Source: Candidatus Omnitrophota bacterium
GTDB lineage: Bacteria; Omnitrophota; Gorgyraeia; Gygaellales; Profunditerraquicolaceae
Direction of reading: 5' to 3'
Length of the DNA stretch: 64,000 nt
NCBI GenBank assembly: GCA_035402765.1
Contig: DAONDX010000002.1
Location: 65,173 to 129,172 of the forward strand
Numbering within the stretch: the stretch's first letter is position 1; every line of letters starts with the position of its first letter. Made by a program: the position numbers and the translations under genes. This document shows positions 1 to 64,000 of this stretch, one piece after another. The notes under the pieces are model-generated. The model was not told the DNA's origin. It saw only the letters and a program-made list of their open reading frames with translations, and did not search any database.

Positions 1-321
1 AAAAGAAGCGATACTGCTACGGACATTGCGGATAACAATCGCCGGCCAATTTCTTTGCGTGAATATACTCACCCGGAACCTGCGGTTAAATTCCGCCAGG
101 TAGACGGCAAAATCCACATCCAGTTTGCTTCTGAAAGCCTCGCATTGTTTAGTATTGGCCAGCTGTTCCATAGCCAACATTACATCCTCAATGCTCAAAA
201 TCCTGGTATCCATCGGCAGGACCTTGCCATCGATACGCAAACGGGGTATGCCGCCGGCGCGGAAAAAAAGATCAGAGGCGTCTCTTTTAACCATTTCCTG
301 GATTAATTTTTTAATATCCAT
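1..321 (-). CDS. pilT: Twitching-motility ATPase PilT, N-terminal 107 codons; gene runs off the window start
   Basis: Manual minus-strand translation from ATG at 321 gives MDIKKLIQEMVKRDASDLFFRAGGIPRLRIDGKVLPMDTRILS...NRRFRVSIFTQRNWPAIVIRNV, the PilT/PilU N-terminal signature. GGAGG Shine-Dalgarno 8 nt upstream (revcomp of 326-335). No stop before position 1, so it is absent from the ORF track. Confidence 0.8.
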   Translation of the reverse strand, partial: MDIKKLIQEMVKRDASDLFFRAGGIPRLRIDGKVLPMDTRILSIEDVMLAMEQLANTKQCEAFRSKLDVDFAVYLAEFNRRFRVSIFTQRNWPAIVIRNVRSSIASF

Positions 322-388
322 GTTTTCCTCCAGCGAATAAATATTATAATCACGCTACCTGGAATAATTAATTTAAATGTGTTTTTAA

Positions 389-1882
389 TTATAACACTTT
401 ATTGCCTTTTAACGTAGGATTAAATTCCATGTATTTAGCCAGCATCAGCCGGGTTTGAGCGTCAAGCGCCGGAACCGAACCGATTACCAGGATGATGAAC
501 GGCACAAAGACCCATTCCAAAATCAAGAGTATGTGCTTAAACCAGCTGATCCCCTTAGGCCGGGGAGGCAAAATTGTCCAACTCAAAAAAATCCAAGTCA
601 AGCTGGTTAATAAAGTAAACTTGAACAATAAACCGGTAATCTTCGGCAAATTATAAGCAATGGCCATTTGGCTGAAAAAAGCCCCCCCGAACAGTATCGG
701 CAGAGGGCCGACCACCACCAAAATTACCGCCCAGACTGCCCAAGTGACATGACTTTCCAAAAGATGAAAAGATCTTCTCAATTTATTAAACAGGGAGATG
801 CTCTTATTCTTGAAAAAACCGTCTACCACAAAAGGGAAATTCTCCACTCCCCAGGCCCATCTTCTCTTCTGCTTATACTGCACAACCATCGTGCGCCAAA
901 TATTGCTGGAATAGGCCACATCCAAAGAAACCGTGACATATAACGGAATGACCCGGTAATCTCCATTATAATACAGATAACTTTTCCAATAAATCACCGA
1001 ATCATCTGAGATCATATTCGTCGGCCAATAATCAATTTCGACTAAAGTTTTAAAACTCATACTATGGCTGGAGAAAGTAACAAATTTTTCCAGCCGCATA
1101 CTTTCGATCATCTGGCAGAATGAACTGCTGATTTCGACCAGCCTGGCAAAAGAGGGGGCCTGCCAGATATTATTATTATAAACCGGCATCGGCTGATAAC
1201 TAGATTGATGCCTCTTCTGTGAAGTCAGGAAATGATAACTTAAGCAGCCAAAATATTCCCCGGCAACGCAGGTATCGGCGTCAAAACAAGAAACAACCAC
1301 CTGCTCATAAGCAATAAAACGGCTGTCCAGGAATCTCCTGGCGGCTTTGGCTGCCCAGGTAGCATTAGCCCCTTTAGTCCGGCTCTCTCCGGGCAGGCCA
1401 TCAGGGTGGAAGGTTGATAAATAAACGCCGAATTTATTCTTAAATTCTTCCTCTAAGATTGCGGCATTACCGCGCGCATGGGCGTTTCTTTCTTCAAAAG
1501 CCATCACCACAATAAATTTTTCCAGAGGATAATGGCTGGCGGCTAAAGCCGACAAGGACGGCCGTAAAACTTCCAGCCCTTCATTATAAACCGGAAAGAT
1601 AATTACCTGGTATAATTCCGAAAAACCCAATTCCGAAGGCAGGCTAAAACATTGTTTAAGCCAATCTTCATTTCTTTGCTGGAAAAGCCTTTGATGCGCC
1701 ATCACTAAAAGAGTAGTTAAATAGACCGTCCGGATAATCCAATAAAAATCAAAAGAAATAATAATTACCGCGCTGGATACCGGATGCAAAAAAGACAGCA
1801 GGATCAGTAAAATAATTATGCTCCAGGATAAGGCTCCGGGGATAATTTCAAGAATACGTTTTAAGAGCGGGGTTTTATTCAC
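389..1882 (-). CDS. Membrane-embedded family-2 glycosyltransferase, processive type (cellulose/chitin-synthase-like)
   Basis: 497 aa. Hydrophobic N- and C-terminal segments. DxD-like CFDADT and QxxRW motif (QYKQKRRWAWG) typical of processive GT2 synthases. Confidence 0.7.
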   Translation of the reverse strand: MNKTPLLKRILEIIPGALSWSIIILLILLSFLHPVSSAVIIISFDFYWIIRTVYLTTLLVMAHQRLFQQRNEDWLKQCFSLPSELGFSELYQVIIFPVYNEGLEVLRPSLSALAASHYPLEKFIVVMAFEERNAHARGNAAILEEEFKNKFGVYLSTFHPDGLPGESRTKGANATWAAKAARRFLDSRFIAYEQVVVSCFDADTCVAGEYFGCLSYHFLTSQKRHQSSYQPMPVYNNNIWQAPSFARLVEISSSFCQMIESMRLEKFVTFSSHSMSFKTLVEIDYWPTNMISDDSVIYWKSYLYYNGDYRVIPLYVTVSLDVAYSSNIWRTMVVQYKQKRRWAWGVENFPFVVDGFFKNKSISLFNKLRRSFHLLESHVTWAVWAVILVVVGPLPILFGGAFFSQMAIAYNLPKITGLLFKFTLLTSLTWIFLSWTILPPRPKGISWFKHILLILEWVFVPFIILVIGSVPALDAQTRLMLAKYMEFNPTLKGNKVL

Positions 1883-2846
1883 CGGGCTCCTCTTCTGGCT
1901 TAGAGTTAGCTGCCCCGAAAGGCTGGATCATTAATCTTTCTAGGGGATAAAGGTTGGTGCTCAACTCCAATTTATACAGATTATTATAGAAACTTCCCTC
2001 CGGGCTTCTCTGTCCATCGCTAAAATAAAGCCGGTCTTCTTTAGTATCATAAAAAGCAACCGCATCCCGGTTATTCAATTCCACCAGATTAATCGGCCAG
2101 GCGCCGGCGCGGGATTCAATTACCTGAACGTATTTATCCGTTAATACCACTAAATGGTAGCTATCCGAATGCCAGAAAACATTAATAATTCTGGCCTGCG
2201 GGTAATCCAGGAATACCGGGGAAGTAGGATATTCATAATCCATTTGATTATCAAAAAAAATTACGCTAATTTGATGCAGATTAAAAATAAAAAACTTCTT
2301 TTTATCCGGGGAAACTTCCCAGCCGCTAATTTGAGCGAACTTATCCGGAAGACTGGCGATGTCTTCAAAGTTACCGGCGTCTAAATTCGACCGGTACAGG
2401 ATTTTTTTATCTTGATCCAAATAATAGGCTATTTTCTTTTCCGCATCGATACGAAAAGAAGAAAATTTTTCCTGGTTTAACTGCACTAGATGCGGCCGCT
2501 CCGGAAAAAGGATCACCTTGTCTACCCGGCTGACCTTACCGGCTCCCACCTCCACCTCCGCTTTCCAGGGATAGTGCTGCGCTAATTCCAAAACCACTTT
2601 ATAAACCCCGGGGAGCAGCTCTTGCATGCTGGCCGGGCTTTTTTCCGGAACCAGCTTTCCGTTAAGATAAATTTTAGCACCGGCCGGCTGGGTTTTTATA
2701 AAAATTATCCCGGTCTTTTCGAATTTTAAAGTATTGCGGTTAAATTTATAACCTAAAGCAAAAGAAAGGATAAAAGGCAGCCCGATAAAAAATAGCAGCA
2801 GGCTTAAGCTGAATAACAGGCTTCTTATCTTTTGGAATCCATGCAT
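1875..2846 (-). CDS. PEGA-domain protein with N-terminal TM/signal anchor
   Basis: 323 aa. N-terminal hydrophobic stretch. PEGA-like segment TQPAGAKIYLNGKLVPEKSP...GVYKVVLE. 8-bp overlap with the upstream GT2 gene suggests co-transcription. Confidence 0.55.
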   Translation of the reverse strand: MHGFQKIRSLLFSLSLLLFFIGLPFILSFALGYKFNRNTLKFEKTGIIFIKTQPAGAKIYLNGKLVPEKSPASMQELLPGVYKVVLELAQHYPWKAEVEVGAGKVSRVDKVILFPERPHLVQLNQEKFSSFRIDAEKKIAYYLDQDKKILYRSNLDAGNFEDIASLPDKFAQISGWEVSPDKKKFFIFNLHQISVIFFDNQMDYEYPTSPVFLDYPQARIINVFWHSDSYHLVVLTDKYVQVIESRAGAWPINLVELNNRDAVAFYDTKEDRLYFSDGQRSPEGSFYNNLYKLELSTNLYPLERLMIQPFGAANSKPEEEPGE

Positions 2847-3103
2847 TTTTTTAATTCCTTTTCCAATTTCAATAAAAATAACTTGCGTTTAACCCCGAAA
2901 ACATACCCCCCGGGTTTCCGGTTGTTATTGATCACCCGGTGGCAGGGAATAATTAAAGGATACGGATTGCGTTTTAAGATTTGCCCGACCGCCCGGGCGG
3001 CCCCGGGAGAACCGGCTCGCCGGGCTACCCATTTATAACTCCGCACCTCTCCCCAGGGGATAGTTAAAACCGCCCGGTAAACTTTAGCCGTGAATTCTCT
3101 CAT
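2825..3103 (-). CDS. Mini methylated-DNA-protein-cysteine methyltransferase (MGMT/Ogt DNA-binding methyl-acceptor domain only)
   Basis: 92 aa with PCHRV active-site motif (IIPCHRVINN) and the preceding WGEV..Y..VA helix-turn-helix region. 4-bp overlap with the uvrC-like stop. Confidence 0.7.
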   Translation of the reverse strand: MREFTAKVYRAVLTIPWGEVRSYKWVARRAGSPGAARAVGQILKRNPYPLIIPCHRVINNNRKPGGYVFGVKRKLFLLKLEKELKKCMDSKR

Positions 3104-4377
3104 CCGGGAATGAACGCTTTCTTACGCAACAGGTGATGATAACCCAAAGCAAACCTATGAGCCTCATCGCGGATGCGGCGAATCAAATTTAAAGCCGTCT
3201 TCTTTCTAAGTAAAACCGCAGAATGAACACCGGGTTGCACACTGTAAATATTTTCTTTTTCCTTAGCGATACTCACCAGCGGAATATGTAAATTTAAGGC
3301 TTCCAGCTCCTGCGCCGCCGTTAAAATATGCCCTCTGCCTCCATCAATCAGCAATAGATCCGGCAAGGCTTTCTGCTCTGCTAATAGTCGAGTATAGCGC
3401 CGGCGCACCACCTCAGCAAGCATTTTGTAATCATCGATCCCGGAGAAACTTTTTATGCGGAACCGGCGGTAATTATTCTTATCCGGCTGGCCGTTATAAA
3501 AGCTGACCATCGACCCGACCGCCTGTTTACCCGCCAGGTTAGAGATATCAAACCCTTCGATTCTGACCGGCAGTGTTTTTAAATTTAAACTCGCCTTAAG
3601 CAGCTCTAACTCATTTTTATAATTAGCCTGATCCGGGGGGCCGGACATTTTAGACAAAATATTAATTTGATCGCGGATTCTGGCTGCCGCTTCAAAATCA
3701 CCGGCGGCGGATTTTTCCTGCATGGATCTGGCCAGCTTGCGCATCAACAAATCCTGCTTGCCTTCTAAAATTAAAATAACATTATCGATAATCTGCCGGT
3801 AGTCATGGCTGTTGATGCGGCCGATACAAGGCGCCGGGCAAAGGTTGATCTTATGGTAAATACAGCTTTGTTTGGGCAGGCGCAGACATGAGCGGTAAGG
3901 AAAATAGCGGCGGATAATGACCAGGGCATTTTTCAAAAGTTTGCTGTTGGTGTAAGGACCCAGGTATTTGGCGCCGGGGCGGTTTTTCTTACGCGTTATT
4001 TGAATTACAGGAAATTCTTCCTGCCAGATACTGACTAAAGGATAGCTCTTATCATCTTTGAGAGAAATATTATATTGGGGGTTAAACTCATGGATAAGCT
4101 TAAACTCCAGCAATAAAGCCATCGCCTCATTAGGAGCCAGCCTGAATTCCACATCCGCCACCTTGGCCATCAAGGCTTGAGTTTTACTGGGCAAGTCGGG
4201 CCCCAGATAATTAAGCAGGCGCTTCTTTAATGAATTAGCTTTGCCGACATAAAGCACCCGGCGCAGGGAATCGCGCATTAAATAAACACCCGGCGCCTCT
4301 GGAAAAGATAAGATTTTTTTTCTTAATTCCGGCAGTTGTTCCATAGGGATGGTTTTGCATTTCTCCGACCTAACCAT
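3100..4377 (-). CDS. uvrC: UvrC-like excinuclease: GIY-YIG plus UvrC endonuclease core, no C-terminal (HhH)2 domain
   Basis: 425 aa. GIY-YIG block GVYLMRDSLRRVLYVGKANSLKKRLLNYL. Central UvrC-family region and DEAHRFA near the C-terminus, then stop. The real start may be the internal MEQLPELRKK. Confidence 0.7.
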   Translation of the reverse strand: MVRSEKCKTIPMEQLPELRKKILSFPEAPGVYLMRDSLRRVLYVGKANSLKKRLLNYLGPDLPSKTQALMAKVADVEFRLAPNEAMALLLEFKLIHEFNPQYNISLKDDKSYPLVSIWQEEFPVIQITRKKNRPGAKYLGPYTNSKLLKNALVIIRRYFPYRSCLRLPKQSCIYHKINLCPAPCIGRINSHDYRQIIDNVILILEGKQDLLMRKLARSMQEKSAAGDFEAAARIRDQINILSKMSGPPDQANYKNELELLKASLNLKTLPVRIEGFDISNLAGKQAVGSMVSFYNGQPDKNNYRRFRIKSFSGIDDYKMLAEVVRRRYTRLLAEQKALPDLLLIDGGRGHILTAAQELEALNLHIPLVSIAKEKENIYSVQPGVHSAVLLRKKTALNLIRRIRDEAHRFALGYHHLLRKKAFIPG

Positions 4378-5897
4378 TGTAAAAGCTCCGTAAGCTCGGT
4401 TACCCTAAAAACGAAAGAAAAGAAAATATAGGCGATGGCGGCACAAAACAGCGCCCAGACAAAATTTAGCGCCTGATTCACTAAGTAGCATACCGCCGAC
4501 ATGCATAAAGTAACCGCCAGAATACGTAAAAACGACTTTAATACTTTACGCTCGTAAAAACCGCCTAAACGGCAACGCAAAATAAAAAATAAACAGAAAA
4601 AGGAAACGATACCGGAAATTGAAGTAGCTAAAGCCAGGCCGCCGATTTTAAGCGGGAACATTAACAAAGCATTCAGAATAACATTCATCAGCAAAGCCAA
4701 ACCGGCTATTTTAGTAGGAGTGACCGTATCTTTAAGGGCAAAAAAACAGGATTGTAAAATTTTGCTGCCTCCGTAAGCCGTCAGGCCGATGCTGTAAAAA
4801 AATAAAGCATCGGCGGTTAATAAACTGGAATGGGAATCAAATTTACCGCCGCCAAAAAGGGCAGACACTAGAGGATAGGCCAGGAGCATAAACAGCGCAG
4901 TAGTCGGCAACATCACAAAATTTACGATACGCAAACCCCAGCACAGTGTATTTTTAAGGTTTTCCTGGTTTGCTTCAAATACCTGAGTAGAAAAAGTAGG
5001 CAAAATAGCCTGCGCGATAGCATTACTAAAAATACCGATCGGGAATTGGATAAGCCGGTAAGCAAAATAAAGTACCGCTACCCCGCCCTCCCCCACGATC
5101 GCCGCCAGCGAACCAAAAATAGAATCGAAAAAATTGTTCAGCTGGTAAATACTAGAACTGAGTATGCGGGGTAAAATTAAATTCTTAATCTGGATCACCC
5201 CGGGATGTTTAAAAACCAAAGAAAATTTCGGCCGAAACCCTTTTTTATATAAAACCGGCACTTGTACCGCTAATTGCGAGAGCCCTCCCAGCAAAACCCC
5301 GGCGGCCAGGCCGGTAGTTCCCTCCCCCAAAAGAACGGCGCAGACAATTATTGCAATATTTAAAAAACAGGGTGCAAAAGCTGAAATCGCGAAATTTTTG
5401 AGTGAATTGAGCACCGCCATAGCGTAAGCCGCCAGCCCGATTAGCAGGATATAAGGGAAAATAATCCGGTTTAAATTAATCGTTGCTTGTAATTTCTCCG
5501 GGGAGGCGATAAAACCGGGAGCAATCATGCGCACGATCAAGGGGGAAAGAATAATCCCCAATAACGTAATCAGGCTTAAAATCACCGCCAATAGATTAAG
5601 CAGGATATTGGCCAATTCCCAGAATTCTTCTTTAGAACGCTTGAGATTATATTCGCTTAAAACCGGCACAATTGCCGCATTGGAGGCGCCTTCTCCCACT
5701 AAATCGCGGAAAAGATTAGGAATACGGAAAGCAATCACAAAAGCCTGGGCATAAATATAAACTCCAAATAAGCGGGCAATAATTACATCCCTGACAAAAC
5801 CCAGGATGCGCGAGGTAAGCGTAGCCAGGCTGATAATGGAAGCCGAGCGGGCAACCGCCTGATTGTGGTTGGCAAAAGGATATTTGTTTATTGACAT
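4323..5897 (-). CDS. murJ: Lipid II flippase MurJ (MviN)
   Basis: 524 aa polytopic membrane protein. N-terminus LTSRILGFVRDVIIARLFG and overall MurJ/MOP-superfamily pattern. Confidence 0.85.
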   Translation of the reverse strand: MSINKYPFANHNQAVARSASIISLATLTSRILGFVRDVIIARLFGVYIYAQAFVIAFRIPNLFRDLVGEGASNAAIVPVLSEYNLKRSKEEFWELANILLNLLAVILSLITLLGIILSPLIVRMIAPGFIASPEKLQATINLNRIIFPYILLIGLAAYAMAVLNSLKNFAISAFAPCFLNIAIIVCAVLLGEGTTGLAAGVLLGGLSQLAVQVPVLYKKGFRPKFSLVFKHPGVIQIKNLILPRILSSSIYQLNNFFDSIFGSLAAIVGEGGVAVLYFAYRLIQFPIGIFSNAIAQAILPTFSTQVFEANQENLKNTLCWGLRIVNFVMLPTTALFMLLAYPLVSALFGGGKFDSHSSLLTADALFFYSIGLTAYGGSKILQSCFFALKDTVTPTKIAGLALLMNVILNALLMFPLKIGGLALATSISGIVSFFCLFFILRCRLGGFYERKVLKSFLRILAVTLCMSAVCYLVNQALNFVWALFCAAIAYIFFSFVFRVTELTELLQWLGRRNAKPSLWNNCRN

Positions 5898-5998
5898 AGG
5901 GGGTTAATTATGCTAATAATATTAACTCATAAAGCTAACATAACAGCCGGCGCTTATTTGAATTGCGCCGGTGTCGTTTACGTAAACCAGGAGAATAA

Positions 5999-6262
5999 AT
6001 GCCTAGACGCAGAACATCATTAAAAAGTAACCGAGTAAGCAAGAGAAAACATACCCGCAATCTTAAAGTCAAAGGTCAACTTAAAAAAGCAATCAAGAAA
6101 TTCCAGGAATTACTGGCTAAAAAAGATACCGCGGAAGCCAAAACCTTCATTTCCAAGGTTTTTTCTCAGTTGGATAAAGCCGCTAAAAAGAATATCATCC
6201 ACCCGGCTACCGCCAACCGCCGCAAATCGCGCTTGATGCGGCGCTTAAGCAAAACCGCATAA
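5999..6262 (+). CDS. rpsT: 30S ribosomal protein S20
   Basis: 87 aa, very basic. C-terminal KNIIHPATANRRKSRLMRRL matches the S20 signature. Followed by an intrinsic terminator. Confidence 0.85.
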   Translation: MPRRRTSLKSNRVSKRKHTRNLKVKGQLKKAIKKFQELLAKKDTAEAKTFISKVFSQLDKAAKKNIIHPATANRRKSRLMRRLSKTA

Positions 6263-6910
6263 ACTTATCACTAATTTTTCCAAAGCAAAGGCAGGCTTCA
6301 GCCTGCCTGTTTTTATTTCCAGATCCGCCCCTAAAAGCAGCTTCAATTTCCTTCTGGCAGTTACGCTCTGAATATCCTGTTTTTCCCAGGCATAACGCAA
6401 ACCGCCAAGAATGCGCTCAGGAGGCTCTCCGTTTTTAAGCAGCTGGTCCAAGATACGCAAAGCCGGGCCGGCTTGCTTCAACTCAATTTGCCGGTTCAAA
6501 GTAAAAGTGTCGATCTTGGCGGTTTCCTTAAAACGCAATAAATGCGCCTGCGCACTCAAAGCCTTGATAAATTCATCCTTATAATCATATTGATCTAGAT
6601 CTAAAACCAGGACTAATTGTTTTTGCGGTTTTTTCGCAAAAGCCAGCAAGAAATCCCGGCAGGGCTGATCTAACAAATGCGCCTCTTTGATTACAATGAT
6701 TCTTCTGGCGCTTTTAAGCGGCAGAGAGAGAAACCGTTCTTGGATGTCTTTTAAAATTATTTCCTTGGCGTATAATGTATCCAGGTTGAAATCCTGCAGT
6801 TGTGAAGGGAGAAATTCCTGCTTTATTTTCTTGAGCTGAATTTCTTTGGCCGTGATATCCTGGCCGATAAGTAGATAAACCATATTACCATTGCTCAACT
6901 GTACGTTCAA
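6245..6910 (-). CDS. holA: DNA polymerase III delta subunit (HolA)-like, compact
   Basis: 221 aa. N-terminal HolA-like pattern (VYLLIGQD...RRIIVIKEAHLL). Conserved leuS-lptE-holA neighbourhood. Shorter than canonical HolA (~330 aa). Confidence 0.5.
   Translation of the reverse strand: MNVQLSNGNMVYLLIGQDITAKEIQLKKIKQEFLPSQLQDFNLDTLYAKEIILKDIQERFLSLPLKSARRIIVIKEAHLLDQPCRDFLLAFAKKPQKQLVLVLDLDQYDYKDEFIKALSAQAHLLRFKETAKIDTFTLNRQIELKQAGPALRILDQLLKNGEPPERILGGLRYAWEKQDIQSVTARRKLKLLLGADLEIKTGRLKPAFALEKLVISLCGFA
6287..6315. terminator. Bidirectional rho-independent terminator between convergent rpsT (+) and holA-like (-)
   Basis: Hairpin aaaGGCAGGCttcaGCCTGCCtgttttta: GC stem, then T-run on + strand and A-run on the other. 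Confidence 0.6.
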
Positions 6911-7526
6911 CGATCCGCCGAGCTAAATCTTCAATGGCGTTATTTACCGCGGTAGCCTCAGAGACCCTGACGCTAGCTTGGTTAAGATTCTCACTGGTAA
7001 AATAAGAATAATTTCCGTTAAAATTATTCTCCTGCCAAAGCAGCTTATTCTCTTTAGTATCCCAAAGGCTTAAATTTACATAAATATTTATGCGATATTC
7101 GGTCACATTATCAGTATCATTAGTGTAACTTAACGGATCTTTACGGTATTCGATCAATTCACCCTTAAGCACTAAATCCGCGGTGGGTTCTTTGGCGGGT
7201 TTTAGATTGCCGTCAAAAAGATAACGGTTGACTACCTTTTTAGTAATATCTGTTTCCAGCATCGGCCGGTAGATGCGGTATTTATTCGCAGAAAATGATT
7301 CTTCCGCGATATCCACTTTATTCAGGAAAGGCGTAATGTAAATCGTATTATATTTACCATAAAGCATCGAGCGGGTGGTATAACCGCATCCGGTTAAACC
7401 GGCAGTCAGCAGGAAACCCGCGGCAAACAGGAATAAAAATAAGCTAATTCTTTTTTTCATTTTTCTGCTCCATAATCTGTAATTTGGCCGCGGCCTTCGC
7501 CGCCCAGGGGCTTTGCGTATACTCAT
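6885..7526 (-). CDS. LptE-like outer-membrane lipoprotein
   Basis: 213 aa. Lipobox LTGCGY after a signal peptide. Position between holA and the leuS side mirrors enterobacterial leuS-lptE-holA synteny. Confidence 0.45.
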   Translation of the reverse strand: MSIRKAPGRRRPRPNYRLWSRKMKKRISLFLFLFAAGFLLTAGLTGCGYTTRSMLYGKYNTIYITPFLNKVDIAEESFSANKYRIYRPMLETDITKKVVNRYLFDGNLKPAKEPTADLVLKGELIEYRKDPLSYTNDTDNVTEYRINIYVNLSLWDTKENKLLWQENNFNGNYSYFTSENLNQASVRVSEATAVNNAIEDLARRIVERTVEQW

Positions 7527-8397
7527 TAATTATATTATTATAATAAATTTTGGCTGAATCAAAAGCTTTTTGTTTTTCATAAAAAACCGCGATATTGTAG
7601 CTGGCCTCAGCTTCTTTTTCCCGGATTTGGCTGATATTTTTTTCCGCGTCTAAAGAAAGCACGGCATCCGGATGTTCTTTAACAAAAGCCTCAAACTTCT
7701 CCTTAGCTTCCTGCGCAGATCCCTGGTCATAAGCAAAACCTTTGGATAAATTTGCCCGGCAGGAAGCGATCTGGAATTTAGCTGCCGCTGACCATTCGCT
7801 ATCCGGATAGCGGGAAACCACCTTATTAAACTCCTCCTCCGCTTCGTAATAACGCATTAACCCTTTTAAAACCAGGCCTAGTTTATACTGCGCTTTGGGA
7901 GCCAGAGGCCCGTAAGTAGAATTTTCTACCACCTTGCCGAAAATCTCGATCGCCGGGTTCTCCACCGGTAAAGTTACCCCCAAGGTTTTTCGTTTCTCTC
8001 CGGACATAAACCTCTCGGCAATTTTATATTCCAATTCGATGATCTCCTGGATACGTTCGCTAAAGGGATATTTATCAACCACCATCTGATAAGCCTGATA
8101 GGCCTCGTATAGTTTGCCTTGTTTTTCTTCAGTTAAGCCCAAATAATACTGGCTTTCAGCTGCCTCGGCAGATTTAGGAAAAGCTTTAAGCAGCTTACGC
8201 AACTCCCGCTTGGCCTCTTCATATTGATTATTGTCAAAAAAAGATTTGGCGTAGGCAAACTGCTCCTTGGGATTATCCTTGGGCAGGTTTTTAGGATTAA
8301 CCCACTTGCCGCTTTTAGGAGTCCAGATCCAATAAGCCTGAGCCGGTTGAATAGCTAAAAAAGAAATTATTAACAAACTTAAGATTATGCGTTTCAT
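7444..8397 (-). CDS. TPR-repeat secreted/lipoprotein (BamD/YbgF-like)
   Basis: 317 aa. Signal peptide. Repeated TPR-like A-x-Y-x-L-G helices. Confidence 0.45.
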   Translation of the reverse strand: MKRIILSLLIISFLAIQPAQAYWIWTPKSGKWVNPKNLPKDNPKEQFAYAKSFFDNNQYEEAKRELRKLLKAFPKSAEAAESQYYLGLTEEKQGKLYEAYQAYQMVVDKYPFSERIQEIIELEYKIAERFMSGEKRKTLGVTLPVENPAIEIFGKVVENSTYGPLAPKAQYKLGLVLKGLMRYYEAEEEFNKVVSRYPDSEWSAAAKFQIASCRANLSKGFAYDQGSAQEAKEKFEAFVKEHPDAVLSLDAEKNISQIREKEAEASYNIAVFYEKQKAFDSAKIYYNNIINEYTQSPWAAKAAAKLQIMEQKNEKKN

Positions 8398-8459
8398 AAT
8401 ATTATGAATTTACCATAGCCGGGTGGCTTTGTCAAAGATAAATTGGGCGCTTTTCTCCG

Positions 8460-9875
8460 CTAGAAATAAATATAAGCCAGCGGAAGCTTGACTAAGGCCT
8501 GATTTATATTTAAAAGCAGATTGATCAACACGCTGGTGGGCTGGCTAAAGAAATAAGCTAAATCCGGATAAAGCAATCCCGATAAAACCAGGGTAAACCC
8601 GCATAAAGTAATCAAGGTAGCCAGCGGGACAATGATCATATTAGCTAAAACCGTAACCGGAGCGATGATGCGGAAATTTAAAGCGATAATTAATACCGTG
8701 CCTAGCCAGGCGGAGAAGGAAACTAAACAGCCTGCAATGATAAATTTTAATACCTTGATTCTACAATTCTTCAGGCAGATGAGAGCCTCAAACTTAGGGT
8801 AAAAATATACAATCGCCAATACGCTGATAAAAGAAAGCTGAAAACCGATATCAAAAAGCTGAAGCGGATCAAAGGCCAGGATAAATAATGCCGCAGCCAT
8901 CAGGGAATTATAGATATCCGGATCCCTTTTTAAAAAATATGCCGATAAAAAGATTATCCCCATAACCGTCGCGCGGATCACCGGGTTAGTTGCTCCGGTA
9001 ACTAAACAATAAACCAGAAGGCAGGAGGCGGTCAAAATAAAACGCAGCTTACGCCGGAGGCGCAGGATTTTGAGTAATAGATCGGCGATGAAAGCCACAA
9101 TCCCTACATTAAAGCCGCTCACTACCAAAATATGTACCGTGCCGGATTTAACCATATTTTCGTTTACCAGCCGGGGGAGGTTGCGTTTTTGGCCCAAAAC
9201 CATCGCCGAGAGTATGCTCGCCGGCAGCGGAGGAAGATACCGGCTGATGATCTGCTCCAGATGAACACGCAACCGGAAACAATTCCGGATCAAGGCGCTC
9301 CCGCTTGCGCCGCTCCGCAGAATAATCTGCCGGGAATCCTTAACCGGCATGATTAAATAAATGCCTTTGCGGGCTAAAAAATCCCGGTAACTGCGGCTGG
9401 AACTATTAAACCCAGGCAGGCGTTTTAAACTGCCGGTCAGCGTTAAATTATCTCCGTAATTTAGCGCTTGTTCAAAATCCATTTTAATCAACAGCTTGCC
9501 GCAGCAGTTGTATTTTAACTTATCGGCCTGGACTTCCTGAGTTTGCAGAGTAAACCATTGCTGGCCATTTTTAAGCTCCGGCATACTGGCGATAAAACCG
9601 CTGACCCGGTAAACCGGATTATTTTTATAAATCATGAAGTTACGAATATGGCATTTGGATAATCTGGCGGAATTGGCCAGGTTCAGGCATCCGCTAAGCA
9701 ATGCTAAAAATAATATTAAAATCAGAGAGAGATATTTATTCCGAAAAACCAGGCCGGCCCAGACCAAAACGGCAATCGCCGCTCCTAAAATTAACCAAAA
9801 GTTCAGGCGGAAGAAACCGTTTAAAATAATGCCTAAACCGTAGCATACCGCCAGGCCCGTTAATAATCTTTTCAT
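8460..9875 (-). CDS. comEC: ComEC/Rec2 competence channel (DUF4131 + competence domain, no metallo-beta-lactamase domain)
   Basis: 471 aa polytopic. Central Competence-domain pattern (HILVVSGFNVG...). 4-bp overlap with comEA. Confidence 0.7.
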   Translation of the reverse strand: MKRLLTGLAVCYGLGIILNGFFRLNFWLILGAAIAVLVWAGLVFRNKYLSLILILFLALLSGCLNLANSARLSKCHIRNFMIYKNNPVYRVSGFIASMPELKNGQQWFTLQTQEVQADKLKYNCCGKLLIKMDFEQALNYGDNLTLTGSLKRLPGFNSSSRSYRDFLARKGIYLIMPVKDSRQIILRSGASGSALIRNCFRLRVHLEQIISRYLPPLPASILSAMVLGQKRNLPRLVNENMVKSGTVHILVVSGFNVGIVAFIADLLLKILRLRRKLRFILTASCLLVYCLVTGATNPVIRATVMGIIFLSAYFLKRDPDIYNSLMAAALFILAFDPLQLFDIGFQLSFISVLAIVYFYPKFEALICLKNCRIKVLKFIIAGCLVSFSAWLGTVLIIALNFRIIAPVTVLANMIIVPLATLITLCGFTLVLSGLLYPDLAYFFSQPTSVLINLLLNINQALVKLPLAYIYF

Positions 9876-10216
9876 TCGATAAAAAAGATTTCCTTGAGCT
9901 TCTCAAAACGCTTCCGGCCCACCCCTTTAACCTCTTTTAATTCATCTAAACTGACAAATTCATGCTGAAGATTGCGGTATTCAATAATCCGCTGGGCTAA
10001 TTTCTCCGGGACACATTTTGTCCTGGTTAACTCGGCTAAAGTCACCTGATTAATATTTAGCCGGGCCAATTGAATTTGAGGATAAACTATCCCACTGATC
10101 CGGCAGTTAAGTTTAGCTAGGCTGTTTAAAATCAGCCCGGCCAGCCCTAAACTTAAGACAAATAACGCAACCTTCCTTTCCTCGGGAGTAAAATTAAGCA
10201 TAATTTTAACCGCCAT
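9872..10216 (-). CDS. comEA: ComEA-like helix-hairpin-helix DNA-binding protein
   Basis: 114 aa. TM anchor then tandem HhH (INQVTLAELTRTKCVPEKLAQRII...LKEVKGVGRKRFEKLKE). Confidence 0.7.
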   Translation of the reverse strand: MAVKIMLNFTPEERKVALFVLSLGLAGLILNSLAKLNCRISGIVYPQIQLARLNINQVTLAELTRTKCVPEKLAQRIIEYRNLQHEFVSLDELKEVKGVGRKRFEKLKEIFFIE

Positions 10217-10346
10217 GATTATATTTATCTAAATAAATAGACGTAAGCGGCTCTTTCATCTAACAAAAAATAGGCCTTGGACCGGCCGGGCAAAGAGAAA
10301 CAGCCGCTTTTTGAGCAGTTTCTGAATTGTAATCGCCGGGATTTTA

Positions 10347-10733
10347 GTGTATACTTGCTTTATGCCTAAAAAAATCCTGGTGATTGACGATGATTATAAC
10401 ATCGCCAAAAAAAGCAAGGAAGAATTAGTCAAGGCAGGTTATGCGGTAGTCGTTGCCTACAGCGCTAAAGAAGGAATGGAGAAACTTGCGGCGGAAAAGC
10501 CGGATTGCGTACTCCTGGATCTGGTTTTGCCGGATGAAAGCGGATTTAAAGTAGCTCAAGATATCAAAGCCCTGCCGGAATTTTTAAATACTCCGATTAT
10601 CGCCGCCTCCTTAAAACACGAAGAAGTCGACAAACATATCGCCGCCAAAAGCGGAATTACCGTATATGTCGAAAAACCCATTGATTATTCCAGATTGCTT
10701 TTTGATATTAAGGATGTCTTAAACGGGCAATAA
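10347..10733 (+). CDS. Stand-alone response-regulator receiver domain (CheY-like)
   Basis: 128 aa. DD pair (VIDDDYN), phospho-acceptor Asp in VLLDLVLPD, conserved Lys (VEKP). Confidence 0.8.
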   Translation: MYTCFMPKKILVIDDDYNIAKKSKEELVKAGYAVVVAYSAKEGMEKLAAEKPDCVLLDLVLPDESGFKVAQDIKALPEFLNTPIIAASLKHEEVDKHIAAKSGITVYVEKPIDYSRLLFDIKDVLNGQ

Positions 10734-10742
10734 TGCGGATAT

Positions 10743-13145
10743 TTAGATCACGATATTGACCAGCTTCTGCGGGACAACAATAAATTTCTTCGGAGTTTTT
10801 CCTTCCAGCCAGGGAATTATTTTTTGATCTGCCAAAATTAATTCTTTCAGTTTATCCTCGGAGACATCCCGGGTAACTTCAATTTTACTGCGTAATTTCC
10901 CGTTAATCTGGATCGGCATTTGGATACTTTCTTCTACCAATAGCTGAGGGTCATATTCAGGCCAAGCGGATTTAAAAATGCTTTCCTTGTTCCCTAGTAT
11001 CTGCCAAAGTTCCTCGGCAAAATGCGGGATAATCGGGCTTAGCATAATCACCAGACTGGAAAACACTTTTTTATCCGCGCCCAGCTGATAAATCGCGTTG
11101 GTCAATTCCATGAGGCTGGCAATCGCGGTATTAAATTTAAATTCGGCGAAATCCAGGCTTACTTTCTTGATCGTTCTATGTAAAATCTTGAGCATCTGGG
11201 GGCTGGCGCAGCCGGCTAAATTATCCTGAATTCTCCAGACCCGGTTTAAAAATTTAAATGCTCCTTCCAACCCCCGTTGATCCCACTCCAGCTCTGTCTC
11301 CGGCGGAGCCGCAAACAGAATAAACAGGCGTAAACTATCTGCGCCATACTCTTTGATCATAGAATCCGGGTCGACAATATTGCCCCGGGATTTTGACATT
11401 ACCTCGCCGTCTTTTAAAACCATGCCCTGAGTAAGCAGCTTCTCAAAAGGCTCGCCAAAAGAAACCATTTTTAGATCCTGAAAAAACTTGGTAAAAAATC
11501 GCGAATATAATAAATGCAGGATCGCATGTTCAATGCCGCCGATATATTGGTCTACTACCATCCAGTACTTAGCTTCCTGCACATCAAAAGGAGCGGTATT
11601 AAATTTAGGGGAACAAAACCTTAAAAAATACCAGGAGGAATCAAAGAAAGTAGCCATGGTATCGGTTTCCCTCCTGGCTTCTCCGCCGCACTGAGGACAA
11701 TTGACCCGCACAAATTCGCCTACTTTACCCAGCGGGCTTCCGCCCTCTCCGGTAAACGGCGCTTCGGCTGGCAATGCTACCGGCAAATCTTTCTCGGCCG
11801 CCGGGACGGTGCCGCATTTAGGGCAATAGATGATCGGGATCGGTGTCCCCCAATAACGCTGCCGCGAAATAAGCCAATCCCGCAGCCGCCAATGTGTCTG
11901 GATCTTTCCAAAATCTTTTTGCTCCATCCATTGCGCAATTTTAACTTTGGCTTCAGAATTAGGCAAGCCGTCAAACTCTCCGGAATTAACCTGAACTCCG
12001 TCCCCTTCATATGCCTCTGTCATCGCCTCAGCTGATAGCTGACGGCTGACGGCTGACGGCTGAATAACCACCCGCATCGGCAGCTTATGCTCGCCAGCAA
12101 ACAGAAAATCTCTTTGGTCATGCGTAGGCACCGCCATGATCGCGCCCGTGCCATACTCCATCAATACATAATCCGCTACCCAGATCGGCACCTCTTCCCG
12201 GTTTACCGGATTTACCGCGAAAGCTCCCGTGAAAACTCCCTCTTTTTTCACATCAGAAGATGTCCGCACAATCTTGCTTTGGCCGGCGGCCCGTTCAATA
12301 AAACGCAAAACCTCTTTTTCTTCCGGTTTTCCTTTAATTAGCTCCTTAACCAGGGGATGCTCCGGGGCCAGAACAATATAAGTTGCTCCAAAAATAGTAT
12401 CTACCCGGGTAGTAAACACCGGTATAATTTTACCGCTGCCCTTAAGTTTAAAATAAATATCCACCCCGCTGCTTTTGCCGATCCAATTATTCTGCATGGC
12501 CAAAACCCGTGGCGGCCAGGATTTCAATTTATCTAAATCCTCCAGCAGCTTTTCCTTATAGTCGGTAATCTTTAAATACCACTGTTCCAGGTCTTTTTGT
12601 TCCACCGGGGTATGGCATCTCCAACAACCGCCGTTGACCACCTCTTCATTAGCTAAAGTCGTTGAGCAGCTGGAGCACCAATTAACCGGTGAAGCCTTTT
12701 TATATGCCAGGCCGCGCTCAAACATCTTCAGAAATATCCATTGGTTCCACTTATAATAATCGCTATCGCAGGTAGAGATCTCTCTTTCCCAATCATAAGA
12801 AAAACCCATCTTTTTTAATTCCACTTCCATTTCTTTAATACATTTATGCGTCCAGATATCCGGCTTGGTTTTATTCTTAATTGCCGCGTTTTCCGCGGGC
12901 TGGCCAAAAGCGTCAAAGCCCATCGGATGCATGACATTAAACCCTTGCAGGGTTTTAAAACGGCTGGCCACATCCCCGATCGTATAATTACGGACATGCC
13001 CCATATGGATTTTACCGGAGGGATAGGGAAACATCTCCAGTAAATAGTATTTTTTCTTGGCCGGGTCAGCTACGGCGGAAAAAGTACGCTCCGCTGCCCA
13101 TTTTTTCTGCCATTTTTCTTCGATTGCTTTAAAATTATAATGCAT
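10743..13145 (-). CDS. leuS: Leucyl-tRNA synthetase
   Basis: 800 aa. HMGH (class [18 protein letters not shown]) and KMSKS (VMSKSRGN). CP1 editing domain and zinc Cys clusters. Confidence 0.95.
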
Positions 13146-13146
13146 A

Positions 13147-13995
13147 TTATTTCCTGCGTAATTTTCTGACCAAAGCTAAATTTTCCTGGTCACTGGTTGC
13201 CGTGCTTTTAGGCGTTTCTAAGATCATCGGGATATCTTTTAATTTAGGGTGGTTAATAATTCTCTTCATGCCGGCCAAACCGATATGCCCTTTGCCGATA
13301 TGGTCATGCCGGTCGTGATGGCAGCCCAATTCTCCGGCGGCATCATTAAGGTGGATCAATTTGATCAATTTCGTCCCCACCATCTCCTGGATCTCTTCGA
13401 TCATTTTTTCCAGGCCCTCCTTGGTGGATAAATCATATCCGGCTAAATAAGCATGCGCCGTATCTAAACATAAACCTACGCGGGATTTTTCTTTTAGGCC
13501 TTTTAAGATCTTCTGCTGGTGATAAAACCTGTAACCCAGCCAGGACCCGGAACCGGAAGTATTTTCCAGTAAAATGCCTACTTTGGAACCCTGGGTTTTG
13601 GCGAGGATCCTATTTAATGCCTCCACCAGCCGCTTGATCCCGGCATCCTCAGAGGTTTCCTTATGGCTGCCCATATGCGTCACGATATAATCGGCTCCCA
13701 GTTTATCCGCTTCCTGAATATCTTCAATATAGGCCTGAATAGAACCGTTATAAAGCCGAAGGTCAGGAGAAGCTAAATTGATCAAATAGGAGATATGAAT
13801 AAAAACCGGATCAATTTTAAATTTTTTACGCCGGAGGTTAAATTCTTTAATATCCTCGGAAGCAAGCTGGAAGCCGTTGCGCCAAGACTGCGGCGAACGG
13901 GCAAAAATCTGCATGGTATCAGCGCCCAAACTGCTGGCCACATCTAATGATTGGTAGATCTTCCCTGCTCCGGAAACATGCACGCCTAGAATCAT
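13147..13995 (-). CDS. nfo: Endonuclease IV (AP endonuclease family 2)
   Basis: 282 aa. HLND...HHDRHDHIG metal-binding signature of Nfo. Confidence 0.9.
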
Positions 13996-14096
13996 AATGT
14001 TTAGATTATACCCCCGACTAAAATGAGCGTCAAGGTTATAGTTGACAATACTTTTTCGGGGTGATATATTTAAAGCACTAATTTAGCTAAATCTTT

Positions 14097-14172
14097 GGGG
14101 CTGTAGCTCAGCTGGGAGAGCACTTGCATGGCATGCAAGGGGTCAGGAGTTCAATCCTCCTCAGCTCCACCA
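14097..14172 (+). tRNA. tRNA-Ala (anticodon GGC), 3' CCA encoded
   Basis: Hand-folded cloverleaf. Acceptor GGGGCTG/CAGCTCC with G3:U70 Ala identity pair. D arm GCTC/GAGC. Anticodon loop AT-GGC-AT. T arm AGGAG-TTCAATC-CTCCT. Terminal CCA. Confidence 0.9.
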
Positions 14173-14262
14173 TTTTTTAAGTTCAGGAATTTTGCGCACA
14201 TATAATCGCTGGCGCAATTGCCTTTAGTCATATCCTAATAGTAAATCATTTATCCCAAACTT

Positions 14263-14345
14263 GCTGGAGTGGTGGAATGGCATACACGTCGGTCTCAAAA
14301 ACCGATGGGGGCAACTCCGTGAGGGTTCAACTCCCTCCTCCAGCA
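14263..14345 (+). tRNA. tRNA-Leu (anticodon CAA), class II long variable arm, CCA not encoded
   Basis: Acceptor GCTGGAG/CTCCAGC, discriminator A. Anticodon stem TCGGT/ACCGA, loop CT-CAA-AA. 15-nt variable arm. T arm GAGGG-TTCAACT-CCCTC. Confidence 0.85.
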
Positions 14346-14446
14346 CTAAATATTGAAGCCTAATCTGCCGAAGCTTTAATGACGGCAGCTGCCTTCTTGG
14401 GAGTTATTTTTTAAACTTAACCCGCCGAATCTTAACGGCGGGTAAT

Positions 14447-15073
14447 TTATTGGGAACCGGTTTTATTCAAATACGGGACAATGACCTGGTATACACGCTT
14501 GGCGATCATCTGATAACCGCGGGCATTCGGATGGAAAAAATCGCTTTTCATGGCGGGATTAGTAATAATTTTATTCAACAGCACCGGGATAAATATTGCT
14601 TTTTTCTGGGCAGCCAGCTTTTTAAAAGCCTGGCGATACTCCTGAAAAAATGCTCCCGCGCTGATATCGACCAAAGCCACCATCGCGCCGGCCTGCTGAA
14701 TCCGGTCAATAATGATCCCTAAATTTTCAACCGTATTCTTCTTGGAAATTTTTCTAAGAAAATCATTTCCGCAAAATTCTACGATTACCAGCTTCGGATC
14801 CTTGCTTAAAACATCGTTTTCCAGGCGCTCTAAAGCCTCAAAAGTAGTATCCCCGTCCACCCCGGCATTAATGACCGGAAAACTGAGTAATTTACTCAAA
14901 CCCGCAGGATAATCTTCGCCGGGATTAGCGCCATATCCGAAAGTGATACTGTCTCCGAAACAAATAATATTTTCTCCCTTAGCGGCCAAGTTGGCTATTT
15001 CGGGTTTAGCGCCGCAACCGTTTAAGATAAACAAAAACAGGATAAAAAATAAACCGCTTTTAATTTTGCTCAT
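14447..15073 (-). CDS. SGNH/GDSL-family hydrolase lipoprotein
   Basis: 208 aa. Lipobox LNGCG. GDSL block ICFGDSITFGYG. Catalytic His near C-terminus (DFFHPN). Confidence 0.75.
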   Translation of the reverse strand: MSKIKSGLFFILFLFILNGCGAKPEIANLAAKGENIICFGDSITFGYGANPGEDYPAGLSKLLSFPVINAGVDGDTTFEALERLENDVLSKDPKLVIVEFCGNDFLRKISKKNTVENLGIIIDRIQQAGAMVALVDISAGAFFQEYRQAFKKLAAQKKAIFIPVLLNKIITNPAMKSDFFHPNARGYQMIAKRVYQVIVPYLNKTGSQ

Positions 15074-16091
15074 ATTTTAACCTTAATTGGCCGCAAGCCG
15101 CATCAATATCCTGCCCGCGCTTGCGCCTTAATGTCACATTCAATCCGGCATTAAATAAGTAATCTTTAAAAGCATCTATTTGCGCCTCATCCGGCGGTAA
15201 AATTTTTGCTTCCGGTACGCAGTTTGCCGGAATTAAATTTACTTTAGCTAATCTTAAATCTTTTAACAGCCTGACTAAATTTTCTGCCGCAGCAAGCTGC
15301 GCATTAACCCCTTTGATCAAAATATACTCAAAGGTGATCTGCCGGTTCGTGCGGGCAATATATTCCCGGCAGCATTTGATTAATGCCGGCAGCGGATATT
15401 TATTATTTACGGGCATAAGTTTGCTGCGGGTTAAATCATCAGCCGCATGCAAAGATATGGAGAGTTCAATTTGTAAATCCTCTTGCGGCAGCCTTTCTAT
15501 CCCCGGAATGATCCCGCAGGTAGAAATGGTAATTCTTCTGGCCCCGATATTAAAAGCCGCCGGCAAATTAATTACCCGGATCGCCTTGAGCACATTATCA
15601 TAGTTATCTAAAGGCTCCCCCGTGCCCATAAATACAACGTGCGTTAAAGGCTGGACTTGCTCCTGATGCTTTAAATAAAGCACCTCATCTAAAATTTCAC
15701 CGCTCGTTAAATTGCGTTTAAATCCTTTAATTCCGCTGGCGCAGAAATTACAACCGAACTTACAGCCTGCCTGCGAGGAGATGCAGCCCGTGCTATAACC
15801 GGACATCGGGATATTTACCGCTTCCACCAGGTTTTGATCAGTTAATTCAAAAAGAAATTTCGCTGTTCCGTCGCTAGAGGACTGTAAATCCGCCAGAGCC
15901 AAGTTTAAAATACTGAATTCTTCGCTTAAACGCTCTCTTAAAGATGCCGGCAGGTTGCTCATCCGGTTAAATTCATAAACGCCTTTTTGATAAATCCAGC
16001 CCAAAATCACCTTGGCATAGTACTTGGGGCCGCCCAGGGAAAGCAATTTGGCTTCCAGCTCTTTTTGGGTTAATTCCTTAATATCCTGCAT
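15060..16091 (-). CDS. rlmN: 23S rRNA/tRNA A2503/A37 C2-methyltransferase RlmN (radical SAM)
   Basis: 343 aa. CxxxCxxC (GCKFGCNFC). Second conserved Cys in ISTCG region. RlmN-family order of motifs. Confidence 0.85.
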   Translation of the reverse strand: MQDIKELTQKELEAKLLSLGGPKYYAKVILGWIYQKGVYEFNRMSNLPASLRERLSEEFSILNLALADLQSSSDGTAKFLFELTDQNLVEAVNIPMSGYSTGCISSQAGCKFGCNFCASGIKGFKRNLTSGEILDEVLYLKHQEQVQPLTHVVFMGTGEPLDNYDNVLKAIRVINLPAAFNIGARRITISTCGIIPGIERLPQEDLQIELSISLHAADDLTRSKLMPVNNKYPLPALIKCCREYIARTNRQITFEYILIKGVNAQLAAAENLVRLLKDLRLAKVNLIPANCVPEAKILPPDEAQIDAFKDYLFNAGLNVTLRRKRGQDIDAACGQLRLKYEQN

Positions 16092-16102
16092 CGGTTAAAT
16101 TC

Positions 16103-17605
16103 CTACTTTCTTAACTGCTCTTTATCAATTTTACCGACACGATTTTTAGGAAGCGCAAGACAAAATTCGAAATAATGCGGGATCTTAAAATGCGCCAGAT
16201 GCTGACGCAGGAAATAGCGCAGATCTTCGGTAGAAATACTTTTTCCTTCTTTGACCACTACAAAAGCTTTGGGGACTTCTCCTCTTAATTTATCGGTTAT
16301 GCCGATTACGGCGGCCTCAGCGATATCCGGATGTTTAAGTAAGCTTGCTTCTACTTCCGGCTCAAAAACAATCTCTCCGCCAACCTTAAGCATTTCTTTT
16401 TTTCTGCCTACAATATAAAGAAAACCCTCGGCATCAAATTTACCTAAATCGCCGCTATAAAACCAGCCTCCGCGGATAGTCGAGCGGGTTAACGGCTCAT
16501 CTTTAAAATATCCGGCCGTGACTACCCAGCTTTTAACTACTACTTCGCCGATTTCTCCGGCGGGCAGCTCCTGTCCATCCTCTGAAAATATTTTGACCTG
16601 GATCCAGGGAGCAGGACGGCCCACGCTTTCGATATTTTTAGAACCCATCGGCAAGACTACCGTAGGGGCATTGGTTTCGGTAAGGCCCCAGCCATTTAAC
16701 AGATAAGTGCGCGGGCAGAATTGCTGAAACCGGCGCAAAGCCTCCGGTGAATTTGACGCCCCGAAAGTAACGATCCAGCGCAAACTCGACAGATCAAAAG
16801 TCTCAAATTCTTTTAATTGCAAAAGCGCATAATACATCGAGGGGACAATCCAGAAGAAATTAACTTTATAATTCTGGATATTTCTTAAAAAATCCAGCGG
16901 CATAAAGCGTTCCATTAACACCAGGGTCAGCCCGAAAACAATGGTATTCTGGATATAGATCAGCCCCCCTAAATGCGAGAAGGGCAAAGCGCATAAAGTT
17001 GTGTCAGCCGGGCTAAGATCCGAATTCACAAAAAAAGCCATGGATTTCGGCGGGGCATCCAGCTGGGCATAACTGATCAAAACTCCTTTAGGTTTACCGG
17101 TAGTTCCGGAGGTATAAAAAATTATGGCGCAATCCTGCTCACGGACGGCTACCGCGGGGCTTAAGCTAGCTTGCGCAGATACTAACTCCTCAAAACTTAA
17201 TGCGCCTTCAGCTGGAGACTGGCAGGAAATAATATTCTCCAATAAAGGCAATTCAGACTTAAGCCTGGCGAATGAAATGTTGGCCTTGTGTTTAGTAATC
17301 AGAATTTTAGCTTCGCAATGGCTAAGACAGGAAAGGATTTCATCTTCGGTGAGCATAAAATCCAAAGGCACGCTGCAAGCCCCGATCGACCAGGTCGCTA
17401 AATAACTTAAAATATATTCCGGCCAACTGGGCAGGTAAATTGCTACTTTATCGCCGGGCTTTACTCCCAGTTTAAGCAGACTCTGGCTAAGCGCAAAAAC
17501 TTTATTCTTTAGCTGAGCAAAAGAAATTTGCTCCTGGCGAAAGATAATTGCTGTTTTATGCGCGTAGTTTTTGGCGCTTGCTTCTAAAACCTTAACAATA
17601 TCCAT
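16103..17605 (-). CDS. AMP-dependent acyl-CoA synthetase/ligase
   Basis: 500 aa. AMP-binding box YTSGTTGKPKGV. Downstream GWGLTE, YSGDLG and hinge K (KNRVGKIDK). Confidence 0.85.
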   Translation of the reverse strand: MDIVKVLEASAKNYAHKTAIIFRQEQISFAQLKNKVFALSQSLLKLGVKPGDKVAIYLPSWPEYILSYLATWSIGACSVPLDFMLTEDEILSCLSHCEAKILITKHKANISFARLKSELPLLENIISCQSPAEGALSFEELVSAQASLSPAVAVREQDCAIIFYTSGTTGKPKGVLISYAQLDAPPKSMAFFVNSDLSPADTTLCALPFSHLGGLIYIQNTIVFGLTLVLMERFMPLDFLRNIQNYKVNFFWIVPSMYYALLQLKEFETFDLSSLRWIVTFGASNSPEALRRFQQFCPRTYLLNGWGLTETNAPTVVLPMGSKNIESVGRPAPWIQVKIFSEDGQELPAGEIGEVVVKSWVVTAGYFKDEPLTRSTIRGGWFYSGDLGKFDAEGFLYIVGRKKEMLKVGGEIVFEPEVEASLLKHPDIAEAAVIGITDKLRGEVPKAFVVVKEGKSISTEDLRYFLRQHLAHFKIPHYFEFCLALPKNRVGKIDKEQLRK

Positions 17606-19092
17606 TAGAATCCATACCAGTAATTAACCAACGGTTTATTTTCGGCAGACTGATCGATAATTACGCTTTTAACCCGGGAATATTCCAGGAAACCCTGCCG
17701 GCCCAGCTCTTTGCCAAATCCGCTTTGTTTAAATCCCCCGTAAGGCAGTTCGTTATAAAACGCGCCATAGGTATTGATCCAAACCGTGCCGGCGTTTAGA
17801 TTGCCGGCTAACTCTTGCGCCAAATATAAATCCTTGCTCCAGATACAGGCGGCCAAACCAAAATCTACGCTGTTGGCTAAACTCGCCGCTTCATCTGAAC
17901 CTGAAAATTTGTGGATTAAAACTACCGGCCCGAAAACTTCCTCTTTAAAAATGTGTGAATGGACTCCCACATCCACTAATACCGTCGGTTCAAAAAAATA
18001 ACCGTTCTTTAATTCCGGGTTTTCCGGTATTTTCCCGCCGCAGATCACTTTAGCGCCTTCAGCTTTAGCTTTATCGATATAGGCAATCACTTTTTTGCGC
18101 TGGGCATCACTGATCAAAGGCCCCATTTGCGTCTCAGGATTATCAGCTAAACCTAATTTTATGCGTTTGGCCTTTTGCACGAAACTATCCAGAAAACTGT
18201 CGTAAATGGCCTCCTGAACAAAAATCCGGGACATGGCTGTACACATTTGGCCTTGATTAAGAAAAATGGAGGTCAGCGAACTGTTGACCGCCACATCTAA
18301 ATCTACATCATTAAATATCAAGCTGGCAGATTTACCTCCCAGCTCCATAATCATCTTTTTCACATTTTTCGAAGCATATGTCAGGATCTGTTTGCCTATT
18401 TCACTGCTGCCGGTGAAAGAAATCATATCCGCCCGCTTATCCTCACAAAGCGCCTGGCCGATTTTTACTCCGCTTCCGTTAATTACATTCACTACCCCGG
18501 GCGGCAAGCCGGCGGCATGGATAATCTTGGCCAACTCTAAAGCCGACAGCGGAGTCAGGCTGGAAGGTTTTAAGATCACGGTATTGCCGGCGGCCAGAGC
18601 CGAAGCCATTTTCCAGCAGGCCATTAAAAGCGGATAGTTCCAAGGCACAATTAAAACCACTACCCCCATCGGCTCGCGGATTATTTTTCCTTTGGCGTCG
18701 GAGGAGACATTGACCTCTTCCTGGCTTAAATAATCAATAAAATTATTCGCGATAAACTCGAAAGTTTTAGCGCAGGAGGGAATATCCATAAAAGTAGTTT
18801 CTTTGATCGGCTTTCCGGTGTTCTGCATTTCCAATTCCGCAAGCATCCCGGCATTGTCTAAAATTCCCTGGGCGATCCGGAAAATAAAATTTTTACGCTC
18901 GATTAAAGAAAACTGCGGCCAGGGACCCCGGTCAAAAGCTTCCCGGGCAGAAGCCAGCGCCAGGTCTACTTCTTTATCAGAAGCCAAAGAAGCTTCGGCA
19001 ATGACTTTGCCGGTCGAAGGATTGATAATATTTTGTTTCTCGGCCGTTTCGATAAATTGTCCGTTGATATAAAGCGGGCATTTAGAATTCAT
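17605..19092 (-). CDS. NAD(P)+ aldehyde dehydrogenase
   Basis: 495 aa. ALDH Glu/Cys sites (MELGGKSA; NQGQMCTAMSR). Confidence 0.9.
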   Translation of the reverse strand: MNSKCPLYINGQFIETAEKQNIINPSTGKVIAEASLASDKEVDLALASAREAFDRGPWPQFSLIERKNFIFRIAQGILDNAGMLAELEMQNTGKPIKETTFMDIPSCAKTFEFIANNFIDYLSQEEVNVSSDAKGKIIREPMGVVVLIVPWNYPLLMACWKMASALAAGNTVILKPSSLTPLSALELAKIIHAAGLPPGVVNVINGSGVKIGQALCEDKRADMISFTGSSEIGKQILTYASKNVKKMIMELGGKSASLIFNDVDLDVAVNSSLTSIFLNQGQMCTAMSRIFVQEAIYDSFLDSFVQKAKRIKLGLADNPETQMGPLISDAQRKKVIAYIDKAKAEGAKVICGGKIPENPELKNGYFFEPTVLVDVGVHSHIFKEEVFGPVVLIHKFSGSDEAASLANSVDFGLAACIWSKDLYLAQELAGNLNAGTVWINTYGAFYNELPYGGFKQSGFGKELGRQGFLEYSRVKSVIIDQSAENKPLVNYWYGF

Positions 19093-20087
19093 TAGCTGAT
19101 CCTCACTTCTTTAAATAACGCAAACAGCCGGGTAAAAGGGACATACCACTTGGAAAGCTGGCCTAATTGTCCGCTTAATTTCATCTTGCCTTGGGTAACC
19201 GCGACAAATGAATCCAGCTTGCCTAAAAATACCTGCTCCCATACGGGGCTCGGCGCAGAAATTACAAAAGGAGCATCGCTATCGGTATCTAATTTTATAA
19301 TTTTCCCTTCTTCAAAATTAAATTTAAAAACCGCTTCGCTGTTATCCAGCTTGATGGCTAATTTTACCGTCAGGCCCAGCTCTTTGCCTTTCTGGGCGAT
19401 AAAGGCATCCTGATTGACTAAATCCACAATCGCCTGGATATGTTCCCGGCTAAACATGCGGTATACCGGCTGGGTGCGCTTTAAATCCTCTTTCAGCGCG
19501 CTATCTAAATCATCTAAAATATCTTTATCCCATAGCCGGGCGATGGAAGCGCTTTTTACCGCCTCCTCCAAAGCCTCGGTAATACTTAAAGCATCCTGAA
19601 ATTTATCTCCCATTGCCACCGTCCCGTGATTCTTTAAAACTACCAGATTATTGGTTTTTAAGGCGGCAATTACAGGCTCGGTGTCGGTTACCGTGGGCGT
19701 TTCCTGCGGAATGACGGGAATATCCCCAAGATAAAACTTAGTTTCAAAGCTCATGGCTTTCAGGGCCTTGGCCACGGCAAAATATCCGTTAATTAACGGC
19801 GGATGACAATGCACCAGGACTTTAGCCGCAAAATTTTTATAAACCAAACTATGCAAAGGTAATTCCGAACTGGGCTTTAATTCTCCTTCAAATTTTGCGC
19901 TCGCCAAATTCACCTTAACAATATCGCTTTCTTTTAATTGGCCTAAGAATGTCCCGGTGCCGGTGATCAAAATATTTTCCTGGTCAATCCGGCAGCTTAA
20001 ATTCCCGGATTTAGCTACAGCCAAACCTGCGGCATAAAGCCTTTTACCGACCTCAATAATTTCTAACCGCAACGCTTGATCAGACAT
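19092..20087 (-). CDS. Class II aldolase/adducin-domain protein (MtnB/Ald2/FucA-like) fused to a C-terminal SCP2 sterol-carrier-like domain
   Basis: 331 aa. N-terminal ~210 aa with class II aldolase metal-binding His (LVHCHPP, KNHGTV). C-terminal ~110 aa SCP2-like (FVAVTQGKMKLSGQLGQL). Confidence 0.65.
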   Translation of the reverse strand: MSDQALRLEIIEVGKRLYAAGLAVAKSGNLSCRIDQENILITGTGTFLGQLKESDIVKVNLASAKFEGELKPSSELPLHSLVYKNFAAKVLVHCHPPLINGYFAVAKALKAMSFETKFYLGDIPVIPQETPTVTDTEPVIAALKTNNLVVLKNHGTVAMGDKFQDALSITEALEEAVKSASIARLWDKDILDDLDSALKEDLKRTQPVYRMFSREHIQAIVDLVNQDAFIAQKGKELGLTVKLAIKLDNSEAVFKFNFEEGKIIKLDTDSDAPFVISAPSPVWEQVFLGKLDSFVAVTQGKMKLSGQLGQLSKWYVPFTRLFALFKEVRIS

Positions 20088-21002
20088 TTAAACTCCCAGA
20101 TAAATATGCTTGGTAATTAATTCTGCCGGAGTAACATCAAAAGCCGGATAATACGCTTTAACTTCTTTGGGCGCCAGACGTAAACCCTGGTAAATCTTTA
20201 ATTCATCATCCGGCCGGATCTCAATTCTAATTTCTTGGCCGGTTTTTAATTTTGAGGCCGGCGGGCAAATCACATAAAAAGGAATCTTAAAATATTTGGC
20301 TACCACCGCGATCTGATAAGTGCCGATTTTATTGGCAATGTCACCGTTTTGGGTTAAGTGATCGGCGCCGACGATGATTTTAGTGACTTTACCTAATGAT
20401 AATAAATAAGCCACCATATTATCCGTAATAATCGTCACTTCAAACCCGGCGCGCATGATCTCCCAGGCAGTCAGGCGCGAACCCTGCAAATACGGACGCG
20501 TTTCCGTAGTATAGAAACTGATCTTTTTACCCTGCTCTTTGGCCAGTTGAGCGATTAACGGCATTAACCCGCTGATGTTACAATGTGTGAGAATTACGTC
20601 GCCGTCTTTAAGCAAATCCGCGGTTGCCTGTGCCTGTTGGATTCTTTTACCTTTAAGCATCTCCAAGAAACCCAGGATACTTTTTTCTAAAGGTGCGCCG
20701 CTTTTTTCCATTCCCAAAACCATATCGGTTAAGAACTTAAAAGACAGCGTTGGCCGGGTAGCATTGATCGCCTCAGCCACCTTGGCTAAATCTTTATTCT
20801 GGCGATGGCTTAAGATAAAGGTATACATGACTAAAAGCACCTGGCCCACGGCGCGGGTCTTCATCTCCTTAATCGCCCGGCAAGCCTGGAGATAATTCTT
20901 AGCCTTAATATAGGTAAGCTTCTGGGGGAGTTTAGTCTCATCCAGAATATAAATGGTATTGCCTTTTAATTGTATCGGCCAAAATAATGGAGAAAAGTTC
21001 AT
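20088..21002 (-). CDS. mtnA: eIF-2B alpha/beta/delta family protein, probable 5-methylthioribose-1-phosphate / 5-deoxyribose-1-phosphate isomerase (MtnA-like)
   Basis: 304 aa. eIF2B/MtnA fold signature (ILTHCN...GADHLTQNGD, TAWEIMRAGFEVTIITDN). Directly abuts the aldolase gene; stop and start are adjacent. Confidence 0.7.
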   Translation of the reverse strand: MNFSPLFWPIQLKGNTIYILDETKLPQKLTYIKAKNYLQACRAIKEMKTRAVGQVLLVMYTFILSHRQNKDLAKVAEAINATRPTLSFKFLTDMVLGMEKSGAPLEKSILGFLEMLKGKRIQQAQATADLLKDGDVILTHCNISGLMPLIAQLAKEQGKKISFYTTETRPYLQGSRLTAWEIMRAGFEVTIITDNMVAYLLSLGKVTKIIVGADHLTQNGDIANKIGTYQIAVVAKYFKIPFYVICPPASKLKTGQEIRIEIRPDDELKIYQGLRLAPKEVKAYYPAFDVTPAELITKHIYLGV

Positions 21003-21013
21003 GGTTTTGTTAT

Positions 21014-21082
21014 TTGCGGGCGGCTTGGGTGTTTTCGCAGCGCGTCAGCGCTAGAAAATACCCAGGACAGGACCCGCAAAAT
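21014..21082. repeat. Structured intergenic repeat, copy 1 (imperfect long inverted repeat around GCAGCGCGTCAGCGCTAG core)
   Basis: GCGGGCGGCTTGGGTGTTTTC-gcagcgcgtcagcgctag-GAAAATACCCAGGACAGGACCCGC. Near-identical copies at 22113-22182 and 28013-28090. Confidence 0.8.
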
Positions 21083-21086
21083 TGAT

Positions 21087-21881
21087 CTATTTACCCTCTA
21101 GCTTCTTTACCAACGCCAGCGCAATTTTAATTAAATTGCCTTCGGCCATATAATAAAGCGGATTCATAAAACCCATTTCACCGGTAACCACATTATCACT
21201 AACGGCCAGTATTGAACAAGCCTTGATATTATAGGTCTGACAAATCGTCAAAAGCGTTGAAGAAACCATGTCCACGGCTCTGGCGCCTTCCTTGCGCTTA
21301 GCTTCCACAATTTCGCGGGTCTCCCGCAGTAAAGCATCCGTAGTCCAGGCTTTGCCCCGGTGCACCCTTAAACCCATGCCGGTGGCAATCTCAAATAAAA
21401 GATCAGAGAGATTTTTATTACTCGCCGTCTTAAAATCTTTATCCACATAATACGGAGTAACTCCGTCGCCGCGGATAATTTCATCCACGATAAATAAATC
21501 CCCGATTTTAATATCCTCATCCAATGATCCGCAGGTACCCACGCGGACAATGTTCTGAATTCCGGCATTACACATTACTTCGGTAGTAATTGATGTATCC
21601 GTAGAGAATCTTCCGCCGTTAATCCCGGTGACCTTAATCCCTTCATAAGTTCCGGTGTACATAGTATATTCCATAAAGGAAAAATTCTTCATGGGATTTT
21701 CCAGTTTTTTCATTAAAACATCCAGGCGGTCGCGCGGCCCCGGTACAATCGCATACTTGCCTACATCCTGCGGCCTAAGCTGGACCATTGCCGTTAAATC
21801 TTTCCCTGTCAAATGAACTGCTTTTTGCATTTCCATATTAACTATTCCTCTCCTTAAATGAGCGGACAACTTACGGAGCAA
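21087..21881 (-). CDS. Purine/5'-methylthioadenosine/5'-deoxyadenosine nucleoside phosphorylase (PNP/UDP family 1)
   Basis: 264 aa. DeoD-like blocks (YTGTYEGIKVTGINGG; VRVGTCGSL; phosphate-binding region). True start may be an internal Met (MEMQK/MQKAV). Confidence 0.75.
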   Translation of the reverse strand: MLRKLSAHLRRGIVNMEMQKAVHLTGKDLTAMVQLRPQDVGKYAIVPGPRDRLDVLMKKLENPMKNFSFMEYTMYTGTYEGIKVTGINGGRFSTDTSITTEVMCNAGIQNIVRVGTCGSLDEDIKIGDLFIVDEIIRGDGVTPYYVDKDFKTASNKNLSDLLFEIATGMGLRVHRGKAWTTDALLRETREIVEAKRKEGARAVDMVSSTLLTICQTYNIKACSILAVSDNVVTGEMGFMNPLYYMAEGNLIKIALALVKKLEGK

Positions 21882-22112
21882 CGCAGTTGCGACGTAAGTT
21901 GTAGCCCGCCAGGTTTTATTGGCGGACGTCCGCGAATTTATCCCGCCGAAATACCAAAACTCTAGAGAGTTTTGGTATTGCTTCTGAGGCGGGACCTTCC
22001 CTATTTGTTATTTAGCGGGCTCTACCACTGTCCCCGCCGTTCCACCGATAATCAAATTTAAAAATTTTACCATAACTTAAAATAAAAACGTCCCTTAGTA
22101 ATTATTAAGATT
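21882..22112 (-). promoter_or_regulatory. Long structured leader / intergenic region upstream of the nucleoside phosphorylase gene
   Basis: 230 bp with no credible ORF. Contains perfect palindrome CCAAAACTCTAGAGAGTTTTGG. Hairpin CAACTTACGgagcaacgcagttgcgaCGTAAGTTG. GC-rich paired segments (CCCGCCAGG...CGGACGTCCGCG). Confidence 0.3.
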
Positions 22113-22182
22113 TTTGCGGGTGGCTTGGGTGTTTTCGCAGCGCGTCAGCGCTAGAAAATACCCAAGACAGGCCCCGCAAAAA
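22113..22182. repeat. Structured intergenic repeat, copy 2
   Basis: GATTTTTGCGGGTGGCTTGGGTGTTTTC-gcagcgcgtcagcgctag-GAAAATACCCAAGACAGGCCCCGCAAAAATC. Outer 12-bp arms are perfect reverse complements. Confidence 0.8.
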
Positions 22183-22184
22183 TC

Positions 22185-23096
22185 TTAAAGAGCAAACAGC
22201 TTTGCTAAATTCCCCCCCAGAATATTCTCCTTCTCCTCCTGGGTCAAATCCAAATCCTTAACCGCCTTAATACCTGCGGCAATATCCTGCTTAGCCGGCC
22301 AATCGCTGCCCCACAGAATACGCCGGGGCCCCATTAAATCTAAACTTAATAAAAAGTTAGCGCGGGTGGTGTCTCCGCTGGTATCCACATAAATATTTTT
22401 AAAATAATCCGACGGCAAACCTTGCAGATCTTTGACAAAATTCATCTTGCGCAGCATCTGATAGGTCGCATCAAAGCGCTGTTTTAGATAACAGATCGCC
22501 CCGCCGAAATAGGCAAAGATAAATCTGGTCCTGGGGAACTGCCTCAACACATCCGACATTAAAAGCTTGCCGGCTGAAATCGTAGTATCAAAAATATATT
22601 CAACTACCGGGGTAAGCAGCGGGTCCTTAACCCGTTCATAACCAATCGGGTTAACAATCTGGGAGTGCACAAAAATCGGCAGGCCTTTTTCTTCCGCCAG
22701 TTTATACACCGGTAAAAACATCTTATCATCTAAATATATCCCGTTATAGCTGGAAGCCAGAGAGACCGCTTTAAAACCTAATTCTTCGGTTACGCGTTTT
22801 ATTTCATCTACCACATCAATAGAATTATCAAAAGGAAGGATCGCAGCTCCGATAAATCTTTCCGGATAAGCCTTTAAAATCTTTCCCACATTATCATTAA
22901 ACAGATGGGCCACCTGGCTGATACTGCCTAATTTTAAATGCGCATCAGAAGTCGGATAGCTTAATACCGCCCGGTCAATACCGGCCTCATCCATCATCTT
23001 AAGCTGGGCCTCAATATCCCCCCAACCCTTATGGAAAAAGTGGGCATTAGAAATTATTTCATCCGGAAGCCAGTGGGAATGTGCGTCAATTAACAT
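22185..23096 (-). CDS. Amidohydrolase-2 family metal-dependent hydrolase/decarboxylase (ACMSD-like)
   Basis: 303 aa. N-terminal MLIDAHSHW metal-binding His pair. Later HS..V and D..W motifs typical of PF04909. Confidence 0.7.
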   Translation of the reverse strand: MLIDAHSHWLPDEIISNAHFFHKGWGDIEAQLKMMDEAGIDRAVLSYPTSDAHLKLGSISQVAHLFNDNVGKILKAYPERFIGAAILPFDNSIDVVDEIKRVTEELGFKAVSLASSYNGIYLDDKMFLPVYKLAEEKGLPIFVHSQIVNPIGYERVKDPLLTPVVEYIFDTTISAGKLLMSDVLRQFPRTRFIFAYFGGAICYLKQRFDATYQMLRKMNFVKDLQGLPSDYFKNIYVDTSGDTTRANFLLSLDLMGPRRILWGSDWPAKQDIAAGIKAVKDLDLTQEEKENILGGNLAKLFAL

Positions 23097-23527
23097 TAAT
23101 GCTCCGTGCTCTTTAGTATACGCTGGGTCATCTCTTGTTCATACATCGCCTTGATCCTAAAAAATTCTTTACGGCCAAGCTCTTTGACGATGGATTTCTC
23201 AATTGCCCGCAGCTTAACATCCAGAAAAATAAACTCGGTATTTTTCCTTAAACCTTGGCACTTTAGATCCGAACAAGCCTTTTCTTTAACGGCAATATAA
23301 GCCTGAAAATCACCTACCATCTTCTCAAGCTGGGCTTTTTCATGCGGCAGATACGCGCCCATCAGCTCATTTTTAATTTCCCTTAAGATATCTTGATCAA
23401 TGTCAACTTGGGTAAACTTGCGTTCAAACTTATCAAACGCCTCTTTGGTGGTTTTGTACAGCCAGATAAGATAACGTTTCTTTAGGTTCTTAATATCCTG
23501 ATTATCCATATTTACCTCCTTGCCCAC
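23096..23527 (-). CDS. Hypothetical cytoplasmic protein
   Basis: 143 aa ORF, charged/helical. No recognisable motif. Start overlaps the stop of the upstream gene. Confidence 0.35.
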   Translation of the reverse strand: MGKEVNMDNQDIKNLKKRYLIWLYKTTKEAFDKFERKFTQVDIDQDILREIKNELMGAYLPHEKAQLEKMVGDFQAYIAVKEKACSDLKCQGLRKNTEFIFLDVKLRAIEKSIVKELGRKEFFRIKAMYEQEMTQRILKSTEH

Positions 23528-23602
23528 GGGGGCAACACCGACGCAATACCGCTTAGCGTCGGGTGATTCCGATTAGCGCCAGGCGTTAAACTACAATTGT
23601 AT

Positions 23603-24214
23603 TTATTTCTTTACCAATTCCACCGTATCAAAATAAAGGGTACCTTTGGTTCCGGGAAGCGGCTCAAATTGAAACATCCTGATCGGAAAATCCATTACTC
23701 CGTTTTGATCGGCATCCTGCGGCTGCCAATCATCACGCACGATGAATTTATCAAAACTAACCACTACTTTTTTCCAGCCGGCAAAATCGTCATCGGCGAT
23801 AAACCGCCAAATCTCACCCCCGGTATCTTTGATATCAAAAGCGATCTTAGCTTTTGAATTTGTCCCGTAGACATAAAAAGATACCGCGCTGTATTCTTCC
23901 CATTTGATATCGGAAGGCTTGACCGCCCAGTTAGCATTCTTGGCATCTAACCCGGCGCCGCGGGCAATATACATATAACCACCGCTGACCGCATCATAAT
24001 CAACCTTCAAAGCCTGTTTACCGCTATTTTTAATATCGCTGGCTCCGATCACCTGGATACTTGAACCATTGCCGGCGCCAAAATCCACGGTGCCGTCAGC
24101 GCCGCCGGAAACCACAATTTCAAAATCATCAAGCAAGACATTGCTCTCGGCTGCCCAACCGGCGCCCGAGATTAATAAAACTAAAGCTGCAGTTAAAAAT
24201 CCTGTTTTTTTCAT
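23603..24214 (-). CDS. Secreted protein of unknown function
   Basis: 203 aa. Clear signal peptide (MKKTGFLTAALVLLISGAGWA). Beta-rich composition. Confidence 0.45.
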   Translation of the reverse strand: MKKTGFLTAALVLLISGAGWAAESNVLLDDFEIVVSGGADGTVDFGAGNGSSIQVIGASDIKNSGKQALKVDYDAVSGGYMYIARGAGLDAKNANWAVKPSDIKWEEYSAVSFYVYGTNSKAKIAFDIKDTGGEIWRFIADDDFAGWKKVVVSFDKFIVRDDWQPQDADQNGVMDFPIRMFQFEPLPGTKGTLYFDTVELVKK

Positions 24215-24264
24215 TCCAATTTTCCCTTTCTAATATTTAACTTCTTTCCAGTTGCAATTTAGGC

Positions 24265-25071
24265 TTATTTTCCCGGATGCTGCTGTTTATAAGGTATCAC
24301 CGGAGCAACCCAGGGCGTTTGCTGGTTAATTACCGCGATCTCTAAAGGGCAGACATTAGCCGGGACGGTTAAAGCAAAACGCACCGCGTCTTCAATGGCC
24401 TGCGTGCTCATCAAACGCGAGGTATCCGTACTGATATTCTGAAGTTTACCGGTTAAGTCCGTATCGGTAACCCCGGGTAATATCGAAGTAACTTTAATCC
24501 CGTGGTCGCGCAATTCCCAAAACAAACCCTTGGAAAATGCCCTTAAGCCTACCTTAAGCGAGCTGTAAACGATAAAGGTCCTGGGCAGCGGGTCACATAA
24601 GGTCGAACCGGAGACCATATTAATGATCGCTCCGCTTTTATTCTTGATCATATCATTAATCACCAGGCGGATCATCCGCACATAGCCCAAATAATTAGTA
24701 TGCGCTAATTTCTCGAAATCCTCGATCGGCTGATCCTGAAAAGGATATTGGCTGGATACCCCGGCATTATTGATCAGGATATCGATCTGGCCAAACTTCT
24801 CTTTGGCGCTTTTGACTAAATTTTCCAGATCTTCTAATTTTGTCACATCGCAAGCTACCGGCAAAACCTGGACTTTAAATTTTTTGGCGATCTCATCGGC
24901 AGTCTCTTTTAAAGGGCCCAGATTACGCGCCCCGATCACTAAATTAACCCCAAGACTGGCGGCGGTACAGGCCAAGGCTTTGCCAATTCCACGGCTGGCA
25001 CCGGTAACAATTGCTGTTTTTCCTTTTAATTCTAAACTCATACCTCTCCTCCTTATGTACGTACATAACAC
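24265..25071 (-). CDS. Short-chain dehydrogenase/reductase (candidate polyketide ketoreductase)
   Basis: 268 aa. TGASRGIG Rossmann motif, NNAG, catalytic YxxxK (YSSLK). First gene-distal member of the PKS operon. Confidence 0.85.
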   Translation of the reverse strand: MLCTYIRRRGMSLELKGKTAIVTGASRGIGKALACTAASLGVNLVIGARNLGPLKETADEIAKKFKVQVLPVACDVTKLEDLENLVKSAKEKFGQIDILINNAGVSSQYPFQDQPIEDFEKLAHTNYLGYVRMIRLVINDMIKNKSGAIINMVSGSTLCDPLPRTFIVYSSLKVGLRAFSKGLFWELRDHGIKVTSILPGVTDTDLTGKLQNISTDTSRLMSTQAIEDAVRFALTVPANVCPLEIAVINQQTPWVAPVIPYKQQHPGK

Positions 25072-25108
25072 CGGCGCAGATCAAATAGGCGCCGGGTGAC
25101 TCTACCAA

Positions 25109-26242
25109 TTAGCCCCGGGTGTATATTTTATTTCCGACTACCCGGCTAAACATTAATAAAATCAGCAGCCCCGAACCAAACACTAAAAATCCTAAACCAA
25201 AACTTTTCTGCATGATCAAACCGCCCAAGCTCACTCCTATGCCGCCGGCAATAAAACGCACGGCGCTGTTTAGGCTTGCGGCTTCATTGAGAAGCTCCGC
25301 CGGCAGATCCGTAAGCATAGTGGATAAACCCACATGATTAAAAGTCCAGCCCATGCCCCAAACAATCATCACGACAGCCAATAACCCCACCGGCAACTTG
25401 ATCAAGAGCAGAAAAACACAGACGATCATCGAAAGAATGCCTAAATTTACCACTTTTAACCGGCCCAGGGAATCTGCCAGATGGCCTCCCCAAACTTCCC
25501 CGAATATCCCGGCTAAGCTGGTCAGAGTGATCAGCATGCTGATTAAAAACTGGTTTAAATTTAATTGCGTCGAGAAATAAACTCCCAGCCATTGCTGCAC
25601 AGCATGATAAATCAAACTTATCAGGAAAATATAGCCGAAAATTTTAATGACTTTTTTATTTTTAAACGCCTCGAAATAACCCAGGCGGAAATTTCCGGCA
25701 TCCGCTTTAAAACTGGGCAAATAAAAATACATAAAAATCCAAAGTATAAATCCACAGAGCGCCGGAATGAGAAAAATCAACCTCCAGGAAATTATCCCGC
25801 TTAAAAACAGGCCCAATAAAGAAGCTATGAATGTCGAGCCAAAAAATAAACCAAGATAACGGCCGCGCTTAGCCGGCTTTAGGTGTTTGGCAATCACGAT
25901 CAAGCCCAGAGGAATAACCGAGGCTCCAAAAAATCCCATCATAAACCGGGCCGCAAAAAGCACAGAGATATTACCCGCTGCGGCTGCCAAAAGATTAGCC
26001 AGGGAAAACAAGAAGATGCAGAATAATTCAACCTTGCGGGCATCAAATAAGCGTACCAACGGACCATACAGCAGCGCCGCCAGCCCGTAAGGAAGCATAT
26101 ACAACCAGATAATTTTGCCGACCACAAATTGAGAAAGAGCAAAATCCGCGGCAATTGAAGGAACCAGCGCAGCAGAGGCTGCCACATTAAACGATAGAAC
26201 CGCTCCTTCTAAACAAAGGATAATAAAGGTAAGTGCGCTCAC
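25109..26242 (-). CDS. MFS transporter (candidate product exporter)
   Basis: 377 aa, ~12 predicted TM helices. MFS loop motif (LFDARKV). 4-bp overlap with the upstream aromatase/cyclase gene. Confidence 0.8.
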   Translation of the reverse strand: MSALTFIILCLEGAVLSFNVAASAALVPSIAADFALSQFVVGKIIWLYMLPYGLAALLYGPLVRLFDARKVELFCIFLFSLANLLAAAAGNISVLFAARFMMGFFGASVIPLGLIVIAKHLKPAKRGRYLGLFFGSTFIASLLGLFLSGIISWRLIFLIPALCGFILWIFMYFYLPSFKADAGNFRLGYFEAFKNKKVIKIFGYIFLISLIYHAVQQWLGVYFSTQLNLNQFLISMLITLTSLAGIFGEVWGGHLADSLGRLKVVNLGILSMIVCVFLLLIKLPVGLLAVVMIVWGMGWTFNHVGLSTMLTDLPAELLNEAASLNSAVRFIAGGIGVSLGGLIMQKSFGLGFLVFGSGLLILLMFSRVVGNKIYTRG

Positions 26243-26679
26243 TTAGCCGCTTCTTTTTCAATAATCGCTTTAAAGATCTTCAGGTTATGCTGCGAGCCTT
26301 CGTTAATAAAACCTTCGATCTGTTGGTCATTAAATTTGGCTTTGGCATCCATATGAAAATGCTGAATCCAAGTTAATTCAATGCCCCCGGTAACCGGCGT
26401 GTAGAGCCAAATAATCTTCATATACTCAAAAGGAAACAGCGGATCTTCACGCTGCGAATAAGTAAAAAACTTATCTTTAAACAAAAGCCTCCAGGATTGC
26501 CAGGTTTTATCATCCTCATCGGTTAGACGAAAAGTAATTTTATTCGCCTCTTTCTTGACCAGCTCGGCTTTTTTATATTCCGTGCCGAATAATTCCGTCC
26601 AGCGCGGGATATCATTGGAAATATCAAAAACTAAATCGTAAGGCGCCTTAATCACTATCGAATTACAGGTATGTCCCAT
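26239..26679 (-). CDS. Type II PKS aromatase/cyclase of the SRPBCC family (TcmN N-terminal / WhiE-ORFVI / ZhuI-like)
   Basis: Track ORF 26239-26886 trimmed to the internal start MGHTCNSIVIKAPYDLVFDISND (ATG 26679-26677), preceded by GGGGGGATTAA Shine-Dalgarno. Pattern NSIVI.AP.DLV.D..ND...W..LF.EY..AE......FRL..DED..W.SW......Y..W.Y....GG..L.W.Q.F.M is the ARO/CYC polyketide_cyc2 signature as I recall it. Confidence 0.7.
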   Translation of the reverse strand: MGHTCNSIVIKAPYDLVFDISNDIPRWTELFGTEYKKAELVKKEANKITFRLTDEDDKTWQSWRLLFKDKFFTYSQREDPLFPFEYMKIIWLYTPVTGGIELTWIQHFHMDAKAKFNDQQIEGFINEGSQHNLKIFKAIIEKEAAK

Positions 26680-26892
26680 TTTAATCCCCCCAGTATTTTG
26701 CTCTTTTAAAATTAGCTGTTTACGCGGGATGACTTGGCTTGATTCTGAGCGGGGCGTGGAGGCAAGGAGTGGGCATGGTTCCGTCACTTTTATGTCAGAG
26801 AGCGACGCCAGCCGACCCGAGCGAAGTTTTGCCACGCTGGGGTAAAACGAGCGCCCCCGCGAAGAACAAGACAAGACAGACCGCAATAATTA
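26680..26892 (-). promoter_or_regulatory. About 210-bp GC-rich structured intercistronic leader inside the PKS operon
   Basis: No conserved coding signal (the track's N-terminal extension MRSVLSCSSRGRS... is low-complexity). Several local hairpins (e.g. AGTTTTGCCacgctgGGGTAAAACg). GC content visibly above the flanking genes. Confidence 0.3.
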
Positions 26893-27693
26893 TTAATCTA
26901 AAAGAGCAACTACCCTTGCCCAAGCCGCTCCGGTATTTTTGATGCGGATAGGCATACAAAGCACCTTAAATCCAAAATCCGGCAAGCTTTCTAAATTTGC
27001 CAACCGCTCGATATGGATAAATTCTTTTTTTCTTCCGTAGAAATGCGCCGGATAAAATGTTTTAGGGTCTTTGGTCTTTAAGAATTCACTGAGCATAAAT
27101 CTGTAGGGCCGGTCAATCCCCATCGTATCTACGCCAAAGATCTTGACCCCCTGGCCTAATAAATATTCGATGGCGCAAGGGCTGACTCCGGGATAATCGG
27201 CAAAATATTTAGGGCCGCCGTATAACTTATCGGCTCCGGTCTGCAGTAATACGATATCTAAAGGTTTAAGCTGGTAATTGATCTTGGTTAAAGCTTCGCA
27301 AAGGTCCTGTTCCTTGATTACTTCATTTGGTTTTTTATGCCGCAGGTCTAATTTTACTCCGGGCTGATAACAATATTCCAGGGGTATCTCATCGGCGGTT
27401 TTAGAGGCGCGATTTTCAGATTGAGAACCGTAATGGAAGGAATAATCCAGGTGCGTACCGATGTGCACCGGAGCATGGACAATCTCCAAAGAGAGAAATT
27501 CTTCATCGGGCAGCTCTTCTTTTTTCACGATGCGGCCGCCCAATGCGTATTTAATCTTGCCCAAAAGAGTTTTGCCCATGATTACCCGGTTAAACTTTTC
27601 TACCCCGGCTTTATGGGTTACTCTTTCGATAGCCACTTTGTGTACCTCAAAAGCGGTCTCATCAATGGGTAAGCTTAAATCTACTATCTTCAC
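26893..27693 (-). CDS. Cyclase-family protein (PF04199, kynurenine-formamidase fold)
   Basis: 266 aa. Diagnostic HxGTHxDxxxH motif (VHIGTHLDYSFH). Confidence 0.7.
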   Translation of the reverse strand: MKIVDLSLPIDETAFEVHKVAIERVTHKAGVEKFNRVIMGKTLLGKIKYALGGRIVKKEELPDEEFLSLEIVHAPVHIGTHLDYSFHYGSQSENRASKTADEIPLEYCYQPGVKLDLRHKKPNEVIKEQDLCEALTKINYQLKPLDIVLLQTGADKLYGGPKYFADYPGVSPCAIEYLLGQGVKIFGVDTMGIDRPYRFMLSEFLKTKDPKTFYPAHFYGRKKEFIHIERLANLESLPDFGFKVLCMPIRIKNTGAAWARVVALLD

Positions 27694-27761
27694 CCCGCAC
27701 CTTCTCCTTTTTTTATGCTACCCCCTACCTTCTAATATTTAAATTATAGAAGGTGCGGGGT

Positions 27762-27998
27762 TCATTTTGCTAATTTGCTCTCAATATTAGCGGTGATATC
27801 ATTAATTGTGGAATTTTTGGTAATCTCTTTAGGGCTCAGCTTGACCCCGAAAGATTTCTCTAAAGCAATTACCGATTCCACCATCTCCGTAGAATCTACG
27901 CCGATACTGTCGATCAGAGTAGAACCATCTTTTAATTCCTCGATCTTTACTTTTAAGAGGTTGCTTAACACTTCTTTTACTTTTGTTTTTGTATCCAT
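27762..27998 (-). CDS. Acyl carrier protein
   Basis: 78 aa, acidic. Phosphopantetheine-attachment DS motif in GVDSTEMVESVIALE. Confidence 0.8.
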   Translation of the reverse strand: MDTKTKVKEVLSNLLKVKIEELKDGSTLIDSIGVDSTEMVESVIALEKSFGVKLSPKEITKNSTINDITANIESKLAK

Positions 27999-28012
27999 CT
28001 ATCCTCCAACAT

Positions 28013-28090
28013 TATTATTTACGGGTGGCTTGGGTGTTTTCGTAGCGCGTCAGCGCAAGAAAATACCCAAGACAGGACCCGTAAATTTTA
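28013..28090. repeat. Structured intergenic repeat, copy 3
   Basis: TTATTTACGGGTGGCTTGGGTGTTTTC-gtagcgcgtcagcgcaag-GAAAATACCCAAGACAGGACCCGTAAATT. Outer arm TTTACGGG/CCCGTAAA carries G>A and C>T changes that preserve pairing relative to copies 1 and 2. Confidence 0.8.
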
Positions 28091-29548
28091 TATCTGTACT
28101 TCCCCTTTAGTCGCCGCCGCTTCCCACTTATTCAATCCGTCAATAACATCTTGAATACAAAGCTTGGCCAGCGGATCAAAATCGCTTTCCATGATCCGGT
28201 TGATCCGGCCGGGCTTTGAGAAAAATTCACGCATACACCAGGAACCTAAACGGCCCAGGTCTTCGGTGGTCAAATGATCCGTAGGGATTACCGGATGCAG
28301 AAAATCCCAAGTGCTAAAATCAACTTTTTTCGGATCAATCCACCCCTTCTTTAAAGCAATCCTCCACATCGGTGAATTGGGAGCCGGAGTGACATAACCT
28401 ACCCACAGGATATCCGGGTCCACCATGTCGGTGAACTCAAAACGCTGTTTGACGATCTCTTCGGTATCGTAATCAAACCCCATCATAATATCGGCAACAA
28501 TAGCAATATCATTTTTACGCAAGATCTCGATAGTCTTCTTAATCTGCTCGATGGTTGTGCCTTTAGCGATTCTTTTGAGCTCAGATTGTGTCGTTACTTC
28601 AATTCCAAAAACTCCCATAAACAGGCCTGCCTCTTTCATCAGCGGCAGAATTGATTCACAGTTAACCCAATCCACAGCCCTGCCTAAAGCCACCCATTTC
28701 GTTTCGATCTTTTTAGCCAACTTTAATTCACAGAACTTTTTAACCCTGGCAGCATCAACAATGAAATTATCATCCTGGATTACCACTACCTTGACTTTGT
28801 ATTTATTCTGCAAAAGTTCCAGCTCCTCAATTACCCGCTCCGGGCTTTTAGCGCGCCATTTTAAAAAATCTGACGGAGAACGCGGGTCAAATTGATCCCA
28901 TTCATAACAAAAAGTACAGGCCGAAGGACAACCCCGGGAGGTAACCATATCGACAAACGGCTTCCAATAAGTATGCCCGGAATATTTATCCATGGGGAAC
29001 AAGTCATAGGCCGGTAAAGGAAGCTTATCCAAATCTGTCATCAAGGGCTTATGCGGCCCCATCACGATCTGCCCATTAATGCGCGAGGTGACTCCGCCGA
29101 CATCTTTGAGCGGTTTATTTTTATCGATCGCTTCAATTAAATCCCCAAAAGATTCCTCTTCCCCCATCACGATAAAATCAACTTCCGGAATTTCTTCTAA
29201 GGTCGGAATGGGCATGGCGGAATACCAAAGCCCGCCCAAAATGATCTTTATTTTAGGCAGCGCTTTTTTAATTCCGATCGCCGCATCTTTAAAATGACGC
29301 AAAACTCCGTATCCGCCGTAGCCGTGCAGCTGCTCACCCATCACCACAATATCAGGGTTTATATTTTTTACCTGTTGGATCAGCTGCTCCATGGGTATCT
29401 GTTCGGCTTTAGCGTCGATTACCGCTACATCTTTATAACCTTTCTCCCGGATATAAGCAGCCCAATGCGCATATAACTGATTCGGAGACCGGTGAATTCC
29501 ATGCGTGGCCCAGGCGCCGACTTTAGGCATCACAAATAGTATTTTCAT
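28088..29548 (-). CDS. Class B (cobalamin-binding) radical SAM enzyme
   Basis: 486 aa. N-terminal B12-binding Rossmann-like domain (MKILFVMPKVGAWATHG...). Radical SAM CxxxCxxC (RGCPSACTFCYE). Confidence 0.85.
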   Translation of the reverse strand: MKILFVMPKVGAWATHGIHRSPNQLYAHWAAYIREKGYKDVAVIDAKAEQIPMEQLIQQVKNINPDIVVMGEQLHGYGGYGVLRHFKDAAIGIKKALPKIKIILGGLWYSAMPIPTLEEIPEVDFIVMGEEESFGDLIEAIDKNKPLKDVGGVTSRINGQIVMGPHKPLMTDLDKLPLPAYDLFPMDKYSGHTYWKPFVDMVTSRGCPSACTFCYEWDQFDPRSPSDFLKWRAKSPERVIEELELLQNKYKVKVVVIQDDNFIVDAARVKKFCELKLAKKIETKWVALGRAVDWVNCESILPLMKEAGLFMGVFGIEVTTQSELKRIAKGTTIEQIKKTIEILRKNDIAIVADIMMGFDYDTEEIVKQRFEFTDMVDPDILWVGYVTPAPNSPMWRIALKKGWIDPKKVDFSTWDFLHPVIPTDHLTTEDLGRLGSWCMREFFSKPGRINRIMESDFDPLAKLCIQDVIDGLNKWEAAATKGEVQI

Positions 29549-29583
29549 TTAAAACCCTCCATTAGTTTAAAATATAATTAGCT

Positions 29584-30816
29584 TTAAGCTGCTTTTTCAA
29601 CTACGAGCACGGAATTAATTCCGCCGCGGCCGCGTGAAATAATTAAAGATTTGTTTACCTTATATTCTTTGGCCTCGCCAGCCACATAATTTAAGCTGTT
29701 TTGAGCCGGCTTTTCTAAATTTAATGTCGGAGCAACTAAACTATGTTCCATGGTTAAAAGCGCAATGATCATATCTAAGGCGCCGGAAGCGCCCAGTAAA
29801 TTCCCAAACATCGACTTTGGACAGCTGGCCGGGATTTTCTTCAAGTTTTTGCCAAAGACTAACTCCAGGGCTTTTACCTCGGAATTATCCCAAAGTTCAA
29901 CTGCCAAGCCGTCTAAACTAATGTAACCGATCTCCTCAGGCAACGCTTTAGCATCATCCAGGGCCATTTTAATTGCCCGGGCTAATTCTTTTCCGTCGCT
30001 GGCGCAATTAATCCGATCTACTCCGTCACAGGCAGTACCATAGCCGGAAATTAACCCTAAAATGTTGGCGTTACGGCTCCGGGCGCGCTGAATACTCTCC
30101 ATCACTACGATCCCGGCGCCTTCACCGATTACAAAACCGTTGCGCTCCCGGTCAAAGGGCCGATAAGCTCCGGCCGGATCATGATTATTTTTAGAAAGCG
30201 CCCCGTAAGTATTACAACACAATAAAGCATACGGAGAAACCGGCGCTTCCATCCCTCCGCCTAAGATCATATTAAGTTTATTCTTCGCTAAAACTTTTCG
30301 GGCATAACCCAGCGCCATAAGCGAACTGGCCCGGTCACTGACCACGGTCTTGCTGAAACCTTTAATCCCGTAATAAATTGAAACCTGGCCTTGGGGAGCC
30401 GCCGGGAACCAGGCGCTGGCCATATAAGGCGAAACACCTTCCCGGCCTTCCAGGTATAAATCCCTTAATTCCGTCTCAGCGTAAAGCCAGCCGCCGATAG
30501 CATTACCTAAAAAAATCCCCACCAGATTCGGATCTTCGTTCTTGATATCGATCCCGGCATCCTGCAGCGCTAACTCCGCGGCCACCAGCGCCATATGCGA
30601 AAATGCGTCAATTTTCTTAAGCAGTCTTTCGGAGATGTGGCTATACTTTTCTAAATCATCTATTTGGCCGGCAATATGAGAAGGATAAAGGCTGGCATCA
30701 AAACGCCTGATCTCTTTAATAAAAGAACGGCCGCTTTTAATGTTGGCCCAAAACTGCCGCTTACCGATTCCCGACGGGCTGACTACGCCGATACCTGTAA
30801 TTGCAATCTTTTCCAT
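29584..30816 (-). CDS. Ketosynthase-beta / chain-length-factor-like protein (KS fold, catalytic triad absent)
   Basis: Start reassigned to MEKIAITGIGVVSPSG: ATG 30816-30814 overlaps KS-alpha stop as TAATG. Thiolase/KS fold throughout. Active-site Cys position reads VVSDRASSL (no Cys, no Gln). Both His positions replaced (YISLDGLAV; MFGNLLGASG). Confidence 0.75.
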   Translation of the reverse strand: MEKIAITGIGVVSPSGIGKRQFWANIKSGRSFIKEIRRFDASLYPSHIAGQIDDLEKYSHISERLLKKIDAFSHMALVAAELALQDAGIDIKNEDPNLVGIFLGNAIGGWLYAETELRDLYLEGREGVSPYMASAWFPAAPQGQVSIYYGIKGFSKTVVSDRASSLMALGYARKVLAKNKLNMILGGGMEAPVSPYALLCCNTYGALSKNNHDPAGAYRPFDRERNGFVIGEGAGIVVMESIQRARSRNANILGLISGYGTACDGVDRINCASDGKELARAIKMALDDAKALPEEIGYISLDGLAVELWDNSEVKALELVFGKNLKKIPASCPKSMFGNLLGASGALDMIIALLTMEHSLVAPTLNLEKPAQNSLNYVAGEAKEYKVNKSLIISRGRGGINSVLVVEKAA

Positions 30817-32096
30817 TATCCACCAAACCTTTTTAAAATAAGGGAAGAGTGTATCCCTGAAAAACCGCTGCTGGTTTTTAAAATAATATCGACCTTTTTT
30901 TGAATGGCCTGATTGGGAATATAATACAGATCGCACTGGGGGTCTTTTTCCTCCTGGTTGATCGTCGGAGGAAGAATATTTTTTTCAAAAATCAGACTAG
31001 CCATCGTCAGCTCAATGGCATTGGCCGCCGCCAGAGGATGGCCGATCATGGATTTAAAAGAACTGATCGGCAGCTTATAGGCATATTGGCCAAAAATTGT
31101 TTTATAAGCGCTGGTTTCAAAAATATCATTCATTTTCGTGCTTGAGCCGTGCGCATTAATATAATCAATTTCCGATGGTTTAACCTGGGCATCTTTTAAA
31201 GCCAAACTAATGCAAATTTCCATGGCCCGGCCGTCAGAAGGCAAATCCGTCATATGAAAAGCATTGCAGCTGGTGCCAAAACCTAAAACCTCGCAGTAAA
31301 TCGGAGCATTGCGTTTTAAGGCGTGATTTAATTCTTCCAGCACCAGAAGCCCGGCCCCTTCCCCTAAAACAAAACCATCCCTTTTATTATCAAAGGGCCG
31401 GGAGGCTTTTTGCGGTTCGTCATTATGCACGGATAAAACATTGACCACATCAAAAGCCCCGAAGGTAATCGGAGTAAGCGGGGCTTCCGCAGCACCGCAA
31501 ATCATTACATCCATCTCCGCATCCTGAATGCTCTCTAAACCAAAACCTAAAGAATCGGTACCGGCGGTACATCCGGTCGAAATAGTATTACAGTTTCCTT
31601 TTAATCCATAACGGGCGCTTAACTCAATGGAAGGAGTATTAAACATCGCCGCGTCATAAAGATCCGGGCGCACCAAAGCCGGGTTAATCGGCCGCTTGCC
31701 GTCATCGGTAACCAAAGCAAATTCTTCCTCCATATATTTTGTCCCGCAGATAGCATTAGCCAAACAAACACCCACCCGCGTTACATCTTCTTTCGAAAAA
31801 TCCAGCTGACTGTCTTCTATCGCCATTTTTCCGGCGGCTACGCCAAACTGCACGTAACGGTCCATGCGCATAGCCTCTTCATGAGTTAGACCCAATTTAA
31901 AAGGATCAAAATCCCTGACCTCGGCGGCAATCTTAGTATTAAAAACCGAAACATCAAAACCATCCACTAAACGGATCCCGGATTTACCGCTGGAAAAACC
32001 TTCCCAGGCATTCTTTTTCCCGATACCGTTGGGGGAAATTACTCCCACACCGGTAATGACTACTCTACGTTTAACCACTTTTGTTATTCCTTTCAT
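30816..32096 (-). CDS. Ketosynthase-alpha (FabF/KAS II-like, intact Cys-His-His)
   Basis: 426 aa. Active-site Cys (TISTGCTAGTDSLG). His pair (YINAHGSST; KSMIGHPLAAA). N-terminal RVVITGVGVISPNG. Confidence 0.85.
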   Translation of the reverse strand: MKGITKVVKRRVVITGVGVISPNGIGKKNAWEGFSSGKSGIRLVDGFDVSVFNTKIAAEVRDFDPFKLGLTHEEAMRMDRYVQFGVAAGKMAIEDSQLDFSKEDVTRVGVCLANAICGTKYMEEEFALVTDDGKRPINPALVRPDLYDAAMFNTPSIELSARYGLKGNCNTISTGCTAGTDSLGFGLESIQDAEMDVMICGAAEAPLTPITFGAFDVVNVLSVHNDEPQKASRPFDNKRDGFVLGEGAGLLVLEELNHALKRNAPIYCEVLGFGTSCNAFHMTDLPSDGRAMEICISLALKDAQVKPSEIDYINAHGSSTKMNDIFETSAYKTIFGQYAYKLPISSFKSMIGHPLAAANAIELTMASLIFEKNILPPTINQEEKDPQCDLYYIPNQAIQKKVDIILKTSSGFSGIHSSLILKRFGG

Positions 32097-32151
32097 TATT
32101 ACCTAAAACGGAATTCTTTTTTGCCAAGACGCAAGATTTTGCGTCTCTACG

Positions 32152-32745
32152 TTATGTTTGGTTCTTTCGCGTAATCTTGAAAACAATATTTCCCCCGTCC
32201 GGACAGGTAACTGTATCAATCGTATCCGGATCAGGCATAAAGAAAAATTTAGCGCCGAAATTTAAAGCAAATAAAGCCGGAAAAGCGGTATGAAATGCCG
32301 CTCCGCAAAACCCCGGGATACATTTCAACCCTTGAGTTTCCCATTTGTCCCCTACTTTATACCCAAAAGAACATTTGCCTTTTGATTGCACTACCTCCAG
32401 GATCATTTTCTTGGGGCGGGGGCCTTGATACTCCGGATCGCGCGGGATAACTTCCAGTTTGCCGTCTTTATCCAAAATTTCAACTTTAAACTCCAGTTTG
32501 CCGCCGTCAGGACAAGTAGTCAATAACGAACGCTGATTATCGCGAAACCCGAATTTGGCGCCGAAACTTAAAGCATAAATGGTGGGAAATAAAGCATGCG
32601 CCAGGCCTAAACAAAAGTGTTTTGGCGCATGTGTAAAATCCTCCAGAATAATCACATCCCCGGCTTTATACCCGTGGTAACAGACCCCCAGAACCTGGGT
32701 CACGGTAAGTTTAAGCTTCGGGAAAGGTGTTTTTACTTCATCCAT
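32152..32745 (-). CDS. Tandem-duplicated Cys-containing domain protein of unknown function
   Basis: 197 aa of two ~95-aa repeats sharing C..GYK.GD, C.G.A..FP...AL.FGAKF.F and TCPDGG.(L/I).FK(V/I) blocks. No catalytic motif I can name. Confidence 0.5.
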   Translation of the reverse strand: MDEVKTPFPKLKLTVTQVLGVCYHGYKAGDVIILEDFTHAPKHFCLGLAHALFPTIYALSFGAKFGFRDNQRSLLTTCPDGGKLEFKVEILDKDGKLEVIPRDPEYQGPRPKKMILEVVQSKGKCSFGYKVGDKWETQGLKCIPGFCGAAFHTAFPALFALNFGAKFFFMPDPDTIDTVTCPDGGNIVFKITRKNQT

Positions 32746-32746
32746 G

Positions 32747-33751
32747 TTAAACCAGCTCCTTAGTTCTGTGGATAAGATCTTCTTTGCTAAAAAATTTATG
32801 GCTAACCTCTACTTGATGCACCATCTCTACTAAAGTTTTATTCAGGGGCGCGGTAAGATTATTTTCTTCGGCCAAACGCACAAATTCTCCGTTAATATAA
32901 TCAATCTCTGAAAGTTTACCGCGCAGGATACTCTGCAATATCGAGCCATATAACGGGTCCTTGCTTAAATTTCTCATCATCCCCGAGAAAATCTCAGCGG
33001 CATGAGCGCTGGGCAGGCTGGTAAATTTAGTGAGGTTTTCGATCGGAAATCCGGGGAGAGAAACTAAATCTATCCCGATTTTATCAAATATCTCAAAAGC
33101 CTCTTTCCAAATAGCGATACTGATCCGGCTAACGGTTAAATCTCCGAAAACATCCTGTATGCTTCTGCCCAGAATTGCCGGCAGACAATTGTTAGCATTA
33201 ACAAAGATCTTTAAATATTTCATCCCCCGCATATTTTGGCTGATGATCGCCGGGAAAGCCTTATCCAAAACCAAGCTTAAATCGAGCAGCCCTTGAGTAG
33301 GGTTAGGGTTAAAAATGCTTCCCACAATCCAGCTGCCCTCGAAATTATGCACCACTATGCCGGGTTCCAAATTAGTCGCCCCGAACATGATAATACTTGA
33401 GATAATTTGCTCAACCGGTAAATATTTGGCGGCGATCTTATCTGCCTGCACACCGTTTTGCGTAGTGAGCAATAAAGAATTCTGGATTAAATGGCGGCTG
33501 GCCGATAAAGCTGAATCAATATCCTGTGTTTTAGTCGTTAAAATTACTAAATCCGGAGCGTAGTGTAATTTATCGGAGATCTCCACATGCACCGTTTGAT
33601 TCCCCCGGACTCCGGAGATGACCAGCCCCTGCCGGCTGATCACTTCAACCCCCGGACCGCGGCCGACTAAAGTTACCTCTTCGCCTTGCTTTTTAAGGTA
33701 ACCAGCAACTAAACAACCTATAGCCCCGGGGCCGATAACTGCAATACGCAT
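32747..33751 (-). CDS. ApbA/PanE-family 2-dehydropantoate-2-reductase-like NAD(P)H oxidoreductase
   Basis: 334 aa. N-terminal Rossmann MRIAVIGPGAIGCLVAGYL. ApbA_C-type C-terminal domain. Confidence 0.75.
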   Translation of the reverse strand: MRIAVIGPGAIGCLVAGYLKKQGEEVTLVGRGPGVEVISRQGLVISGVRGNQTVHVEISDKLHYAPDLVILTTKTQDIDSALSASRHLIQNSLLLTTQNGVQADKIAAKYLPVEQIISSIIMFGATNLEPGIVVHNFEGSWIVGSIFNPNPTQGLLDLSLVLDKAFPAIISQNMRGMKYLKIFVNANNCLPAILGRSIQDVFGDLTVSRISIAIWKEAFEIFDKIGIDLVSLPGFPIENLTKFTSLPSAHAAEIFSGMMRNLSKDPLYGSILQSILRGKLSEIDYINGEFVRLAEENNLTAPLNKTLVEMVHQVEVSHKFFSKEDLIHRTKELV

Positions 33752-34020
33752 TATGGTTTAACGTTTTTTGGAAAACCGTACTTTTTATAATCAAACCCGT
33801 TTTGTCCCAACAGGCGCACCATCATACTGTAAAAAGGCGAGGGCACATCGGAAAAAAAAGCCGCTACCACATCCTGGTCGCTGACTCCGGTAGAGGAGCG
33901 TTTAGCAGCAAGCTCTTCGGCTCGGCGGCGGACTACTGATTCCGTAATTCTCCGGTGGAATACCGGGATCTTGGAAATTAATACTTTAAATTTATTTTCT
34001 GTTTCCGTTTCCCAAAACAT
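33751..34020 (-). CDS. Small hypothetical protein (first ORF of the PKS operon)
   Basis: 89 aa. 1-bp overlap with the reductase gene. Faint resemblance to stand-alone PCP_red-like small domains (KIP.F.RR...E..A...G); not reliable. Confidence 0.3.
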   Translation of the reverse strand: MFWETETENKFKVLISKIPVFHRRITESVVRRRAEELAAKRSSTGVSDQDVVAAFFSDVPSPFYSMMVRLLGQNGFDYKKYGFPKNVKP

Positions 34021-34055
34021 AGTGGTTGGCTAAAATTAGCTGCGTTGGCCTTCTT

Positions 34056-34081
34056 TTATATAGTAAAATTTTACTATATAA
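34056..34081. promoter_or_regulatory. Perfect 26-bp palindrome, candidate PadR operator in the PKS operon promoter
   Basis: TTATATAGTAAAATTTTACTATATAA, perfect dyad. 36 bp upstream of the first operon ORF (start 34020) and 78 bp downstream of the PadR stop. AT-rich promoter-like context. Confidence 0.45.
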
Positions 34082-34158
34082 TTTTAGTTAAGCTGGCTGC
34101 CTTTGTCAAGATAATTAATCTAATTTTAGAAATTTCAAAACCGGATTGTAGAATAAAG

Positions 34159-34674
34159 TTATATTTTTTTAAGGAGCGCGCTCAAGAAAGCAGATTCTGC
34201 TTTCAGCAGGCAAAGATTATGCTCCATTATCCGCCGTAAGGGCAGGGAATTTTCCAGTTCTTTAGAATCGCACATTTTCTTTAATCCGGAGGAAATTTTG
34301 TCCAGGATTTCTGACCTTTTCTTGAGCCGGCGGCAAGCTAAAGCCGGTTGAGCAAAACCCAGGAAAAATAAACTTAAATCCAGATTGAACTGCGGGCGTT
34401 TAAAATCCAAAAGATTTTTATTGAGCAGCATCTCAAAACGCGCTTTACCCCGGGGGGTAAGACAATAAACCAGCCTCGCCGGCCGCTTGCTTTTTTTTAC
34501 TATCTGCTTGGTAAGGAAACCTTTTTTTTCTAAAATTCTTAGAGGATAATATATGGATTTTAATTGCACGCCGGCAAATAAAGAAAGGATTTCGCGTACT
34601 TTGACTTTAATTTCATAACCATGCTTAGGCCCCTGGCGCAGGAGGCCTAAAAGAATCAGTTCCTGATCAATCAT
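34159..34674 (-). CDS. PadR-family transcriptional regulator
   Basis: 171 aa. N-terminal winged HTH LILLGLLRQGPKHGYEIKVKVREI...IYYPLRILEKKGFL. 4-bp overlap with accA stop. Confidence 0.7.
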   Translation of the reverse strand: MIDQELILLGLLRQGPKHGYEIKVKVREILSLFAGVQLKSIYYPLRILEKKGFLTKQIVKKSKRPARLVYCLTPRGKARFEMLLNKNLLDFKRPQFNLDLSLFFLGFAQPALACRRLKKRSEILDKISSGLKKMCDSKELENSLPLRRIMEHNLCLLKAESAFLSALLKKI

Positions 34675-35618
34675 CCGGTAACACCCATGGCCCTAAACTT
34701 CTTATATCTTAATTTCAGCAGCGCATCTTTATCTAATGCTTCTAATTCCTTAAGATTATTTAAAATTGCCTGCTTAACACTCCCGGCGATCTTCTGCGGG
34801 TCACGATGCGCTCCCCCCAATGGTTCAGGGATGACCTCATCAATCAAACCCATCTTTAAAAGATCCGGGCCGGTGAGTTTTAAAGCCTCCGCGGCTAAAG
34901 GAGCCTTGGCGCCATCCTTCCAAAGAATGGCCGCACAACCTTCCGGAGAGATTACGGAATAATATGAATTCTCTAAAACTGCCAGCCGGTCTGCCACCCC
35001 GACCCCCAGGGCGCCCCCGGAACCGCCTTCACCGATGACAATCGCGACGATCGGCACCGCACAACTCATCATTTCCCGCAAATTAAGCGCGATGGCGTGG
35101 GATTGCCCGCGTTCTTCCGCTCCCACACCCGGATACGCCCCGGGTGTATCAATAAAAACGACCACCGGCAGATCAAATTCCTCAGCCATCTGCATTAAGC
35201 GCAAGGCTTTGCGGTACCCTTCGGGATGCGCGCAGCCAAAATTACGTTTCAAATTTTCTTTGGTGTCCCGGCCTTTTTGATGCCCGATCACCATAACTTT
35301 CTTTTTATCGATTTTACCCAAACCGCAGATCATCGCTTTATCGTCACTAAACAGCCGGTCACCGTGCAATTCCATGAAATCCGACATAATCAAACTGATA
35401 TAATCCAAGGTATAAGGCCGCAAAGGATGCCGGGCCAGCTGCACTCTCTGCCAAGCGGAAAGATTAACGTAGGTATCTTTCTTAAGATGCTCCAGCTTAT
35501 CATCCAGCTTCTTGATCTCGGAGGATAAATCGATTTTTTTCTCCGTCATAAAAGATTTAAGCTCCTGAATCTTTTTTTCTAACTCTACAATCGGTTTTTC
35601 GAAATCTAGTCCGGCCAT
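34671..35618 (-). CDS. accA: Acetyl-CoA carboxylase carboxyltransferase alpha subunit
   Basis: 315 aa. AccA signature (FIDTPGAYPG; GEGGSGGAL). Confidence 0.9.
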   Translation of the reverse strand: MAGLDFEKPIVELEKKIQELKSFMTEKKIDLSSEIKKLDDKLEHLKKDTYVNLSAWQRVQLARHPLRPYTLDYISLIMSDFMELHGDRLFSDDKAMICGLGKIDKKKVMVIGHQKGRDTKENLKRNFGCAHPEGYRKALRLMQMAEEFDLPVVVFIDTPGAYPGVGAEERGQSHAIALNLREMMSCAVPIVAIVIGEGGSGGALGVGVADRLAVLENSYYSVISPEGCAAILWKDGAKAPLAAEALKLTGPDLLKMGLIDEVIPEPLGGAHRDPQKIAGSVKQAILNNLKELEALDKDALLKLRYKKFRAMGVTG

Positions 35619-35623
35619 AATGA

Positions 35624-36439
35624 TTACTCGATTATCGTAACTTCGGTTCCTACAGGAATAATAGTATAAAGCTCTTCCACCTCAGCGTTACTCATGCGCA
35701 CACACCCCTGGGTAACTTGCTTGCCCAATTGGTTCGGTTCAGTCGTCCCGTGAATTCCGTAACCGGCCAGGTCAAACCCCATCCACCGGGTACCTAAAAC
35801 ATTTTCCGGACTCTGCGCAGGCACCACCGCGCCGGCTTTAAACCAGGTCGGATTAGCCAGCTTATTCACGATCTTAAATGTACCCACCGGAGAACAATTA
35901 TTTTTTCCCGTAGATACAATATAAGTTTTAATAACCTCTTCATTATTTTTTAACAGTAATATATTTTGGGATTTATCTACCAGGATATTGAAAGGCAGCG
36001 CCCAAATTTTGATTTTACGGCCGGGGATGATCAATGAATCATTAAGATTATTGCTCTTCATAATCAATTCCGTGGTCGTTTTATGCTCGCGGGCGATCTT
36101 ATTTAAGGTATCTCCCGGACGGATCTGATAGATGATCGAATTGGGCGTAAGCACCGGCGAAAACAGCAATCTGATATTGATATCTTCGGTTCTCTTCTGC
36201 CAATCCATTACTTCCGATGATTCCGGAAAATCATTAACCAGTTTCTGATACAATAACTTAGCTTCCAACAAGCTGCCTTTAGCTTCCAACTTACGCGCCT
36301 GAGCAGACAATGAGCGTGCCGATGAATTACCGGTAATCCTAACCGCCGGGCTTATTTTTTTACTACTGAACAAAACAATCAAACCTGACAATACTAATGC
36401 CGCGATAATGATCATCAAAATTATTCTTTTCACTTCCAA
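35624..36439 (-). CDS. LysM-domain L,D-transpeptidase (YkuD family)
   Basis: 271 aa. Signal/TM. LysM (YQIRPGDTLNKIA). Catalytic HGT...GCVRM. Confidence 0.8.
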   Translation of the reverse strand: MEVKRIILMIIIAALVLSGLIVLFSSKKISPAVRITGNSSARSLSAQARKLEAKGSLLEAKLLYQKLVNDFPESSEVMDWQKRTEDINIRLLFSPVLTPNSIIYQIRPGDTLNKIAREHKTTTELIMKSNNLNDSLIIPGRKIKIWALPFNILVDKSQNILLLKNNEEVIKTYIVSTGKNNCSPVGTFKIVNKLANPTWFKAGAVVPAQSPENVLGTRWMGFDLAGYGIHGTTEPNQLGKQVTQGCVRMSNAEVEELYTIIPVGTEVTIIE

Positions 36440-36454
36440 CCCCCGTTGTTCGAT

Positions 36455-36904
36455 CTAAATCTGTGCGGTTAAGGCAATCGCGATCCCCAGCAACAGCCCC
36501 ATAATTACTTCTACCGGAGTATGGCCGATCAGTTCACGCAAACGTGTCTGCTGAATCTTACCCCGCCAGTAGATATCATCCATGATCGTATTTAGAATTC
36601 CGGCTTGTTTTCCTGTCGAACGGCGTACCCCCTGGGCGTCAAACATCACCACGATCGCAAAAGCAAAAGCCAAAGCGAAATAGACACTGTCAAATCCGCA
36701 CTCCAAGCCGATGCTCGTGCCTAAACAAGCCGCCCCGGCGGCATGCGCTGAAGGCATCCCGCCGCTGCCGATAAATAAACGGAAATCAAACTTCTTCTTA
36801 CGGAATACTCCGATGATCACTTTAATCGTCTGGGCAATCAGCCAAGCCGAAATAGTAGTCATCAGAATTTTGTTACGGTAGACTTCTACAATAAAATCAT
36901 TCAT
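36455..36904 (-). CDS. Divergent PAP2/acid-phosphatase-related membrane protein (DUF212/YuiD-like)
   Basis: 149 aa, 3-4 TM. GGMPSAHAAG motif. Confidence 0.6.
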   Translation of the reverse strand: MNDFIVEVYRNKILMTTISAWLIAQTIKVIIGVFRKKKFDFRLFIGSGGMPSAHAAGAACLGTSIGLECGFDSVYFALAFAFAIVVMFDAQGVRRSTGKQAGILNTIMDDIYWRGKIQQTRLRELIGHTPVEVIMGLLLGIAIALTAQI

Positions 36905-37479
36905 TATTCTTTAGTTTTTGCGGGATTTACTTCGATCCTGATTGTTCCGGATGTCGGATTCCCATCTTTGATTAAAAATCCCTGGTTGCCCTTAATTCCT
37001 GAATCCGAAGCGTTACGTTTTTTAGCTTTCAATTCTTTTATCGCCTTCTTTAATTCCTGCAGCGATCCCAACCTGAATTTAAACTGTTCATTCTCAACAT
37101 AGATACGTTTATGAATATCAATTAACGCTCTATTCTCCGCCTTTAAAACGGCAAATTTAGCGCTTGTATCTTCAAGTTCTGACTGGGTTTGAGAGCTATC
37201 CCGAAAAAGGCGCTTCAGCCTGATTTGGCTTGCCTTTAAATTAGCCTTAAGCTTTAGGTTCTTGACCGCTAAGGCCGCATTAAGCTCTTTTTCTTTCCCT
37301 ATCTCCTGCAATAAGTTTTGTTTCTCTTGCGTCAACGCCACAACTTCGCCTTGTGACCGGGTCAAACTATCCTGAAGCCTGAATCTTGCTTTTAATTCAC
37401 TAACGTATCTTACCATGCTAAAAGCAGCAATCCCTAGCAGTAAAATGAACGCTAGATTCTTAATCGCCTCTTTATTCAT
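36904..37479 (-). CDS. Membrane-anchored coiled-coil protein (cell-division FtsB/DivIC-like?)
   Basis: 191 aa. N-terminal TM then heptad-rich coiled coil. No enzymatic motif. Confidence 0.35.
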   Translation of the reverse strand: MNKEAIKNLAFILLLGIAAFSMVRYVSELKARFRLQDSLTRSQGEVVALTQEKQNLLQEIGKEKELNAALAVKNLKLKANLKASQIRLKRLFRDSSQTQSELEDTSAKFAVLKAENRALIDIHKRIYVENEQFKFRLGSLQELKKAIKELKAKKRNASDSGIKGNQGFLIKDGNPTSGTIRIEVNPAKTKE

Positions 37480-37574
37480 AAGCTTATATTATATAATCCT
37501 CGCTTTAAAAAGCAAGGTATTTTAATAAACGGCATCCGGATGCCTTCCTATAAAAAACGGTTAGATTATTACCT

Positions 37575-39128
37575 TTGGCACGTCTATTGGGCCGGAAGGA
37601 AAAAATGACCTCTAAAACATACAGCTTTGGCATTCTTGGTCTGGAAGCTTATCCGGTGGAGATAGAAATTGATGTTGCCAACGGGCTTCCCGCGGTAAAC
37701 CTGGTTGGCTTGGCGGATGCCGCGATCAAAGAGAGCAAAGAGAGAGTGCGTTCAGCGATTAAAAATTCAGGATTTCAGTGGCCGGCCCAAAGAATAACCA
37801 TTAACCTGGCCCCTTCTGATATCAAGAAAGAAGGCGCCTGTTTTGATCTAGCCATTGCCCTGGGTATTCTAGGGGCTACCGGACAAATCAATAAAGAATC
37901 TCTTAAAGATTACTCTTTTCTGGGCGAATTATCCTTAGATGGGCAACTGCGCCCGGTACATGGCGTCCTAACGATAAGTTTAACCCTGGCTAAATTACCT
38001 GTAAAAACCCTGGTCCTACCCGAAGAAAACGCCCAAGAAGCGGCAATCGTCCCGGAGGTCTCTGCCTGGGCCTTAAAAAGTTTAAAAGAGGTAGTGCAAT
38101 TCTTAACTGACCCCGCCAGCCGGCAGCCGCTCAAATTAGATATTCATCAAACCCTCAAGAACAGCGCAAATTATACTTTAGATTTTTCAGAAGTAAAAGG
38201 GCAATATTTTGCCAAAAGAGCGCTGGAAGTAGCGGTATCCGGAGGCCATAACATTATTTTAATCGGCCCGCCCGGTAGCGGCAAAACCATGCTGGCCAAA
38301 AGAATTCCAACTATTATGCCAAGCCTTTCTTTAGAAGAAGCTCTGGAAATAACTAAAATTCACTCCGTAGCCGGCACACTGTTAAACCGGGATGGCCTTA
38401 TCAAAACCCGGCCTTTCCGTTCCCCGCATCATAGCATTTCAGATGTCTCCTTGATTGGCGGAGGAAACATGCCTAAGCCCGGGGAGATCAGCTTATCTCA
38501 TTACGGAGTTTTATTCCTGGATGAATTGCCGGAATTTAACCGTAAAGCTCTGGAAGCATTAAGGCAGCCCTTAGAGGACCGTTTAATATGTGTCAGCCGC
38601 ATAAAAAGAACATTGGTTTTTCCCGCTTGTTTCATTTTAGCGGCAGCGCTTAACCCTTGTCCCTGCGGCAACTATTTTAGCCCGCAAAAAACCTGCCACT
38701 GCAGCCAAACAAAAATAAGAAATTATTTAGGGAGGATCTCCGGGCCGCTGTTGGATAGAATCGATTTGCATATCGAGGTTCCGCAGGTAAAATACCAGGA
38801 GTTAACCGATACTTGCCAGGCAGAATCCTCTGCAGCCATCAGGCAGCGCGTAGAGCGCGCCCGGGAAATTCAGCTCCTGAGATTCAAATCTCAAGGAATA
38901 TTATGCAACGCGCAAATGTCTCATAAGCTAATCCGGGAATATTGTGTTTTGGACAAAGAAGGCAGGGAGTTAATCCGGATGGCGATTGCAGAACTGGCTT
39001 TATCGGCAAGAGCTTATGATAAGATCCTTAAAGTTAGCCGGACAATCAGCGATTTAGCGGGAAGCGCGGACATAAAAACCGAGCATCTTTCGGAGGCAAT
39101 TCAATACCGCAGTTTAGACCGGCTGTAA
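37575..39128 (+). CDS. YifB/ComM Mg-chelatase-like AAA+ ATPase
   Basis: 517 aa. N-terminal Lon-protease-like domain (GIPAVNLVGLADAAIKESKERV). Walker A GPPGSGKT. ChlI-type C-terminus. Confidence 0.9.
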   Translation: MARLLGRKEKMTSKTYSFGILGLEAYPVEIEIDVANGLPAVNLVGLADAAIKESKERVRSAIKNSGFQWPAQRITINLAPSDIKKEGACFDLAIALGILGATGQINKESLKDYSFLGELSLDGQLRPVHGVLTISLTLAKLPVKTLVLPEENAQEAAIVPEVSAWALKSLKEVVQFLTDPASRQPLKLDIHQTLKNSANYTLDFSEVKGQYFAKRALEVAVSGGHNIILIGPPGSGKTMLAKRIPTIMPSLSLEEALEITKIHSVAGTLLNRDGLIKTRPFRSPHHSISDVSLIGGGNMPKPGEISLSHYGVLFLDELPEFNRKALEALRQPLEDRLICVSRIKRTLVFPACFILAAALNPCPCGNYFSPQKTCHCSQTKIRNYLGRISGPLLDRIDLHIEVPQVKYQELTDTCQAESSAAIRQRVERAREIQLLRFKSQGILCNAQMSHKLIREYCVLDKEGRELIRMAIAELALSARAYDKILKVSRTISDLAGSADIKTEHLSEAIQYRSLDRL

Positions 39129-39183
39129 TAGCTGGCGGTCTGCATAAACTTGCTAAAAATATCTGCAAGAGCTTATGGCTTGC

Positions 39184-39984
39184 TTAACTGCCCTTACATT
39201 TTTTGCATAACTCTAATTCCAACACGCCTTTTTTGATGTTTTTTCTTAACCGCCGGTAATTGGGCTTTCTCCAGATATCTATTAATCTGTCATTCTCAAG
39301 ATTGCCGAATTTAACCGAACTGAAATAATCCTGGCAACAGAGAATAAGATCACCGTTATAGTCGATCGCTACTTCCGGCAATAAAATTCTGCAGCGTGAT
39401 TTTTTAAACTCACAATCAATCAGGCCGCCGCGGTTGACAATATTTTTTATGCGATCATAGCTTAAGGAGGCGCCCTCATCACCGTGTATCTTTCTATATT
39501 CCAGCACCTTGCCCATATTAACCGAACGCTCTTCTGAATGCTGGGTAATCATAAAAGTATTAACGCCGCAGGCAAGCAGGCTTTTGTATAACTCAACCGT
39601 TAGAAAATCTCCGTTTGAAAAAATGCAGATTTTTGCCAAAGGTAATTTAGACCTGGTATATGCCATGAATTGCACCAGCCGTTCATCCAGAAGCGGTTCC
39701 CCGTATAAACAAGGAGAAACAATCCCGCTGAATTCAAGCTCGCTGAGCTCATCCACCAGCTTGTAAAATAGCTCTGTTTTTAAAAATTTCTTATTTTCCG
39801 CCAGCCCCCGGTCAAATTTTGAATTCGGGCAGTAAGCGCACCTTCTATTACAGACAGTTATAGTTTCGATGCTGACAAATTTAAAAAGACCACCGGGGCC
39901 GTACTCAAGCAGATGCAATAACGCTATCCTTATTCTGGTTAATTTATCGAGGATTTTCATGACCAACTGTCTTACAATTCTCAT
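39184..39984 (-). CDS. Radical SAM protein with C-terminal SPASM-like Cys cluster
   Basis: 266 aa. CNRRCAYC (CxxxCxxC). C-terminal CCQDYF...CKKCKG. Confidence 0.65.
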   Translation of the reverse strand: MRIVRQLVMKILDKLTRIRIALLHLLEYGPGGLFKFVSIETITVCNRRCAYCPNSKFDRGLAENKKFLKTELFYKLVDELSELEFSGIVSPCLYGEPLLDERLVQFMAYTRSKLPLAKICIFSNGDFLTVELYKSLLACGVNTFMITQHSEERSVNMGKVLEYRKIHGDEGASLSYDRIKNIVNRGGLIDCEFKKSRCRILLPEVAIDYNGDLILCCQDYFSSVKFGNLENDRLIDIWRKPNYRRLRKNIKKGVLELELCKKCKGS

Positions 39985-40028
39985 CGCTTACTAGTATGTT
40001 CGCCGGATACTGATAGCAGGCGTATATT

Positions 40029-41747
40029 CTATTTGGATTTAATTAGATTTTGCAGCACTTCCTTATTGTCGGGATCGATCGCCAAGGCTTTTTGCCAATA
40101 TTTTTCAGCTGTTTGGCGGTCATCCATCTTGGCATAGATAACCCCCAAACCGTTATATGCCTTAACTAAATCGGGATCAAGCTCTATCGCGCGCAGAAAA
40201 TAATCAATCGCTTTGGTGTAAGAACCTTGATCTTTAAATACCGATCCGAGATAAAAGTATAGCTGCCCTGAACCGGGGTTTGATTCCAACGCTTTATTAA
40301 ACGCCTCCAGCGCCTGAACCGGCATGCCTTGAGCATAATAACACAGGCCCAAATACATATAATCTTCGGTAATAAATCCCGGCGGGGTCAGATTTATCGC
40401 CGTGTTATATTCTTGTATCGCCTTATCATATAAATTACTGCTGAAAAACCCATAGGCCAGGTAACTGTGGGCTTCGAAACTATCCGGATAGATATCCGTC
40501 ATTTCCGACCACAAAGAAATACTGTCCCGGTAGCTGCGGTTTCTAATCAGCGAGAACATAGAATAAAATATCAGCAATATAATAATCGCATTTTTCGATA
40601 TCTTCAGCAGCGTTTCCTTCCGGAGCGAAAAAATATGAAAAGACGGCAATTTCAACAAAAATACCGCCAGAAAAAAACAGAAACCAATAATAGGAATATA
40701 AAGATACCGATTGGCGACAAAATTATTTATCAGTACGATATTCGACACCGGGAGTAAAGCGATAAAGAACCAGTAGATCGAAAATGACATTTCTTTGGAA
40801 AACCGTTTAATTTTATAGCCGGCAAAAAAACTGATTATAATCAACAAAGTGCAGAAAAATACCGGCGGGGTAAAAAAAGAATGGGAAATAAAATTATTTC
40901 CGTGCAGTATAAGATGGGTGTAAATAGGGAAAAAGGCCAGATAAATATAATGCACCAGGACCCTGGACATGGTCAGAAGATTGGTATAAAAACTCCCCCC
41001 GGGATACACCAATTCCGGGGCGGCGCTGTTTTTCATCAGAAAAAATTCCACCCAGAGATAGAATAAACCTACCAAAACAAATCCCAAATAACGGGATTTA
41101 AAACTGCCGAGTAATTTGCGCCGGTCCTCCTGAAAAACAAAAAAATAATCATAGGCGATTAACATTAAGGGCAGGGTAACCGCCATTTCTTTGGAGAATA
41201 AAGCCAGGGCGAATGAAAACAGCCCTGCGCCATAAAGATAGTTTATTTTTTGCTTAAGGAGCCTTGCGGATTGAATATATAAAATAAATGAAAGCAGGTA
41301 AAAAAAACAGGCCCACAGGTCTTCCCGGAAAGAAACAACGCTTATTGCTTCCGAGTTAACCGGATGAAGAGAAAATAACAGGGCAGTTAGTAATGCCAGC
41401 TTGACGTTAGCAGAGATTAAATTTACCAGAAGATAAAGCAGGCTGGCATTAAAAATATGCAGTAGCAAATTGCTAAGATGAAATCCAAAAGCCCTGTCTC
41501 CCCAGATAGAATAATCAATAAAATAGGAAAGCGTGGCAACCGGCCGGTAAGTTATTTCCCCGAAAGAAACCAGATAGGCTTTAGAAAAAATAAGGGGTAA
41601 ATTATTAAAGGACTTGATAAAATTATTGCTTGTTATATTCCAAATATCATCCCAGACAAATCCGTTCAACAATGAATTTGCGTAGGCGATGGTCGTCATG
41701 AAAATAATTATTAAAATAGCATACTTAGAAAAAAAGTTGTTTTTCAT
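40029..41747 (-). CDS. Polytopic membrane protein with C-terminal TPR repeats (PMT/ArnT-like glycosyltransferase-TPR architecture)
   Basis: 572 aa. ~10 TM N-terminal body. C-terminal TPRs (AYNGLGVIYAKMDD..AEKYWQKALAIDP). Confidence 0.55.
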   Translation of the reverse strand: MKNNFFSKYAILIIIFMTTIAYANSLLNGFVWDDIWNITSNNFIKSFNNLPLIFSKAYLVSFGEITYRPVATLSYFIDYSIWGDRAFGFHLSNLLLHIFNASLLYLLVNLISANVKLALLTALLFSLHPVNSEAISVVSFREDLWACFFYLLSFILYIQSARLLKQKINYLYGAGLFSFALALFSKEMAVTLPLMLIAYDYFFVFQEDRRKLLGSFKSRYLGFVLVGLFYLWVEFFLMKNSAAPELVYPGGSFYTNLLTMSRVLVHYIYLAFFPIYTHLILHGNNFISHSFFTPPVFFCTLLIIISFFAGYKIKRFSKEMSFSIYWFFIALLPVSNIVLINNFVANRYLYIPIIGFCFFLAVFLLKLPSFHIFSLRKETLLKISKNAIIILLIFYSMFSLIRNRSYRDSISLWSEMTDIYPDSFEAHSYLAYGFFSSNLYDKAIQEYNTAINLTPPGFITEDYMYLGLCYYAQGMPVQALEAFNKALESNPGSGQLYFYLGSVFKDQGSYTKAIDYFLRAIELDPDLVKAYNGLGVIYAKMDDRQTAEKYWQKALAIDPDNKEVLQNLIKSK

Positions 41748-41917
41748 GGCTAGACCTTAAATGTTTTATTGGCGCTGGGTTAGTTTTATATTTTTAAAAC
41801 AGGCGCTCCCTAAGCGGATTTAAGCCGTTTAGTAAAAAACCTGCTGGAACTTTCCGGCGAATAATTAATTTTACCTGCTTTTTTTAATCTTTATGCTGAT
41901 TTGGCCGCTTAAATATT

Positions 41918-44158
41918 CTATTTTTTATAAGGCTTAAGCAGTTCCAGGAATTTCGGGTTAACAGTATAGCCTAACGCCGCAGCCTGATCGCTATGTCCAA
42001 CGGCCAAATCATATTCTTGCGCATAATAATAAGCTGCGGCAAGATTATTGTGCGCCACCGCCAAGCGGGGGTCAAGTTTTAACGCTTTTTTAAACCAGGT
42101 AATCGCTGCTTTATTCCTGCCGGTAGTTAAATAGGCATTACCCAGGCTGACATAGGCTGCTTTGAAACTCGGGTCAAGCTCGATCACCTTGCGGTAGAAT
42201 GGAATTGCCTGCCTATCTTGCTGAGCATCCACAAATAAATTACCGAAATAATAGTAAGCTTCAAGTAAATCCACATGGTTAACCACGGCTTTTTTATATA
42301 ACGCTTCCAGCTCTTTTTTCCGCCCGGAAGCTTTATAAATTCCAGCCAATGCGCTATAGGCCGGTTCATAAGCAGGGTCTATGGCCATAGCTTTGAAAAA
42401 CATATTTTGAGCTTCTTGCTCCCTGCCCTGCTGGGCGTATAAAATGCCCAGAGCATCGTAGGCATATAATTTTGTTTTAACGGTCGCCAAGGCGAATGAA
42501 CTCAAGGAACCGGTTCTTTCTTGAATACCGGTATTGCTCCACCGGTTTCCTAATTCGGTTACTTTGGTATATAACGCCGCGGCCTGATTTTTGTTACCCA
42601 GCGAATCTTCGATATTAGCCAGAGCAAGATATGCCCCGGCTTCAACGGCCAAACGGTTAAAGATCATTACGCTATTCTTCTGCTTGTTTGACTTTCCCAG
42701 ATCGACCCGGTTGAAGTAATCCTCTTCCTCTTTGATAAGCTGCGTAAATATGGCGATTGCTTCCTGATTTTTTCCCAAAGCCCGCAGTGAATCTCCCAAA
42801 TTAAGATAGTAATACTTATATGTAGGATTATAAAGCGGCTTGACAGCTACCTGCATGGCCAGTTTAAAATCAGCATAGGCCTCCTGGAACTGCCCGCGGC
42901 CCATCAAGGCTTCTCCCCGGTTATTATAGGCGGCGGCAATATTAGGATAATTTGCTAAAACATTATTCCACAAACTCACGCTATCTTTCCAAACCCGGCT
43001 TCTTTGCCGGGTAGAAAACGTCAAAAAAATTACGGCCAAGACTAATCCCGATACTAAAATACCCCTGGCCAGGCGGATATATCTTGCCGGACGGCAGTAC
43101 AGCCAAAACAGACCTTCGGCGGCTAAATAGAATATCCCGATCACCGGCAAATAAACATAGCGGTCAGCTACCAATACATCATCCAGCGGTAAAAACCGCA
43201 AAGCAGGAAAAATGGTTAAGCAAAAAAACCCCACACCAAAAATTATTTTTCTGGAATACCGCATAGAGATAGCCGCAATCACAAATAAAATAATAACCAG
43301 CGCAAAAGAATATAAATAGAGCGGATTATTTTTTATTTCGGTATACGGATATAATACGGAAAACTTAACCGGCAAAAATATTTTACCCAGATAAAAAATA
43401 ATATCGTAAGCTGCGCCCGTCAGCCTGGTAAACAAACTGTATGAGTTTTCATCAAAAAAAACCTTCGCTAAACGCCCGCCGGCCAGCGCGATCAACCCGA
43501 AGAGCAGTGATAAAACAAAAAAAGGTATTTTTTCCATAAACAATTTTCGATCTATCTTCCTGGCCAATAGATAGTCTAAACTTAATAAAACCAACGGCAA
43601 GGTAAGGGCCATCGATTTGGAGAGCAGGGACAAACTAAACAGCGCTAAACAGGAATAGTAATATTTTAATTTTTCTTCTTTCCCAAGATAATTAAGATAA
43701 CTGATGATTGCGCCCAAGTAGAAGAAAGCATATAACAAATTTTTCCTCTCGCTGATCCAAGCTACCGATTCTGCCTGTATCGGATGTATTCCAAAACCAA
43801 GAGCCACCAGGCAGGCAATCGCGATCTTCCCGGTGAGCATATAGATTAACCAAAAAACCAGCAGGCAGTTTAATAAATGCAGGATGAGGTTGGTGAGATG
43901 GTAGCCAAAAGGGTTAAGCTTAAAAAAATGATAATCCAATAAATAAGAGAAGATTGTTACCGGCTGGTAATGCGTGATAAAAAATGAAACGGAGATGTGT
44001 TTTAAATTTTCTAAAGAAACCGAGCGGATAGCTTTATTTTCCGTGACATATAAATTGTCATCCCAATTGGTGAAATTGTTTTTAAGACAAGGGTAAAAAG
44101 AAAACAGGGTAATCAGGAGGATTAAAAAAACGGGGATAACTATTTTTAAGTTTTTCAC
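41918..44158 (-). CDS. Paralogous polytopic membrane + TPR-repeat protein (larger)
   Basis: 746 aa. Same architecture as the neighbour. Similar N-terminus (W.D. ..Y.TEN / ITSNNF). >6 TPR units. Confidence 0.55.
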   Translation of the reverse strand: MKNLKIVIPVFLILLITLFSFYPCLKNNFTNWDDNLYVTENKAIRSVSLENLKHISVSFFITHYQPVTIFSYLLDYHFFKLNPFGYHLTNLILHLLNCLLVFWLIYMLTGKIAIACLVALGFGIHPIQAESVAWISERKNLLYAFFYLGAIISYLNYLGKEEKLKYYYSCLALFSLSLLSKSMALTLPLVLLSLDYLLARKIDRKLFMEKIPFFVLSLLFGLIALAGGRLAKVFFDENSYSLFTRLTGAAYDIIFYLGKIFLPVKFSVLYPYTEIKNNPLYLYSFALVIILFVIAAISMRYSRKIIFGVGFFCLTIFPALRFLPLDDVLVADRYVYLPVIGIFYLAAEGLFWLYCRPARYIRLARGILVSGLVLAVIFLTFSTRQRSRVWKDSVSLWNNVLANYPNIAAAYNNRGEALMGRGQFQEAYADFKLAMQVAVKPLYNPTYKYYYLNLGDSLRALGKNQEAIAIFTQLIKEEEDYFNRVDLGKSNKQKNSVMIFNRLAVEAGAYLALANIEDSLGNKNQAAALYTKVTELGNRWSNTGIQERTGSLSSFALATVKTKLYAYDALGILYAQQGREQEAQNMFFKAMAIDPAYEPAYSALAGIYKASGRKKELEALYKKAVVNHVDLLEAYYYFGNLFVDAQQDRQAIPFYRKVIELDPSFKAAYVSLGNAYLTTGRNKAAITWFKKALKLDPRLAVAHNNLAAAYYYAQEYDLAVGHSDQAAALGYTVNPKFLELLKPYKK

Positions 44159-44248
44159 GATTAAAATATTTGTCCCGGGGAGCTGCTAAAATTTCGTTTT
44201 AATTGCCCTAAATTAAATAAGCTTTCTATAATCGATGCGATCGACAAA

Positions 44249-45262
44249 TTAACGCGTGACGACTTCGATTACGGAGGTAGCGCTGGAAACGGAGCCTTCC
44301 TGGTCCCTGACGGTGAGGGTAACCGTGAAATTACGCGAACCAAAAGTGGTGCTCCAGTAGGTATTCTCGGGATTTTTCTTGGTAGAGGTATCTCCATCGC
44401 CGAAATCCCACAGATAAGAAACAATTTTACCGGACTGAGAATATGACTTCTGCCCGGAGAAATTCACTTTTAAAGGAGAATAACCTTTGAGGGGCCGAGC
44501 AACAATCACGGCCGTGGGCGGAGCTGACATCTTTTTGGCCGCCGGCACTTCTTCAATAGCGGCGGATTTAATTTCCGCCGGACTTTGAGGGGAGGTAACG
44601 GGCTCAACCGCCAATACCGCAGCGGGCGCTTCTTGGATTACCGGCGGCTGCGGAGTAACCTGAACAGCCGGCTCTAAAACAAGCGCGGGAGCTTCTGTCT
44701 TAACTACTGTTGCATCTTGAATCTGCGGGGCAACTTGACCAACCACCTGAGCTTGAGAAAGCGCCGCCTCAACTACTCCCTGGCCACCTGACTCTTCAGC
44801 CAAATCCTTAGCGATATAGGCATCGAGCTCTTTCCTTAAATTAGCTACCCGCTCCATGGATAAGGTTTCTTTTTCTTCCTCATCTTTGTCCACTTTAGCT
44901 TTATATTTAGAATTATGGTTATATTTATAATCGGCCACGGCGATGAACGGCCAGCGCAGGAGGCCGCCGATAAAACCCGCAACCATCGCCGGCGGTTCCC
45001 AAAGATATGCTTTCAGGCGCGATTCAATCTGATCCATCTTTTTATAATAATATTCCACTTTAGATTTACGGCGCTTAAACCGTTCCTTGGCTAAAGTTAA
45101 ATCCGGAAGGGATTTATCTTTCCCTACCGTATACTCTGCCAGAGGATAACCGTCATAATAAGCTAAATAACCCTGGCTATCGGAATTAGGTTTTTGAAAT
45201 TTATATGTAGCGCAACCCGATAAAAGAAATGCCAAAATTAACAAAACCGGTATTTTTTTCAA
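44249..45262 (-). CDS. Lipoprotein with C-terminal PKD domain
   Basis: 337 aa. Lipobox LSGCAT. PKD signature (KVNFSG...YLWDFGDGDTS...FTVTLTVRD). Confidence 0.6.
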   Translation of the reverse strand: MKKIPVLLILAFLLSGCATYKFQKPNSDSQGYLAYYDGYPLAEYTVGKDKSLPDLTLAKERFKRRKSKVEYYYKKMDQIESRLKAYLWEPPAMVAGFIGGLLRWPFIAVADYKYNHNSKYKAKVDKDEEEKETLSMERVANLRKELDAYIAKDLAEESGGQGVVEAALSQAQVVGQVAPQIQDATVVKTEAPALVLEPAVQVTPQPPVIQEAPAAVLAVEPVTSPQSPAEIKSAAIEEVPAAKKMSAPPTAVIVARPLKGYSPLKVNFSGQKSYSQSGKIVSYLWDFGDGDTSTKKNPENTYWSTTFGSRNFTVTLTVRDQEGSVSSATSVIEVVTR

Positions 45263-45314
45263 AGCGATTACCCTTTCGTGGTTTAACCCAGCAGCGCCCG
45301 GTGAGACCCTCTTT

Positions 45315-45872
45315 TTACTGGCGCATTAAAGCTAAAGCCTCAGAACGCGTCTTTTCGTTCTCTTTAAAAATTCCCCGCACGGCGGAGGTTACCGTCATCG
45401 TACCCGGTTTTCTTACTCCGCGCATAGACATACATAAATGCTCTGCCTCAATAACAACCATCACTCCCAAAGGCTTTAATTTATTCATCACAATCTCGGC
45501 AATCTGCGTAGTCAATCTTTCTTGAACCTGCGGCCGGTGCGCTAAGATATCTACTACCCGGGCCAGCTTACTTAACCCGGTAACCCGGCCATTCTTAGGA
45601 ATATAGGCAATATTGGCTTTGCCGAAAAAGGGCACCAGATGGTGCTCGCAGATAGAATATAACGGTATACCCCGCAGCAAGATAATTTCATGGTGTTTTT
45701 GCTCTAAAATAACCTCCAGCTCTTTTTCCGGATTCTGTTTAATGCCCGAAAATATCTCTTCGCACATTTGAGCGTAGCGCCGGGGTGTCTCCAGGAGGTC
45801 CTTTCTTTGCGGATCTTCACCGATCGCCTCTAAAATTTGGCGTACGGCTTTTTCGATTTTAGCTTTATTCAT
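45315..45872 (-). CDS. folE: GTP cyclohydrolase I
   Basis: 185 aa. CEHHLVPF zinc-binding motif and FolE C-terminal pattern. Confidence 0.9.
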
Positions 45873-46048
45873 TTTAAAAGTTCCTTTATTAAACCCTAAA
45901 ATTACTTCAGGTATTATCTAATGAAAAACACCTTTGCGCAAGCCGTTTTTTAAATGCCGGCTGGATGGGGAACCGGTAACGGCAAATCAACCCCTGTTGG
46001 AATTTAAACCCCTAATCTCAGAAACCGGGCAGCAATAACAGCCTGCTC

Positions 46049-47431
46049 TTACTTTCCGATACAAAAATCCGAAAAGATCCTGTCCAGAAGATCCTCGGAA
46101 AAACTTTTGCCCAGGATTTTATCCAGATAGACACAGGCATCTTTTAAATTTTGCGTAATTAATTCCAAGGGCGGTTGATCCGACAAAATAACCCGGGTTT
46201 GGTTGATCAGCTTCTGAGCATCCCGCAGGGCATGAATATGCCTTAAATTGCTTACCAGCATAAATTCCGGGTTGGGCAACTTCCCCTGGTAAACAAAATC
46301 ATAGAGCGCATCCTCCAGATGATTTAAATTTTTTCCGGATTTAGCCGCCAGTAAAACCACCTTAGAAAATGCGCTAAGGATAACTTTTTTCTCAATTTCT
46401 GCTTTCAAATCAATTTTATTAATTACCGCGATGGTCTTTTTATGCTTAATTTCTTTAATCAACTTTAAATCTTGGCCGTCCAGATTATGACTGGCATCAA
46501 ATAGAATGATTACCAGGTCTGCGGCTTTAATTTCATTCCGCGCCAATTTTACCGCTTTTCTTTCGATGAGATTACGCGGCGCCAGAATCCCGGCCGTATC
46601 CACGATCCTCACCGGAATGCCTTTAATATCCATCAGCTCTTCAATGGTATCCCGGGTAGTCCCGGCCACCGGAGTAACAATAGAGCGTTCTTTTTTAAGT
46701 AAAGCGTTTAGAAGCGAAGATTTACCGACATTGGGTTTGCCGCAAATAACCACGTGAAGACCTTCACGCAGGATCCTTCCGCCGGAAGCATTGTTTAACA
46801 GCAGATTTAATTGAGCATCGGCTGAGGCCAGCGACCGGGAGGTTTTTTCTAGATCCTGCGCCTGGATCTCTTCTTCGGGAAAATCTATATTTGCTTCCAA
46901 GATCACCAGGATATCCAAAAGCCTGCGGCGGATTTTATTAATCTCCCGGGAGAGGCTGCCATTTAGTTGTCCTAAGCTGATTTTAAGCGCAGAATCTGTT
47001 TTGGCACGGATAATATCAATCACCGCTTCAGCCTGGGCCAGGTCAATCCGTCCATTTAAGAATGCCCGCCGGGTAAATTCACCCGGGCTGGCTAACCGGC
47101 AACCCTGCTCCAGCACCAAATCCAGGATTTTACGCAAAGCCAGACGGCCACCGTGGCAGTTTATTTCGACAACATCCTGGCGGGTATAAGAGTTCGGCCG
47201 GCGCATAACGGTAAGAATAACCTCATCAATGATCTTATGCTGATCGACAATCTTGCCATAATGCATCGTGTAACTTTTAAAACTTGTCGGTTTATTTTTA
47301 TCTAGACCCACAAAAATTTTATCTGCCACCTTAAGCGAATCTTTACCGCTTAAGCGCACAATACCGATTCCGCCTTCTCCGTTAGCTGTAGAAATTGCCG
47401 CAATAGTATCCTGTAGATTATCTTCCCACAT
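46049..47431 (-). CDS. mnmE: tRNA modification GTPase MnmE
   Basis: 460 aa. G1 GKPNVGKSS, G3 DTAG. C-terminal CIGK tetrapeptide. Confidence 0.9.
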   Translation of the reverse strand: MWEDNLQDTIAAISTANGEGGIGIVRLSGKDSLKVADKIFVGLDKNKPTSFKSYTMHYGKIVDQHKIIDEVILTVMRRPNSYTRQDVVEINCHGGRLALRKILDLVLEQGCRLASPGEFTRRAFLNGRIDLAQAEAVIDIIRAKTDSALKISLGQLNGSLSREINKIRRRLLDILVILEANIDFPEEEIQAQDLEKTSRSLASADAQLNLLLNNASGGRILREGLHVVICGKPNVGKSSLLNALLKKERSIVTPVAGTTRDTIEELMDIKGIPVRIVDTAGILAPRNLIERKAVKLARNEIKAADLVIILFDASHNLDGQDLKLIKEIKHKKTIAVINKIDLKAEIEKKVILSAFSKVVLLAAKSGKNLNHLEDALYDFVYQGKLPNPEFMLVSNLRHIHALRDAQKLINQTRVILSDQPPLELITQNLKDACVYLDKILGKSFSEDLLDRIFSDFCIGK

Positions 47432-48752
47432 CTCTGAATTCTCCGACTACAAATAAAGATCCCGTAACTAAAATTAAATCGTTTTGACCGGCCAGCCTTC
47501 CGGCTAGAATTTTAGCTTCTTTTACCCCCGAGGTCAAATATAGTTTTTGTTTAAAATAACCGGATAACTTAACCGGATCAGCCGCCCGGGGGGTTTGCGC
47601 CCGAGTAAGGATGACTTCATCAGCTAAAGGACCCAATTCCTTACAAATCCCCGGAAGATCCTTATCGGAAGAAATTCCTAAAACTAAAATGAGCCTTTGA
47701 TATTTAAAATTATCTTTTATCGCTCTTGTTAAAACCTGCGCCGAAGCCAAATTTTGCGCTCCGTCTAAAACAATGCGCGGATGGTTTTGGATCACCTCAC
47801 ATCTTCCCGGCCAAACCGCATGCTCAAGCCCCCGGCGGATAGCGCCGGCTTTAAGTTTGACCCCGTAAGCACTTAAACTTTCAACCAATCCGGCAGCCAA
47901 GGCGGCATTGCCAAACTGATGCCTGCCTAAAAGACGCAAATGTAAATTTTGATAATTATTGTTCAAGCCTTTGATCACTAAACCTTTTTGCGTAATAGAA
48001 TATTTGATCTGCTTGCCTATTTCATAAAGCCTGGCTTGAAATTTTTTACACCGCAGAGCAATTACTTCCCGGGCCGGTTTAACCTGAAAAGCCGAAACTA
48101 CGATCGCCCCTTTTTTCTTGATAATCCCGGCTTTTTCCCCGGCGATTTTAACTAAAGTATTGCCTAATTTCTGCACGTGCTCAAAACTAAGCGGAGTGAT
48201 TCCGCAAACCAGGGAATCGGCAGCATTGGTCGCATCTAATCTGCCGCCCATACCTGTTTCTAAAACTACAAAATCAACTTGCTTGCGTTTAAAATACAAA
48301 AAAGCCAGGGCGGTATAAACCTCAAAAAATGAAAGCTGGCCATACTTTGAATAACAGTTGTATTTATTGATGAGCGGTTTTAATTCCCGCACTAATCCGG
48401 ACAGTTCTTTTCTGGAAATCATCCCCTCAAAATCTTTACCCGCCTTTTTATAACCGCCGGCGGGCATCCGGAGAATCCTGATTCTTTCCCTAAAATCCTT
48501 AAGGTGCGGCGAAGTATAGAGCCCCACGCGAAAACCCGCTTCCCTAAGAATATAAGCCGTCAAAGCACAGGTTGACCCCTTGCCTTTGGTTCCGGCAACA
48601 TGGATTACCCGCAGACCTTTTTGAGGATCGCCGATAAGGGCAAGGAAATTTTGGATACGTTGGAGTTTGATTGTTTTTTGATAAGGATAATTAAGTTCTT
48701 TTTCGTAGTTAGCGAGGGAATTAAGATAGCGCAAAACTTCCGGGTAGGTCAT
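47418..48752 (-). CDS. folC: Folylpolyglutamate synthase / dihydrofolate synthase
   Basis: 444 aa. Mur-ligase P-loop HVAGTKGKGST. FolC middle/C-terminal domains. Confidence 0.85.
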   Translation of the reverse strand: MTYPEVLRYLNSLANYEKELNYPYQKTIKLQRIQNFLALIGDPQKGLRVIHVAGTKGKGSTCALTAYILREAGFRVGLYTSPHLKDFRERIRILRMPAGGYKKAGKDFEGMISRKELSGLVRELKPLINKYNCYSKYGQLSFFEVYTALAFLYFKRKQVDFVVLETGMGGRLDATNAADSLVCGITPLSFEHVQKLGNTLVKIAGEKAGIIKKKGAIVVSAFQVKPAREVIALRCKKFQARLYEIGKQIKYSITQKGLVIKGLNNNYQNLHLRLLGRHQFGNAALAAGLVESLSAYGVKLKAGAIRRGLEHAVWPGRCEVIQNHPRIVLDGAQNLASAQVLTRAIKDNFKYQRLILVLGISSDKDLPGICKELGPLADEVILTRAQTPRAADPVKLSGYFKQKLYLTSGVKEAKILAGRLAGQNDLILVTGSLFVVGEFRDVGR

Positions 48753-48755
48753 ACA

Positions 48756-50312
48756 TTAATGCTTAAAATGCCTGATGCCTGTAGTCACCATCGCAATTTT
48801 ATATTTGTCACAAGCCGCGATGATCTCCTGGTCGGCAATTGAGCCTCCGGGTTGAATTATGGCCTTGGCTGCGGCTTTATGGGCCCAGGATATCGCATCC
48901 GCTTTAGGGAAAAAAGCATCCGAAGCCAAACAACAGCCCTGAGTGGATCTGGCCGATTTATTTTTTGCGATCATTACCGAATCTACGCGGGACATTTGCC
49001 CGGCGCCGATCCCCACGGTCGAGGTACCTTGGGCTAAAACAATCGCGTTGGATTTTACATGTTTGGCTACCTTCCAGGCAAAAATCAAACTTTGCATTTG
49101 AGCTTTGCTGGGTTTTTTCTTAGTTACCACTTTGAGCTGATTAAAGTCTAACGTCAACGCATCAGCAGTTTCTAAAAGTATGCCGCCGGTAATCCGTTTC
49201 ATCTGCAGGTCGCTGACAACACTCCAATCGTTCAATTCCAACAAACGCAGATTCTTCTTTTCTTTAAATAGATTTTGGGCTGCCTGCTCAAACCCCGGGG
49301 CAATAATACATTCTAAAAATCCGCTTTTGGCAATCAGTTTAGCTGTCTTAAGATCCATTTTCCGGTTTAAAGCGATAATCCCGCCAAACGCAGAAAGCTT
49401 ATCAGTTTTCCAGGCATTTAAATACGCCTGGCTTAACGTTTTATTTTCCGCCACCCCGCAGGGATTATTATGTTTGACAATTACCGCGGCCGGATTTTTA
49501 AACTCTTTGGCTAATTCCACCGCGGAATTAAGATCAAGAATATTATTGAAGGAAAGCTCTTTGCCTTGCAATTGTTTAAGATTAATTAAACCTGAAAACT
49601 TGCCCTTTTCTTTATAAAAAGCACCTGCCTGATGGGGATTTTCCCCATAGCGCAGAGCCTGGATCTTTTCAAAAGCCAAAGTTAATTCCTGCGGGAAGTT
49701 TTCCGCGGTTTTGTTGATTTTAAAATAATCGCTCAAATAATTATAAATTGCCGCGTCATATCCGGCGGTATGCCGGTAAACTTCTACCCCTAATTTACAC
49801 ATTAAATCTTCGCCTAGACAGCCTTGATTTTCTTTTAACTGAGAAATTACTTGGGGGTAACTCCGGGGATTACAGATTACCGCTACCGATTGAAAATTTT
49901 TAGCCGCTGAACGCAGCATCGCCGGACCGCCGATATCAATATTCTCAATTACCTCGGTAATTTTTGCGCCTGGCTTGCGGATAACTTTCTCAAAAGGATA
50001 CAAATTCACCACGAGCATATCAATGAAACCGATATTATGCTCGGCTAATACCTGCAGGTGCTCCGGATTATTGCGCAAGGCCAGTAAGCCGCCGTGAATC
50101 TTCGGATGCAGGGTTTTTACTCTTCCGTCAAGCATCTCCGGAAATCCGGTATAGGCGGAAACTTCAGTAACCTTAATATTATTTTCACGCAACAGTCTGG
50201 CGGTACCGCCCGTAGAAATTATTTCTACTTTCAAATTCTCCAACTCTTTGGCCAGCTCAACAATACCGATCTTGTCGGAAACGCTAATTAATGCCCGCTT
50301 AATCTTAACCAT
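48756..50312 (-). CDS. purH: Bifunctional AICAR transformylase / IMP cyclohydrolase
   Basis: 518 aa. MGS-like N-terminus (ALISVSDK...ISTGGTA). PurH C-terminus ending GIRHFKH. Confidence 0.95.
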
Positions 50313-50323
50313 TATTTTAAAGT

Positions 50324-51028
50324 TTACTTATTGAACCGGAAATTGACCAGATCCGCATCTTGCATAATATAATCTTTTTGCTCCAGGCGCATTTTTCCCG
50401 CCTGTTTACTTTGAGTTTCTCCGCCGCAAGAAATAAAATCGGCGAAACTTATAATTTCAGCACGGATAAAACCTTGCTGTATATCAGAATGGATGACGCC
50501 GGCGGCCTCCCAGGCAGTTGTCCCTTTTTTAATTAACCAGGCGCGGTTCTCTTTATCCCCAACGGTTAAAAAACAGATATAGCCGCTTTGGGAAACGACT
50601 TTAGCCAGCAAGGCGCCCAGGTCGGATAATTCTTCTTTATCGATCACCACCACCGGCTTAAGAGTAAATAAACCATACCCGGAAATAACTTCTTTTTCCT
50701 GCTCCGTTAAACCCAGCGTCGAAATAAGTTCCTCTTTTTCTAAAGCCCCTTTGATCTTATCCAAGATTATTTTTTCATTCTCCGCCGGAGCTTTAGATAA
50801 ACGTGTCTCTACAAAATCCAGGTCCTTAAGGATCAAATCCATCTTGGCATCGGCCTGAAGGATAATCACATCCGCCTCGCAAGCCTCCTCAGGCCCGACT
50901 AATTCCACCTGGGGATAAGTTTTCTTTTTCGCCTTAACCAGTTTATCCGCCTGGTCCAGACGGGTATCCTTGATATTCTGTTTACCCAAAGTAATCTCGC
51001 CAACCGCAAACGCGCTTATTTTCATCAA
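50324..51028 (-). CDS. YchF-like protein lacking the N-terminal P-loop G domain (helical insert + YchF C-terminal/TGS domain only)
   Basis: 234 aa. C-terminus FLTVGDKENRAWLIKKGTTAWEAAGVIHSDIQQGFIRAEII matches the YchF TGS-like domain. LFTLKPVVVI matches the YchF LLT.KP motif. No GxxxxGKS P-loop. Only 58 bp separate it from the upstream kamA stop. Confidence 0.55.
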   Translation of the reverse strand: MMKISAFAVGEITLGKQNIKDTRLDQADKLVKAKKKTYPQVELVGPEEACEADVIILQADAKMDLILKDLDFVETRLSKAPAENEKIILDKIKGALEKEELISTLGLTEQEKEVISGYGLFTLKPVVVIDKEELSDLGALLAKVVSQSGYICFLTVGDKENRAWLIKKGTTAWEAAGVIHSDIQQGFIRAEIISFADFISCGGETQSKQAGKMRLEQKDYIMQDADLVNFRFNK

Positions 51029-51086
51029 TAGCTCCTAAAAGCAGAAACGCAGAATTTTGCGTATCTGCAGAATGATTAATTGAAAT

Positions 51087-52274
51087 TTATTCCAGGTAGG
51101 TATAAATCTTGCCTTTATAATTACGCAATACATATTTACCCTTGGCCTGGGAAAGAATATAATTCGGCCCCACGGGGATTTTACCGCCGCCGCCCGGCCC
51201 ATCGATAACATAGGTGGGAACCGCATAACCGGAGGTATGGCCGCGTAACTTCTCGATAATATTTATTCCGGTAGCAACCGGAGTACGGAAATGCTGTGTG
51301 CCCCTGACCGGGTCACACTGATAAATATAGTACGGCCTGACCCTGATCTGCAAAAGGTCATGCACCAGGCGTTTCATGATAAATGGCCGGTCATTGATCC
51401 CTTTAAGCAATACTGATTGGCTGCCTAAAGGGATGCCGCTCTCCGCCAGCATATCACAGGCATTTTTACAACGCTTAGTAATCTCTTTAGGATGATTAAA
51501 ATGGATACTCATCCAAATCGGCGAATATTTTTTAAGCGTCTGGACCAATTTTTCCGTGATCCGTTGTGGCAGGGTTACCGGGATCCGCGTGCCGATTCTA
51601 AGTAATTCCACATGCGATATCGCGCGGATTTTCGAAACTAAAGACTCCAATGCTTCATCTTCCAAAGTAAGCGGATCGCCTCCGGAGATTAATACATCCC
51701 GGATTTTACGGTTAGTCTTAATATATTCTATCGCGGCGTCAAATTTAGTTTCCGGATCAATATCCTTCTCCTCATGATCTCCTACCAGACGCCGGCGGGT
51801 GCAATGCCGGCAATACATGGCACAATGGTCGGTTGCCAATAACAAAACCCTGTCCGGATAACGGTGGACTAAATGCGGCGCCGGAGAATCACGGTCTTCG
51901 GCGCAAGGATCCGCCATTTCATGCGGAGAAACAAAAAATTCATCATTAACCGGAACGGCTTGCCTTCTAATCGGGCAATTCGGGTCTTCGGCGTCAATCT
52001 GGCTGGCCCAGTAAGGAGTAATCGCCATCGCTAATCTGCCTTTGGCCTTATCAATACCTTTTTCTTCTTCGGGAGTAAGCTTAATAATCTGCACCAGTTC
52101 TTCTTTACTTCGGATCCGGTGTTTTAGCTGCCAATGCCAATCTTCCCAATCCAGAGGGTTGACATCTTTATAAAGAGCAAGCTGCTGATAATCTTTAGAA
52201 CGTTTAGGTTGCCGAGAAATAACGGGTGTTTCCAACTGTACTTTCTGGTTCTCTAAACTTACGGGATTGCTCAA
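51087..52274 (-). CDS. kamA: Lysine 2,3-aminomutase (radical SAM, KamA family)
   Basis: 395 aa. CAMYCRHCTRRR radical SAM cluster motif. PLP-binding region and KamA C-terminal domain. 4-bp overlap with the upstream ATP-grasp gene. Confidence 0.85.
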   Translation of the reverse strand: MSNPVSLENQKVQLETPVISRQPKRSKDYQQLALYKDVNPLDWEDWHWQLKHRIRSKEELVQIIKLTPEEEKGIDKAKGRLAMAITPYWASQIDAEDPNCPIRRQAVPVNDEFFVSPHEMADPCAEDRDSPAPHLVHRYPDRVLLLATDHCAMYCRHCTRRRLVGDHEEKDIDPETKFDAAIEYIKTNRKIRDVLISGGDPLTLEDEALESLVSKIRAISHVELLRIGTRIPVTLPQRITEKLVQTLKKYSPIWMSIHFNHPKEITKRCKNACDMLAESGIPLGSQSVLLKGINDRPFIMKRLVHDLLQIRVRPYYIYQCDPVRGTQHFRTPVATGINIIEKLRGHTSGYAVPTYVIDGPGGGGKIPVGPNYILSQAKGKYVLRNYKGKIYTYLE

Positions 52275-53272
52275 TTCAGCCTTTTCCTTTCCGAGGCGCT
52301 TAAAAGTATGGCCTCAATAAGATCTTCATATTTCATCCCGGCGGCATAAGCCATAATTGGGAAGTTAGATTCTTTAGGATCTAGCCCCGGTAAAGGATTA
52401 ATTTCTAGAACATAAGGTACATTGAATTTATCCAAACGGATATCCGTGCGCGAAATATCCAAACACCCGACTGCCCGGTGAGTACGCAAAGCGACATCTT
52501 TTACTTTTTCTTCCGTTTCCTTATCCAGTCTGGCCGGGCAATAGAATTCCGGCACCAGTCCCAGATCGCTATTGCCCTGGAACTCTTTCATCTTCCAGGA
52601 ATAAAAATATTCACCGCTTTTTTTACAATTCGAAAAATCGATTTCCAGGATCGGTAACACCCGGGTCTTGCCATTTTCTAAAATCCCGACCGTCAGTTCT
52701 TTACCTTCGATAAATTCTTCAACCAAAGCTTCCTGCCGGTAGATATTAATGCATTCCTTAACTTTAAGCTGCAGGTCCTGGGGATTATTAACAACATTTG
52801 TTTTGTTAATCCCTTTGGCCGATCCTTCACAGTTAGGCTTAACAATCAGCGGAAATTTTAAACCCGGATCCAGGATTTCATCTCCTTTTGCAAAAAGCTG
52901 AAAATTAGGAGTAGGGATATTCTCTGCTTTGAGGATCTTTTTAGTCAGCGTCTTATTCAATGCTAGCGCTAAAGAAAAAGTATCGCTGCCGGTATAGGGT
53001 ATATGTAAATAATCCAATACCGCCGGAACTTCACTTTCACGGAAACGGCCATGCTTTCCTTCGGCAATATTAAATACCATATCTACGCGATTTTTCCTGA
53101 AATAGGAAAATAATGCCGGGTATTCTACATCTATCGGTTCCACGGAATGCCCTTTAGTCTTAAGCGCCCTGACCACGGAATTAATTGTTTCCTCAGAGTC
53201 ACATTCGGAAAAATAATCCGCCGGCTTTAGCGGATCTTTCTTTTTTAAATTATAAGTCAGCGCAACACGCAT
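52271..53272 (-). CDS. D-alanine-D-alanine-ligase-family ATP-grasp enzyme (paralog 1)
   Basis: 333 aa. Ddl-like blocks (LIVKPNCEGSAKGI; LVEEFIEGKELTVGIL; DISRTDIRLD..PYVLEINPLPGL). Confidence 0.75.
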   Translation of the reverse strand: MRVALTYNLKKKDPLKPADYFSECDSEETINSVVRALKTKGHSVEPIDVEYPALFSYFRKNRVDMVFNIAEGKHGRFRESEVPAVLDYLHIPYTGSDTFSLALALNKTLTKKILKAENIPTPNFQLFAKGDEILDPGLKFPLIVKPNCEGSAKGINKTNVVNNPQDLQLKVKECINIYRQEALVEEFIEGKELTVGILENGKTRVLPILEIDFSNCKKSGEYFYSWKMKEFQGNSDLGLVPEFYCPARLDKETEEKVKDVALRTHRAVGCLDISRTDIRLDKFNVPYVLEINPLPGLDPKESNFPIMAYAAGMKYEDLIEAILLSASERKRLN

Positions 53273-54262
53273 TTAATTTACTCCATTTCTAACCAACGCA
53301 CTGTTTAAGATCTTGCCCACCATTTGTTCATAAGTAATGCCGATGTTTTTAGCCACGAGCATGAAGACATCTTCCGTGGATAAAGACGGCAGGGGATTGA
53401 TCTCTAAAACATAAGGATTGCCGTTGTTATCAACGCGGAAATCGACCCGCCCAAAATCCCGGCAATCGACCGCCCGATAAACTTTTAAAGATAGCTCATC
53501 TAACTTTTTCTTTAAATCGCTGGTAATTTTAGCCGGGCAAATATACTCTAGACGGTCAGAAGTGATCCGGGCAAAAGTATAAAATTTATCATTTAACTTT
53601 AATTTTCCGTCGATCTTTATTTGCACGACCGGCATGACCTGGGGATTTTCATTGCCCACAATCGCCACGGTAAATTCCTGCCCGGAAATAAATTCTTCCA
53701 CCAGGGCCGGCTGCTTGTAGGTTTTAACGATAAACTCTACCTGTTTCTTAAGTTCATCTGCGTTTTCTACACGCGAACTCTCGCTTAACCCTTTAGATGA
53801 ACCTTCAAAACGCGGCTTAACGATAAGCGGAAATTGGCAATGGTCCTGGTTAATTAAACCTTCTATGGATCTGACTTCAAAAAATTTAGGTGTAGGAATT
53901 TTTTCGGCAATAAAAATTTTCTTGGCCATCACTTTGTCTAAAGTCAGCCCCAAAGTCAAAGCGTCAGCTCCTACAAAAGGCACCCCGGCCATCTCCAGTA
54001 AAATAGGCACTTGCGACTCCCGGTTCCTGCCGCTTAGCCCCTCGGATATGTTAAAAACAATATCCACTCCCAGATTATCGATTTTCTCTAACAAATTGGA
54101 AGCGTTGCCGATCTTTTTAACCTTAAAACCGTTGGCGGCGATCGCCTCGGCGATCACATCCACGGTCGATAAAGAATCGAATTCCGCGTTAGCGTCCAAC
54201 GGATCGCCTTCTTTAAATTTGTAATCTGTTTTTAAATCGTAAGTTAATCCGACGGTTTTCAT
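53273..54262 (-). CDS. D-alanine-D-alanine-ligase-family ATP-grasp enzyme (paralog 2)
   Basis: 329 aa. Same blocks (LIVKPRFEGSSKGL; LVEEFISGQEFTVAIV; DFGRVDFRVDNNGNPYVLEINPLPSL). Abuts paralog 1. Confidence 0.75.
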   Translation of the reverse strand: MKTVGLTYDLKTDYKFKEGDPLDANAEFDSLSTVDVIAEAIAANGFKVKKIGNASNLLEKIDNLGVDIVFNISEGLSGRNRESQVPILLEMAGVPFVGADALTLGLTLDKVMAKKIFIAEKIPTPKFFEVRSIEGLINQDHCQFPLIVKPRFEGSSKGLSESSRVENADELKKQVEFIVKTYKQPALVEEFISGQEFTVAIVGNENPQVMPVVQIKIDGKLKLNDKFYTFARITSDRLEYICPAKITSDLKKKLDELSLKVYRAVDCRDFGRVDFRVDNNGNPYVLEINPLPSLSTEDVFMLVAKNIGITYEQMVGKILNSALVRNGVN

Positions 54263-54540
54263 TTTATGCTTATTTATGCTTATTTATTCCGGTTTTTAAG
54301 CCCTAAATAAAAAAATAAGGGCCCCTTTCAAATACTTTATCCTGAGCCCTCAAAACTTCTATCCAATTTTTTCCAACTTCAGTTTAATCCCCCGATAATT
54401 TGCCCGCAAAATGTAGTAGCTATGTTTATTTTTTACCACAATATGTTGAGATTGTCAAGTATTTTTTGCCTAAATTCCGGATAAAAAATTTTGATTTTGC
54501 CGTCGGAGGATTGATTTTTTAAAGATTGCGGCTGGTAATT

Positions 54541-55194
54541 TTATAAAACTAAAATGGGATGATTTTTATTTGCGGCAAAAACAATTCCGTTTTTCTTAAG
54601 GTCGCTGATTAATTGGTTAAAACTGCCAAAAACACAGGCGCAAATACCTAAAGCTCTTGCACTTTCCACTAATTCCGGCCGGTCATCGGTGTAAAATATT
54701 TCTTCCGGGTTAACTCCTAAATCCCGGATCACTAAATCATAGATCGCTTTCTCCGGTTTGATCAATCCCAACTGGTAAGAAAGGAAAATCTTATCAAAAG
54801 CCCCGAAGACCGGAAAATTCTTTTTCAGATATTCATGGTGCAGAATATTGATATTAGAAAGCAGCACGGTTTTATAATTGGCGCGTAATGAATTCGCTAA
54901 ACCAAAAACCGAGCGGTTTTTCGCGCTTAAAAAGAATATATCATTCCAGATCGGCTCAAATGAATTATAGCTGAGCTTTAAATCCAGCATCTGCTTAACT
55001 TTAAAATAAAAATCCTCAGGAGTAATCTTCCCGGCTTCAAAAGCGTTGGTTAATTCGGATCCCAGAAAAAGGTCAAAGATCTCCTGAGGAGTTTTAGGAC
55101 AAAACTCCGCTATCCGGCGGGCCGCCCTTAAAGGATCAAAATCCACGAGCACTCTGCCCAAATCAAAAAGAACGACTTTAATTTCTTTGGCCAT
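54541..55194 (-). CDS. HAD-superfamily hydrolase
   Basis: 217 aa. Motif I VVLFDLGRVLVD. Motif III/IV region (LLSNINI; YTDD). Confidence 0.75.
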   Translation of the reverse strand: MAKEIKVVLFDLGRVLVDFDPLRAARRIAEFCPKTPQEIFDLFLGSELTNAFEAGKITPEDFYFKVKQMLDLKLSYNSFEPIWNDIFFLSAKNRSVFGLANSLRANYKTVLLSNINILHHEYLKKNFPVFGAFDKIFLSYQLGLIKPEKAIYDLVIRDLGVNPEEIFYTDDRPELVESARALGICACVFGSFNQLISDLKKNGIVFAANKNHPILVL

Positions 55195-56183
55195 TAATTC
55201 CCCTTATCCGTATTCTTCCTGAAAAGATCCAGAAACTTATCTTCATATTCCTTATAAACATTCCACTTGTCCAATTCCACTTTTAACTCTTTAGCCTTGG
55301 AAATATCGCGGCGGCTTTCCTCAAAAAGCTTTTCGATTTTCTCTTTAATAGAAACCGGAAGATTGGTGAGCTGGCTTAAAGTTTTTTTAATCAATTCCAC
55401 TTCTTCCTCGCCGATCGGAGCAGATACTCCGGGGTTACCTAATTTTAAATATTCCAGCAATTTATTAATTTCGCTTTCCATGGCGGCGGCCTGCTCTTTG
55501 AGCGGCGCGACATTAATCGGCAGATTCAATATTTTCCCTAAAGCTTCTAACACGGCGGCGGAAGCTTTGGGATTCTCGATCTGAATAGTATAAAGCGGGA
55601 TCTCCCCCAGCAGACAAAATCCTTTTAACCCGGATTTTTTAGCAATCCCCAGGAATAATCCGTTCATCCCGCTGATCTGCCCGTCAACTAAAGCCGCAAA
55701 ATTAAATTTCTTTAAACTTTCTTTTATTTTCTGGTCGGTAGCGGCAAACCAAACCCCGGAATCCTGGGTATGATCAGTGGGCTGGGGCATAGAAGCAAAA
55801 CTTACGATCGTGCCTACGCCTAAATCGCTTGCCAGAGAGATAATCGTCTTGGCGTAACTATCCGCTTTAGAAAGATCCGGCTGGGCGTTGCTTAAAAAAA
55901 TGATCAGATCATTTTTACCGGAAGAGGCGCCTTTGGCCGCGGGATTTTTCCAATAATAAAACTTCCCCTGCGGAAGCTGCGGGACTTCCAATATTCCGGC
56001 GGAAATTACACTGCCGGACAAGTAAAAAAAATCATCCGGAATGATCCGGGCAAATTCCACGGCTTTTAATTCCTGGACCAAATATTCTGCGGCTTTAAAA
56101 GCAACTTCCCCCATCCCGGGCCAAGCGACAATCAAATAAGGTTTTTTAAGTTTTGGTTTTTTGGTAATAACTAAAGCGCCCAT
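55194..56183 (-). CDS. PAC2-family (proteasome-assembly-chaperone-like fold) protein with C-terminal coiled coil
   Basis: 329 aa. N-terminal LIVAWPGMGEVAFKAAEYLVQEL resembles the PAC2 family signature. Assignment tentative. Confidence 0.4.
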   Translation of the reverse strand: MGALVITKKPKLKKPYLIVAWPGMGEVAFKAAEYLVQELKAVEFARIIPDDFFYLSGSVISAGILEVPQLPQGKFYYWKNPAAKGASSGKNDLIIFLSNAQPDLSKADSYAKTIISLASDLGVGTIVSFASMPQPTDHTQDSGVWFAATDQKIKESLKKFNFAALVDGQISGMNGLFLGIAKKSGLKGFCLLGEIPLYTIQIENPKASAAVLEALGKILNLPINVAPLKEQAAAMESEINKLLEYLKLGNPGVSAPIGEEEVELIKKTLSQLTNLPVSIKEKIEKLFEESRRDISKAKELKVELDKWNVYKEYEDKFLDLFRKNTDKGN

Positions 56184-56279
56184 TTTATCTCCTTGCGTAC
56201 GAACGCGACACCGGAGCGATACTACTTTAGCCCCGGGAGCATTCCCTGATTTGCTTAAATAAGATTTAAGATCAAAACT

Positions 56280-57416
56280 TTAATTAAATTTATATTTTTT
56301 TAAAAATTCGACCAATACTTTTGCGCCATTATATAAATTATCCAGACAGGCGTATTCATCAGCGATATGCGCGCAGCCTTCCGTGCCAAAACCAGTGGCA
56401 ATTGCCGGGATCTTCAGGGCTTTAAAGAAAGTAATCACCGTTGCCCCTTCAGAACCGCTGATGCGCCCCTTAAGGCGCAAACTTTTCATCGCCGCGACCA
56501 AGCTGCTGACTAAAGGATGAGACGGATCAATATAATAAGGATCCTGGATCCCCTGAATCGTAATTTTATATTTTCTGGCATGCCGAATGATCGTTTCTTT
56601 TAAAAAACGTAATATTTCTTTTTCCGAGTAACCGGGGAGAAATCTAAAATCCAGTTCAAATTCGCACCAATCACTGACGACGTTGACTTTATCTCCGCCT
56701 TTAATTGTCCCCACATTAACCGTGGGAGGGTGTAAATATTTATTTTTTGCGTAAGATTTGTGTTTACTTTTAAGATCCGTAATTATCTTGGCGGCCAAAT
56801 CAATAGCATTAATTCCCAGCCAGGGATAAGCGCCGTGGGCCTTTTTACCTTCCACCTTCACGGTTAAATGCATCAGGCCTTTTTGGGTGATGACAATTTC
56901 AAAATCATCGGCATCCAAAACCACCGCCGCATCGGCTTTGAGGAGTTTACGCTCAAGCAGCGGTATTAAACCCAGAGCTGAACCACTTTCCTCATCAGCA
57001 GTAGCCGCAAAAATCAAATCATACTCCAGTTTAACCCCGTCTTCGACGAGCGAATTAATGGCTTCCAGCGCGCTGGCTAAATTTCCTTTGCAGTCTGTCG
57101 CGCCTAAACCGTAAATCCGGTTACCGACGATCTTCGCCGAAAGCGCCGGTGTTTTCCAGCTGATTCCAGCCGGAACCGTATCTAAATGCGGAGTAAGCAG
57201 GAGCGATTTATGGCGTTTTCCGCCGGGCAATCTGGCAATAACATTATCCCTTTTTTTACTAAAAGTGTAGATTTTTATTTCTAAGCCTAAATCCGCCAGG
57301 TATTTACTTACGAAGGCGGCAATTTTATGCTCGTTCCCCGGGGGATTCTGGGAATCCAGGGAAATTAATTTTTGCAGAGTTTGGATCAGGCGTTTTTTAT
57401 TGACCATAGCGGGCAA
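56280..57416 (-). CDS. M20-family metallopeptidase (ArgE/DapE-like deacylase)
   Basis: 378 aa. Metal-binding His/Asp/Glu blocks (LLTPHLDTVP; GATDCKG; ADEESG). Confidence 0.8.
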   Translation of the reverse strand: MPAMVNKKRLIQTLQKLISLDSQNPPGNEHKIAAFVSKYLADLGLEIKIYTFSKKRDNVIARLPGGKRHKSLLLTPHLDTVPAGISWKTPALSAKIVGNRIYGLGATDCKGNLASALEAINSLVEDGVKLEYDLIFAATADEESGSALGLIPLLERKLLKADAAVVLDADDFEIVITQKGLMHLTVKVEGKKAHGAYPWLGINAIDLAAKIITDLKSKHKSYAKNKYLHPPTVNVGTIKGGDKVNVVSDWCEFELDFRFLPGYSEKEILRFLKETIIRHARKYKITIQGIQDPYYIDPSHPLVSSLVAAMKSLRLKGRISGSEGATVITFFKALKIPAIATGFGTEGCAHIADEYACLDNLYNGAKVLVEFLKKYKFN

Positions 57417-58033
57417 ATCTTACATTTAGGATTACGCTTACGACAATAATCCTTACCTAGTTTTACTAACAAAGCGTGATATTCCCCGAATAACTGCACG
57501 TCATGCTTGAGATTATCCGTAAAAAGATCCTGCAGTTGCGCGTAATCGGCCTGGGCCTTAATTAATCCATGCCGCGACAATATTCTTTTGGTATATGCAT
57601 CCACCACAAATACCGGCTTATTTAAAGCGTAAAGCAGTATCGAATCGGCAGTTTCCGGACCGATGCCTTTGACCGCTAAAAGTTGCCGGCGCAAAACCCC
57701 TTGATCGCCAGCAACCATTCGTCCAATCTTTGCGGCGTAAACTTCAAAGAAAAATTTTAAAAAACACTTAAGGCGCCCGGCTTTAACATTATAGTATCCA
57801 GTATTTCTGATCAAAGCGGCCAGTTGTTTTTCCGGCAGCCGATAAAGTTTCCGGGCATTTAAAAGTTTACGGCTGCTCAGCAGCGCAATCGCTTTCTCCA
57901 CATTAGACCAGCTGGTATTCTGAGTAAGGATCGCTCCGACGATTACTTCAAATCGGCTTTGCGCCGGCCACCAATTTTGTCGCCCGAAAGCCGAAGATAA
58001 CCGTTTGTAAATCAGCTTTAAGGGGCGCTTCAT
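57386..58033 (-). CDS. HhH-GPD superfamily base-excision DNA glycosylase-like protein (endonuclease III-related)
   Basis: 215 aa. HhH-GPD LKAVKGIGPETADSILLYAL...VDAY. C-terminal Cys cluster (CRKRNPKCKICP). Confidence 0.7.
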   Translation of the reverse strand: MKRPLKLIYKRLSSAFGRQNWWPAQSRFEVIVGAILTQNTSWSNVEKAIALLSSRKLLNARKLYRLPEKQLAALIRNTGYYNVKAGRLKCFLKFFFEVYAAKIGRMVAGDQGVLRRQLLAVKGIGPETADSILLYALNKPVFVVDAYTKRILSRHGLIKAQADYAQLQDLFTDNLKHDVQLFGEYHALLVKLGKDYCRKRNPKCKICPLWSIKNA

Positions 58034-59967
58034 TCCTTAAGTTCTAAAGGATTAAACCCATAATAAGCAAACAAGGTATAGGTCGTACCCGATACCGAAC
58101 CCGTATGGCTGCCTTTAGGAGTAGACCAGCCATGACCGGTATCTACCTGGTCAAGCGTGGCATAAGGCAGACAACCTTGGCCTTGACCGGAAGGAGAAGC
58201 GCTGGAAATAATCATATTGCCTAATTCACTCAAATACATTTGAGCTTTCTGGCCATAACGGGCGGCTTTACTTTTATTATTCCTTTTCAAATAAAAATCT
58301 TCCATAATTTTATAGGAAACCACCATTTGCGCTGTCCATTCCGAAGACACCACTCCGCCGCGGGAAGTGTGGCGTTGCGGGGCAAAATCAAATCCTTTTA
58401 TTTTTACGCGCTGGTCGCCAGCGCGCATAAAATCAACCTGAACGCTGCAATTTTCTTCCACAAATTCCAAGATCTTATCCGGATCCATGCCTAAAGTTAA
58501 CAATTTTTCCGGACCGACCGCGGCAATACTCCAAGCATAAGTATCGGTAGCAATCGTTGAATCTCCCTTGCCGCGTTTAACCGGTAAATCCGGGCGGTCA
58601 TAAGTATTATTTACCATCCAGTTTAGGGCTTTTTGCGCGGCCTGGGCATAAACGGCTTTCCCCGTCACTTGAGCTAACATATTAAAAAAAGCGTAGGCAT
58701 CAAGGTTATGTTCCGTAGAATACCATTCTACCGTCGGACCTCCGCGGATGCCTTCTCCGGGATCCTGGTTCTGCAGATTAATGATCGTATCAGCGATGCT
58801 TTCCGCCAGATCTAAATAACGCGAATCTTTAGTAAACTGCATATACTGCATAACCGCCAAACCCACCCAAAGATTCGGCCCGCTGTGCATAATAAACTCC
58901 GCCGGAGCCCCATCATCAACATAATAAGCATTTAAAAACCAGCCGTTTTCTCTTTTGGCATCCCGGGCGAAAAAATCTAATATTTTCCGGGCGCGGTCAA
59001 AATCTGAAAACCGGCTATAGGCCTGGATTAATAAAGCCAGATCATAAGTAAAAGACCAATTAGCGATTTCTTTGTCGCCTTCGAAACTAGCGACCAAGCC
59101 GGTACGATTATTCTGATGAATCTTAAGCCATTGATACATCTTATCAAAATTGGCTTTTTCCAAGACCAGCTTCTTTTCATCCAACTGGGTTAGTTCTTGG
59201 GTGGCCAGGTTCTCATTGCGTTTGGCCGCTGACAGCTTGGCTTCTAAATCTTGCTTCTCCCGGGATAAACTTTCGATCAGATCATTTAGTTGTTTAATTT
59301 GAATTAAATCACCGGACTGAATCTTAGTTTTTTGAGCCTCTACGGATCTAATCTGCGCCTGGAGAATCCTTAATTTCGATTGAAAATTTTTACGCTCGGC
59401 AGTAACCTCCTCAATTCTTTGCTTGGCAAGATTAGAATCTTTTAAAACATTGGCTAACCTTTCGATCAGCAGCTTATTGCCCTGGGTGAGTTTAAAATTT
59501 AAATAACTATTTACGCCTAAAGCGCAGCCCAAAATTATCACCAAAGCCAAAACCGCCGGGACGAAAAGTTTCTTAAACCAGGCATAACGCATCAACTTGC
59601 TATTTTGCTCTGCCGGTATACGTTCATAATTTAATCCCACTAAATATTGATGTTTATTACCGAAGATATCTTTGACCCAGACAATGGTTGCGGAAGCTAA
59701 AATAGGTTTTAGGCTGATCGGAATATCAATTTCTAATGCTAATTTAATCTTTTTTTCTTTCAGAGTTTTTAATAACTCCGCATTAAGATTGTTGATGGCC
59801 AGGCAAAGACCACCCCGGCTGATATTATTAGTAAAACCCTGCAGCCAGTCGGAAAGAAAAACCCCGGTTTCCGGATTAACCAGGCGGAATTGCACCGGAA
59901 AAACCGTATCCAGACGCAGATATTTTCTTTGCTCCAGAGAAATTGTTTTTTTATGGCCAAATAACAT
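58030..59967 (-). CDS. PilZ (c-di-GMP-binding) domain - TM - coiled coil - (alpha/alpha)6-type glycoside-hydrolase-like domain fusion
   Basis: 645 aa. N-terminal PilZ motifs (RKYLRLDT; NNISRGG). One TM (LFVPAVLALVIILG). ~130-aa coiled coil. C-terminal ~350 aa W/Y-rich helical-toroid-like domain; tentative. Confidence 0.55.
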   Translation of the reverse strand: MLFGHKKTISLEQRKYLRLDTVFPVQFRLVNPETGVFLSDWLQGFTNNISRGGLCLAINNLNAELLKTLKEKKIKLALEIDIPISLKPILASATIVWVKDIFGNKHQYLVGLNYERIPAEQNSKLMRYAWFKKLFVPAVLALVIILGCALGVNSYLNFKLTQGNKLLIERLANVLKDSNLAKQRIEEVTAERKNFQSKLRILQAQIRSVEAQKTKIQSGDLIQIKQLNDLIESLSREKQDLEAKLSAAKRNENLATQELTQLDEKKLVLEKANFDKMYQWLKIHQNNRTGLVASFEGDKEIANWSFTYDLALLIQAYSRFSDFDRARKILDFFARDAKRENGWFLNAYYVDDGAPAEFIMHSGPNLWVGLAVMQYMQFTKDSRYLDLAESIADTIINLQNQDPGEGIRGGPTVEWYSTEHNLDAYAFFNMLAQVTGKAVYAQAAQKALNWMVNNTYDRPDLPVKRGKGDSTIATDTYAWSIAAVGPEKLLTLGMDPDKILEFVEENCSVQVDFMRAGDQRVKIKGFDFAPQRHTSRGGVVSSEWTAQMVVSYKIMEDFYLKRNNKSKAARYGQKAQMYLSELGNMIISSASPSGQGQGCLPYATLDQVDTGHGWSTPKGSHTGSVSGTTYTLFAYYGFNPLELKE

Positions 59968-60039
59968 TTTCTTTCCTTAAAAACAGTAGACTTTGAATTC
60001 TATTTTATAACAAATAACCGCTAACGCAAACTTATAATT

Positions 60040-60888
60040 TTATTCGCAGGCTTTTAGGTTTAAAATATTATCCAGACGGAAAATGCGCTGCTCCTTTTTT
60101 AGGCAACAATAGCCAACCAGATATTTATATTTATTATCCTGGCGGATCTCCTGCGGGATAACTTCCCGCTGGGAGATCTCTCCATTATGGCTGGAAATAT
60201 AATTAAATTTAAGCACCGAGCCGCTGCGGATATATTTGTTGATCAAAACGGTTTTCTCGATATTCGAACTTTCAAGCAGCGCCGGATTATAGGCAAAAAG
60301 ATTGGAAAAATCAGTAAAACCGGTTATGCCTTTTTGCCGGCAAATTACCTTCAGCCTGCTAAAAACCTCCCAGGTCATCTCGACATCGGCCAACGCCCGG
60401 TGCTTCTGTTTTAAATTAATTTCTAATTTCTCCGCGACAAACCACAGGGGATAACGCGGCAGTCCCGGCAGGAGTTTTTTCGCCATGGTTAATACATCAA
60501 AAACTGCCAAACCCGTAAGCGGCCCGGCGCCTAACAACTGCAATTCATGATTTAAAAAACCCAGGTCAAACTCAGCATTATAAGAACAAAGACAGCTTCC
60601 CTGAACAAATTCTAAAAATTTGGGAATGACCGTTTCGATACCGGGGGCGCCTTGTAACATTTCCGGAGTAATTTTATTTACCGCAAAAGCTCCCGGAGAA
60701 ATCAAACGCCCCGGATTAACCAATACATCAAATTCCGCCAGCCGTCTTTGCCCTTTGACTCTTAATCCGGCTAACTCCACAATGCGGTCTCCGGAAAACG
60801 GGTTAAGCCCGGTAGTCTCGGTATCAAAAATGGTAAATTCCAGCTCTTCAATATTTTCGTTCATCTCGAGTGGCAATGTAAGCGGCAA
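60040..60888 (-). CDS. DEDDh 3'-5' exonuclease (DnaQ/epsilon-like) with C-terminal extension
   Basis: 282 aa. Exo I FDTETTGL, Exo II region, Exo III HRALADVEMT. Confidence 0.75.
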   Translation of the reverse strand: MPLTLPLEMNENIEELEFTIFDTETTGLNPFSGDRIVELAGLRVKGQRRLAEFDVLVNPGRLISPGAFAVNKITPEMLQGAPGIETVIPKFLEFVQGSCLCSYNAEFDLGFLNHELQLLGAGPLTGLAVFDVLTMAKKLLPGLPRYPLWFVAEKLEINLKQKHRALADVEMTWEVFSRLKVICRQKGITGFTDFSNLFAYNPALLESSNIEKTVLINKYIRSGSVLKFNYISSHNGEISQREVIPQEIRQDNKYKYLVGYCCLKKEQRIFRLDNILNLKACE

Positions 60889-61753
60889 CTAAACGCGCCG
60901 GTTTATAAGCCAGCTTGGTTTTGCGCAAATTCTCCAGGCCCGAATCATCCATAATATTAATATATTGATAGCCTGTTAACTCCTGGCTAAACTGACGAAA
61001 AATAAACTGCGCCAATCCCTTAATGGTCAGGTCAGTAATTTCATAAAGTATACAGAATATTTCTTTATTGAGCCGGTAGCCAAAACTAAAAGCCTTGATC
61101 TGTTTATCTATTTTAACCACAATACCCTCTAATCCCAGCTTTTGATAATTCGCGAATGCCTCTTTGATAAGCTGACGGTTATCCTCAAGCATCCCGCAAT
61201 AAACAGTATCTTGGCATTGAGACTTACGCTGGAGTATCCAGGAATCGAACAGATCCAGACAACCCGGCCGATCCGTTAATTTAAGTATGCTTGCGGCAAA
61301 ATCATAATGTTTGGTAAAATAATTATACGCGGCACGCTGAGATTTAAATTTATTTCCTTTCAGGAGCGCTAAATCCCGGCGCCGGCAAAGATAATCCGGG
61401 TATTTTTCATTACACAGATAACCCAAAGAACGGTATCCGGCTAAATCTTCCTGCGGGATATTCTCAATGCGTGAGATATCCTTGTTTTGATTAAACTGGT
61501 CCATGATTGAGAAAGCCTGAGGGATAACTTCCGGCTGCACACGCAGCGACAGCGGCGGCAAATACATAAAACAACCCAAAGCATCCCGGAAGAAGATACA
61601 CAGGCATCCTTTAATAATTACCCATTCAATATTATAAAAAACGCGCCAGAAATAGATATTCGCAAACGAGAAAGCCGCCAGTTCATGCGGGGAAAAAGCC
61701 AGGTACCGGGCAAATAATCTTTGGTCTTTTAAAGTTAATTTATTTAACTTCAT
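60848..61753 (-). CDS. DUF2156-domain protein (MprF C-terminal / aminoacyl-tRNA-dependent transferase-like GNAT fold)
   Basis: 301 aa. N-terminal LKDQRLFARYLAFSPHELAAFSFANIYFWRVFYNIEWVIIKGCLCIF matches the DUF2156 signature as I recall it. Confidence 0.5.
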   Translation of the reverse strand: MKLNKLTLKDQRLFARYLAFSPHELAAFSFANIYFWRVFYNIEWVIIKGCLCIFFRDALGCFMYLPPLSLRVQPEVIPQAFSIMDQFNQNKDISRIENIPQEDLAGYRSLGYLCNEKYPDYLCRRRDLALLKGNKFKSQRAAYNYFTKHYDFAASILKLTDRPGCLDLFDSWILQRKSQCQDTVYCGMLEDNRQLIKEAFANYQKLGLEGIVVKIDKQIKAFSFGYRLNKEIFCILYEITDLTIKGLAQFIFRQFSQELTGYQYINIMDDSGLENLRKTKLAYKPARLVAAYIATRDERKY

Positions 61754-62249
61754 GGGACAGGTTTAATTCCGCTACTTCCCGGACCTCTTCATAAGCCTGG
61801 ATAATTTGAGGATTATCCTTAAGCATCGAACGCAGCGGACGGGAATTAAGATAACCGGTCAAATAAACAATATAATCTTTGGCCGCCGGGCTGTTGATTT
61901 GTTCATAGACATAAGGGCAATTTAAATCTACCGTTAATAAAACTTTGCCCTTGCGAAGATTAATCAGAAATGGATAGAGCTGGCATTCAAACGGACGGGT
62001 ATCGTAAATTTTACATTTATTATCCTGCACCCCTAAAAACGGGCAGATAAAATCTGCGCCGGAGGGGTTGGCAACCACCTTGATGCGGTGGTCAATAGAC
62101 ATGGCCACTGCTGGAATTCCCGGTTTATCCAGTAAACCCTGGACCTCTTCATCCAAAAGACAGGGGCTCCACACCGAATCTTCTTCCTTAAACCGGCAGC
62201 AGCCCCGGCATTTAATACAAAAATCCTGGGGAACAAATTGTTTGATCAC
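61740..62249 (-). CDS. YkgJ-family Cys-cluster (putative Zn/Fe-binding) protein
   Basis: 169 aa. CIKCRGCCRF plus further Cys (CPFL..CKIY..C). Confidence 0.55.
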   Translation of the reverse strand: MIKQFVPQDFCIKCRGCCRFKEEDSVWSPCLLDEEVQGLLDKPGIPAVAMSIDHRIKVVANPSGADFICPFLGVQDNKCKIYDTRPFECQLYPFLINLRKGKVLLTVDLNCPYVYEQINSPAAKDYIVYLTGYLNSRPLRSMLKDNPQIIQAYEEVREVAELNLSHEVK

Positions 62250-62566
62250 TTTACCACGCTCCCCAATTTCAGGTTTTTTTCCGGGGTAACGACGGCCAAC
62301 AAATTTTCATCTGAACCGGCTAAAATCATCCCCTGGCTTTCAACTCCCCGCAAAATCACCGGATCTAAATTATCCACCACAACCACCTGTTTACCGATTA
62401 ATTCTTCCCGGGTGTAGAATTTTTTAATTCCCGCCACCACCTGTTTTTGCCGGTCACCTAAATCTAAAGTTAAAACTACCAGCTTATCGGCATTCGGATG
62501 GTCAGCAACCTCTTTAATCTGAGCAATCTTAAATTCTAATTTTCTAAAATCATCAATCGTGGCCAT
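62246..62566 (-). CDS. Stand-alone tRNA-binding OB-fold protein (CsaA/Trbp111/Myf domain)
   Basis: 106 aa. FKIAQIKEVADHPNADKLVVLTLDLGD...RGVESQGMILA matches the tRNA-binding domain found at the MetRS/PheT C-terminus and in CsaA. Confidence 0.75.
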   Translation of the reverse strand: MATIDDFRKLEFKIAQIKEVADHPNADKLVVLTLDLGDRQKQVVAGIKKFYTREELIGKQVVVVDNLDPVILRGVESQGMILAGSDENLLAVVTPEKNLKLGSVVK

Positions 62567-62614
62567 TTTAAATCACTCTCTTTCTTTTAAACCGCTGTTT
62601 AATAAAAATTTTAA

Positions 62615-64000
62615 TTAAAACGTTAACTCCACATAAAACTCAAACTGATAAGCATTATTGGCTGAACCATCCCCGCGCAGGTAAGGGCTAAATGTGCTTC
62701 CGTCGACATCATCGCGTTTTTCTTTATAATATTTTCCGGGAATAAAACAACCCCCGAGCACACCGACATTAATGTGTTCGGTTAATTTATAATCAACAAA
62801 TAAATCCGCCTCCCAGCCTAAATCCCGGGAAAGGTATTTACTTTCTCCGTCTAAAGTCCCTACCGGACGGGAAAAAGCCCTTAAATAATACCCGTATAGC
62901 CCCACGCAAAGCTTATCGGTAAAATTATAGTCAAAACCAACCGAAGGCATAATCAGGTTTTCAAAATCACCGGGTGCAAATGTACCCGGCCGGGGTACTC
63001 CGTAATTTAAACCGAACCCTCCTCCCATCGCGATAATCGGAAGCATATCGGCATTACTGCTGCATACCGCATCGCCAAGGTTAGTGTTAGTCGGAGAATA
63101 GTAACTAAAAGCCCGGTTCTTACCGGAAACATAAGGCGCATCCGGCTGTCCTGCCATATCTAAAGTCGCTTTATTTCCGGAACAGAATAAAAATTGCAGC
63201 TCCGGAACAAATTTACCTAAAGTATAATCAAAAGCGGAATAAAACATATAACCGGTATGTTCAATATCTTTATATGCGCTATCCTCACTTTGAGCGTAGC
63301 CGAAATTACGCGCCGCTTCTAGTTTTAAAGTAAAATTATCAGCCGCATATTCCCAGGCCGTTCCAAAAGTTCCCAAGAGGTCCCTTTTAACCGGAGTGGC
63401 ATATAGATTATAGCGCTTGCCGCTAGAAGTATAATCTGCCAGCATCCCGACATAAGGCCAAAAAGTCTGTTTGCCGGAGGTAATTTTTACGTCCGTTGAG
63501 AAAAAATTAGCCGCATTCGGCTCATAATCCTGCCCCTCTTGCTCCTCTTGTTTTACATGCGGGCCCAAAATATTTTTATAAACTAAATCCGGCCGGCAAT
63601 AATAAAAGCGCCAAAAAATATCCGGCGTCTGATAATAAAAAGTGGCTCCGTAATTTTCGTAGCTGCCGTTTAAACTAAAACCGTTACCGACTTCATATAT
63701 ATACAACCCGGCCTTCAGGCCAAAATTGCCCCAGAGTTTATTATCCAGCCAGAATTCTTCGACTTGCGGCAATAATTCTGAATTTCGGTATTCTTCTATT
63801 TGGCCGCCGGCGGTCATCAGTTTATTATGAATAAAAAGCGGAGCATCATAATCATAAGGACCGTTGCGTTCAAATTTTAGGTAAACTTTGCTCCCGGAAC
63901 CTTTAAACTCCGCATCAAAAGCCAGACTATAATCAATACCCAAATAGGTAGTGCGGTCATCCCGGTTATGGCTGTCTAAACCCACCACATTTTTCCAGGT
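62615..64000 (-). CDS. Outer-membrane beta-barrel protein, 5'-partial (continues past window end)
   Basis: C-terminal ...FEFYVELTF (terminal Phe, alternating aromatic/hydrophobic beta-strand pattern). Reading frame stays open upstream of the GTG at 63988 to position 64000. Confidence 0.5.
   Translation of the reverse strand, partial: TWKNVVGLDSHNRDDRTTYLGIDYSLAFDAEFKGSGSKVYLKFERNGPYDYDAPLFIHNKLMTAGGQIEEYRNSELLPQVEEFWLDNKLWGNFGLKAGLYIYEVGNGFSLNGSYENYGATFYYQTPDIFWRFYYCRPDLVYKNILGPHVKQEEQEGQDYEPNAANFFSTDVKITSGKQTFWPYVGMLADYTSSGKRYNLYATPVKRDLLGTFGTAWEYAADNFTLKLEAARNFGYAQSEDSAYKDIEHTGYMFYSAFDYTLGKFVPELQFLFCSGNKATLDMAGQPDAPYVSGKNRAFSYYSPTNTNLGDAVCSSNADMLPIIAMGGGFGLNYGVPRPGTFAPGDFENLIMPSVGFDYNFTDKLCVGLYGYYLRAFSRPVGTLDGESKYLSRDLGWEADLFVDYKLTEHINVGVLGGCFIPGKYYKEKRDDVDGSTFSPYLRGDGSANNAYQFEFYVELTF

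What the first reader, a model, noticed from the sequence alone, without database searches (positions are those of the whole stretch)
24265..34674. Complete type II (aromatic) polyketide synthase operon in a non-actinobacterial, apparently uncultivated diderm genome
Eleven co-directional, tightly packed or overlapping genes form the operon. Running from SDR (24265) to PadR (34674), they are:
- SDR ketoreductase
- MFS exporter
- TcmN-type aromatase/cyclase
- PF04199 cyclase
- ACP
- class-B B12 radical SAM enzyme
- KS-beta/CLF without catalytic triad
- KS-alpha with Cys-His-His
- tandem-duplicated Cys protein
- ApbA-family reductase
- small ORF

This is the canonical minimal PKS (KS-alpha/CLF/ACP) plus ARO/CYC and KR, the hallmark of aromatic polyketide pathways. 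Those are classically actinomycete; outside Actinobacteria they are rare and mostly uncharacterised. The radical SAM enzyme, the second cyclase and the duplicated Cys protein have no counterpart in textbook clusters, so the product is probably new chemistry.
Basis: partly seen in the sequence, partly recalled or inferred. Interest (0 to 1): 0.9.

Follow-up and report, generated by a model that had tools for sequence, protein, structure and literature searches.

The report
Aromatic polyketide gene cluster in Omnitrophota
A tiny-genome, uncultivated Omnitrophota bacterium carries a real type II (aromatic) polyketide synthase cluster with oxygen-independent helper enzymes; it has been inherited vertically and kept under unusually strong constraint, but its product is unknown.

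Summary
All the listed genes exist on the minus strand, intact and tightly packed.

- KS-alpha (Cys-His-His) and CLF (Arg/Asp/Asn at the triad) fall inside the type II PKS KS-alpha and CLF clades. They lie apart from FabF, FabB and aryl-polyene KS. AU tests reject the alternatives.
- The SRPBCC protein matches only the TcmN and WhiE aromatase/cyclases among solved structures.

The organism is Candidatus Omnitrophota, with a 1.46 Mb genome that has its own FAS II operon elsewhere.

The cluster is syntenic in 20 of 20 relatives examined. A KS-alpha ortholog occurs in 70 of 300 sampled genomes of the phylum. KS-alpha is more conserved than housekeeping FabF in all seven genomes compared.

- The conserved cluster extends to a LigW-like Amidohydro_2 decarboxylase at 22185-23096.
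- PadR sits upstream of the best promoter-like site and a 26-bp palindrome.
- The PF04199 cyclase is the known OxyN-type partner of "ancestral" type II PKSs.
- The SDR is not shown to be a C-9 ketoreductase.
- Omnitrophica KS-CLF pairs were already catalogued in 2023.

The tailoring set (a BchE-like B12 radical SAM enzyme, a small DUF2621/PCP_red protein, a tandem TIGR04076 protein and an ApbA paralog) is undescribed. Verdict: a new variant of a known kind.

The parts
30816..32096 (-). KS-alpha, the catalytic ketosynthase subunit
   Evidence: PF00109 and PF02801. Motifs STGCTAG, HGSST and GHPLAA give Cys-His-His. Best PDB hits are actinorhodin KS 1tqy_A (370 bits) and the KS chain of 6smo (367 bits), ahead of FabF (354 bits). 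It lies in the type II PKS KS-alpha clade and AU tests reject the alternatives. Orthologs in relatives are 62-92% identical.
29584..30816 (-). Chain-length factor (KS-beta), catalytically dead
   Evidence: PF00109 and PF02801. Arg replaces the active-site Cys ((S/A)DRAS), His1 is Asp and His2 is Asn, in all 9 Omnitrophota CLFs aligned (window plus 8 orthologs). It sits in a 100% SH-aLRT clade with the Streptomyces, Azospirillum and Bacillus CLFs. Its start overlaps the KS-alpha stop by 1 nt.
27762..27998 (-). Acyl carrier protein
   Evidence: PF00550, 40 bits. The GVDS serine motif is kept in 16 of 18 orthologs.
26239..26679 (-). Monodomain TcmN/WhiE-type aromatase/cyclase (146 aa)
   Evidence: A profile of 15 orthologs hits only TcmN (2rez, E 2.6e-33) and three polyketide-cyclase entries taken to be WhiE (3tl1, 3tvr, 2kf2) in the PDB, plus one non-significant row (BexL, E 0.26). 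The columns aligned to TcmN W28, F32, Y35, W65, S67, R69, M91, W95, W108, Q110 and N136 are invariant.
26893..27693 (-). PF04199 (OxyN/DpsY/MtmY-type) metal-dependent cyclase
   Evidence: PF04199, 99 bits. The motif HIGTHLDYSFH is present. It is 46% identical to the cyclase in the Bacillus bombysepticus plasmid type II PKS cluster and 33% identical to the one in metagenomic cluster L049.
28088..29548 (-). Cobalamin-dependent (class B) radical SAM enzyme, BchE/HpnJ-like
   Evidence: PF02310 and PF04055. The CPSACTFC motif is kept in 19 of 19 orthologs. Best NCBIfam hits are BchE (216 bits, cut-off 481) and HpnJ (157 bits); methylase families score about 95 bits and the ladderane family TIGR04072 scores 73 bits. 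It is always in the cluster but sits in one of three positions.
33751..34020 (-). Small DUF2621/PCP_red-like protein (89 aa, no Cys), first gene of the operon
   Evidence: Sub-threshold PF08369 and PF11084 hits. The nearest Atlas clusters are DUF2621. It resembles the C-termini of a U32 peptidase and of a HemN-like radical SAM enzyme in a Clostridium botulinum type II PKS cluster (E 1e-10 and 2e-8). It is present in 20 of 20 loci, always immediately upstream of ApbA.
32747..33751 (-). ApbA/PanE-family NAD(P)H reductase, a cluster-specific paralog
   Evidence: PF02558 and PF08546. It is present in 20 of 20 loci. The genome has PanB and a better-scoring ApbA/PanE on contig C3.
32152..32745 (-). 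Tandem-duplicated TIGR04076 protein with conserved Cys and His in each half
   Evidence: TIGR04076 matches twice. Invariant residues are C22, H24, H39, C45, H50, C78 and C125, C147, H152, C181. The AF2 model has pLDDT 85 and no convincing fold match. It is present in 12 of 20 loci.
24265..25041 (-). Classical SDR oxidoreductase
   Evidence: PF00106, 173 bits. Its PDB neighbours are generic and no actinorhodin KR appears among the 20 hits. It is present in 17 of 20 loci.
25109..26242 (-). MFS transporter, the probable exporter
   Evidence: PF07690, 144 bits. It is present in 14 of 20 loci. It overlaps the ARO/CYC stop by 4 nt.
22185..23096 (-). Amidohydro_2 non-oxidative decarboxylase (LigW/ACMSD-like), a conserved cluster member outside the reported coordinates
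   Evidence: PF04909, 109 bits. Best PDB hits are 5-carboxyvanillate decarboxylase (105 bits), ACMSD and gamma-resorcylate decarboxylase. It is present in 16 of 20 loci. A 39% identical copy lies in the unrelated cluster L051.
34056..34109 (-). Promoter-like site TTGACA-17-TAAAAT followed by a perfect 26-bp palindrome, a candidate operator
   Evidence: This is the best promoter match in the 18 kb scanned (11 of 12 positions). It lies in the 138-nt gap between padR and the small ORF. The palindrome TTATATAGTAAAATTTTACTATATAA spans 34081-34056.
34159..34674 (-). PadR-family regulator, translationally coupled to accA upstream; the likely regulator of the cluster
   Evidence: PF03551. It overlaps accA by 4 nt. 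It is found near the cluster in only 3 of 20 relatives.
23096..24214 (-). Two variable inserts: orf143 (23096-23527) and a CBM11-like protein with a hydrophobic, signal-peptide-like N-terminus (23603-24214)
   Evidence: orf143 occurs only in 4 close relatives and the CBM11-like gene in 3 of 20. Pfam results are; the N-terminal residues are shown. Neither is a core member.

Best explanation
This is a genuine type II (aromatic) polyketide synthase gene cluster of the 'ancestral', non-actinobacterial kind, carried by an uncultivated Candidatus Omnitrophota bacterium recovered from activated sludge.

Proposed pathway, with the basis for each step:
- ACP is phosphopantetheinylated by the genome's single AcpS and loaded with malonate by the FAS FabD encoded elsewhere (inferred).
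- The KS-alpha/CLF heterodimer builds an unreduced poly-beta-ketone on the ACP. The enzyme identities are shown; the chain length is unknown.
- The monodomain TcmN/WhiE-type ARO/CYC folds and aromatises the first ring (by homology).
- The PF04199 OxyN-type cyclase closes later rings (by homology).
- The LigW-like Amidohydro_2 enzyme removes the terminal carboxylate (inferred).
- The SDR and the ApbA paralog carry out NAD(P)H-dependent reductions (inferred).
- A BchE/HpnJ-like cobalamin radical SAM enzyme performs an oxygen-independent C-H functionalisation, either oxidation/cyclisation or C-methylation. This stands in for the oxygenases used by aerobes (inferred). The small DUF2621/PCP_red protein and the Cys/His-rich tandem TIGR04076 protein may assist it.
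- The MFS pump exports the product (inferred).
- Transcription starts at the promoter-like site upstream of the small ORF. A 26-bp palindrome there is a candidate PadR operator (inferred).

The cluster is vertically inherited and under strong purifying selection, so the product matters to these organisms.
For: - Domain content.
- Catalytic residues.
- KS-alpha and CLF sit inside the type II PKS clades in three trees. AU tests reject grouping with FabF (p 0.0018) and an in-lineage duplication (p 0.0028).
- The ARO/CYC profile hits only TcmN and WhiE (bar one non-significant BexL row), with the pocket residues invariant.
- The cyclase carries the HxGTHxDxxxH motif and is 46% identical to the cyclase of a Bacillus type II PKS cluster.
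- The decarboxylase is LigW-like.
- A separate plsX-fabH-fabD-fabG-acpP-fabF operon lies on contig C18, and one AcpS is present.
- The cluster is syntenic in 20 of 20 genomes.
- A KS-alpha ortholog (62% identity or more) is found in 70 of 300 genomes of the phylum, with a clean gap down to FabF paralogs at 48% or less.
- KS-alpha is more conserved than FabF in all 7 genomes compared, for example 90 vs 84%, 85 vs 72% and 81 vs 71%.
- The same toolkit (KS/CLF, TcmN-type cyclase, a B12 radical SAM enzyme, a PCP_red/DUF2621 protein, Amidohydro_2, SDR) recurs in two other clusters: a Clostridium botulinum cluster and an unrelated 59%-GC metagenomic cluster.
- The architecture matches the 'ancestral' KS-CLF-ACP-TcmN-OxyN type described in PMC7693217.
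Against: - No product, transcript or activity is known. No RNA run holds the sequence.
- The CLF lacks the Gln used by actinomycete CLFs for decarboxylative priming, so how chains are initiated is unclear.
- KS-alpha scores only slightly better against actinorhodin KS than against FabF (370 vs 354 bits). CLF scores better against FabF than against the actinorhodin CLF (288 vs 252 bits). The assignment therefore rests on trees, which were quick searches with SH-aLRT support only; the bootstrap searches did not finish.
- The roles given to the radical SAM enzyme, the DUF2621 protein, the TIGR04076 protein, ApbA and the SDR are inferences from family membership and gene linkage.
Confidence: 0.85

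Rival explanations
1. The cluster makes a specialised lipid (a ladderane-type or other FAS-derived product). In this reading a FabF-derived KS/CLF-like pair works with radical SAM enzymes, as in the anammox ladderane cluster.
For: - KS/CLF-like FabF heterodimers with radical SAM partners exist in anammox bacteria (bioRxiv 10.64898/2026.05.19.726425).
- Omnitrophota MAGs are reported to carry 'ladderane' BGCs (PMC9902471).
- KS-alpha reaches 457 bits against the FabF model TIGR03150.
- accA lies immediately upstream.
Against: - The trees and AU tests separate the pair from FabF.
- A TcmN-type ARO/CYC with an intact pocket, an OxyN-type cyclase and an aromatic-acid decarboxylase have no role in lipid synthesis.
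- The radical SAM enzyme scores 73 bits against the ladderane family TIGR04072, whose cut-off is 360.
- The genome holds a true TIGR04072 protein (625 bits) next to three other KS genes on contig C16.
- No dehydratase or enoyl reductase is found in the cluster.
Confidence: 0.04
2. The cluster makes an aryl polyene or another highly reducing type II polyene pigment.
For: Aryl-polyene clusters are the commonest KS/CLF-like clusters in Gram-negative bacteria, and they also encode an ACP, reductases and an exporter (established knowledge).
Against: - The E. coli CFT073 aryl-polyene KS groups (99-100% SH-aLRT) with a different KS of this genome on contig C3, far from the window's KS-alpha.
- No dehydratases, thioesterase, acyltransferases or LolA-like genes typical of aryl-polyene clusters are present.
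Confidence: 0.02
3. The pathway is a real aromatic PKS, but its product is not a secreted antibiotic. Instead it serves a physiological role, such as a quinone or redox carrier, a pigment or a cofactor that these small-genome anaerobes depend on.
For: - KS-alpha is more conserved than housekeeping FabF in all 7 genomes compared.
- Inheritance looks vertical: the ortholog is in 11 of 11 genomes of the genus and 33 of 41 of the family.
- About 12 kb is retained in a 1.46 Mb genome.
- No futalosine MqnA is found in any of the 70 cluster-positive genomes, although 108 of 301 genomes of the phylum have it.
- No MenD scores above its cut-off in this genome.
Against: - No prenyltransferase was found among the conserved cluster genes in the 20 loci compared, and an MFS exporter is conserved.
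- 123 of 301 genomes have neither the cluster nor MqnA.
- A NuoH-like gene (E 1e-50 or better) is missing from 9 of 11 cluster-positive genomes of the same genus.
- The non-overlap between Mqn and the cluster follows lineage boundaries, so it represents few independent events.
Confidence: 0.15

Closest known systems
'Ancestral' non-actinomycete type II PKS clusters: clostrubin (clr), dendrubin (den), the Photorhabdus anthraquinone cluster (ant) and pyxidicycline (pcy)
   Same: - Minimal PKS of KS-alpha, CLF and ACP, plus a TcmN-type cyclase and an OxyN-type (PF04199) cyclase, with few or no oxygenases (PMC7693217).
- Hosts that are anaerobic or Gram-negative.
- KS-alpha groups with non-actinobacterial KS-alpha sequences from Clostridium, Bacillus, Laceyella and Azospirillum.
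   Different: - The named clusters themselves were not available as sequences, so placement relative to ClrA/B, DenA/B and AntD/E was not tested.
- This cluster adds a BchE-like B12 radical SAM enzyme, a DUF2621/PCP_red protein, a tandem TIGR04076 protein, an ApbA paralog and a LigW-like decarboxylase.
- It has a monodomain TcmN rather than a didomain one.
- It sits in Omnitrophota and is conserved like a core gene set.
Bacillus bombysepticus plasmid type II PKS cluster (NZ_CP085408, uncharacterised)
   Same: It is the best multi-gene match among annotated records: KS-alpha 47%, CLF 42% (also with Arg at the Cys site), PF04199 cyclase 46%, SRPBCC 34% and ACP 31% identity.
   Different: It carries SAM methyltransferases, an FAD oxidoreductase, a cupin and its own AcpS. 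It has no radical SAM, DUF2621, TIGR04076, ApbA or Amidohydro_2 genes.
TcmN and WhiE monodomain aromatase/cyclases (PDB 2rez, 3tvr)
   Same: They are the only significant PDB families hit by the SRPBCC profile (118 bits), and the pocket residues are conserved. By analogy, the protein would act on unreduced chains with first-ring cyclisation.
   Different: It is a stand-alone 146-aa protein, not fused to an O-methyltransferase as TcmN is. Its regiochemistry is untested.
BchE (anaerobic Mg-protoporphyrin IX monomethyl ester cyclase) and HpnJ
   Same: These are the best-scoring families for the radical SAM enzyme. Both are cobalamin radical SAM enzymes that carry out oxygen-independent oxidation or ring chemistry rather than methylation (plus established knowledge). 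The PCP_red domain of the small ORF is also known from the chlorophyll enzyme DPOR, in its BchB subunit.
   Different: The scores are far below the family cut-offs (216 vs 481 and 157 vs 578), so it is not an ortholog. The genomic context is a PKS, not tetrapyrrole or hopanoid synthesis.
Actinomycete type II PKS (act, tcm and Streptomyces plasmid clusters L028, L032, L033)
   Same: KS-alpha shares the STGC(T)xG, HGSxT and GH motifs. The CLF carries Asp at the first His position, and the two genes are translationally coupled.
   Different: - The CLF has Arg, not Gln or Glu, at the Cys position.
- There is no didomain ARO/CYC, TcmI, ABM or FAD oxygenase.
- KS-alpha is about 45% identical and CLF about 36% identical.

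Membership tests
Type II polyketide synthase (minimal PKS) | KS-alpha with a Cys-His-His triad | tested here: met
   The motifs STGCTAG, HGSST and GHPLAA are present in the window and all 8 aligned orthologs.
Type II polyketide synthase (minimal PKS) | A CLF: a KS homolog without the active-site Cys, encoded directly downstream of KS-alpha | tested here: met
   The triad positions are Arg, Asp and Asn. The CLF start overlaps the KS-alpha stop by 1 nt.
Type II polyketide synthase (minimal PKS) | KS-alpha and CLF each fall in the type II PKS clade, apart from FabF, FabB and aryl-polyene KS | tested here: met
   The KS-alpha clade has 96-99% and the CLF clade 100% SH-aLRT support in three trees. 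AU p values are 0.0018 and 0.0028 against the alternatives. Bootstrap searches did not finish.
Type II polyketide synthase (minimal PKS) | A discrete ACP with the phosphopantetheine serine | tested here: met
   PF00550 hit and a GVDS motif.
Type II polyketide synthase (actinomycete type) | CLF Gln at the Cys position, used for decarboxylative priming | tested here: not met
   The residue is Arg in all Omnitrophota CLFs, as in the Azospirillum and Bacillus CLFs. Streptomyces CLFs have Gln or Glu.
Type II polyketide synthase | An aromatic polyketide product | not testable with these tools
   No culture, expression data or chemistry is available, and no RNA run holds the sequence.
TcmN/WhiE-type ARO/CYC | Sequence membership and conserved pocket residues | tested here: met
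   Profile E value 2.6e-33 to TcmN, and the only other significant PDB hits are the WhiE-type polyketide cyclases (one non-significant BexL row at E 0.26). The columns aligned to TcmN Y35, W65, S67, R69, W95, Q110 and N136 are invariant. The residue list comes from memory of Ames et al. 2008.
PF04199 OxyN/DpsY/MtmY-type polyketide cyclase | A Pfam match above cut-off, the HxGTHxDxxxH motif and a type II PKS context | tested here: met
   99 bits against a cut-off of 23. The motif is present. It is 46% identical to the cyclase in a Bacillus type II PKS cluster. Cyclase activity itself is not testable here.
ActIII-type C-9 ketoreductase | Specific similarity to type II PKS ketoreductases | tested here: inconclusive
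   The top PDB hits are generic SDRs and no actinorhodin KR appears among the 20 hits. Identity to the Streptomyces cluster KR is 31% and to the Azospirillum cluster SDR 30%.
BchE | A score above the TIGR02026 equivalog cut-off | tested here: not met
   216 bits against a cut-off of 481. It is BchE-like only.
Cobalamin-dependent (class B) radical SAM | An N-terminal B12-binding domain plus a CxxxCxxC radical SAM core | tested here: met
   PF02310 scores 38.9 (cut-off 32.1) and PF04055 scores 72.5 (cut-off 29.5). The CPSACTFC motif is kept in 19 of 19 orthologs.
FabF (FAS II elongating KS) | A score above the TIGR03150 equivalog cut-off, and being the only elongating KS in the genome | tested here: not met
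   456.7 bits against a cut-off of 493.75. A separate FabF lies in a complete fab operon on contig C18.
Ladderane-type lipid cluster | A TIGR04072 radical SAM enzyme | tested here: not met
   73 bits against a cut-off of 360. The true member (625 bits) is on contig C16.
Aryl polyene cluster | A KS that groups with aryl-polyene KS | tested here: not met
   The CFT073 aryl-polyene KS groups with the genome's own KS on contig C3, outside the clade holding the window's KS-alpha and CLF.

The most novel reading that the evidence does not exclude
Ultra-small-genome anaerobic Omnitrophota keep, as a near-core trait, an aromatic polyketide pathway whose tailoring is entirely oxygen-independent. The tailoring set is a BchE-like cobalamin radical SAM enzyme, a DUF2621/PCP_red protein and a tandem TIGR04076 metalloprotein. 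In this reading the product is a redox-active aromatic compound needed for their physiology or for a host-dependent or predatory lifestyle, not an optional antibiotic. It would be an example of how aromatic polyketides were tailored before oxygenases.
Probability: 0.2. Interest if true: 0.85.

Novelty: new variant of a known kind. Interest (0 to 1): 0.62.

Why it matters
Aromatic (type II) polyketides are a major source of drugs. Almost all characterised pathways come from aerobic actinomycetes and rely on oxygenases for tailoring.

This cluster shows a complete pathway in a candidate phylum with no cultured producer of such compounds. Two features stand out:
- Its tailoring set points to anaerobic radical chemistry in place of oxygenases.
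- It is more conserved than the housekeeping FabF and is inherited vertically in genomes of only 1-2 Mb.

That level of constraint suggests the product has an important role in these organisms. It also offers KS/CLF pairs from outside the actinomycetes for engineering, and a defined test case for how aromatic polyketides are modified without oxygen.

Tried and rejected
- **Bootstrap ('careful') trees.** Only quick trees with SH-aLRT support and AU tests are reported.
- **Expression.** No RNA holder is listed for the locus. The DNA holders are activated sludge, wastewater, sediment and groundwater metagenomes.
- **Binding of the radical SAM enzyme to the DUF2621 protein.** The predicted-complex job returned no answer (score 0.00) and is not used as evidence either way.
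- **Fused forms of the small ORF.** A 'longer' homolog search found none. The only fusions seen were the two in the Clostridium botulinum locus, found by tblastn.
- **TIGR04076 fold.** Foldseek found no PDB match. VIA-align's best hits, at Z about 7, were to N-terminal regions of PDB entries 3on5 and 2we7, taken to be XdhC-like; that is within the tool's stated noise range. A literature search for TIGR04076 gave nothing useful.
- **Respiratory quinone idea.** MqnA is absent from all cluster-positive genomes. However, 123 genomes have neither MqnA nor the cluster, and NuoH-like genes do not track the cluster. The phyletic pattern therefore does not discriminate.
- **RNA elements.** Rfam found no riboswitch or other RNA element in the cluster, only two tRNAs at about 14.1-14.3 kb.
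- **The 213-nt GC-rich spacer.** It is unique in the genome and not conserved in relatives.
- **Chain-length inference.** Reading chain length from CLF gatekeeper residues was not attempted, because no labelled actinorhodin or tetracenomycin CLF sequence could be brought in by reference.

Full report
**Observation**

The region 22-36 kb of the window is a run of minus-strand ORFs with no internal stops. Pfam and NCBIfam give the following, in order of transcription:
- a small DUF2621/PCP_red-like ORF (33751-34020)
- an ApbA/PanE-family reductase (32747-33751)
- a tandem TIGR04076 protein (32152-32745)
- KS-alpha (30816-32096)
- CLF (29584-30816)
- a B12-binding radical SAM enzyme (28088-29548)
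- ACP (27762-27998)
- a PF04199 cyclase (26893-27693)
- an SRPBCC protein (26239-26679)
- an MFS transporter (25109-26242)
- an SDR (24265-25041)

Ortholog alignments correct three start sites: SDR, SRPBCC and CLF. Gene spacing is -4 to 89 nt, apart from a 213-nt spacer before the SRPBCC gene and a 138-nt gap after padR. G+C content is uniform (0.43-0.47) across the region.

**Organism and genome**

The closest KS-alpha homologs (83-92% identity) are all from Candidatus Omnitrophota/Omnitrophica MAGs. The assembly holding the window is 1.46 Mb and 92% complete. Near-identical DNA is found in activated sludge metagenomes.

The genome has a canonical plsX-fabH-fabD-fabG-acpP-fabF operon on another contig, and one AcpS. 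The cluster is therefore not the housekeeping FAS. FabD and AcpS are available in trans.

**Is it a type II PKS?**

Catalytic residues:
- KS-alpha has the STGC(T)AG, HGSST and GH motifs.
- The CLF has Arg, Asp and Asn at the three triad positions in every Omnitrophota ortholog aligned.
- The Arg is shared with the Azospirillum and Bacillus CLFs. Streptomyces CLFs have Gln or Glu there.

Labelled references were fetched from annotated records:
- three Streptomyces plasmid type II PKS clusters
- an Azospirillum brasilense cluster and a Bacillus bombysepticus cluster
- E. coli FabF and FabB
- the CFT073 aryl-polyene KS pair

They were combined with the best hits from a 1.8-billion-protein representative search. 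Three ML trees agree:
- Omnitrophota KS-alpha lies in a 96-99% SH-aLRT clade with non-actinobacterial KS-alpha sequences. Some of these are named 'minimal PKS ketosynthase (KS/KS alpha)' by their sources (Laceyella, Thermoactinomyces), and one is from Clostridium botulinum.
- That clade groups with Streptomyces KS-alpha inside a larger KS-alpha clade (96-99% SH-aLRT).
- Omnitrophota CLF lies in a 100% clade with all the labelled CLFs.
- FabF, FabB and the aryl-polyene KS lie outside.

AU tests reject holding KS-alpha with the FabF group (delta lnL 109, p 0.0018). They also reject holding Omnitrophota KS-alpha and CLF together as an independent duplication (delta lnL 116, p 0.0028).

Caveats:
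- The bootstrap searches did not finish.
- The groups tested were named after a first tree had been seen.
- Raw PDB scores separate actinorhodin KS from FabF only slightly.

**The cyclases**

A profile of 15 SRPBCC orthologs hits only TcmN and WhiE ARO/CYC in the whole PDB (E about 3e-33), apart from one non-significant BexL row (E 0.26). The columns aligned to the TcmN pocket residues are invariant.

The PF04199 protein has the HxGTHxDxxxH motif. It is 46% identical to the cyclase of the Bacillus type II PKS cluster.

Together these give the 'ancestral' KS-CLF-ACP-TcmN-OxyN architecture described for non-actinomycete type II PKSs (PMC7693217).

**Extent and conservation of the cluster**

A KS-alpha ortholog (62% identity or more) is present in 70 of 300 sampled genomes of the phylum. 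There is a clean gap down to FabF paralogs at 48% or less. By rank, it is in 11 of 11 genomes of the genus, 33 of 41 of the family, scattered families of the class, and only one genome outside the class.

In 20 diverse genomes the neighbourhood is syntenic:
- DUF2621-ApbA-(TIGR04076x2)-KS-alpha-CLF-ACP-cyclase-ARO/CYC-(MFS)-SDR.
- An Amidohydro_2 gene (window 22185-23096) is present in 16 of 20.
- The radical SAM gene is present in 19 of the 20 loci; the remaining locus lacks several other genes as well. It occupies one of three positions.

The Amidohydro_2 protein is closest to LigW, ACMSD and gamma-resorcylate decarboxylases. That fits removal of the terminal carboxylate of an aromatic polyketide.

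The cluster's ApbA is a paralog. PanB and a better-scoring PanE lie elsewhere in the genome.

KS-alpha is more conserved than housekeeping FabF in all seven genomes where both were compared: 90/84, 81/71, 80/75, 79/73, 80/71, 78/69 and 85/72%. This indicates strong purifying selection and vertical descent.

**Tailoring enzymes**

The radical SAM enzyme has a B12-binding domain and a CxxxCxxC core. It scores best against BchE (216 bits) and HpnJ (157 bits), well above the methylase families (about 95 bits) and the ladderane family (73 bits), but below every cut-off. Its closest solved relative is AprD4, at only 50 bits.

The 89-aa ORF has no Cys. It matches PCP_red and DUF2621 weakly. It also resembles the C-terminal extensions of a U32 peptidase and of a HemN-like radical SAM enzyme in a Clostridium botulinum type II PKS cluster. 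That cluster likewise has a B12 radical SAM gene directly upstream of its KS.

A second, 59%-GC metagenomic cluster combines the same parts:
- KS/CLF
- a TcmN-type cyclase (47% identical)
- Amidohydro_2 (39%)
- SDR (37%)
- a PCP_red mini-protein
- a B12 radical SAM enzyme

An 'anaerobic toolkit' for type II PKS tailoring therefore recurs across lineages. I infer that the radical SAM enzyme replaces oxygenase chemistry, acting either as a BchE-like oxidase/cyclase or as a C-methylase. This is not shown.

The tandem TIGR04076 protein has conserved Cys and His in each half and gives a confident model, but it has no convincing structural relative.

The SDR is generic and is not demonstrably an ActIII-type ketoreductase. 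With a TcmN-type cyclase, C-9 reduction is not expected.

**Regulation**

The best promoter-like site in the 18 kb scanned is TTGACA-17-TAAAAT, matching 11 of 12 positions. It lies in the gap between padR and the small ORF and is followed by a perfect 26-bp palindrome. padR overlaps accA by 4 nt.

I read accA-padR as an upstream unit, and the palindrome as a candidate PadR operator. Its TAGT-8N-ACTA core resembles the ATGT-8N-ACAT PadR consensus; that consensus is quoted from memory.

**Rivals**

- Ladderane-type lipid cluster: excluded. The true TIGR04072 enzyme (625 bits) sits with three other KS genes on contig C16.
- Aryl polyene cluster: excluded. The aryl-polyene KS groups with a different KS on contig C3.
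- Respiratory quinone role: examined. MqnA is absent from all cluster-positive genomes. However, many genomes have neither MqnA nor the cluster, and NuoH-like genes do not track the cluster. The idea remains open and unsupported.

**Novelty**

KS-CLF pairs from Candidatus Omnitrophica appear in a 2023 catalogue, without analysis of the clusters (PMC10132072). No paper was found that describes this cluster, its tailoring set or its conservation.

It is a new variant of a known kind. The core is a recognisable 'ancestral' type II PKS. The unusual parts are:
- the tailoring set
- the phylum
- conservation at the level of a core gene, in genomes of only 1-2 Mb

Noticed in passing
window 19092-21881 (minus strand): Three genes lie directly downstream of the cluster: PNP_UDP_1 (21087-21881), an IF-2B/MtnA-like isomerase (20088-21002) and a class II aldolase (19092-20087). 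Together they look like a DHAP-shunt-type salvage route for 5'-deoxyadenosine or methylthioadenosine, the by-products of radical SAM enzymes. They lie within 10 kb of the KS in 15, 15 and 11 of 20 relatives. They are sometimes upstream of the radical SAM gene and sometimes downstream of the decarboxylase, so the linkage survives rearrangement.
   Followed up: partly
genome contigs C6 (about 32-82 kb) and C16: This 1.46 Mb genome has 15 B12-binding-domain matches. Ten of them lie on contig C6, most on ORFs of about 470-540 aa, and one lies next to a UbiA prenyltransferase gene (C6:57811-58533). That is an unusually high load of cobalamin-binding proteins, most of them probably radical SAM enzymes, for so small a genome.
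   Followed up: partly
genome contig C16, about 10-26 kb: A second KS-containing cluster holds three KS-like genes, a bona fide TIGR04072 'lipid biosynthesis B12/radical SAM' protein (625 bits) and further B12 radical SAM genes. This is probably what antiSMASH calls a 'ladderane' cluster in Omnitrophota (PMC9902471).
   Followed up: partly
genome contig C3, about 1.5-5 kb: A KS gene next to a FabG-like gene groups with the E. coli CFT073 aryl-polyene KS at 99-100% SH-aLRT. The genome may therefore also carry an aryl-polyene-like system.
   Followed up: no
window 26680-26892: A 213-nt spacer with 52% G+C lies between the cyclase and the ARO/CYC genes. It is unique in the genome, is not conserved in relatives (whose spacers range from 15 to about 420 nt), and is predicted to fold strongly (-63.7 kcal/mol; no shuffle control was run). 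It has no Rfam match.
   Followed up: partly
proteins P0121, P0123, P0128 (loci L047, L051): Natural fusions of KS-alpha and CLF into single proteins of 824-869 aa exist among the closest relatives outside Omnitrophota. One cluster member is annotated as coming from a Candidatus Helarchaeota (Asgard) archaeon MAG.
   Followed up: no
CLF active-site column (window CLF residue Arg in VVSDRASS): Arg at the position of the catalytic Cys is shared by the Omnitrophota, Azospirillum and Bacillus CLFs. Streptomyces CLFs have Gln or Glu there. This may mark a non-actinobacterial CLF type with a different priming mechanism.
   Followed up: partly
phylum-wide: Futalosine-pathway MqnA/MqnD genes occur in 108 of 301 sampled Omnitrophota genomes but in none of the 70 that carry the PKS cluster. 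The split largely follows family and class boundaries, so it represents few independent events.
   Followed up: partly
window 14097-14169 and 14263-14345; 37575-39128; 39184-39984: Other features in the window: two tRNA genes, a Mg-chelatase ChlI/ComM-like AAA protein on the plus strand, and a radical SAM/SPASM protein. These are neighbours with no evident link to the cluster.
   Followed up: no

What the first reader, a model, noticed from the sequence alone, without database searches (positions are those of the whole stretch)
28088..29548. Cobalamin-dependent (class B) radical SAM enzyme between the ACP and KS genes
Class B radical SAM enzymes usually methylate unactivated carbon or phosphorus centres, or perform ring contractions. 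One sits between the ACP and KS genes, separated from the CLF gene by only 35 bp and from the ACP gene by the copy-3 repeat. That placement suggests C-methylation (or another radical tailoring step) of the polyketide or its ACP-bound intermediate. Such a step is unusual for type II PKS, whose methylations are normally SAM-dependent and polar.
Basis: partly seen in the sequence, partly recalled or inferred. Interest (0 to 1): 0.6.

Follow-up and report, generated by a model that had tools for sequence, protein, structure and literature searches.

The report
Radical SAM enzyme in polyketide cluster
The gene is a real B12-type radical SAM enzyme and one of the best-conserved parts of an uncharacterised polyketide gene cluster shared by many uncultured anaerobic Omnitrophota, but its chemistry (methylation or something else) and its use of cobalamin are not established.

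Summary
Window 28088-29548(-) encodes a 486-aa protein with a B12-binding domain and a radical SAM core (CPSACTFC). It lies 35 bp after a Cys-less KSbeta/CLF gene and 89 bp before an ACP gene, and that spacer holds an 88-nt hairpin repeat. The window comes from an Omnitrophota genome.

The enzyme belongs to an uncharacterised class-B family. Its best curated match is BchE at 216 bits against a cut-off of 481. The methylase families score 19-116 bits.

Relatives with 36-94% identity sit in rearranged versions of one gene set: KSalpha, CLF, ACP, two cyclases, reductases, Amidohydro_2 and a TIGR04076 protein. This covers at least 71 Omnitrophota species, Ca. Velamenicoccus archaeovorus and a Thermodesulfobacteriota contig. 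Cluster membership is therefore solid, but the position between CLF and ACP is not fixed.

The family also travels with a second set: a nucleoside phosphorylase, an MtnA-like isomerase, a class II aldolase fused to SCP2, an aldehyde dehydrogenase and an acyl-CoA ligase. That set resembles 5'-deoxyadenosine salvage.

The chemistry is unresolved. My estimates are C-methylation about 0.4, BchE/OxsB-like oxidation or rearrangement about 0.3, and adenosyl transfer about 0.15. Cobalamin binding is inferred only. I class it as a new variant of a known kind.

The parts
28088..29548 (-). Class-B-architecture radical SAM enzyme (the finding), 486 aa
   Evidence: PF02310 + PF04055. CxxxCxxC is invariant. 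AF2 model pLDDT 92.5 with class-B fold matches. Best curated hit is BchE, 216 bits, below its cut-off.
29584..30816 (-). KSbeta / chain-length-factor-like subunit, catalytically dead (Cys->Arg, His->Asp, His->Asn), 410 aa from the ATG that overlaps the KS stop
   Evidence: Ketoacyl-synt N and C domains. Alignment to KSalpha shows the triad substitutions. TAATG overlap.
30816..32096 (-). KSalpha ketosynthase with intact Cys-His-His
   Evidence: Best PDB matches are actinorhodin KSalpha 1tqy_A (370 bits) and 6smo_B, deposited as a PKS_KS domain protein (367 bits), just above FabF (354). Triad seen.
27762..27998 (-). Acyl carrier protein, 78 aa, DS(T) phosphopantetheine motif
   Evidence: PF00550; ACP families.
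28012..28099 (.). 88-nt hairpin repeat (one of three copies) inserted in the rSAM-ACP spacer. It is a lineage-specific insertion, not a conserved part of the system.
   Evidence: 3 copies, 0 expected by chance. (-34.8 kcal/mol, z -5.6). Present in only 1 of 169 related loci.
26893..27693 (-). PF04199 'putative cyclase' family protein
   Evidence: Conserved next to ACP in nearly all versions of the cluster.
26239..26679 (-). SRPBCC polyketide cyclase/aromatase-like protein (~147 aa; the listed ORF is longer than the homologues)
   Evidence: PF10604/PF03364. Homologues are 146-151 aa.
25109..26242 (-). MFS transporter
   Evidence: PF07690. Present in 43 of 80 species loci.
24265..25071 (-). SDR ketoreductase
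   Evidence: PF00106/KR. 3-ketoacyl-ACP reductase-like.
23603..24214 (-). Protein with CBM11-like domain; its N-terminus (MKKTGFLTAALVLLISGAGWA) looks like a signal peptide by eye
   Evidence: PF03425. Kept in 37 of 80 loci and in V. archaeovorus. Signal peptide not tested with a predictor.
23096..23527 (-). Conserved hypothetical protein (orf143)
   Evidence: No family found. Syntenic in 53 of 80 loci.
22185..23096 (-). Amidohydro_2 family protein (candidate decarboxylase/hydrolase)
   Evidence: PF04909. Conserved in all architectures that carry the PKS.
21087..21881 (-). PNP_UDP_1 nucleoside phosphorylase (DeoD/Udp-like; weak HpnG, MTAN and futalosine-hydrolase similarity)
20088..21002 (-). 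MtnA-like (IF-2B family) sugar-1-phosphate isomerase, 304 aa
   Evidence: TIGR00524 210 bits, above its cut-off of 185.85. PF01008.
19092..20087 (-). Class II aldolase fused to a C-terminal SCP2 lipid-binding domain
   Evidence: PF00596 + PF02036. Nearest structures are 6voq and DrdA 6btd, both ~210 aa without SCP2. The fusion is kept over its full length in 19 of the 20 aldolase hits listed, covering all architectures that carry the aldolase.
17605..19092 (-). NAD(P)-dependent aldehyde dehydrogenase
   Evidence: PF00171.
16103..17605 (-). AMP-forming acyl-CoA ligase, long-chain fatty-acid-CoA-ligase-like
   Evidence: PF00501. NF004837 431 bits. Travels with the rSAM/shunt set in architectures D, E and F.
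32152..32745 (-). Tandem-duplicated TIGR04076 protein; each half carries conserved Cys and His residues; function unknown
   Evidence: two stretches. 72-75% identical to the copies in L081/L082 (Thermodesulfobacteriota contig) and L089 (divergent Omnitrophota).
32747..33751 (-). ApbA/PanE-family NAD(P)H ketoreductase
33751..34020 (-). orf89, a small protein that immediately follows the rSAM gene in several other lineages. Sub-threshold PCP_red/DUF2621 similarity.
   Evidence: rSAM-orf89-ApbA adjacency in L083, L089, L104, L119, L128, L140, L155.
34159..34674 (-). PadR-family regulator at the head of the cluster
   Evidence: Syntenic in the Omnitrophota loci that extend that far.

Best explanation
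The gene encodes a radical SAM enzyme of class-B architecture: an N-terminal Rossmann/B12-binding-type domain, one CxxxCxxC [4Fe-4S] site and a helical C-terminal domain. It is a fixed, strongly conserved component of a type II polyketide synthase cluster found in strict anaerobes, mainly Omnitrophota and also a Thermodesulfobacteriota contig.

Proposed mechanism, all inferred: the reduced cluster cleaves SAM to a 5'-deoxyadenosyl radical. [quoted passage not shown] My single most likely outcome is cobalamin-mediated C-methylation (about 0.4). A BchE/OxsB/HpnJ-type oxygen-independent oxidation, ring closure or rearrangement is almost as likely (about 0.3).

The stoichiometric by-product 5'-deoxyadenosine would be removed by the co-inherited phosphorylase (21087-21881), MtnA-like isomerase (20088-21002) and class II aldolase (19092-20087), giving DHAP and acetaldehyde. 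The aldehyde dehydrogenase (17605-19092) would oxidise the acetaldehyde.

Shown: domain content, fold, cluster membership and conservation. Inferred: substrate, cobalamin use, the reaction, and the salvage role of the neighbouring genes.
For: - Domains and motif. Class-B fold.
- Cluster membership: synteny orf89-ApbA-TIGR04076-KS-CLF-rSAM-ACP-cyclase-SRPBCC-(MFS)-SDR-...-Amidohydro_2-PNP-MtnA. All 71 species-level genome loci of at least 8 kb carry PKS genes, and 42 of them also carry the shunt genes. The same block occurs on a Thermodesulfobacteriota contig at 76% rSAM identity.
- Rearranged versions at 36-72% identity still keep the rSAM with the PKS set.
- The rSAM is the slowest-evolving gene of the cluster: median 88% identity, against 83% for KS and 80% for the housekeeping AccA. 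It is the top-identity gene in 54 of 76 loci. It is also the top gene in L158, L160, L161 and L163, which were fetched with a different query.
- The PNP/MtnA/aldolase trio matches the published 5-deoxyribose salvage route, phosphorylase variant (PMC6079011). The aldolase domain is closest to DrdA 6btd.
- From my own knowledge, class B enzymes acting on carrier-tethered substrates exist (CysS, TokK), and they are structural relatives here.
- A radical SAM methylase of another class (HemN-like) in a type II PKS pathway is documented: coelulatin, PMC9714029.
Against: - No curated methyltransferase family matches well (19-116 bits against cut-offs of 282-750). The best profile and structure matches are non-methylating enzymes: BchE, HpnJ, AprD4, OxsB.
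- Cobalamin binding is not shown. There is no cobalamin gene or riboswitch in the 64-kb window.
- A plain salvage reading does not explain three things. The aldolase carries an SCP2 lipid-binding domain in every architecture that has it. The ligase is long-chain fatty-acid-CoA-ligase-like rather than acetate-CoA-ligase-like. The rSAM and shunt genes also occur without any PKS, inside MMPL/LolA-like/DUF1302 lipid-export operons.
- Sixteen of 51 diverse loci show neither gene set within the DNA held.
- The conservation ranking is partly biased, because the 80 genome loci were selected by rSAM similarity.
Confidence: 0.42

Rival explanations
1. Non-methylating class-B chemistry. As in BchE (anaerobic oxidation and ring closure with oxygen from water), OxsB or HpnJ (ring contraction), the enzyme performs an O2-independent oxidation, C-C ring closure or rearrangement of the aromatic polyketide. 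One example would be benzylic CH2 to C=O, replacing the O2-dependent anthrone-type oxygenases of aerobic type II PKS pathways.
For: BchE is the best curated match over nearly the full length (residues 3-431, 216 bits), followed by HpnJ at 157 bits; methylases score 116 bits or less. The family profile against PDB ranks AprD4 (177 bits) and OxsB (148 bits, including the B12 domain) above the methylases MgmA, TsrM, TokK and CysS. The hosts are anaerobes without a terminal oxidase (bioRxiv 10.64898/2026.06.07.730766), and the cluster has no oxygenase. One variant cluster (L089) sits next to a molybdenum hydroxylase, another water-dependent oxidant. Multi-SAM oxidations would make a dedicated 5'-deoxyadenosine outlet useful.
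Against: All these scores are far below the family cut-offs. From my own knowledge, 'BchE-like' paralogues include true methylases (BchQ/BchR), so similarity within class B predicts chemistry poorly. Most characterised class B enzymes are methylases.
Confidence: 0.3
2. Adenosyl transfer. The 5'-deoxyadenosyl radical is added to an sp2 carbon of a hydrophobic acyl or polyketide substrate, as in HpnH and MqnE. The phosphorylase, isomerase, aldolase-SCP2, aldehyde dehydrogenase and acyl-CoA ligase then form a processing line rather than a salvage route. They would trim the adduct to R-CH2-CHO plus DHAP, oxidise it to R-CH2-COOH and activate it as a thioester. The net result is a radical two-carbon extension, comparable to 5'-fluorodeoxyadenosine going to fluoroacetate.
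For: The rSAM family and the PNP/MtnA/aldolase-SCP2/Aldedh/ligase set stay together down to 36% rSAM identity. They are interleaved with PKS genes in architecture E and occur with no PKS nearby in architecture F, inside MMPL/LolA-like/DUF1302 operons. The aldolase is always fused to SCP2, which solved salvage aldolases lack. The ligase is long-chain type. An extra small IF-2B-like ORF accompanies the isomerase in distant versions. The trio rSAM + PNP-family enzyme + MMPL exporter parallels HpnH/HpnG plus, from my own knowledge, the exporter HpnN (HpnH/HpnG: PMC13459092). The PNP has weak HpnG and futalosine-hydrolase similarity.
Against: Known adenosylating enzymes (HpnH, MqnE) are not class B, and MqnE is only a distant fold match. 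The trio is fully explained by the known salvage route (PMC6079011). The V. archaeovorus cluster and other B-type clusters have no shunt genes within 10 kb. There is no direct evidence for an adduct.
Confidence: 0.15
3. B12-independent chemistry on a class-B scaffold. As in AprD4, the N-terminal domain no longer binds cobalamin and the enzyme performs a radical dehydration, reduction or epimerisation.
For: AprD4 is the top hit by sequence, by family profile and by fold. The profile match to AprD4 covers only the radical SAM and C-terminal parts.
Against: PF02310 scores above its cut-off. The BchE and OxsB matches extend through the N-terminal domain. Identity to AprD4 is only 18-19%.
Confidence: 0.08
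4. A housekeeping enzyme that is merely adjacent: a true BchE, HpnJ, HpnR or ladderane-type orthologue, or a cofactor-biosynthesis enzyme unrelated to the polyketide genes.
For: Very high sequence conservation, comparable to a housekeeping gene. A stand-alone TetR-MBL-rSAM arrangement exists at 57-60% identity.
Against: All curated families are far below cut-off. No bch or hpn genes are nearby. The linkage to the PKS set survives repeated rearrangement across lineages.
Confidence: 0.04

Closest known systems
BchE (anaerobic Mg-protoporphyrin IX monomethyl ester oxidative cyclase, TIGR02026)
   Same: Class-B layout. It is the best curated profile match, covering residues 3-431. Both occur in anaerobes and both would act on a planar conjugated substrate.
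   Different: 216 bits against a cut-off of 481. There are no bacteriochlorophyll genes nearby, and from my own knowledge the hosts are not phototrophs. The gene is linked to KS/CLF/ACP.
Class B methyltransferases on carrier-tethered substrates (CysS, TokK/ThnK; KedN5 family)
   Same: Same fold. From my own knowledge, these enzymes take a pantetheine- or carrier-bound substrate. An ACP gene lies next to the rSAM gene here.
   Different: 13-18% identity. Those enzymes are 620-680 aa with larger C-terminal domains. KedN5 scores 66 bits against a cut-off of 700. Methyl transfer is not shown here.
AprD4 (6fd2) and OxsB (5ul2-4)
   Same: Nearest solved relatives by sequence profile and by fold.
   Different: They belong to aminoglycoside and oxetanocin pathways. 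From my own knowledge, AprD4 lacks cobalamin and OxsB has extra domains (744 aa).
HemN-like (class C) radical SAM methylase of the coelulatin type II PKS pathway (PMC9714029)
   Same: A radical SAM tailoring enzyme encoded in a type II PKS cluster and acting on an aromatic polyketide.
   Different: Different radical SAM class with no B12 domain.
Anammox ladderane cluster (amxACP, FabF/FabF-mut heterodimer, B12 radical SAM; bioRxiv 10.64898/2026.05.19.726425, PMC13459092)
   Same: A KS plus dead-KS heterodimer, a dedicated ACP and a B12-type radical SAM enzyme in anaerobes. From my own knowledge, both host phyla are placed in the PVC group. Clusters annotated as ladderane BGCs are reported for Omnitrophota and Desulfobacterota MAGs (PMC9902471).
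   Different: The ladderane rSAM family TIGR04072 scores 73 bits against a cut-off of 360. This cluster has two cyclases and an SRPBCC protein, and its KS is as close to actinorhodin KSalpha as to FabF. No FabZ or desaturase was found among the cluster genes scanned.
5-deoxyribose / DHAP-shunt salvage (phosphorylase or kinase, MtnA-like isomerase, DrdA/Ald2 aldolase; PMC6079011)
   Same: The same three enzyme families in one operon. The aldolase domain is closest to 6voq and DrdA 6btd.
   Different: The aldolase carries a conserved SCP2 domain. The phosphorylase is DeoD/Udp-like rather than MTAP-like. The set always comes with an aldehyde dehydrogenase and a long-chain-type ligase, and it is welded to one radical SAM family.
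HpnH / HpnG / HpnN (hopanoid side-chain extension and export)
   Same: The logic of radical SAM + PNP-family enzyme + MMPL exporter acting on a lipid (HpnH and HpnG in PMC13459092; HpnN from my own knowledge). The F-type operons have exactly this trio.
   Different: HpnH is not class B and did not appear among the NCBIfam hits. The resemblance is functional only.

Membership tests
Radical SAM superfamily | CxxxCxxC motif for the SAM-binding [4Fe-4S] cluster and a match to PF04055 | tested here: met
   C207/C211/C214 are invariant in 47 homologues. PF04055 72.5 bits against a cut-off of 29.5.
Class B (B12-binding-domain) radical SAM | N-terminal Rossmann-type B12-binding domain preceding the radical SAM barrel | tested here: met
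   PF02310 38.9 bits against 32.1. AF2 model with beta-alpha N-domain. Fold matches to TsrM, TokK, OxsB, CysS and MgmA.
Class B (B12-binding-domain) radical SAM | Actual binding and use of cobalamin | not testable with these tools
   No sequence signature is decisive. The nearest structure, AprD4, is B12-independent from my own knowledge. There are no cobalamin genes or riboswitch in the window.
BchE (TIGR02026 equivalog) | Score at or above the curated cut-off (481.35 bits) | tested here: not met
   216.3 bits.
BchE (TIGR02026 equivalog) | Bacteriochlorophyll biosynthesis gene context | tested here: not met
   No bch genes in the 64-kb window or in related loci. The neighbours are PKS genes.
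HpnJ / HpnR hopanoid radical SAM enzymes | Score at or above the curated cut-offs (577.6 / 650 bits) | tested here: not met
   157.4 and 95.5 bits. No hpn genes nearby.
Ladderane lipid B12 radical SAM (TIGR04072) | Score at or above the curated cut-off (360 bits) | tested here: not met
   73.4 bits.
Class B C- and P-methyltransferase families (PhpK, Sden_1168, KedN5, RiPP C-MT, MCR Gln-MT, Trp 2-C-MT, ApyD) | Score at or above the curated cut-off of any family | tested here: not met
   19-116 bits against cut-offs of 282-750.
Class B C- and P-methyltransferase families (PhpK, Sden_1168, KedN5, RiPP C-MT, MCR Gln-MT, Trp 2-C-MT, ApyD) | Methyl transfer with S-adenosylhomocysteine plus 5'-deoxyadenosine formation | not testable with these tools
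   Requires an enzyme assay.
Type II polyketide synthase (minimal PKS) as the gene's context | KSalpha with a Cys-His-His triad | tested here: met
   STGC175TAG, AH316GSST and GH352P are visible in the alignment. Best PDB hit is actinorhodin KSalpha.
Type II polyketide synthase (minimal PKS) as the gene's context | KSbeta/CLF lacking the active-site Cys, classically replaced by Gln | tested here: inconclusive
   The Cys is lost, but it is replaced by Arg, not Gln. Both His residues are also lost. The 1-nt start/stop overlap with KSalpha suggests translational coupling.
Type II polyketide synthase (minimal PKS) as the gene's context | Discrete ACP and aromatase/cyclase genes | tested here: met
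   ACP PF00550. SRPBCC and PF04199 cyclase.
5-deoxyribose / DHAP-shunt salvage | Clustered phosphorylase (or kinase), MtnA-like isomerase and class II aldolase | tested here: met
   PF01048, PF01008 and PF00596 in consecutive genes. The aldolase is nearest 6voq and DrdA 6btd.
5-deoxyribose / DHAP-shunt salvage | Activity on 5'-deoxyadenosine-derived sugars giving DHAP + acetaldehyde | not testable with these tools
   The SCP2 fusion and the long-chain-type ligase leave the true substrate open.

The most novel reading that the evidence does not exclude
The enzyme does not simply release 5'-deoxyadenosine. It forms a C-C bond between the adenosyl 5'-carbon and a hydrophobic acyl or polyketide substrate. 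The always-associated phosphorylase, MtnA-like isomerase, SCP2-fused aldolase, aldehyde dehydrogenase and acyl-CoA ligase then cut the adduct down to a two-carbon-extended acyl thioester that feeds the KS/CLF or a lipid-export pathway. This would be a previously undescribed 'radical carboxymethylation' route, combining HpnH/MqnE-type adenosylation with fluorinase-type downstream processing, and the first adenosyl-transferring class-B-scaffold enzyme.
Probability: 0.15. Interest if true: 0.9.

Novelty: new variant of a known kind. Interest (0 to 1): 0.62.

Why it matters
Type II polyketide tailoring is known almost entirely from aerobic actinomycetes, where O2-dependent and polar SAM enzymes do the work. 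This cluster is a widely conserved, slowly evolving type II PKS system in genome-reduced, fermentative, host-dependent anaerobes, including the archaeon-lysing Ca. Velamenicoccus archaeovorus. Its best-conserved gene is an uncharacterised class-B radical SAM enzyme.

Working out the reaction would show how aromatic polyketides are tailored without oxygen. It would also assign a function to a family of well over a thousand sequences that sources currently label 'BchE' or 'YgiQ'. It may identify the metabolite that Omnitrophota keep despite heavy genome reduction.

The linked phosphorylase/isomerase/aldolase-SCP2/dehydrogenase/ligase module has two possible meanings. Either it is a case of a biosynthetic cluster carrying its own 5'-deoxyadenosine disposal, or it is a new way of using the adenosyl moiety as a building block.

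Tried and rejected
- **BchE, HpnJ, HpnR, ladderane and curated methylase orthology:** rejected on curated cut-offs and on gene context.
- **Meaning of the CLF-rSAM-ACP order:** rejected. At least five other gene orders exist and the spacers vary from 0 to 930 bp.
- **The 88-nt repeat as part of the system:** rejected. It is a lineage-specific hairpin insertion with 3 copies in this window and is present in 1 of 169 other loci.
- **Cobalamin supply:** no cob, cbi or btu genes and no cobalamin riboswitch in the window. The rest of the genome is not available.
- **Structure of the TIGR04076 protein:** The single-sequence model was unusable at pLDDT 39.9, so no fold search was made.
- **afdb50 fold search:** library unavailable.
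- **PDB sequence searches for TIGR04076 and orf89:** nothing significant.
- **Literature:** They found no description of this cluster or of a class B enzyme in a type II PKS pathway. The last search, intended to find V. archaeovorus papers, was swamped by the other terms.
- **Cultured hosts:** none found beyond the V. archaeovorus enrichment genome.
- **Fold and profile comparison as a guide to chemistry:** they confirm the class but do not discriminate between reactions.
Full report
**Observation.**
The ORF at 28088-29548 on the minus strand is real (ATG start, 486 aa). GGAGG lies 8 nt upstream of the start. Pfam finds a B12-binding domain (residues 30-133, 38.9 bits, cut-off 32.1) and a Radical_SAM domain (residues 201-371, 72.5 bits). 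The SRGC207PSAC211TFC214 motif is invariant in an alignment of 47 homologues reaching down to 27% identity. No further Cys is invariant, so an auxiliary Fe-S cluster is unlikely. An AlphaFold2 model built on that alignment is confident (pLDDT 92.5, pTM 0.92). Its best Foldseek matches in the PDB are all class-B-type enzymes: AprD4, TsrM, MgmA, TokK, OxsB and CysS (E 1e-22 to 1e-17, 13-19% identity).

A KS-like gene without catalytic residues ends 35 bp upstream at 29584. An ACP gene (27762-27998) begins 89 bp downstream. That spacer is filled by one copy of an 88-nt repeat.

**Organism and cluster.**
The closest relatives come from Candidatus Omnitrophota MAGs, at up to 94% identity.

All genes from the PadR regulator (34674) down to an AMP-forming ligase (16103) lie on the minus strand with short gaps. 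In order they are:
- PadR regulator
- an 89-aa protein (orf89)
- an ApbA/PanE reductase
- a tandem TIGR04076 protein
- KSalpha
- KSbeta/CLF
- the radical SAM enzyme
- ACP
- a PF04199 cyclase
- an SRPBCC cyclase/aromatase-like protein
- an MFS transporter
- an SDR ketoreductase
- a CBM11-like protein whose N-terminus looks like a signal peptide
- a 143-aa protein (orf143)
- an Amidohydro_2 protein
- a PNP_UDP_1 phosphorylase
- an MtnA-like isomerase
- a class II aldolase fused to SCP2
- an aldehyde dehydrogenase
- a long-chain-type acyl-CoA ligase

KSalpha keeps Cys-His-His. It is marginally closer to actinorhodin KSalpha (370 bits) and to 6smo_B, deposited as a PKS_KS domain protein (367 bits), than to FabF (354 bits). 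The partner subunit has Arg, Asp and Asn in place of the triad, and its ATG overlaps the KSalpha stop (TAATG). The rest of the window is housekeeping: accA, leuS, rlmN, murJ, purH, mnmE and others. It contains no cobalamin genes and no cobalamin riboswitch.

**Conservation.**
A scan of one genome per species found relatives in 219 genomes, and the best 80 loci were fetched. All 71 of those with at least 8 kb carry the PKS genes, and 42 also carry the phosphorylase/isomerase/aldolase genes.

Within these loci the radical SAM gene is the most conserved gene. Its median identity is 88%, against 83% for KS, 80% for CLF and 80% for the housekeeping AccA. It is the top-identity gene in 54 of 76 loci. 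Those loci were chosen by rSAM similarity, which inflates its rank. However, the same order holds in L158, L160, L161 and L163, which were fetched with a different query.

The complete block from orf89 to the aldolase also occurs on a contig whose protein is labelled Thermodesulfobacteriota, at 76% rSAM identity. There it is flanked by MarR and MMPL genes on one side and DUF1329 and DUF1302 genes on the other.

**The family beyond close relatives.**
A search of 1.84 billion representative proteins shows the family thinning out quickly. Four full-length representatives lie at 38-46% identity, and below them comes a large background of 27-35% class-B proteins (submitted, collected). I read the contexts of those representatives. 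I also ran a metagenome scan seeded with a distant member, mapped the window's proteins onto the loci and clustered the rSAM sequences.

The family occurs in these arrangements:

| Type | Gene order | Example loci |
|---|---|---|
| A | window order | genome loci L001-L080 |
| B | PKS...Amidohydro_2-rSAM at the end | L095-L100, L125, L129, and Ca. Velamenicoccus archaeovorus CP019384 |
| C | rSAM-orf89-ApbA-TIGR04076-KS... | L104, L107, L111, L112, L114, L155 |
| D | ligase-PNP-MtnA-aldolase-Aldedh-rSAM-orf89-ApbA-KS... | L119, L128, L134, L140 |
| E | ligase-PNP-[PKS genes]-SDR-rSAM-Amidohydro_2-MtnA-aldolase-Aldedh | L123, L148, L152, L156 |
| F | no PKS: MMPL-rSAM-PNP-MtnA-(IF-2B fragment)-aldolase::SCP2-Aldedh-LolA-like x2-DUF1302-ligase x2 | L085, L091, L106, L108, L110, L124, L171 |
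| G | MBL-TetR-rSAM alone | L126, L130, L141, L146 |

One Omnitrophota cluster (L089) has two paralogues, one at each end, next to a molybdenum hydroxylase. Among 51 non-redundant diverse loci of at least 8 kb, 12 show both gene sets, 16 the PKS only, 7 the shunt only and 16 neither.

Two conclusions follow. The slot between CLF and ACP is incidental, and the flanking spacers range from 0 to 930 bp. The linkage of this family to the PKS set and to the phosphorylase/isomerase/aldolase-SCP2/dehydrogenase/ligase set is old and has survived many rearrangements.

**What the enzyme is not.**
Every curated NCBIfam family is far below its cut-off:

| Family | Score (bits) | Cut-off (bits) |
|---|---|---|
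| BchE | 216 | 481 |
| HpnJ | 157 | 578 |
| ApyD | 116 | 750 |
| PhpK | 97 | 600 |
| HpnR | 96 | 650 |
| BzaD | 92 | 450 |
| ladderane rSAM | 73 | 360 |
| KedN5 | 66 | 700 |

There are no bch or hpn genes nearby. That condition is not met.

**What chemistry.**
Sequence and structure confirm the class but not the reaction. Non-methylating enzymes come first in all three rankings:
- NCBIfam: BchE, then HpnJ.
- Family profile against PDB: AprD4 177 bits, OxsB 148, then the methylases MgmA 140, TsrM 115, TokK 110 and CysS 103.
- Foldseek: AprD4 first.

Two points from my own knowledge pull the other way. Most characterised class B enzymes are methylases. The 'BchE-like' group also contains true methylases, so this lean is weak.

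The biology adds a further argument. The hosts are anaerobes without a terminal oxidase (bioRxiv 10.64898/2026.06.07.730766) and the cluster has no oxygenase. A radical enzyme is therefore the obvious substitute for O2-dependent tailoring.

My estimates are:
- about 0.3 for BchE/OxsB/HpnJ-type oxidation, ring closure or rearrangement
- about 0.15 for adenosyl transfer
- the remainder for B12-independent chemistry or an unrelated role

The general statement is that this is a dedicated radical tailoring enzyme of this polyketide pathway. I hold that at about 0.8.

**The co-inherited module.**
[quoted passage not shown] The aldolase domain here is closest to 6voq and to DrdA 6btd. The simplest reading is that the cluster carries its own outlet for the inhibitory by-product of a high-flux radical SAM step.

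Three features do not fit a generic salvage route:
- The aldolase is fused to an SCP2 lipid-binding domain. The fusion spans the full length in 19 of the 20 aldolase hits listed, covering every architecture that has the aldolase.
- The ligase that always accompanies the set is long-chain-fatty-acid-CoA-ligase-like rather than acetate-CoA-ligase-like.
- The set plus the rSAM also occurs without a PKS, inside MMPL/LolA-like/DUF1302 operons that look like lipid export systems.

This leaves room for a bolder reading. In it the adenosyl radical is added to the substrate, as with HpnH and MqnE (PMC13459092). The module then trims the adduct to a two-carbon-extended acid that the ligase activates. 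The evidence does not exclude this reading, but nothing supports it directly. Known adenosylating enzymes are not class B, and B-type clusters such as that of V. archaeovorus have no shunt genes within 10 kb.

**Comparison with known systems.**
A radical SAM methylase in a type II PKS pathway is documented, but it is a HemN-like class C enzyme (coelulatin, PMC9714029). The anammox ladderane cluster also combines a KS/dead-KS heterodimer, a dedicated ACP and a B12 radical SAM enzyme (bioRxiv 10.64898/2026.05.19.726425; PMC13459092). A metagenomic study reports clusters annotated as ladderane BGCs in Omnitrophota and Desulfobacterota MAGs (PMC9902471). I did not test whether those are this cluster. 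Here the rSAM fails the ladderane family test, and the cyclases point to an aromatic or cyclised product. Ten full-text searches found no description of this cluster.

**Verdict.**
This is a new variant of a known kind. It is an uncharacterised class-B radical SAM family embedded in a conserved anaerobic type II PKS cluster, with an unusual SCP2-bearing module that resembles 5'-deoxyadenosine processing.

Noticed in passing
window 21007-21094, 22107-22194, 28012-28099: An 88-nt imperfect palindrome occurs exactly three times in the window, always in intergenic spacers of this one cluster (MtnA/PNP, PNP/Amidohydro_2, rSAM/ACP). It folds into a strong hairpin on the mRNA strand (-34.8 kcal/mol, z -5.6). 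Only 1 of 169 related loci (L035) carries it. It looks like a REP/MITE-like insertion or an intercistronic stabiliser.
   Followed up: partly
window 19092-20087 (-); also L085, L106, L171 and others: A class II aldolase of the DrdA/Ald2 type is fused to a C-terminal SCP2 lipid-binding domain. The fusion spans the full length in 19 of the 20 aldolase hits listed, down to 36% identity. The solved salvage aldolases that match best are ~210 aa and lack this domain.
   Followed up: partly
window 32152-32745 (-): A tandem-duplicated TIGR04076 protein in which each half carries conserved Cys and His residues. It is 72-75% identical to the copies in L081/L082 (Thermodesulfobacteriota contig) and L089 (a divergent Omnitrophota cluster). 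It has no PDB relative, and the single-sequence AF2 model failed (pLDDT 39.9). Function unknown; it could bind a metal.
   Followed up: partly
window 23603-24214 (-): A protein with a CBM11-like domain and an N-terminus that looks like a signal peptide sits inside the polyketide cluster. It is retained in 37 of 80 species loci and in V. archaeovorus, which is an odd component for a PKS cluster.
   Followed up: no
window 33751-34020 (-); L083, L089, L104, L119, L128, L140, L155: The 89-aa protein immediately follows the radical SAM gene in several other lineages (rSAM-orf89-ApbA). It has sub-threshold similarity to the PCP_red domain of protochlorophyllide reductase subunit B and to DUF2621. 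It may be a partner of the enzyme.
   Followed up: partly
L089 (GCA_040753015.1, JBFMHM010000007.1): A variant cluster carries two paralogous class-B radical SAM genes, one at each end. It is followed by a xanthine-dehydrogenase-family molybdoenzyme and molybdenum cofactor biosynthesis genes.
   Followed up: no
L171 (LR991655.1, record labelled Candidatus Methanoperedenaceae archaeon): A 2.5-Mb record named as an archaeon carries the PKS-less operon with bacterial outer-membrane-type genes (LolA-like, DUF1302). It has the same gene order as L106. This suggests a mislabelled genome or horizontal transfer.
   Followed up: no
P0128, P0129, P0130 (representative-library hits): Proteins of 2,096-2,331 aa contain four or five separate stretches matching this radical SAM enzyme (27-29% identity). 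They are giant proteins with several radical SAM-like modules.
   Followed up: no
L126, L130, L141, L146: Family members at 57-60% identity stand alone behind a metallo-beta-lactamase-fold gene and a TetR regulator, with no PKS or shunt genes within 10 kb.
   Followed up: partly
window 39184-39984 (-), 51087-52274 (-), 15060-16091 (-): Three further radical SAM genes lie in the window: a small SPASM-domain protein, a lysine-2,3-aminomutase-like protein and RlmN. The cluster's enzyme is therefore not the only local source of 5'-deoxyadenosine.
   Followed up: no

What the first reader, a model, noticed from the sequence alone, without database searches (positions are those of the whole stretch)
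29584..32096. KS-alpha/KS-beta pair coupled by a TAATG overlap; the CLF carries Arg/Asp where canonical CLFs have Gln
The KS-alpha stop (TAA 30818-30816) shares its A with the CLF start codon (ATG 30816-30814). This is the translational-coupling arrangement typical of type II PKS heterodimers. The ORF track's 121-bp overlap comes from an upstream in-frame Met. The CLF keeps the KS fold but lacks all three catalytic residues. At the active-site position it reads SDRASSL, not the Gln that canonical CLFs use for decarboxylative priming. That hints at a non-acetate starter or a different priming mechanism.
Basis: seen in the sequence. Interest (0 to 1): 0.65.

Follow-up and report, generated by a model that had tools for sequence, protein, structure and literature searches.

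The report
Omnitrophota aromatic polyketide synthase KS–CLF pair
This is a genuine ketosynthase/chain-length-factor gene pair of an aromatic (type II) polyketide synthase, sitting in an operon that is strongly conserved across the uncultured phylum Omnitrophota. The arginine replacing the textbook glutamine is real, but it is the usual state in non-actinomycete relatives and is not a sign of unusual chemistry.

Summary
The KS (30816-32096, minus strand; Cys176-His316-His353) ends in a TAA that shares one base with the ATG of a 410-aa KS-like gene (29584-30816). In that second protein the triad reads Arg162/Asp302/Asn339. Arg162 aligns without gaps to Gln161 of the actinorhodin CLF. Asp161 aligns to act Glu160, not to the Gln.

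Phylogeny, shared CLF-only motifs (AWF, RGR-G-NS) and the neighbours make this a true type II PKS. The neighbours are an ACP, a TcmN-type aromatase/cyclase and a PF04199 cyclase. The organism is Omnitrophota. The whole operon is syntenic in at least 80 species, and KS and CLF are as conserved as AccA.

The "non-acetate starter" inference is not supported:
- Asp-Arg at this site is the commonest state among non-actinobacterial CLFs. These include the Clostridium beijerinckii/puniceum (clostrubin-producer) CLF, Ktedonobacter racemifer, cyanobacteria, myxobacteria and Paenibacillus.
- Other clades carry Ala/Gly, Ser or Asp there.
- No KASIII or acyltransferase lies in the operon.
- Clostrubin's chain is built from acetate.

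Most likely Arg162 is a structural filler of the dead pocket and KSα primes by decarboxylating malonyl-ACP.

Verdict: a new member of a known kind, of modest interest. The embedded B12 radical-SAM enzyme and a TIGR04076 Cys3His domain that travels with this clade deserve follow-up.

The parts
30816..32096 (-). KS-alpha, 426 aa, catalytic Cys176-His316-His353
   Evidence: PF00109+PF02801. Best PDB relatives are act KS 1tqy_A at 370 bits and AntD 6smo_B at 367, above FabF at 354. It clusters with act KS, ClrA and a Nitrospirota KS at 89% bootstrap. The triad is CHH in 76/77 species.
29584..30816 (-). CLF (KS-beta), 410 aa. Dead triad Arg162/Asp302/Asn339; Asp161 and Lys334; CLF motifs AWF135-137 and RGR395-397.
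   Evidence: AF2 model pLDDT 90.7.
30814..30824 (-). KS stop / CLF start junction: GGTGG (30824-30820), TAA (30818-30816), ATG (30816-30814)
   Evidence: Sequence. Overlap or abutment is conserved in about 60 of 80 species.
28088..29548 (-). B12-binding radical SAM enzyme, BchE/HpnJ-like, between the CLF and the ACP
   Evidence: PF02310+PF04055. TIGR02026 BchE scores 216 bits, below its cut-off. It is the most conserved operon protein, mean 87.3% identity.
27762..27998 (-). Acyl carrier protein, 78 aa, DS motif (GVDSTEMVE)
   Evidence: ORF; PF00550 E=4e-10.
26893..27693 (-). [quoted passage not shown]
   Evidence: Homologues sit in the same position in the Nitrospirota, clostridial and L086 loci. 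Equating PF04199 with OxyN-type cyclases is my own knowledge and was not tested here.
26239..26886 (-). TcmN/WhiE-type SRPBCC aromatase/cyclase (domain at residues 71-211)
   Evidence: PDB 2rer/2rez TcmN E=5e-24 and WhiE 3tvr E=5e-21; Pfam.
25109..26242 (-). MFS transporter (present in about half of the species)
24265..25071 (-). SDR reductase (FabG-like; not specifically act-KR-like)
22185..24214 (-). CBM11-like 203 aa (23603-24214), unknown 143 aa (23096-23527), and an Amidohydro_2 protein (22185-23096). PF04909 includes aromatic-acid decarboxylases (own knowledge).
   Evidence: synteny. An Amidohydro_2 gene is also present in the clostridial and L086 loci.
32152..32745 (-). Tandem TIGR04076 domains, each with an invariant Cys3His signature
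   Evidence: TIGR04076 E=9e-28; alignment A3. It travels with this PKS clade.
32747..33751 (-). ApbA/PanE-family NAD(P)H reductase
   Evidence: Conserved upstream of the KS in Omnitrophota, Nitrospirota and L086.
33751..34020 (-). 89-aa DUF2621-like protein, first gene of the operon
   Evidence: Weak PF11084/PF08369 hits. Homologues are in L084 and L086.
34081..34109 (-). Best sigma-70-like site in the region (TTGACA-17-TAAAAT), in the PadR/p89 intergenic gap
   Evidence: It is a consensus match only; the number of such sites in the region is not above the shuffles.
34159..34674 (-). PadR-family regulator, adjacent in about half of the species

Best explanation
The two genes encode the KS-alpha/CLF heterodimer of an aromatic (type II) polyketide synthase. 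They belong to a roughly 12-kb operon (34020 down to 22185) that is inherited vertically in Omnitrophota.

Proposed mechanism:
1. The overlapping stop/start couples translation of the two genes, so the subunits are made together.
2. KS-alpha (Cys176-His316-His353) carries out all the chemistry. It decarboxylates malonyl-ACP to make the acetyl primer. It then extends a poly-beta-ketone in the tunnel at the dimer interface. That tunnel is lined by the highly conserved CLF segment 105-142 (W110 ... AWF135-137).
3. The TcmN-type aromatase/cyclase and the PF04199 cyclase fold the chain.
4. The reductases, the Amidohydro_2 protein and the B12 radical-SAM enzyme tailor the product.

The CLF is catalytically dead. 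Arg162 is the lineage-typical, possibly ancestral, residue at the old Cys position. Together with Asp161, Asp302, Asn339, Lys334 and Arg395/397 it fills and neutralises the vestigial pocket. In act-type CLFs the pocket arginine sits at the second-His position instead.

Shown here: gene identities, residue equivalences, phylogenetic placement, conservation and synteny. Inferred: heterodimer formation, KS-alpha-based priming, the salt-bridge role of Arg162, and the aromatic product.
For: - Residue mapping is gap-free against FabF and act CLF.
- NJ tree: CLF clade 100% bootstrap, KS-alpha clade 89%, and KS+CLF split from FabF at 81%.
- The KS is closest to act KS and AntD.
- The operon has an ACP, a TcmN-type ARO/CYC (E=5e-24) and a PF04199 cyclase.
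- The same core is found in the Nitrospirota, clostridial and L086 loci.
- Synteny holds in 80 species genomes.
- Mean identities: KS 84.8%, CLF 83.3%, AccA 81.3%. The tetrad DRDN is present in 80/80 species.
- Arg is widespread in non-actinobacterial CLFs.
- In all sets examined, Arg is at either the Cys position or the His2 position and never both: DRDN, DREH, EQDR, EADR, EGDR.
- GC content is flat across the operon and its flanks.
- Literature: a dead-partner heterodimer without Gln decarboxylates malonyl-ACP (bioRxiv 10.64898/2026.05.19.726425). Clostrubin's chain is acetate-labelled with a C9-C14 first ring (PMC4685789). AntE carries Asp at this site (PMC6638757).
Against: - No experiment or atomic model was available. 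The AF2 tool returns no coordinates, so the Arg162-Asp302 contact is only inferred from the proximity of Cys163 and His303 in FabF (own knowledge).
- The 'one arginine' pattern rests on a few large clades and is not phylogenetically independent. Nitrospirota (D-S-N-N) has no arginine at either position, and some Arg-type CLFs lack an acid at the His1 position.
- Strict invariance of Arg162 across 80 species would also fit a functional role, such as ligand binding.
- Taking P0128 to be ClrB is inferred from the organism names and the locus, not from an accession match.
- The clostridial locus carries a KASIII about 10 kb downstream, so its priming is not settled.
Confidence: 0.6

Rival explanations
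1. Losing Gln means the CLF cannot act as a KSQ-like malonyl decarboxylase. The synthase would therefore be primed differently, either by a non-acetate starter or by an accessory factor such as the TIGR04076 Cys3His protein or an acyl-CoA ligase.
For: - Arg162 really does replace Gln161.
- A TIGR04076 domain accompanies this PKS clade and is fused to the ACP in the clostridial locus.
- An AMP-binding ligase lies at 16103-17605.
- The clostridial locus has a KASIII.
Against: - Arg-type CLFs are the rule outside actinomycetes.
- The acetate-labelled clostrubin chain comes from such a synthase (PMC4685789).
- There is no KASIII or acyltransferase in the conserved operon.
- The ligase lies beyond the conserved block and behind unrelated salvage genes.
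- Gln-less dead partners still support decarboxylative priming (bioRxiv 10.64898/2026.05.19.726425).
Confidence: 0.15
2. Arg162 is functional rather than structural. Its guanidinium binds a carboxylate (of malonyl-ACP or of the growing chain) or a cofactor in a still-accessible CLF pocket.
For: Asp161, Arg162, Asp302 and Asn339 are absolutely invariant over 80 species and 121 clusters. The dead subunit is as conserved as AccA.
Against: - The nearest non-Omnitrophota relatives at 50-52% identity carry Ser/Asn/Asn in the same core locus.
- The two His residues needed for KS-type decarboxylation are gone.
- The gating Phe positions are replaced by Arg395/397 as in act CLF, which suggests a filled pocket.
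Confidence: 0.12
3. The pair is a fatty-acid-type KS/dead-KS heterodimer like anammox amxFabF2/amxFabFmut. It would work with the B12 radical-SAM enzyme on an unusual membrane lipid.
For: - KS pair, ACP and B12-rSAM lie together, as in anammox Cluster I (bioRxiv 10.64898/2026.05.19.726425).
- AccA is next door in 30 of the 83 loci examined.
- Conservation is at housekeeping level.
- There is a weak hit to TIGR04072, the 'lipid biosynthesis B12/rSAM' model: 73 bits against a cut-off of 360.
Against: - The CLF scores 252 bits to act CLF but only 179-201 to the 9s5h chains. The KS scores 370 bits to act KS against 282 to 9s5h_B.
- The tree places both proteins inside the PKS clades.
- A TcmN-type aromatase/cyclase and a PF04199 cyclase are present. 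No FabZ or enoyl reductase is present.
- The gene order is KS then CLF, the reverse of the anammox cluster.
Confidence: 0.06

Closest known systems
Type II PKS KS/CLF of Clostridium beijerinckii / C. puniceum (P0128; taken to be ClrA/ClrB of the clostrubin cluster)
   Same: - KS followed directly by CLF, with an Asp-Arg CLF.
- A PF04199 cyclase and an SRPBCC cyclase follow downstream.
- A TIGR04076 domain and an Amidohydro_2 gene are in the locus.
- Omnitrophota CLFs are among its nearest database relatives at 43-47% identity.
   Different: - Its tetrad is D-R-E-H, against D-R-D-N here.
- Its TIGR04076 domain is fused to the ACP.
- It has no B12-rSAM and no ApbA reductase.
- It has a KASIII and PPTases in the locus.
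- Identity is only about 43% (CLF) and 45% (KS).
Actinorhodin KS-CLF (PDB 1TQY), the canonical type II minimal PKS
   Same: - Same fold (TM 0.92).
- Same gene order.
- CLF-only motifs AWF and RGR-G-NS.
- An acidic residue before the site, Asp at the first-His position, and Lys retained.
   Different: Gln161 against Arg162. Arg against Asn at the second-His position. 35% identity. The act cluster has an act-type KR and oxygen-dependent tailoring (own knowledge).
AntD/AntE of Photorhabdus (AQ-256 anthraquinone; PDB 6SMO)
   Same: A non-actinomycete type II PKS whose CLF also lacks Gln; it has Asp there (PMC6638757). The KS scores 367 bits.
   Different: AntE is shorter (371 aa) and carries Asp, not Arg. 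The accessory set differs (own knowledge).
Anammox amxFabF2/amxFabFmut heterodimer (PDB 9S5H)
   Same: An active KS plus a dead KS partner, an ACP and a B12 radical-SAM enzyme in one cluster. Decarboxylative priming without Gln has been shown for it experimentally.
   Different: It is FAS-derived rather than in the CLF clade. It has Val/Thr at the Cys position, the reverse gene order, a FabZ and a phytoene-desaturase-like partner, and no cyclases.
Ktedonobacter racemifer minimal type II PKS (expressed in E. coli; bioRxiv 10.1101/2020.05.18.102780)
   Same: Its CLF (P0143 cluster) reads SDRASG at the site, so it is Arg-type.
   Different: 39% identity. Both His positions are retained (D-R-H-H). 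It comes from a different phylum and the product is unknown.

Membership tests
Type II PKS KS-alpha/CLF (minimal PKS) | Two adjacent KAS-II-fold genes, the first with Cys-His-His and the second without the catalytic Cys | tested here: met
Type II PKS KS-alpha/CLF (minimal PKS) | Each subunit falls inside the KS-alpha or the CLF clade, apart from FabF | tested here: met
   NJ tree with 100 bootstraps: CLF clade 100%, KS-alpha clade 89%, split from FabF 81%. This is a distance method on 47 sequences only.
Type II PKS KS-alpha/CLF (minimal PKS) | A dedicated ACP in the cluster | tested here: met
   27762-27998, PF00550 E=4e-10, DS motif.
Type II PKS KS-alpha/CLF (minimal PKS) | Aromatase/cyclase partners for a poly-beta-ketone | tested here: met
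   TcmN/WhiE-type SRPBCC E=5e-24; PF04199 cyclase.
Type II PKS KS-alpha/CLF (minimal PKS) | Physical heterodimer that makes a polyketide of defined length | not testable with these tools
   Needs co-expression and assay. No multimer modelling was available.
Canonical actinomycete-type CLF | Gln at the position of the KS active-site Cys (act Gln161) | tested here: not met
   Arg162. The feature is also absent in the Ktedonobacteria, Nitrospirota, clostridial and AntE CLFs (PMC6638757), so it defines a subgroup and not the family.
KSQ-type decarboxylase (loading-module logic) | Gln at the Cys position plus both catalytic His residues retained | tested here: not met
   Arg162, Asp302, Asn339.
[quoted passage not shown] | KS-CLF-ACP followed by TcmN-type and OxyN-type cyclases, in a non-actinomycete | tested here: met
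   The order here is KS-CLF-(rSAM)-ACP-PF04199-SRPBCC. There is one SRPBCC gene rather than two.
Anammox amxFabF2/amxFabFmut FAS heterodimer | FabF-derived pair clustered with FabZ, and closest sequence relatives among the amxFabF proteins | tested here: not met
   Scores to the 9s5h chains are lower than to act KS/CLF. No FabZ is present.
Highly reducing type II PKS (Iga11/Iga12, ApeO/ApeC) | KS/CLF with a KR+DH set giving polyenes, and closest relatives among Iga/Ape | tested here: not met
   The KS scores 245 bits to 6kxd_A against 370 to act KS. There is no dehydratase gene, and aromatic cyclases are present.

The most novel reading that the evidence does not exclude
Three linked ideas remain open.

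1. The operon may not be an ordinary sporadic secondary-metabolite cluster. It could be a core, vertically inherited pathway of Omnitrophota that makes an aromatic, quinone-like polyketide without oxygen. In that reading the BchE-like B12 radical-SAM enzyme supplies oxygen-independent oxidation or C-C chemistry. In the Nitrospirota relatives a U32-family protein plus AFOR sit in the locus instead.

2. The TIGR04076 Cys3His domain, which is fused to the ACP in the clostridial locus, would be a previously unrecognised obligatory subunit of this old PKS clade.

3. Asp-Arg would be the ancestral state of the CLF pocket. The textbook Gln161 would then be a late actinomycete innovation, and CLF-mediated decarboxylative priming would not be a founding feature of type II PKSs.
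Probability: 0.15. Interest if true: 0.75.

Novelty: new member of a known kind. Interest (0 to 1): 0.36.

Why it matters
For the finding as written, little changes. Type II PKS KS-CLF pairs in Candidatus Omnitrophica are already listed in a 2023 catalogue (PMC10132072). The Arg-type CLF is shared with synthases that have already been studied.

Three things still matter:
1. The glutamine taught as the CLF hallmark holds only for an actinomycete subgroup. This weakens Gln-based priming as a general model and warns against using it as a membership criterion. I found no paper that says so.
2. In Omnitrophota the synthase evolves as slowly as AccA and keeps strict synteny across at least 80 species. 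That is unusual for a polyketide cluster and suggests a physiologically important product in a phylum with no cultured representatives (own knowledge).
3. The embedded B12 radical-SAM enzyme and the TIGR04076 domain are concrete, testable leads to oxygen-free tailoring and to a possible new PKS subunit.

Tried and rejected
- Printing the act CLF alignment by querying the PDB with a CLF fragment failed, because 1tqy_B was not in the top five. I solved it by querying with the recalled act CLF sequence, which matched 1tqy_B exactly.
- Structural discrimination between CLF and FabF did not work. The Foldseek PDB search gave TM 0.94-0.95 to many FabFs and 0.92 to 1tqy_B, so the fold does not decide. 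No coordinates are returned, so I could not measure Arg162 contacts.
- The AF2 model of the TIGR04076 protein from a single sequence was unusable (pLDDT 39). I ran no fold search on it.
- The first Biopython tree run timed out. I redid it with numpy distances.
- Literature searches turned up nothing on Arg or Gln161 in CLFs, on an Omnitrophota PKS or on a TIGR04076 function. The catalogue's supplements held as text do not contain 'Omnitrophica'. One search was rejected for a bad term.
- I considered and rejected three identities: an anammox-type FAS heterodimer, a highly reducing type II PKS, and a KSQ decarboxylase (see the membership tests).
- Recent horizontal acquisition was rejected on flat GC and conserved flanks.
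- The SDR is not specifically act-KR-like. The PF04199 protein has only weak hits among solved structures, to isatin hydrolases.
Full report
**Observation.** Read on the minus strand, the junction is GGTTTGGTGGATAATGGAAAAG. The KS stop TAA occupies 30818-30816 and the next ATG occupies 30816-30814, so they share one A. A GGTGG stretch lies three bases upstream of the ATG.

The ORF finder's longer frame (29584-30936) begins at an in-frame GTG. Homologues are 408-413 aa and align from residue 1-3, so the 410-aa protein starting at ATG 30816 is the real product.

The upstream protein (426 aa) has the full Cys176-His316-His353 triad. For the downstream protein I used a HMMER alignment to Listeria FabF and BLASTP to the actinorhodin CLF. 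I had first verified that CLF sequence as identical to PDB 1TQY_B. Both alignments are gap-free around the site: TVVSDRASSLMALGYAR aligns with ALVAEQAGGLDALGHAR.

The residue equivalences are:
- Arg162 matches the KS Cys and act Gln161.
- Asp161 matches act Glu160.
- The first His is Asp302, and act also has Asp there.
- The second His is Asn339, where act has Arg.
- The Lys is kept.

Only the Arg sits at the Gln position. No alignment I made puts Gln or Cys there.

**What it is.** Several lines place the pair inside the type II PKS family.
- Both proteins carry the two ketoacyl-synthase Pfam domains.
- The KS's best solved relatives are the act KS (370 bits) and AntD (367 bits), ahead of FabF (354 bits).
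- The second protein shares motifs with act CLF that FabF and KS-alpha lack: AWF at 135-137, RGR-G-NS at 395-401, and Asp at the first-His position.
- I built a neighbour-joining tree of 47 sequences with 100 bootstraps. All CLF-like proteins, including act CLF, the clostridial CLF and this one, form a clade at 100%. The KS-alpha group (act KS, the clostridial KS, a Nitrospirota KS and this KS) forms a clade at 89%. KS plus CLF separate from FabF at 81%.
- The AlphaFold model is confident (pLDDT 90.7). It dips only at residues 110-140, the helix-loop-helix at the dimer interface. The fold matches FabFs and act CLF equally well, so structure alone does not discriminate.

**Context.** All neighbours are on the same strand. 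In transcription order they are:
- a PadR regulator;
- an 89-aa DUF2621-like protein;
- an ApbA/PanE-type reductase;
- a tandem TIGR04076 protein;
- the KS and the CLF;
- a B12-binding radical-SAM enzyme (BchE/HpnJ-like, below every curated cut-off);
- a 78-aa ACP;
- a PF04199 cyclase;
- an SRPBCC protein whose domain hits the TcmN aromatase/cyclase at E=5e-24;
- an MFS transporter;
- an SDR;
- two small unknown proteins;
- an Amidohydro_2 protein.

[quoted passage not shown] Here a radical-SAM gene is inserted between the CLF and the ACP.

The best promoter-like match in the region lies in the PadR/p89 gap. GC content is flat across the operon and its flanks. The rest of the window is housekeeping.

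**Organism and conservation.** The 120 best database relatives are all Omnitrophota proteins of 80-92% identity. A scan of one genome per species found 552 loci, and the best 80 are 80 different Omnitrophota species. In essentially every locus long enough to judge, the gene order from p89 to Amidohydro_2 is the same.

Over 29 species that also have AccA next door, mean identities are:
- KS 84.8%
- CLF 83.3%
- radical-SAM enzyme 87.3%
- TIGR04076 protein 82.3%
- AccA 81.3%

The KS triad is intact in 76 of 77 species and the CLF tetrad D-R-D-N is present in 80 of 80. The stop/start overlaps or abuts in about 60 of 80 species. This is a vertically inherited operon under strong constraint.

**Is the arginine special?** No. 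Among 50%-identity cluster representatives, about 17 of about 30 CLF-like proteins have Asp/Glu-Arg at the site. The others have Lys, Ile, Met, Thr, Ala or Cys.

Named Arg-type CLFs include Clostridium beijerinckii/puniceum, Ktedonobacter racemifer, Archangium violaceum, Paenibacillus and deltaproteobacterial MAGs. I take the clostridial protein to be ClrB on the basis of organism and locus.

With the clostridial CLF as query, the tetrads were as follows:
- D-R-D-N, 84 sequences: Omnitrophota and their 57-59% relatives.
- D-R-E-H, 15 sequences: clostridia, Leptolyngbya, Rhizonema and Bacillus cytotoxicus.
- D-S-N-N, 12 sequences: Nitrospirota, 50-52% identical to this CLF.

A large Ktedonobacteria clade has E-A-D-R or E-G-D-R. 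AntE has Asp at the site (PMC6638757). So Gln characterises an actinomycete subgroup only.

In every set I examined, an arginine is found at either the Cys position or the second-His position, and never at both. Nitrospirota has it at neither. This fits a buried charge-balancing role, but it rests on few independent lineages.

**Mechanism.** I commit to the ordinary model: a co-translated heterodimer in which KS-alpha does all the chemistry and the CLF shapes the tunnel.

Priming by KS-alpha-catalysed decarboxylation of malonyl-ACP has a precedent. The anammox amxFabF2/amxFabFmut heterodimer has a dead subunit carrying Val or Thr, and the dimer still makes acetyl- and acetoacetyl-ACP (bioRxiv 10.64898/2026.05.19.726425).

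Clostrubin is made by a synthase with an Arg-type CLF. It is labelled throughout by acetate and closes its first ring C9-C14, as expected for a TcmN-type cyclase (PMC4685789).

The conserved Omnitrophota block contains no KASIII or acyltransferase. So the hint of a non-acetate starter has no support, although it is not excluded. The clostridial locus does have a KASIII about 10 kb away.

**Relatives outside the phylum.**
- A Nitrospirota locus keeps DUF2621-like proteins, ApbA, tandem TIGR04076, KS, CLF, ACP, cyclase and SRPBCC. It lacks the radical-SAM enzyme and instead has a U32-family protein and an aldehyde:ferredoxin oxidoreductase upstream.
- A 59%-identical relative (L086) has the radical-SAM homologue upstream of the block and also a class I methyltransferase.
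- In the clostridial locus the 175-aa ORF after the CLF is a TIGR04076 domain fused to the ACP, and a second free copy lies nearby. The domain has invariant Cys22, Cys45, His50 and Cys78.

**Novelty and score.** KS-CLFs in Candidatus Omnitrophica are already listed in a public catalogue (PMC10132072), and the Arg-type CLF is shared with synthases already under study. The pair is therefore a new member of a known kind.

I found no paper that comments on the Arg state, on the Omnitrophota operon, or on TIGR04076 as a PKS partner. These side observations carry most of the remaining interest.

Overall interest is 0.36. The most novel reading not excluded is a core oxygen-free aromatic polyketide pathway with a new subunit and an ancestral Arg-type CLF. 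I give that reading about 15% probability.

Noticed in passing
window 32152-32745 (-); L084 8127-8675; L085 11260-11787 and 15656-15946: The uncharacterised TIGR04076 domain (invariant Cys22, Cys45, His50, Cys78) accompanies this PKS clade in three phyla. It is a tandem copy upstream of the KS in Omnitrophota and Nitrospirota. In the C. beijerinckii locus it is fused to the N-terminus of the ACP, and a second free copy lies nearby. It may be an unrecognised PKS subunit.
   Followed up: partly
window 28088-29548 (-); L086 1-618: A BchE/HpnJ-like B12 radical-SAM enzyme sits between the CLF and the ACP and is the most conserved protein of the operon (mean 87% identity). A 52%-identical homologue lies upstream of the block in a 59%-related cluster. 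The Nitrospirota relative lacks it and has a U32-family protein plus AFOR instead. This may reflect alternative oxygen-free tailoring.
   Followed up: partly
window 17605-21881 (-): Directly downstream of the operon lie four genes: a nucleoside phosphorylase (PNP_UDP_1), an MtnA-type 5-thioribose-1-phosphate isomerase, a class II aldolase fused to an SCP2 domain, and an aldehyde dehydrogenase. The set resembles a 5'-deoxyadenosine/methylthioadenosine salvage ('DHAP shunt') route, which would dispose of radical-SAM by-products. The phosphorylase and isomerase are syntenic in about 35-40 of the 80 species.
   Followed up: partly
window 33751-34020 (-); L084 2774-4946; L086 629-910: The first operon gene is an 89-aa protein with weak DUF2621 and PCP_red similarity. 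It is conserved with the KS-CLF in three lineages. In the Nitrospirota locus a similar weak DUF2621 signal is also recorded for the U32-family protein.
   Followed up: no
window 1-64000: Almost every ORF of 120 aa or more is on the minus strand, and GC skew is negative in every 3-kb bin (-0.03 to -0.17). The window therefore lies in a single, strongly co-oriented stretch of chromosome.
   Followed up: no
window 39184-39984, 15060-16091, 51087-52274 (-): There are three further radical-SAM genes in 64 kb: a SPASM-domain enzyme next to two large TPR proteins, an RlmN-like enzyme, and a lysine-2,3-aminomutase-like enzyme next to two D-Ala-D-Ala-ligase-family genes.
   Followed up: no
window 389-1882 (-) and 62615-63988 (-): Two long ORFs (497 and 457 aa) have no Pfam match at E<=1e-4.
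   Followed up: no
L008, L017, L028, L033, L040, L044, L045 and others: Several species-representative genomes that carry this Omnitrophota operon at 80-91% identity are titled 'uncultured Planctomycetales bacterium' in their records. These are probably taxonomic mislabels.
   Followed up: no
window 29584-30816 (-), residues about 105-142: The only low-confidence part of the CLF model (pLDDT 57-67) is the helix-loop-helix at the dimer interface. It nevertheless holds many invariant residues (W110, E114, G124, P130, A133, A135, W136, F137, Q142). The same segment is reported as disordered in the anammox dead-KS homodimer crystal, which suggests it orders only in the heterodimer.
   Followed up: no
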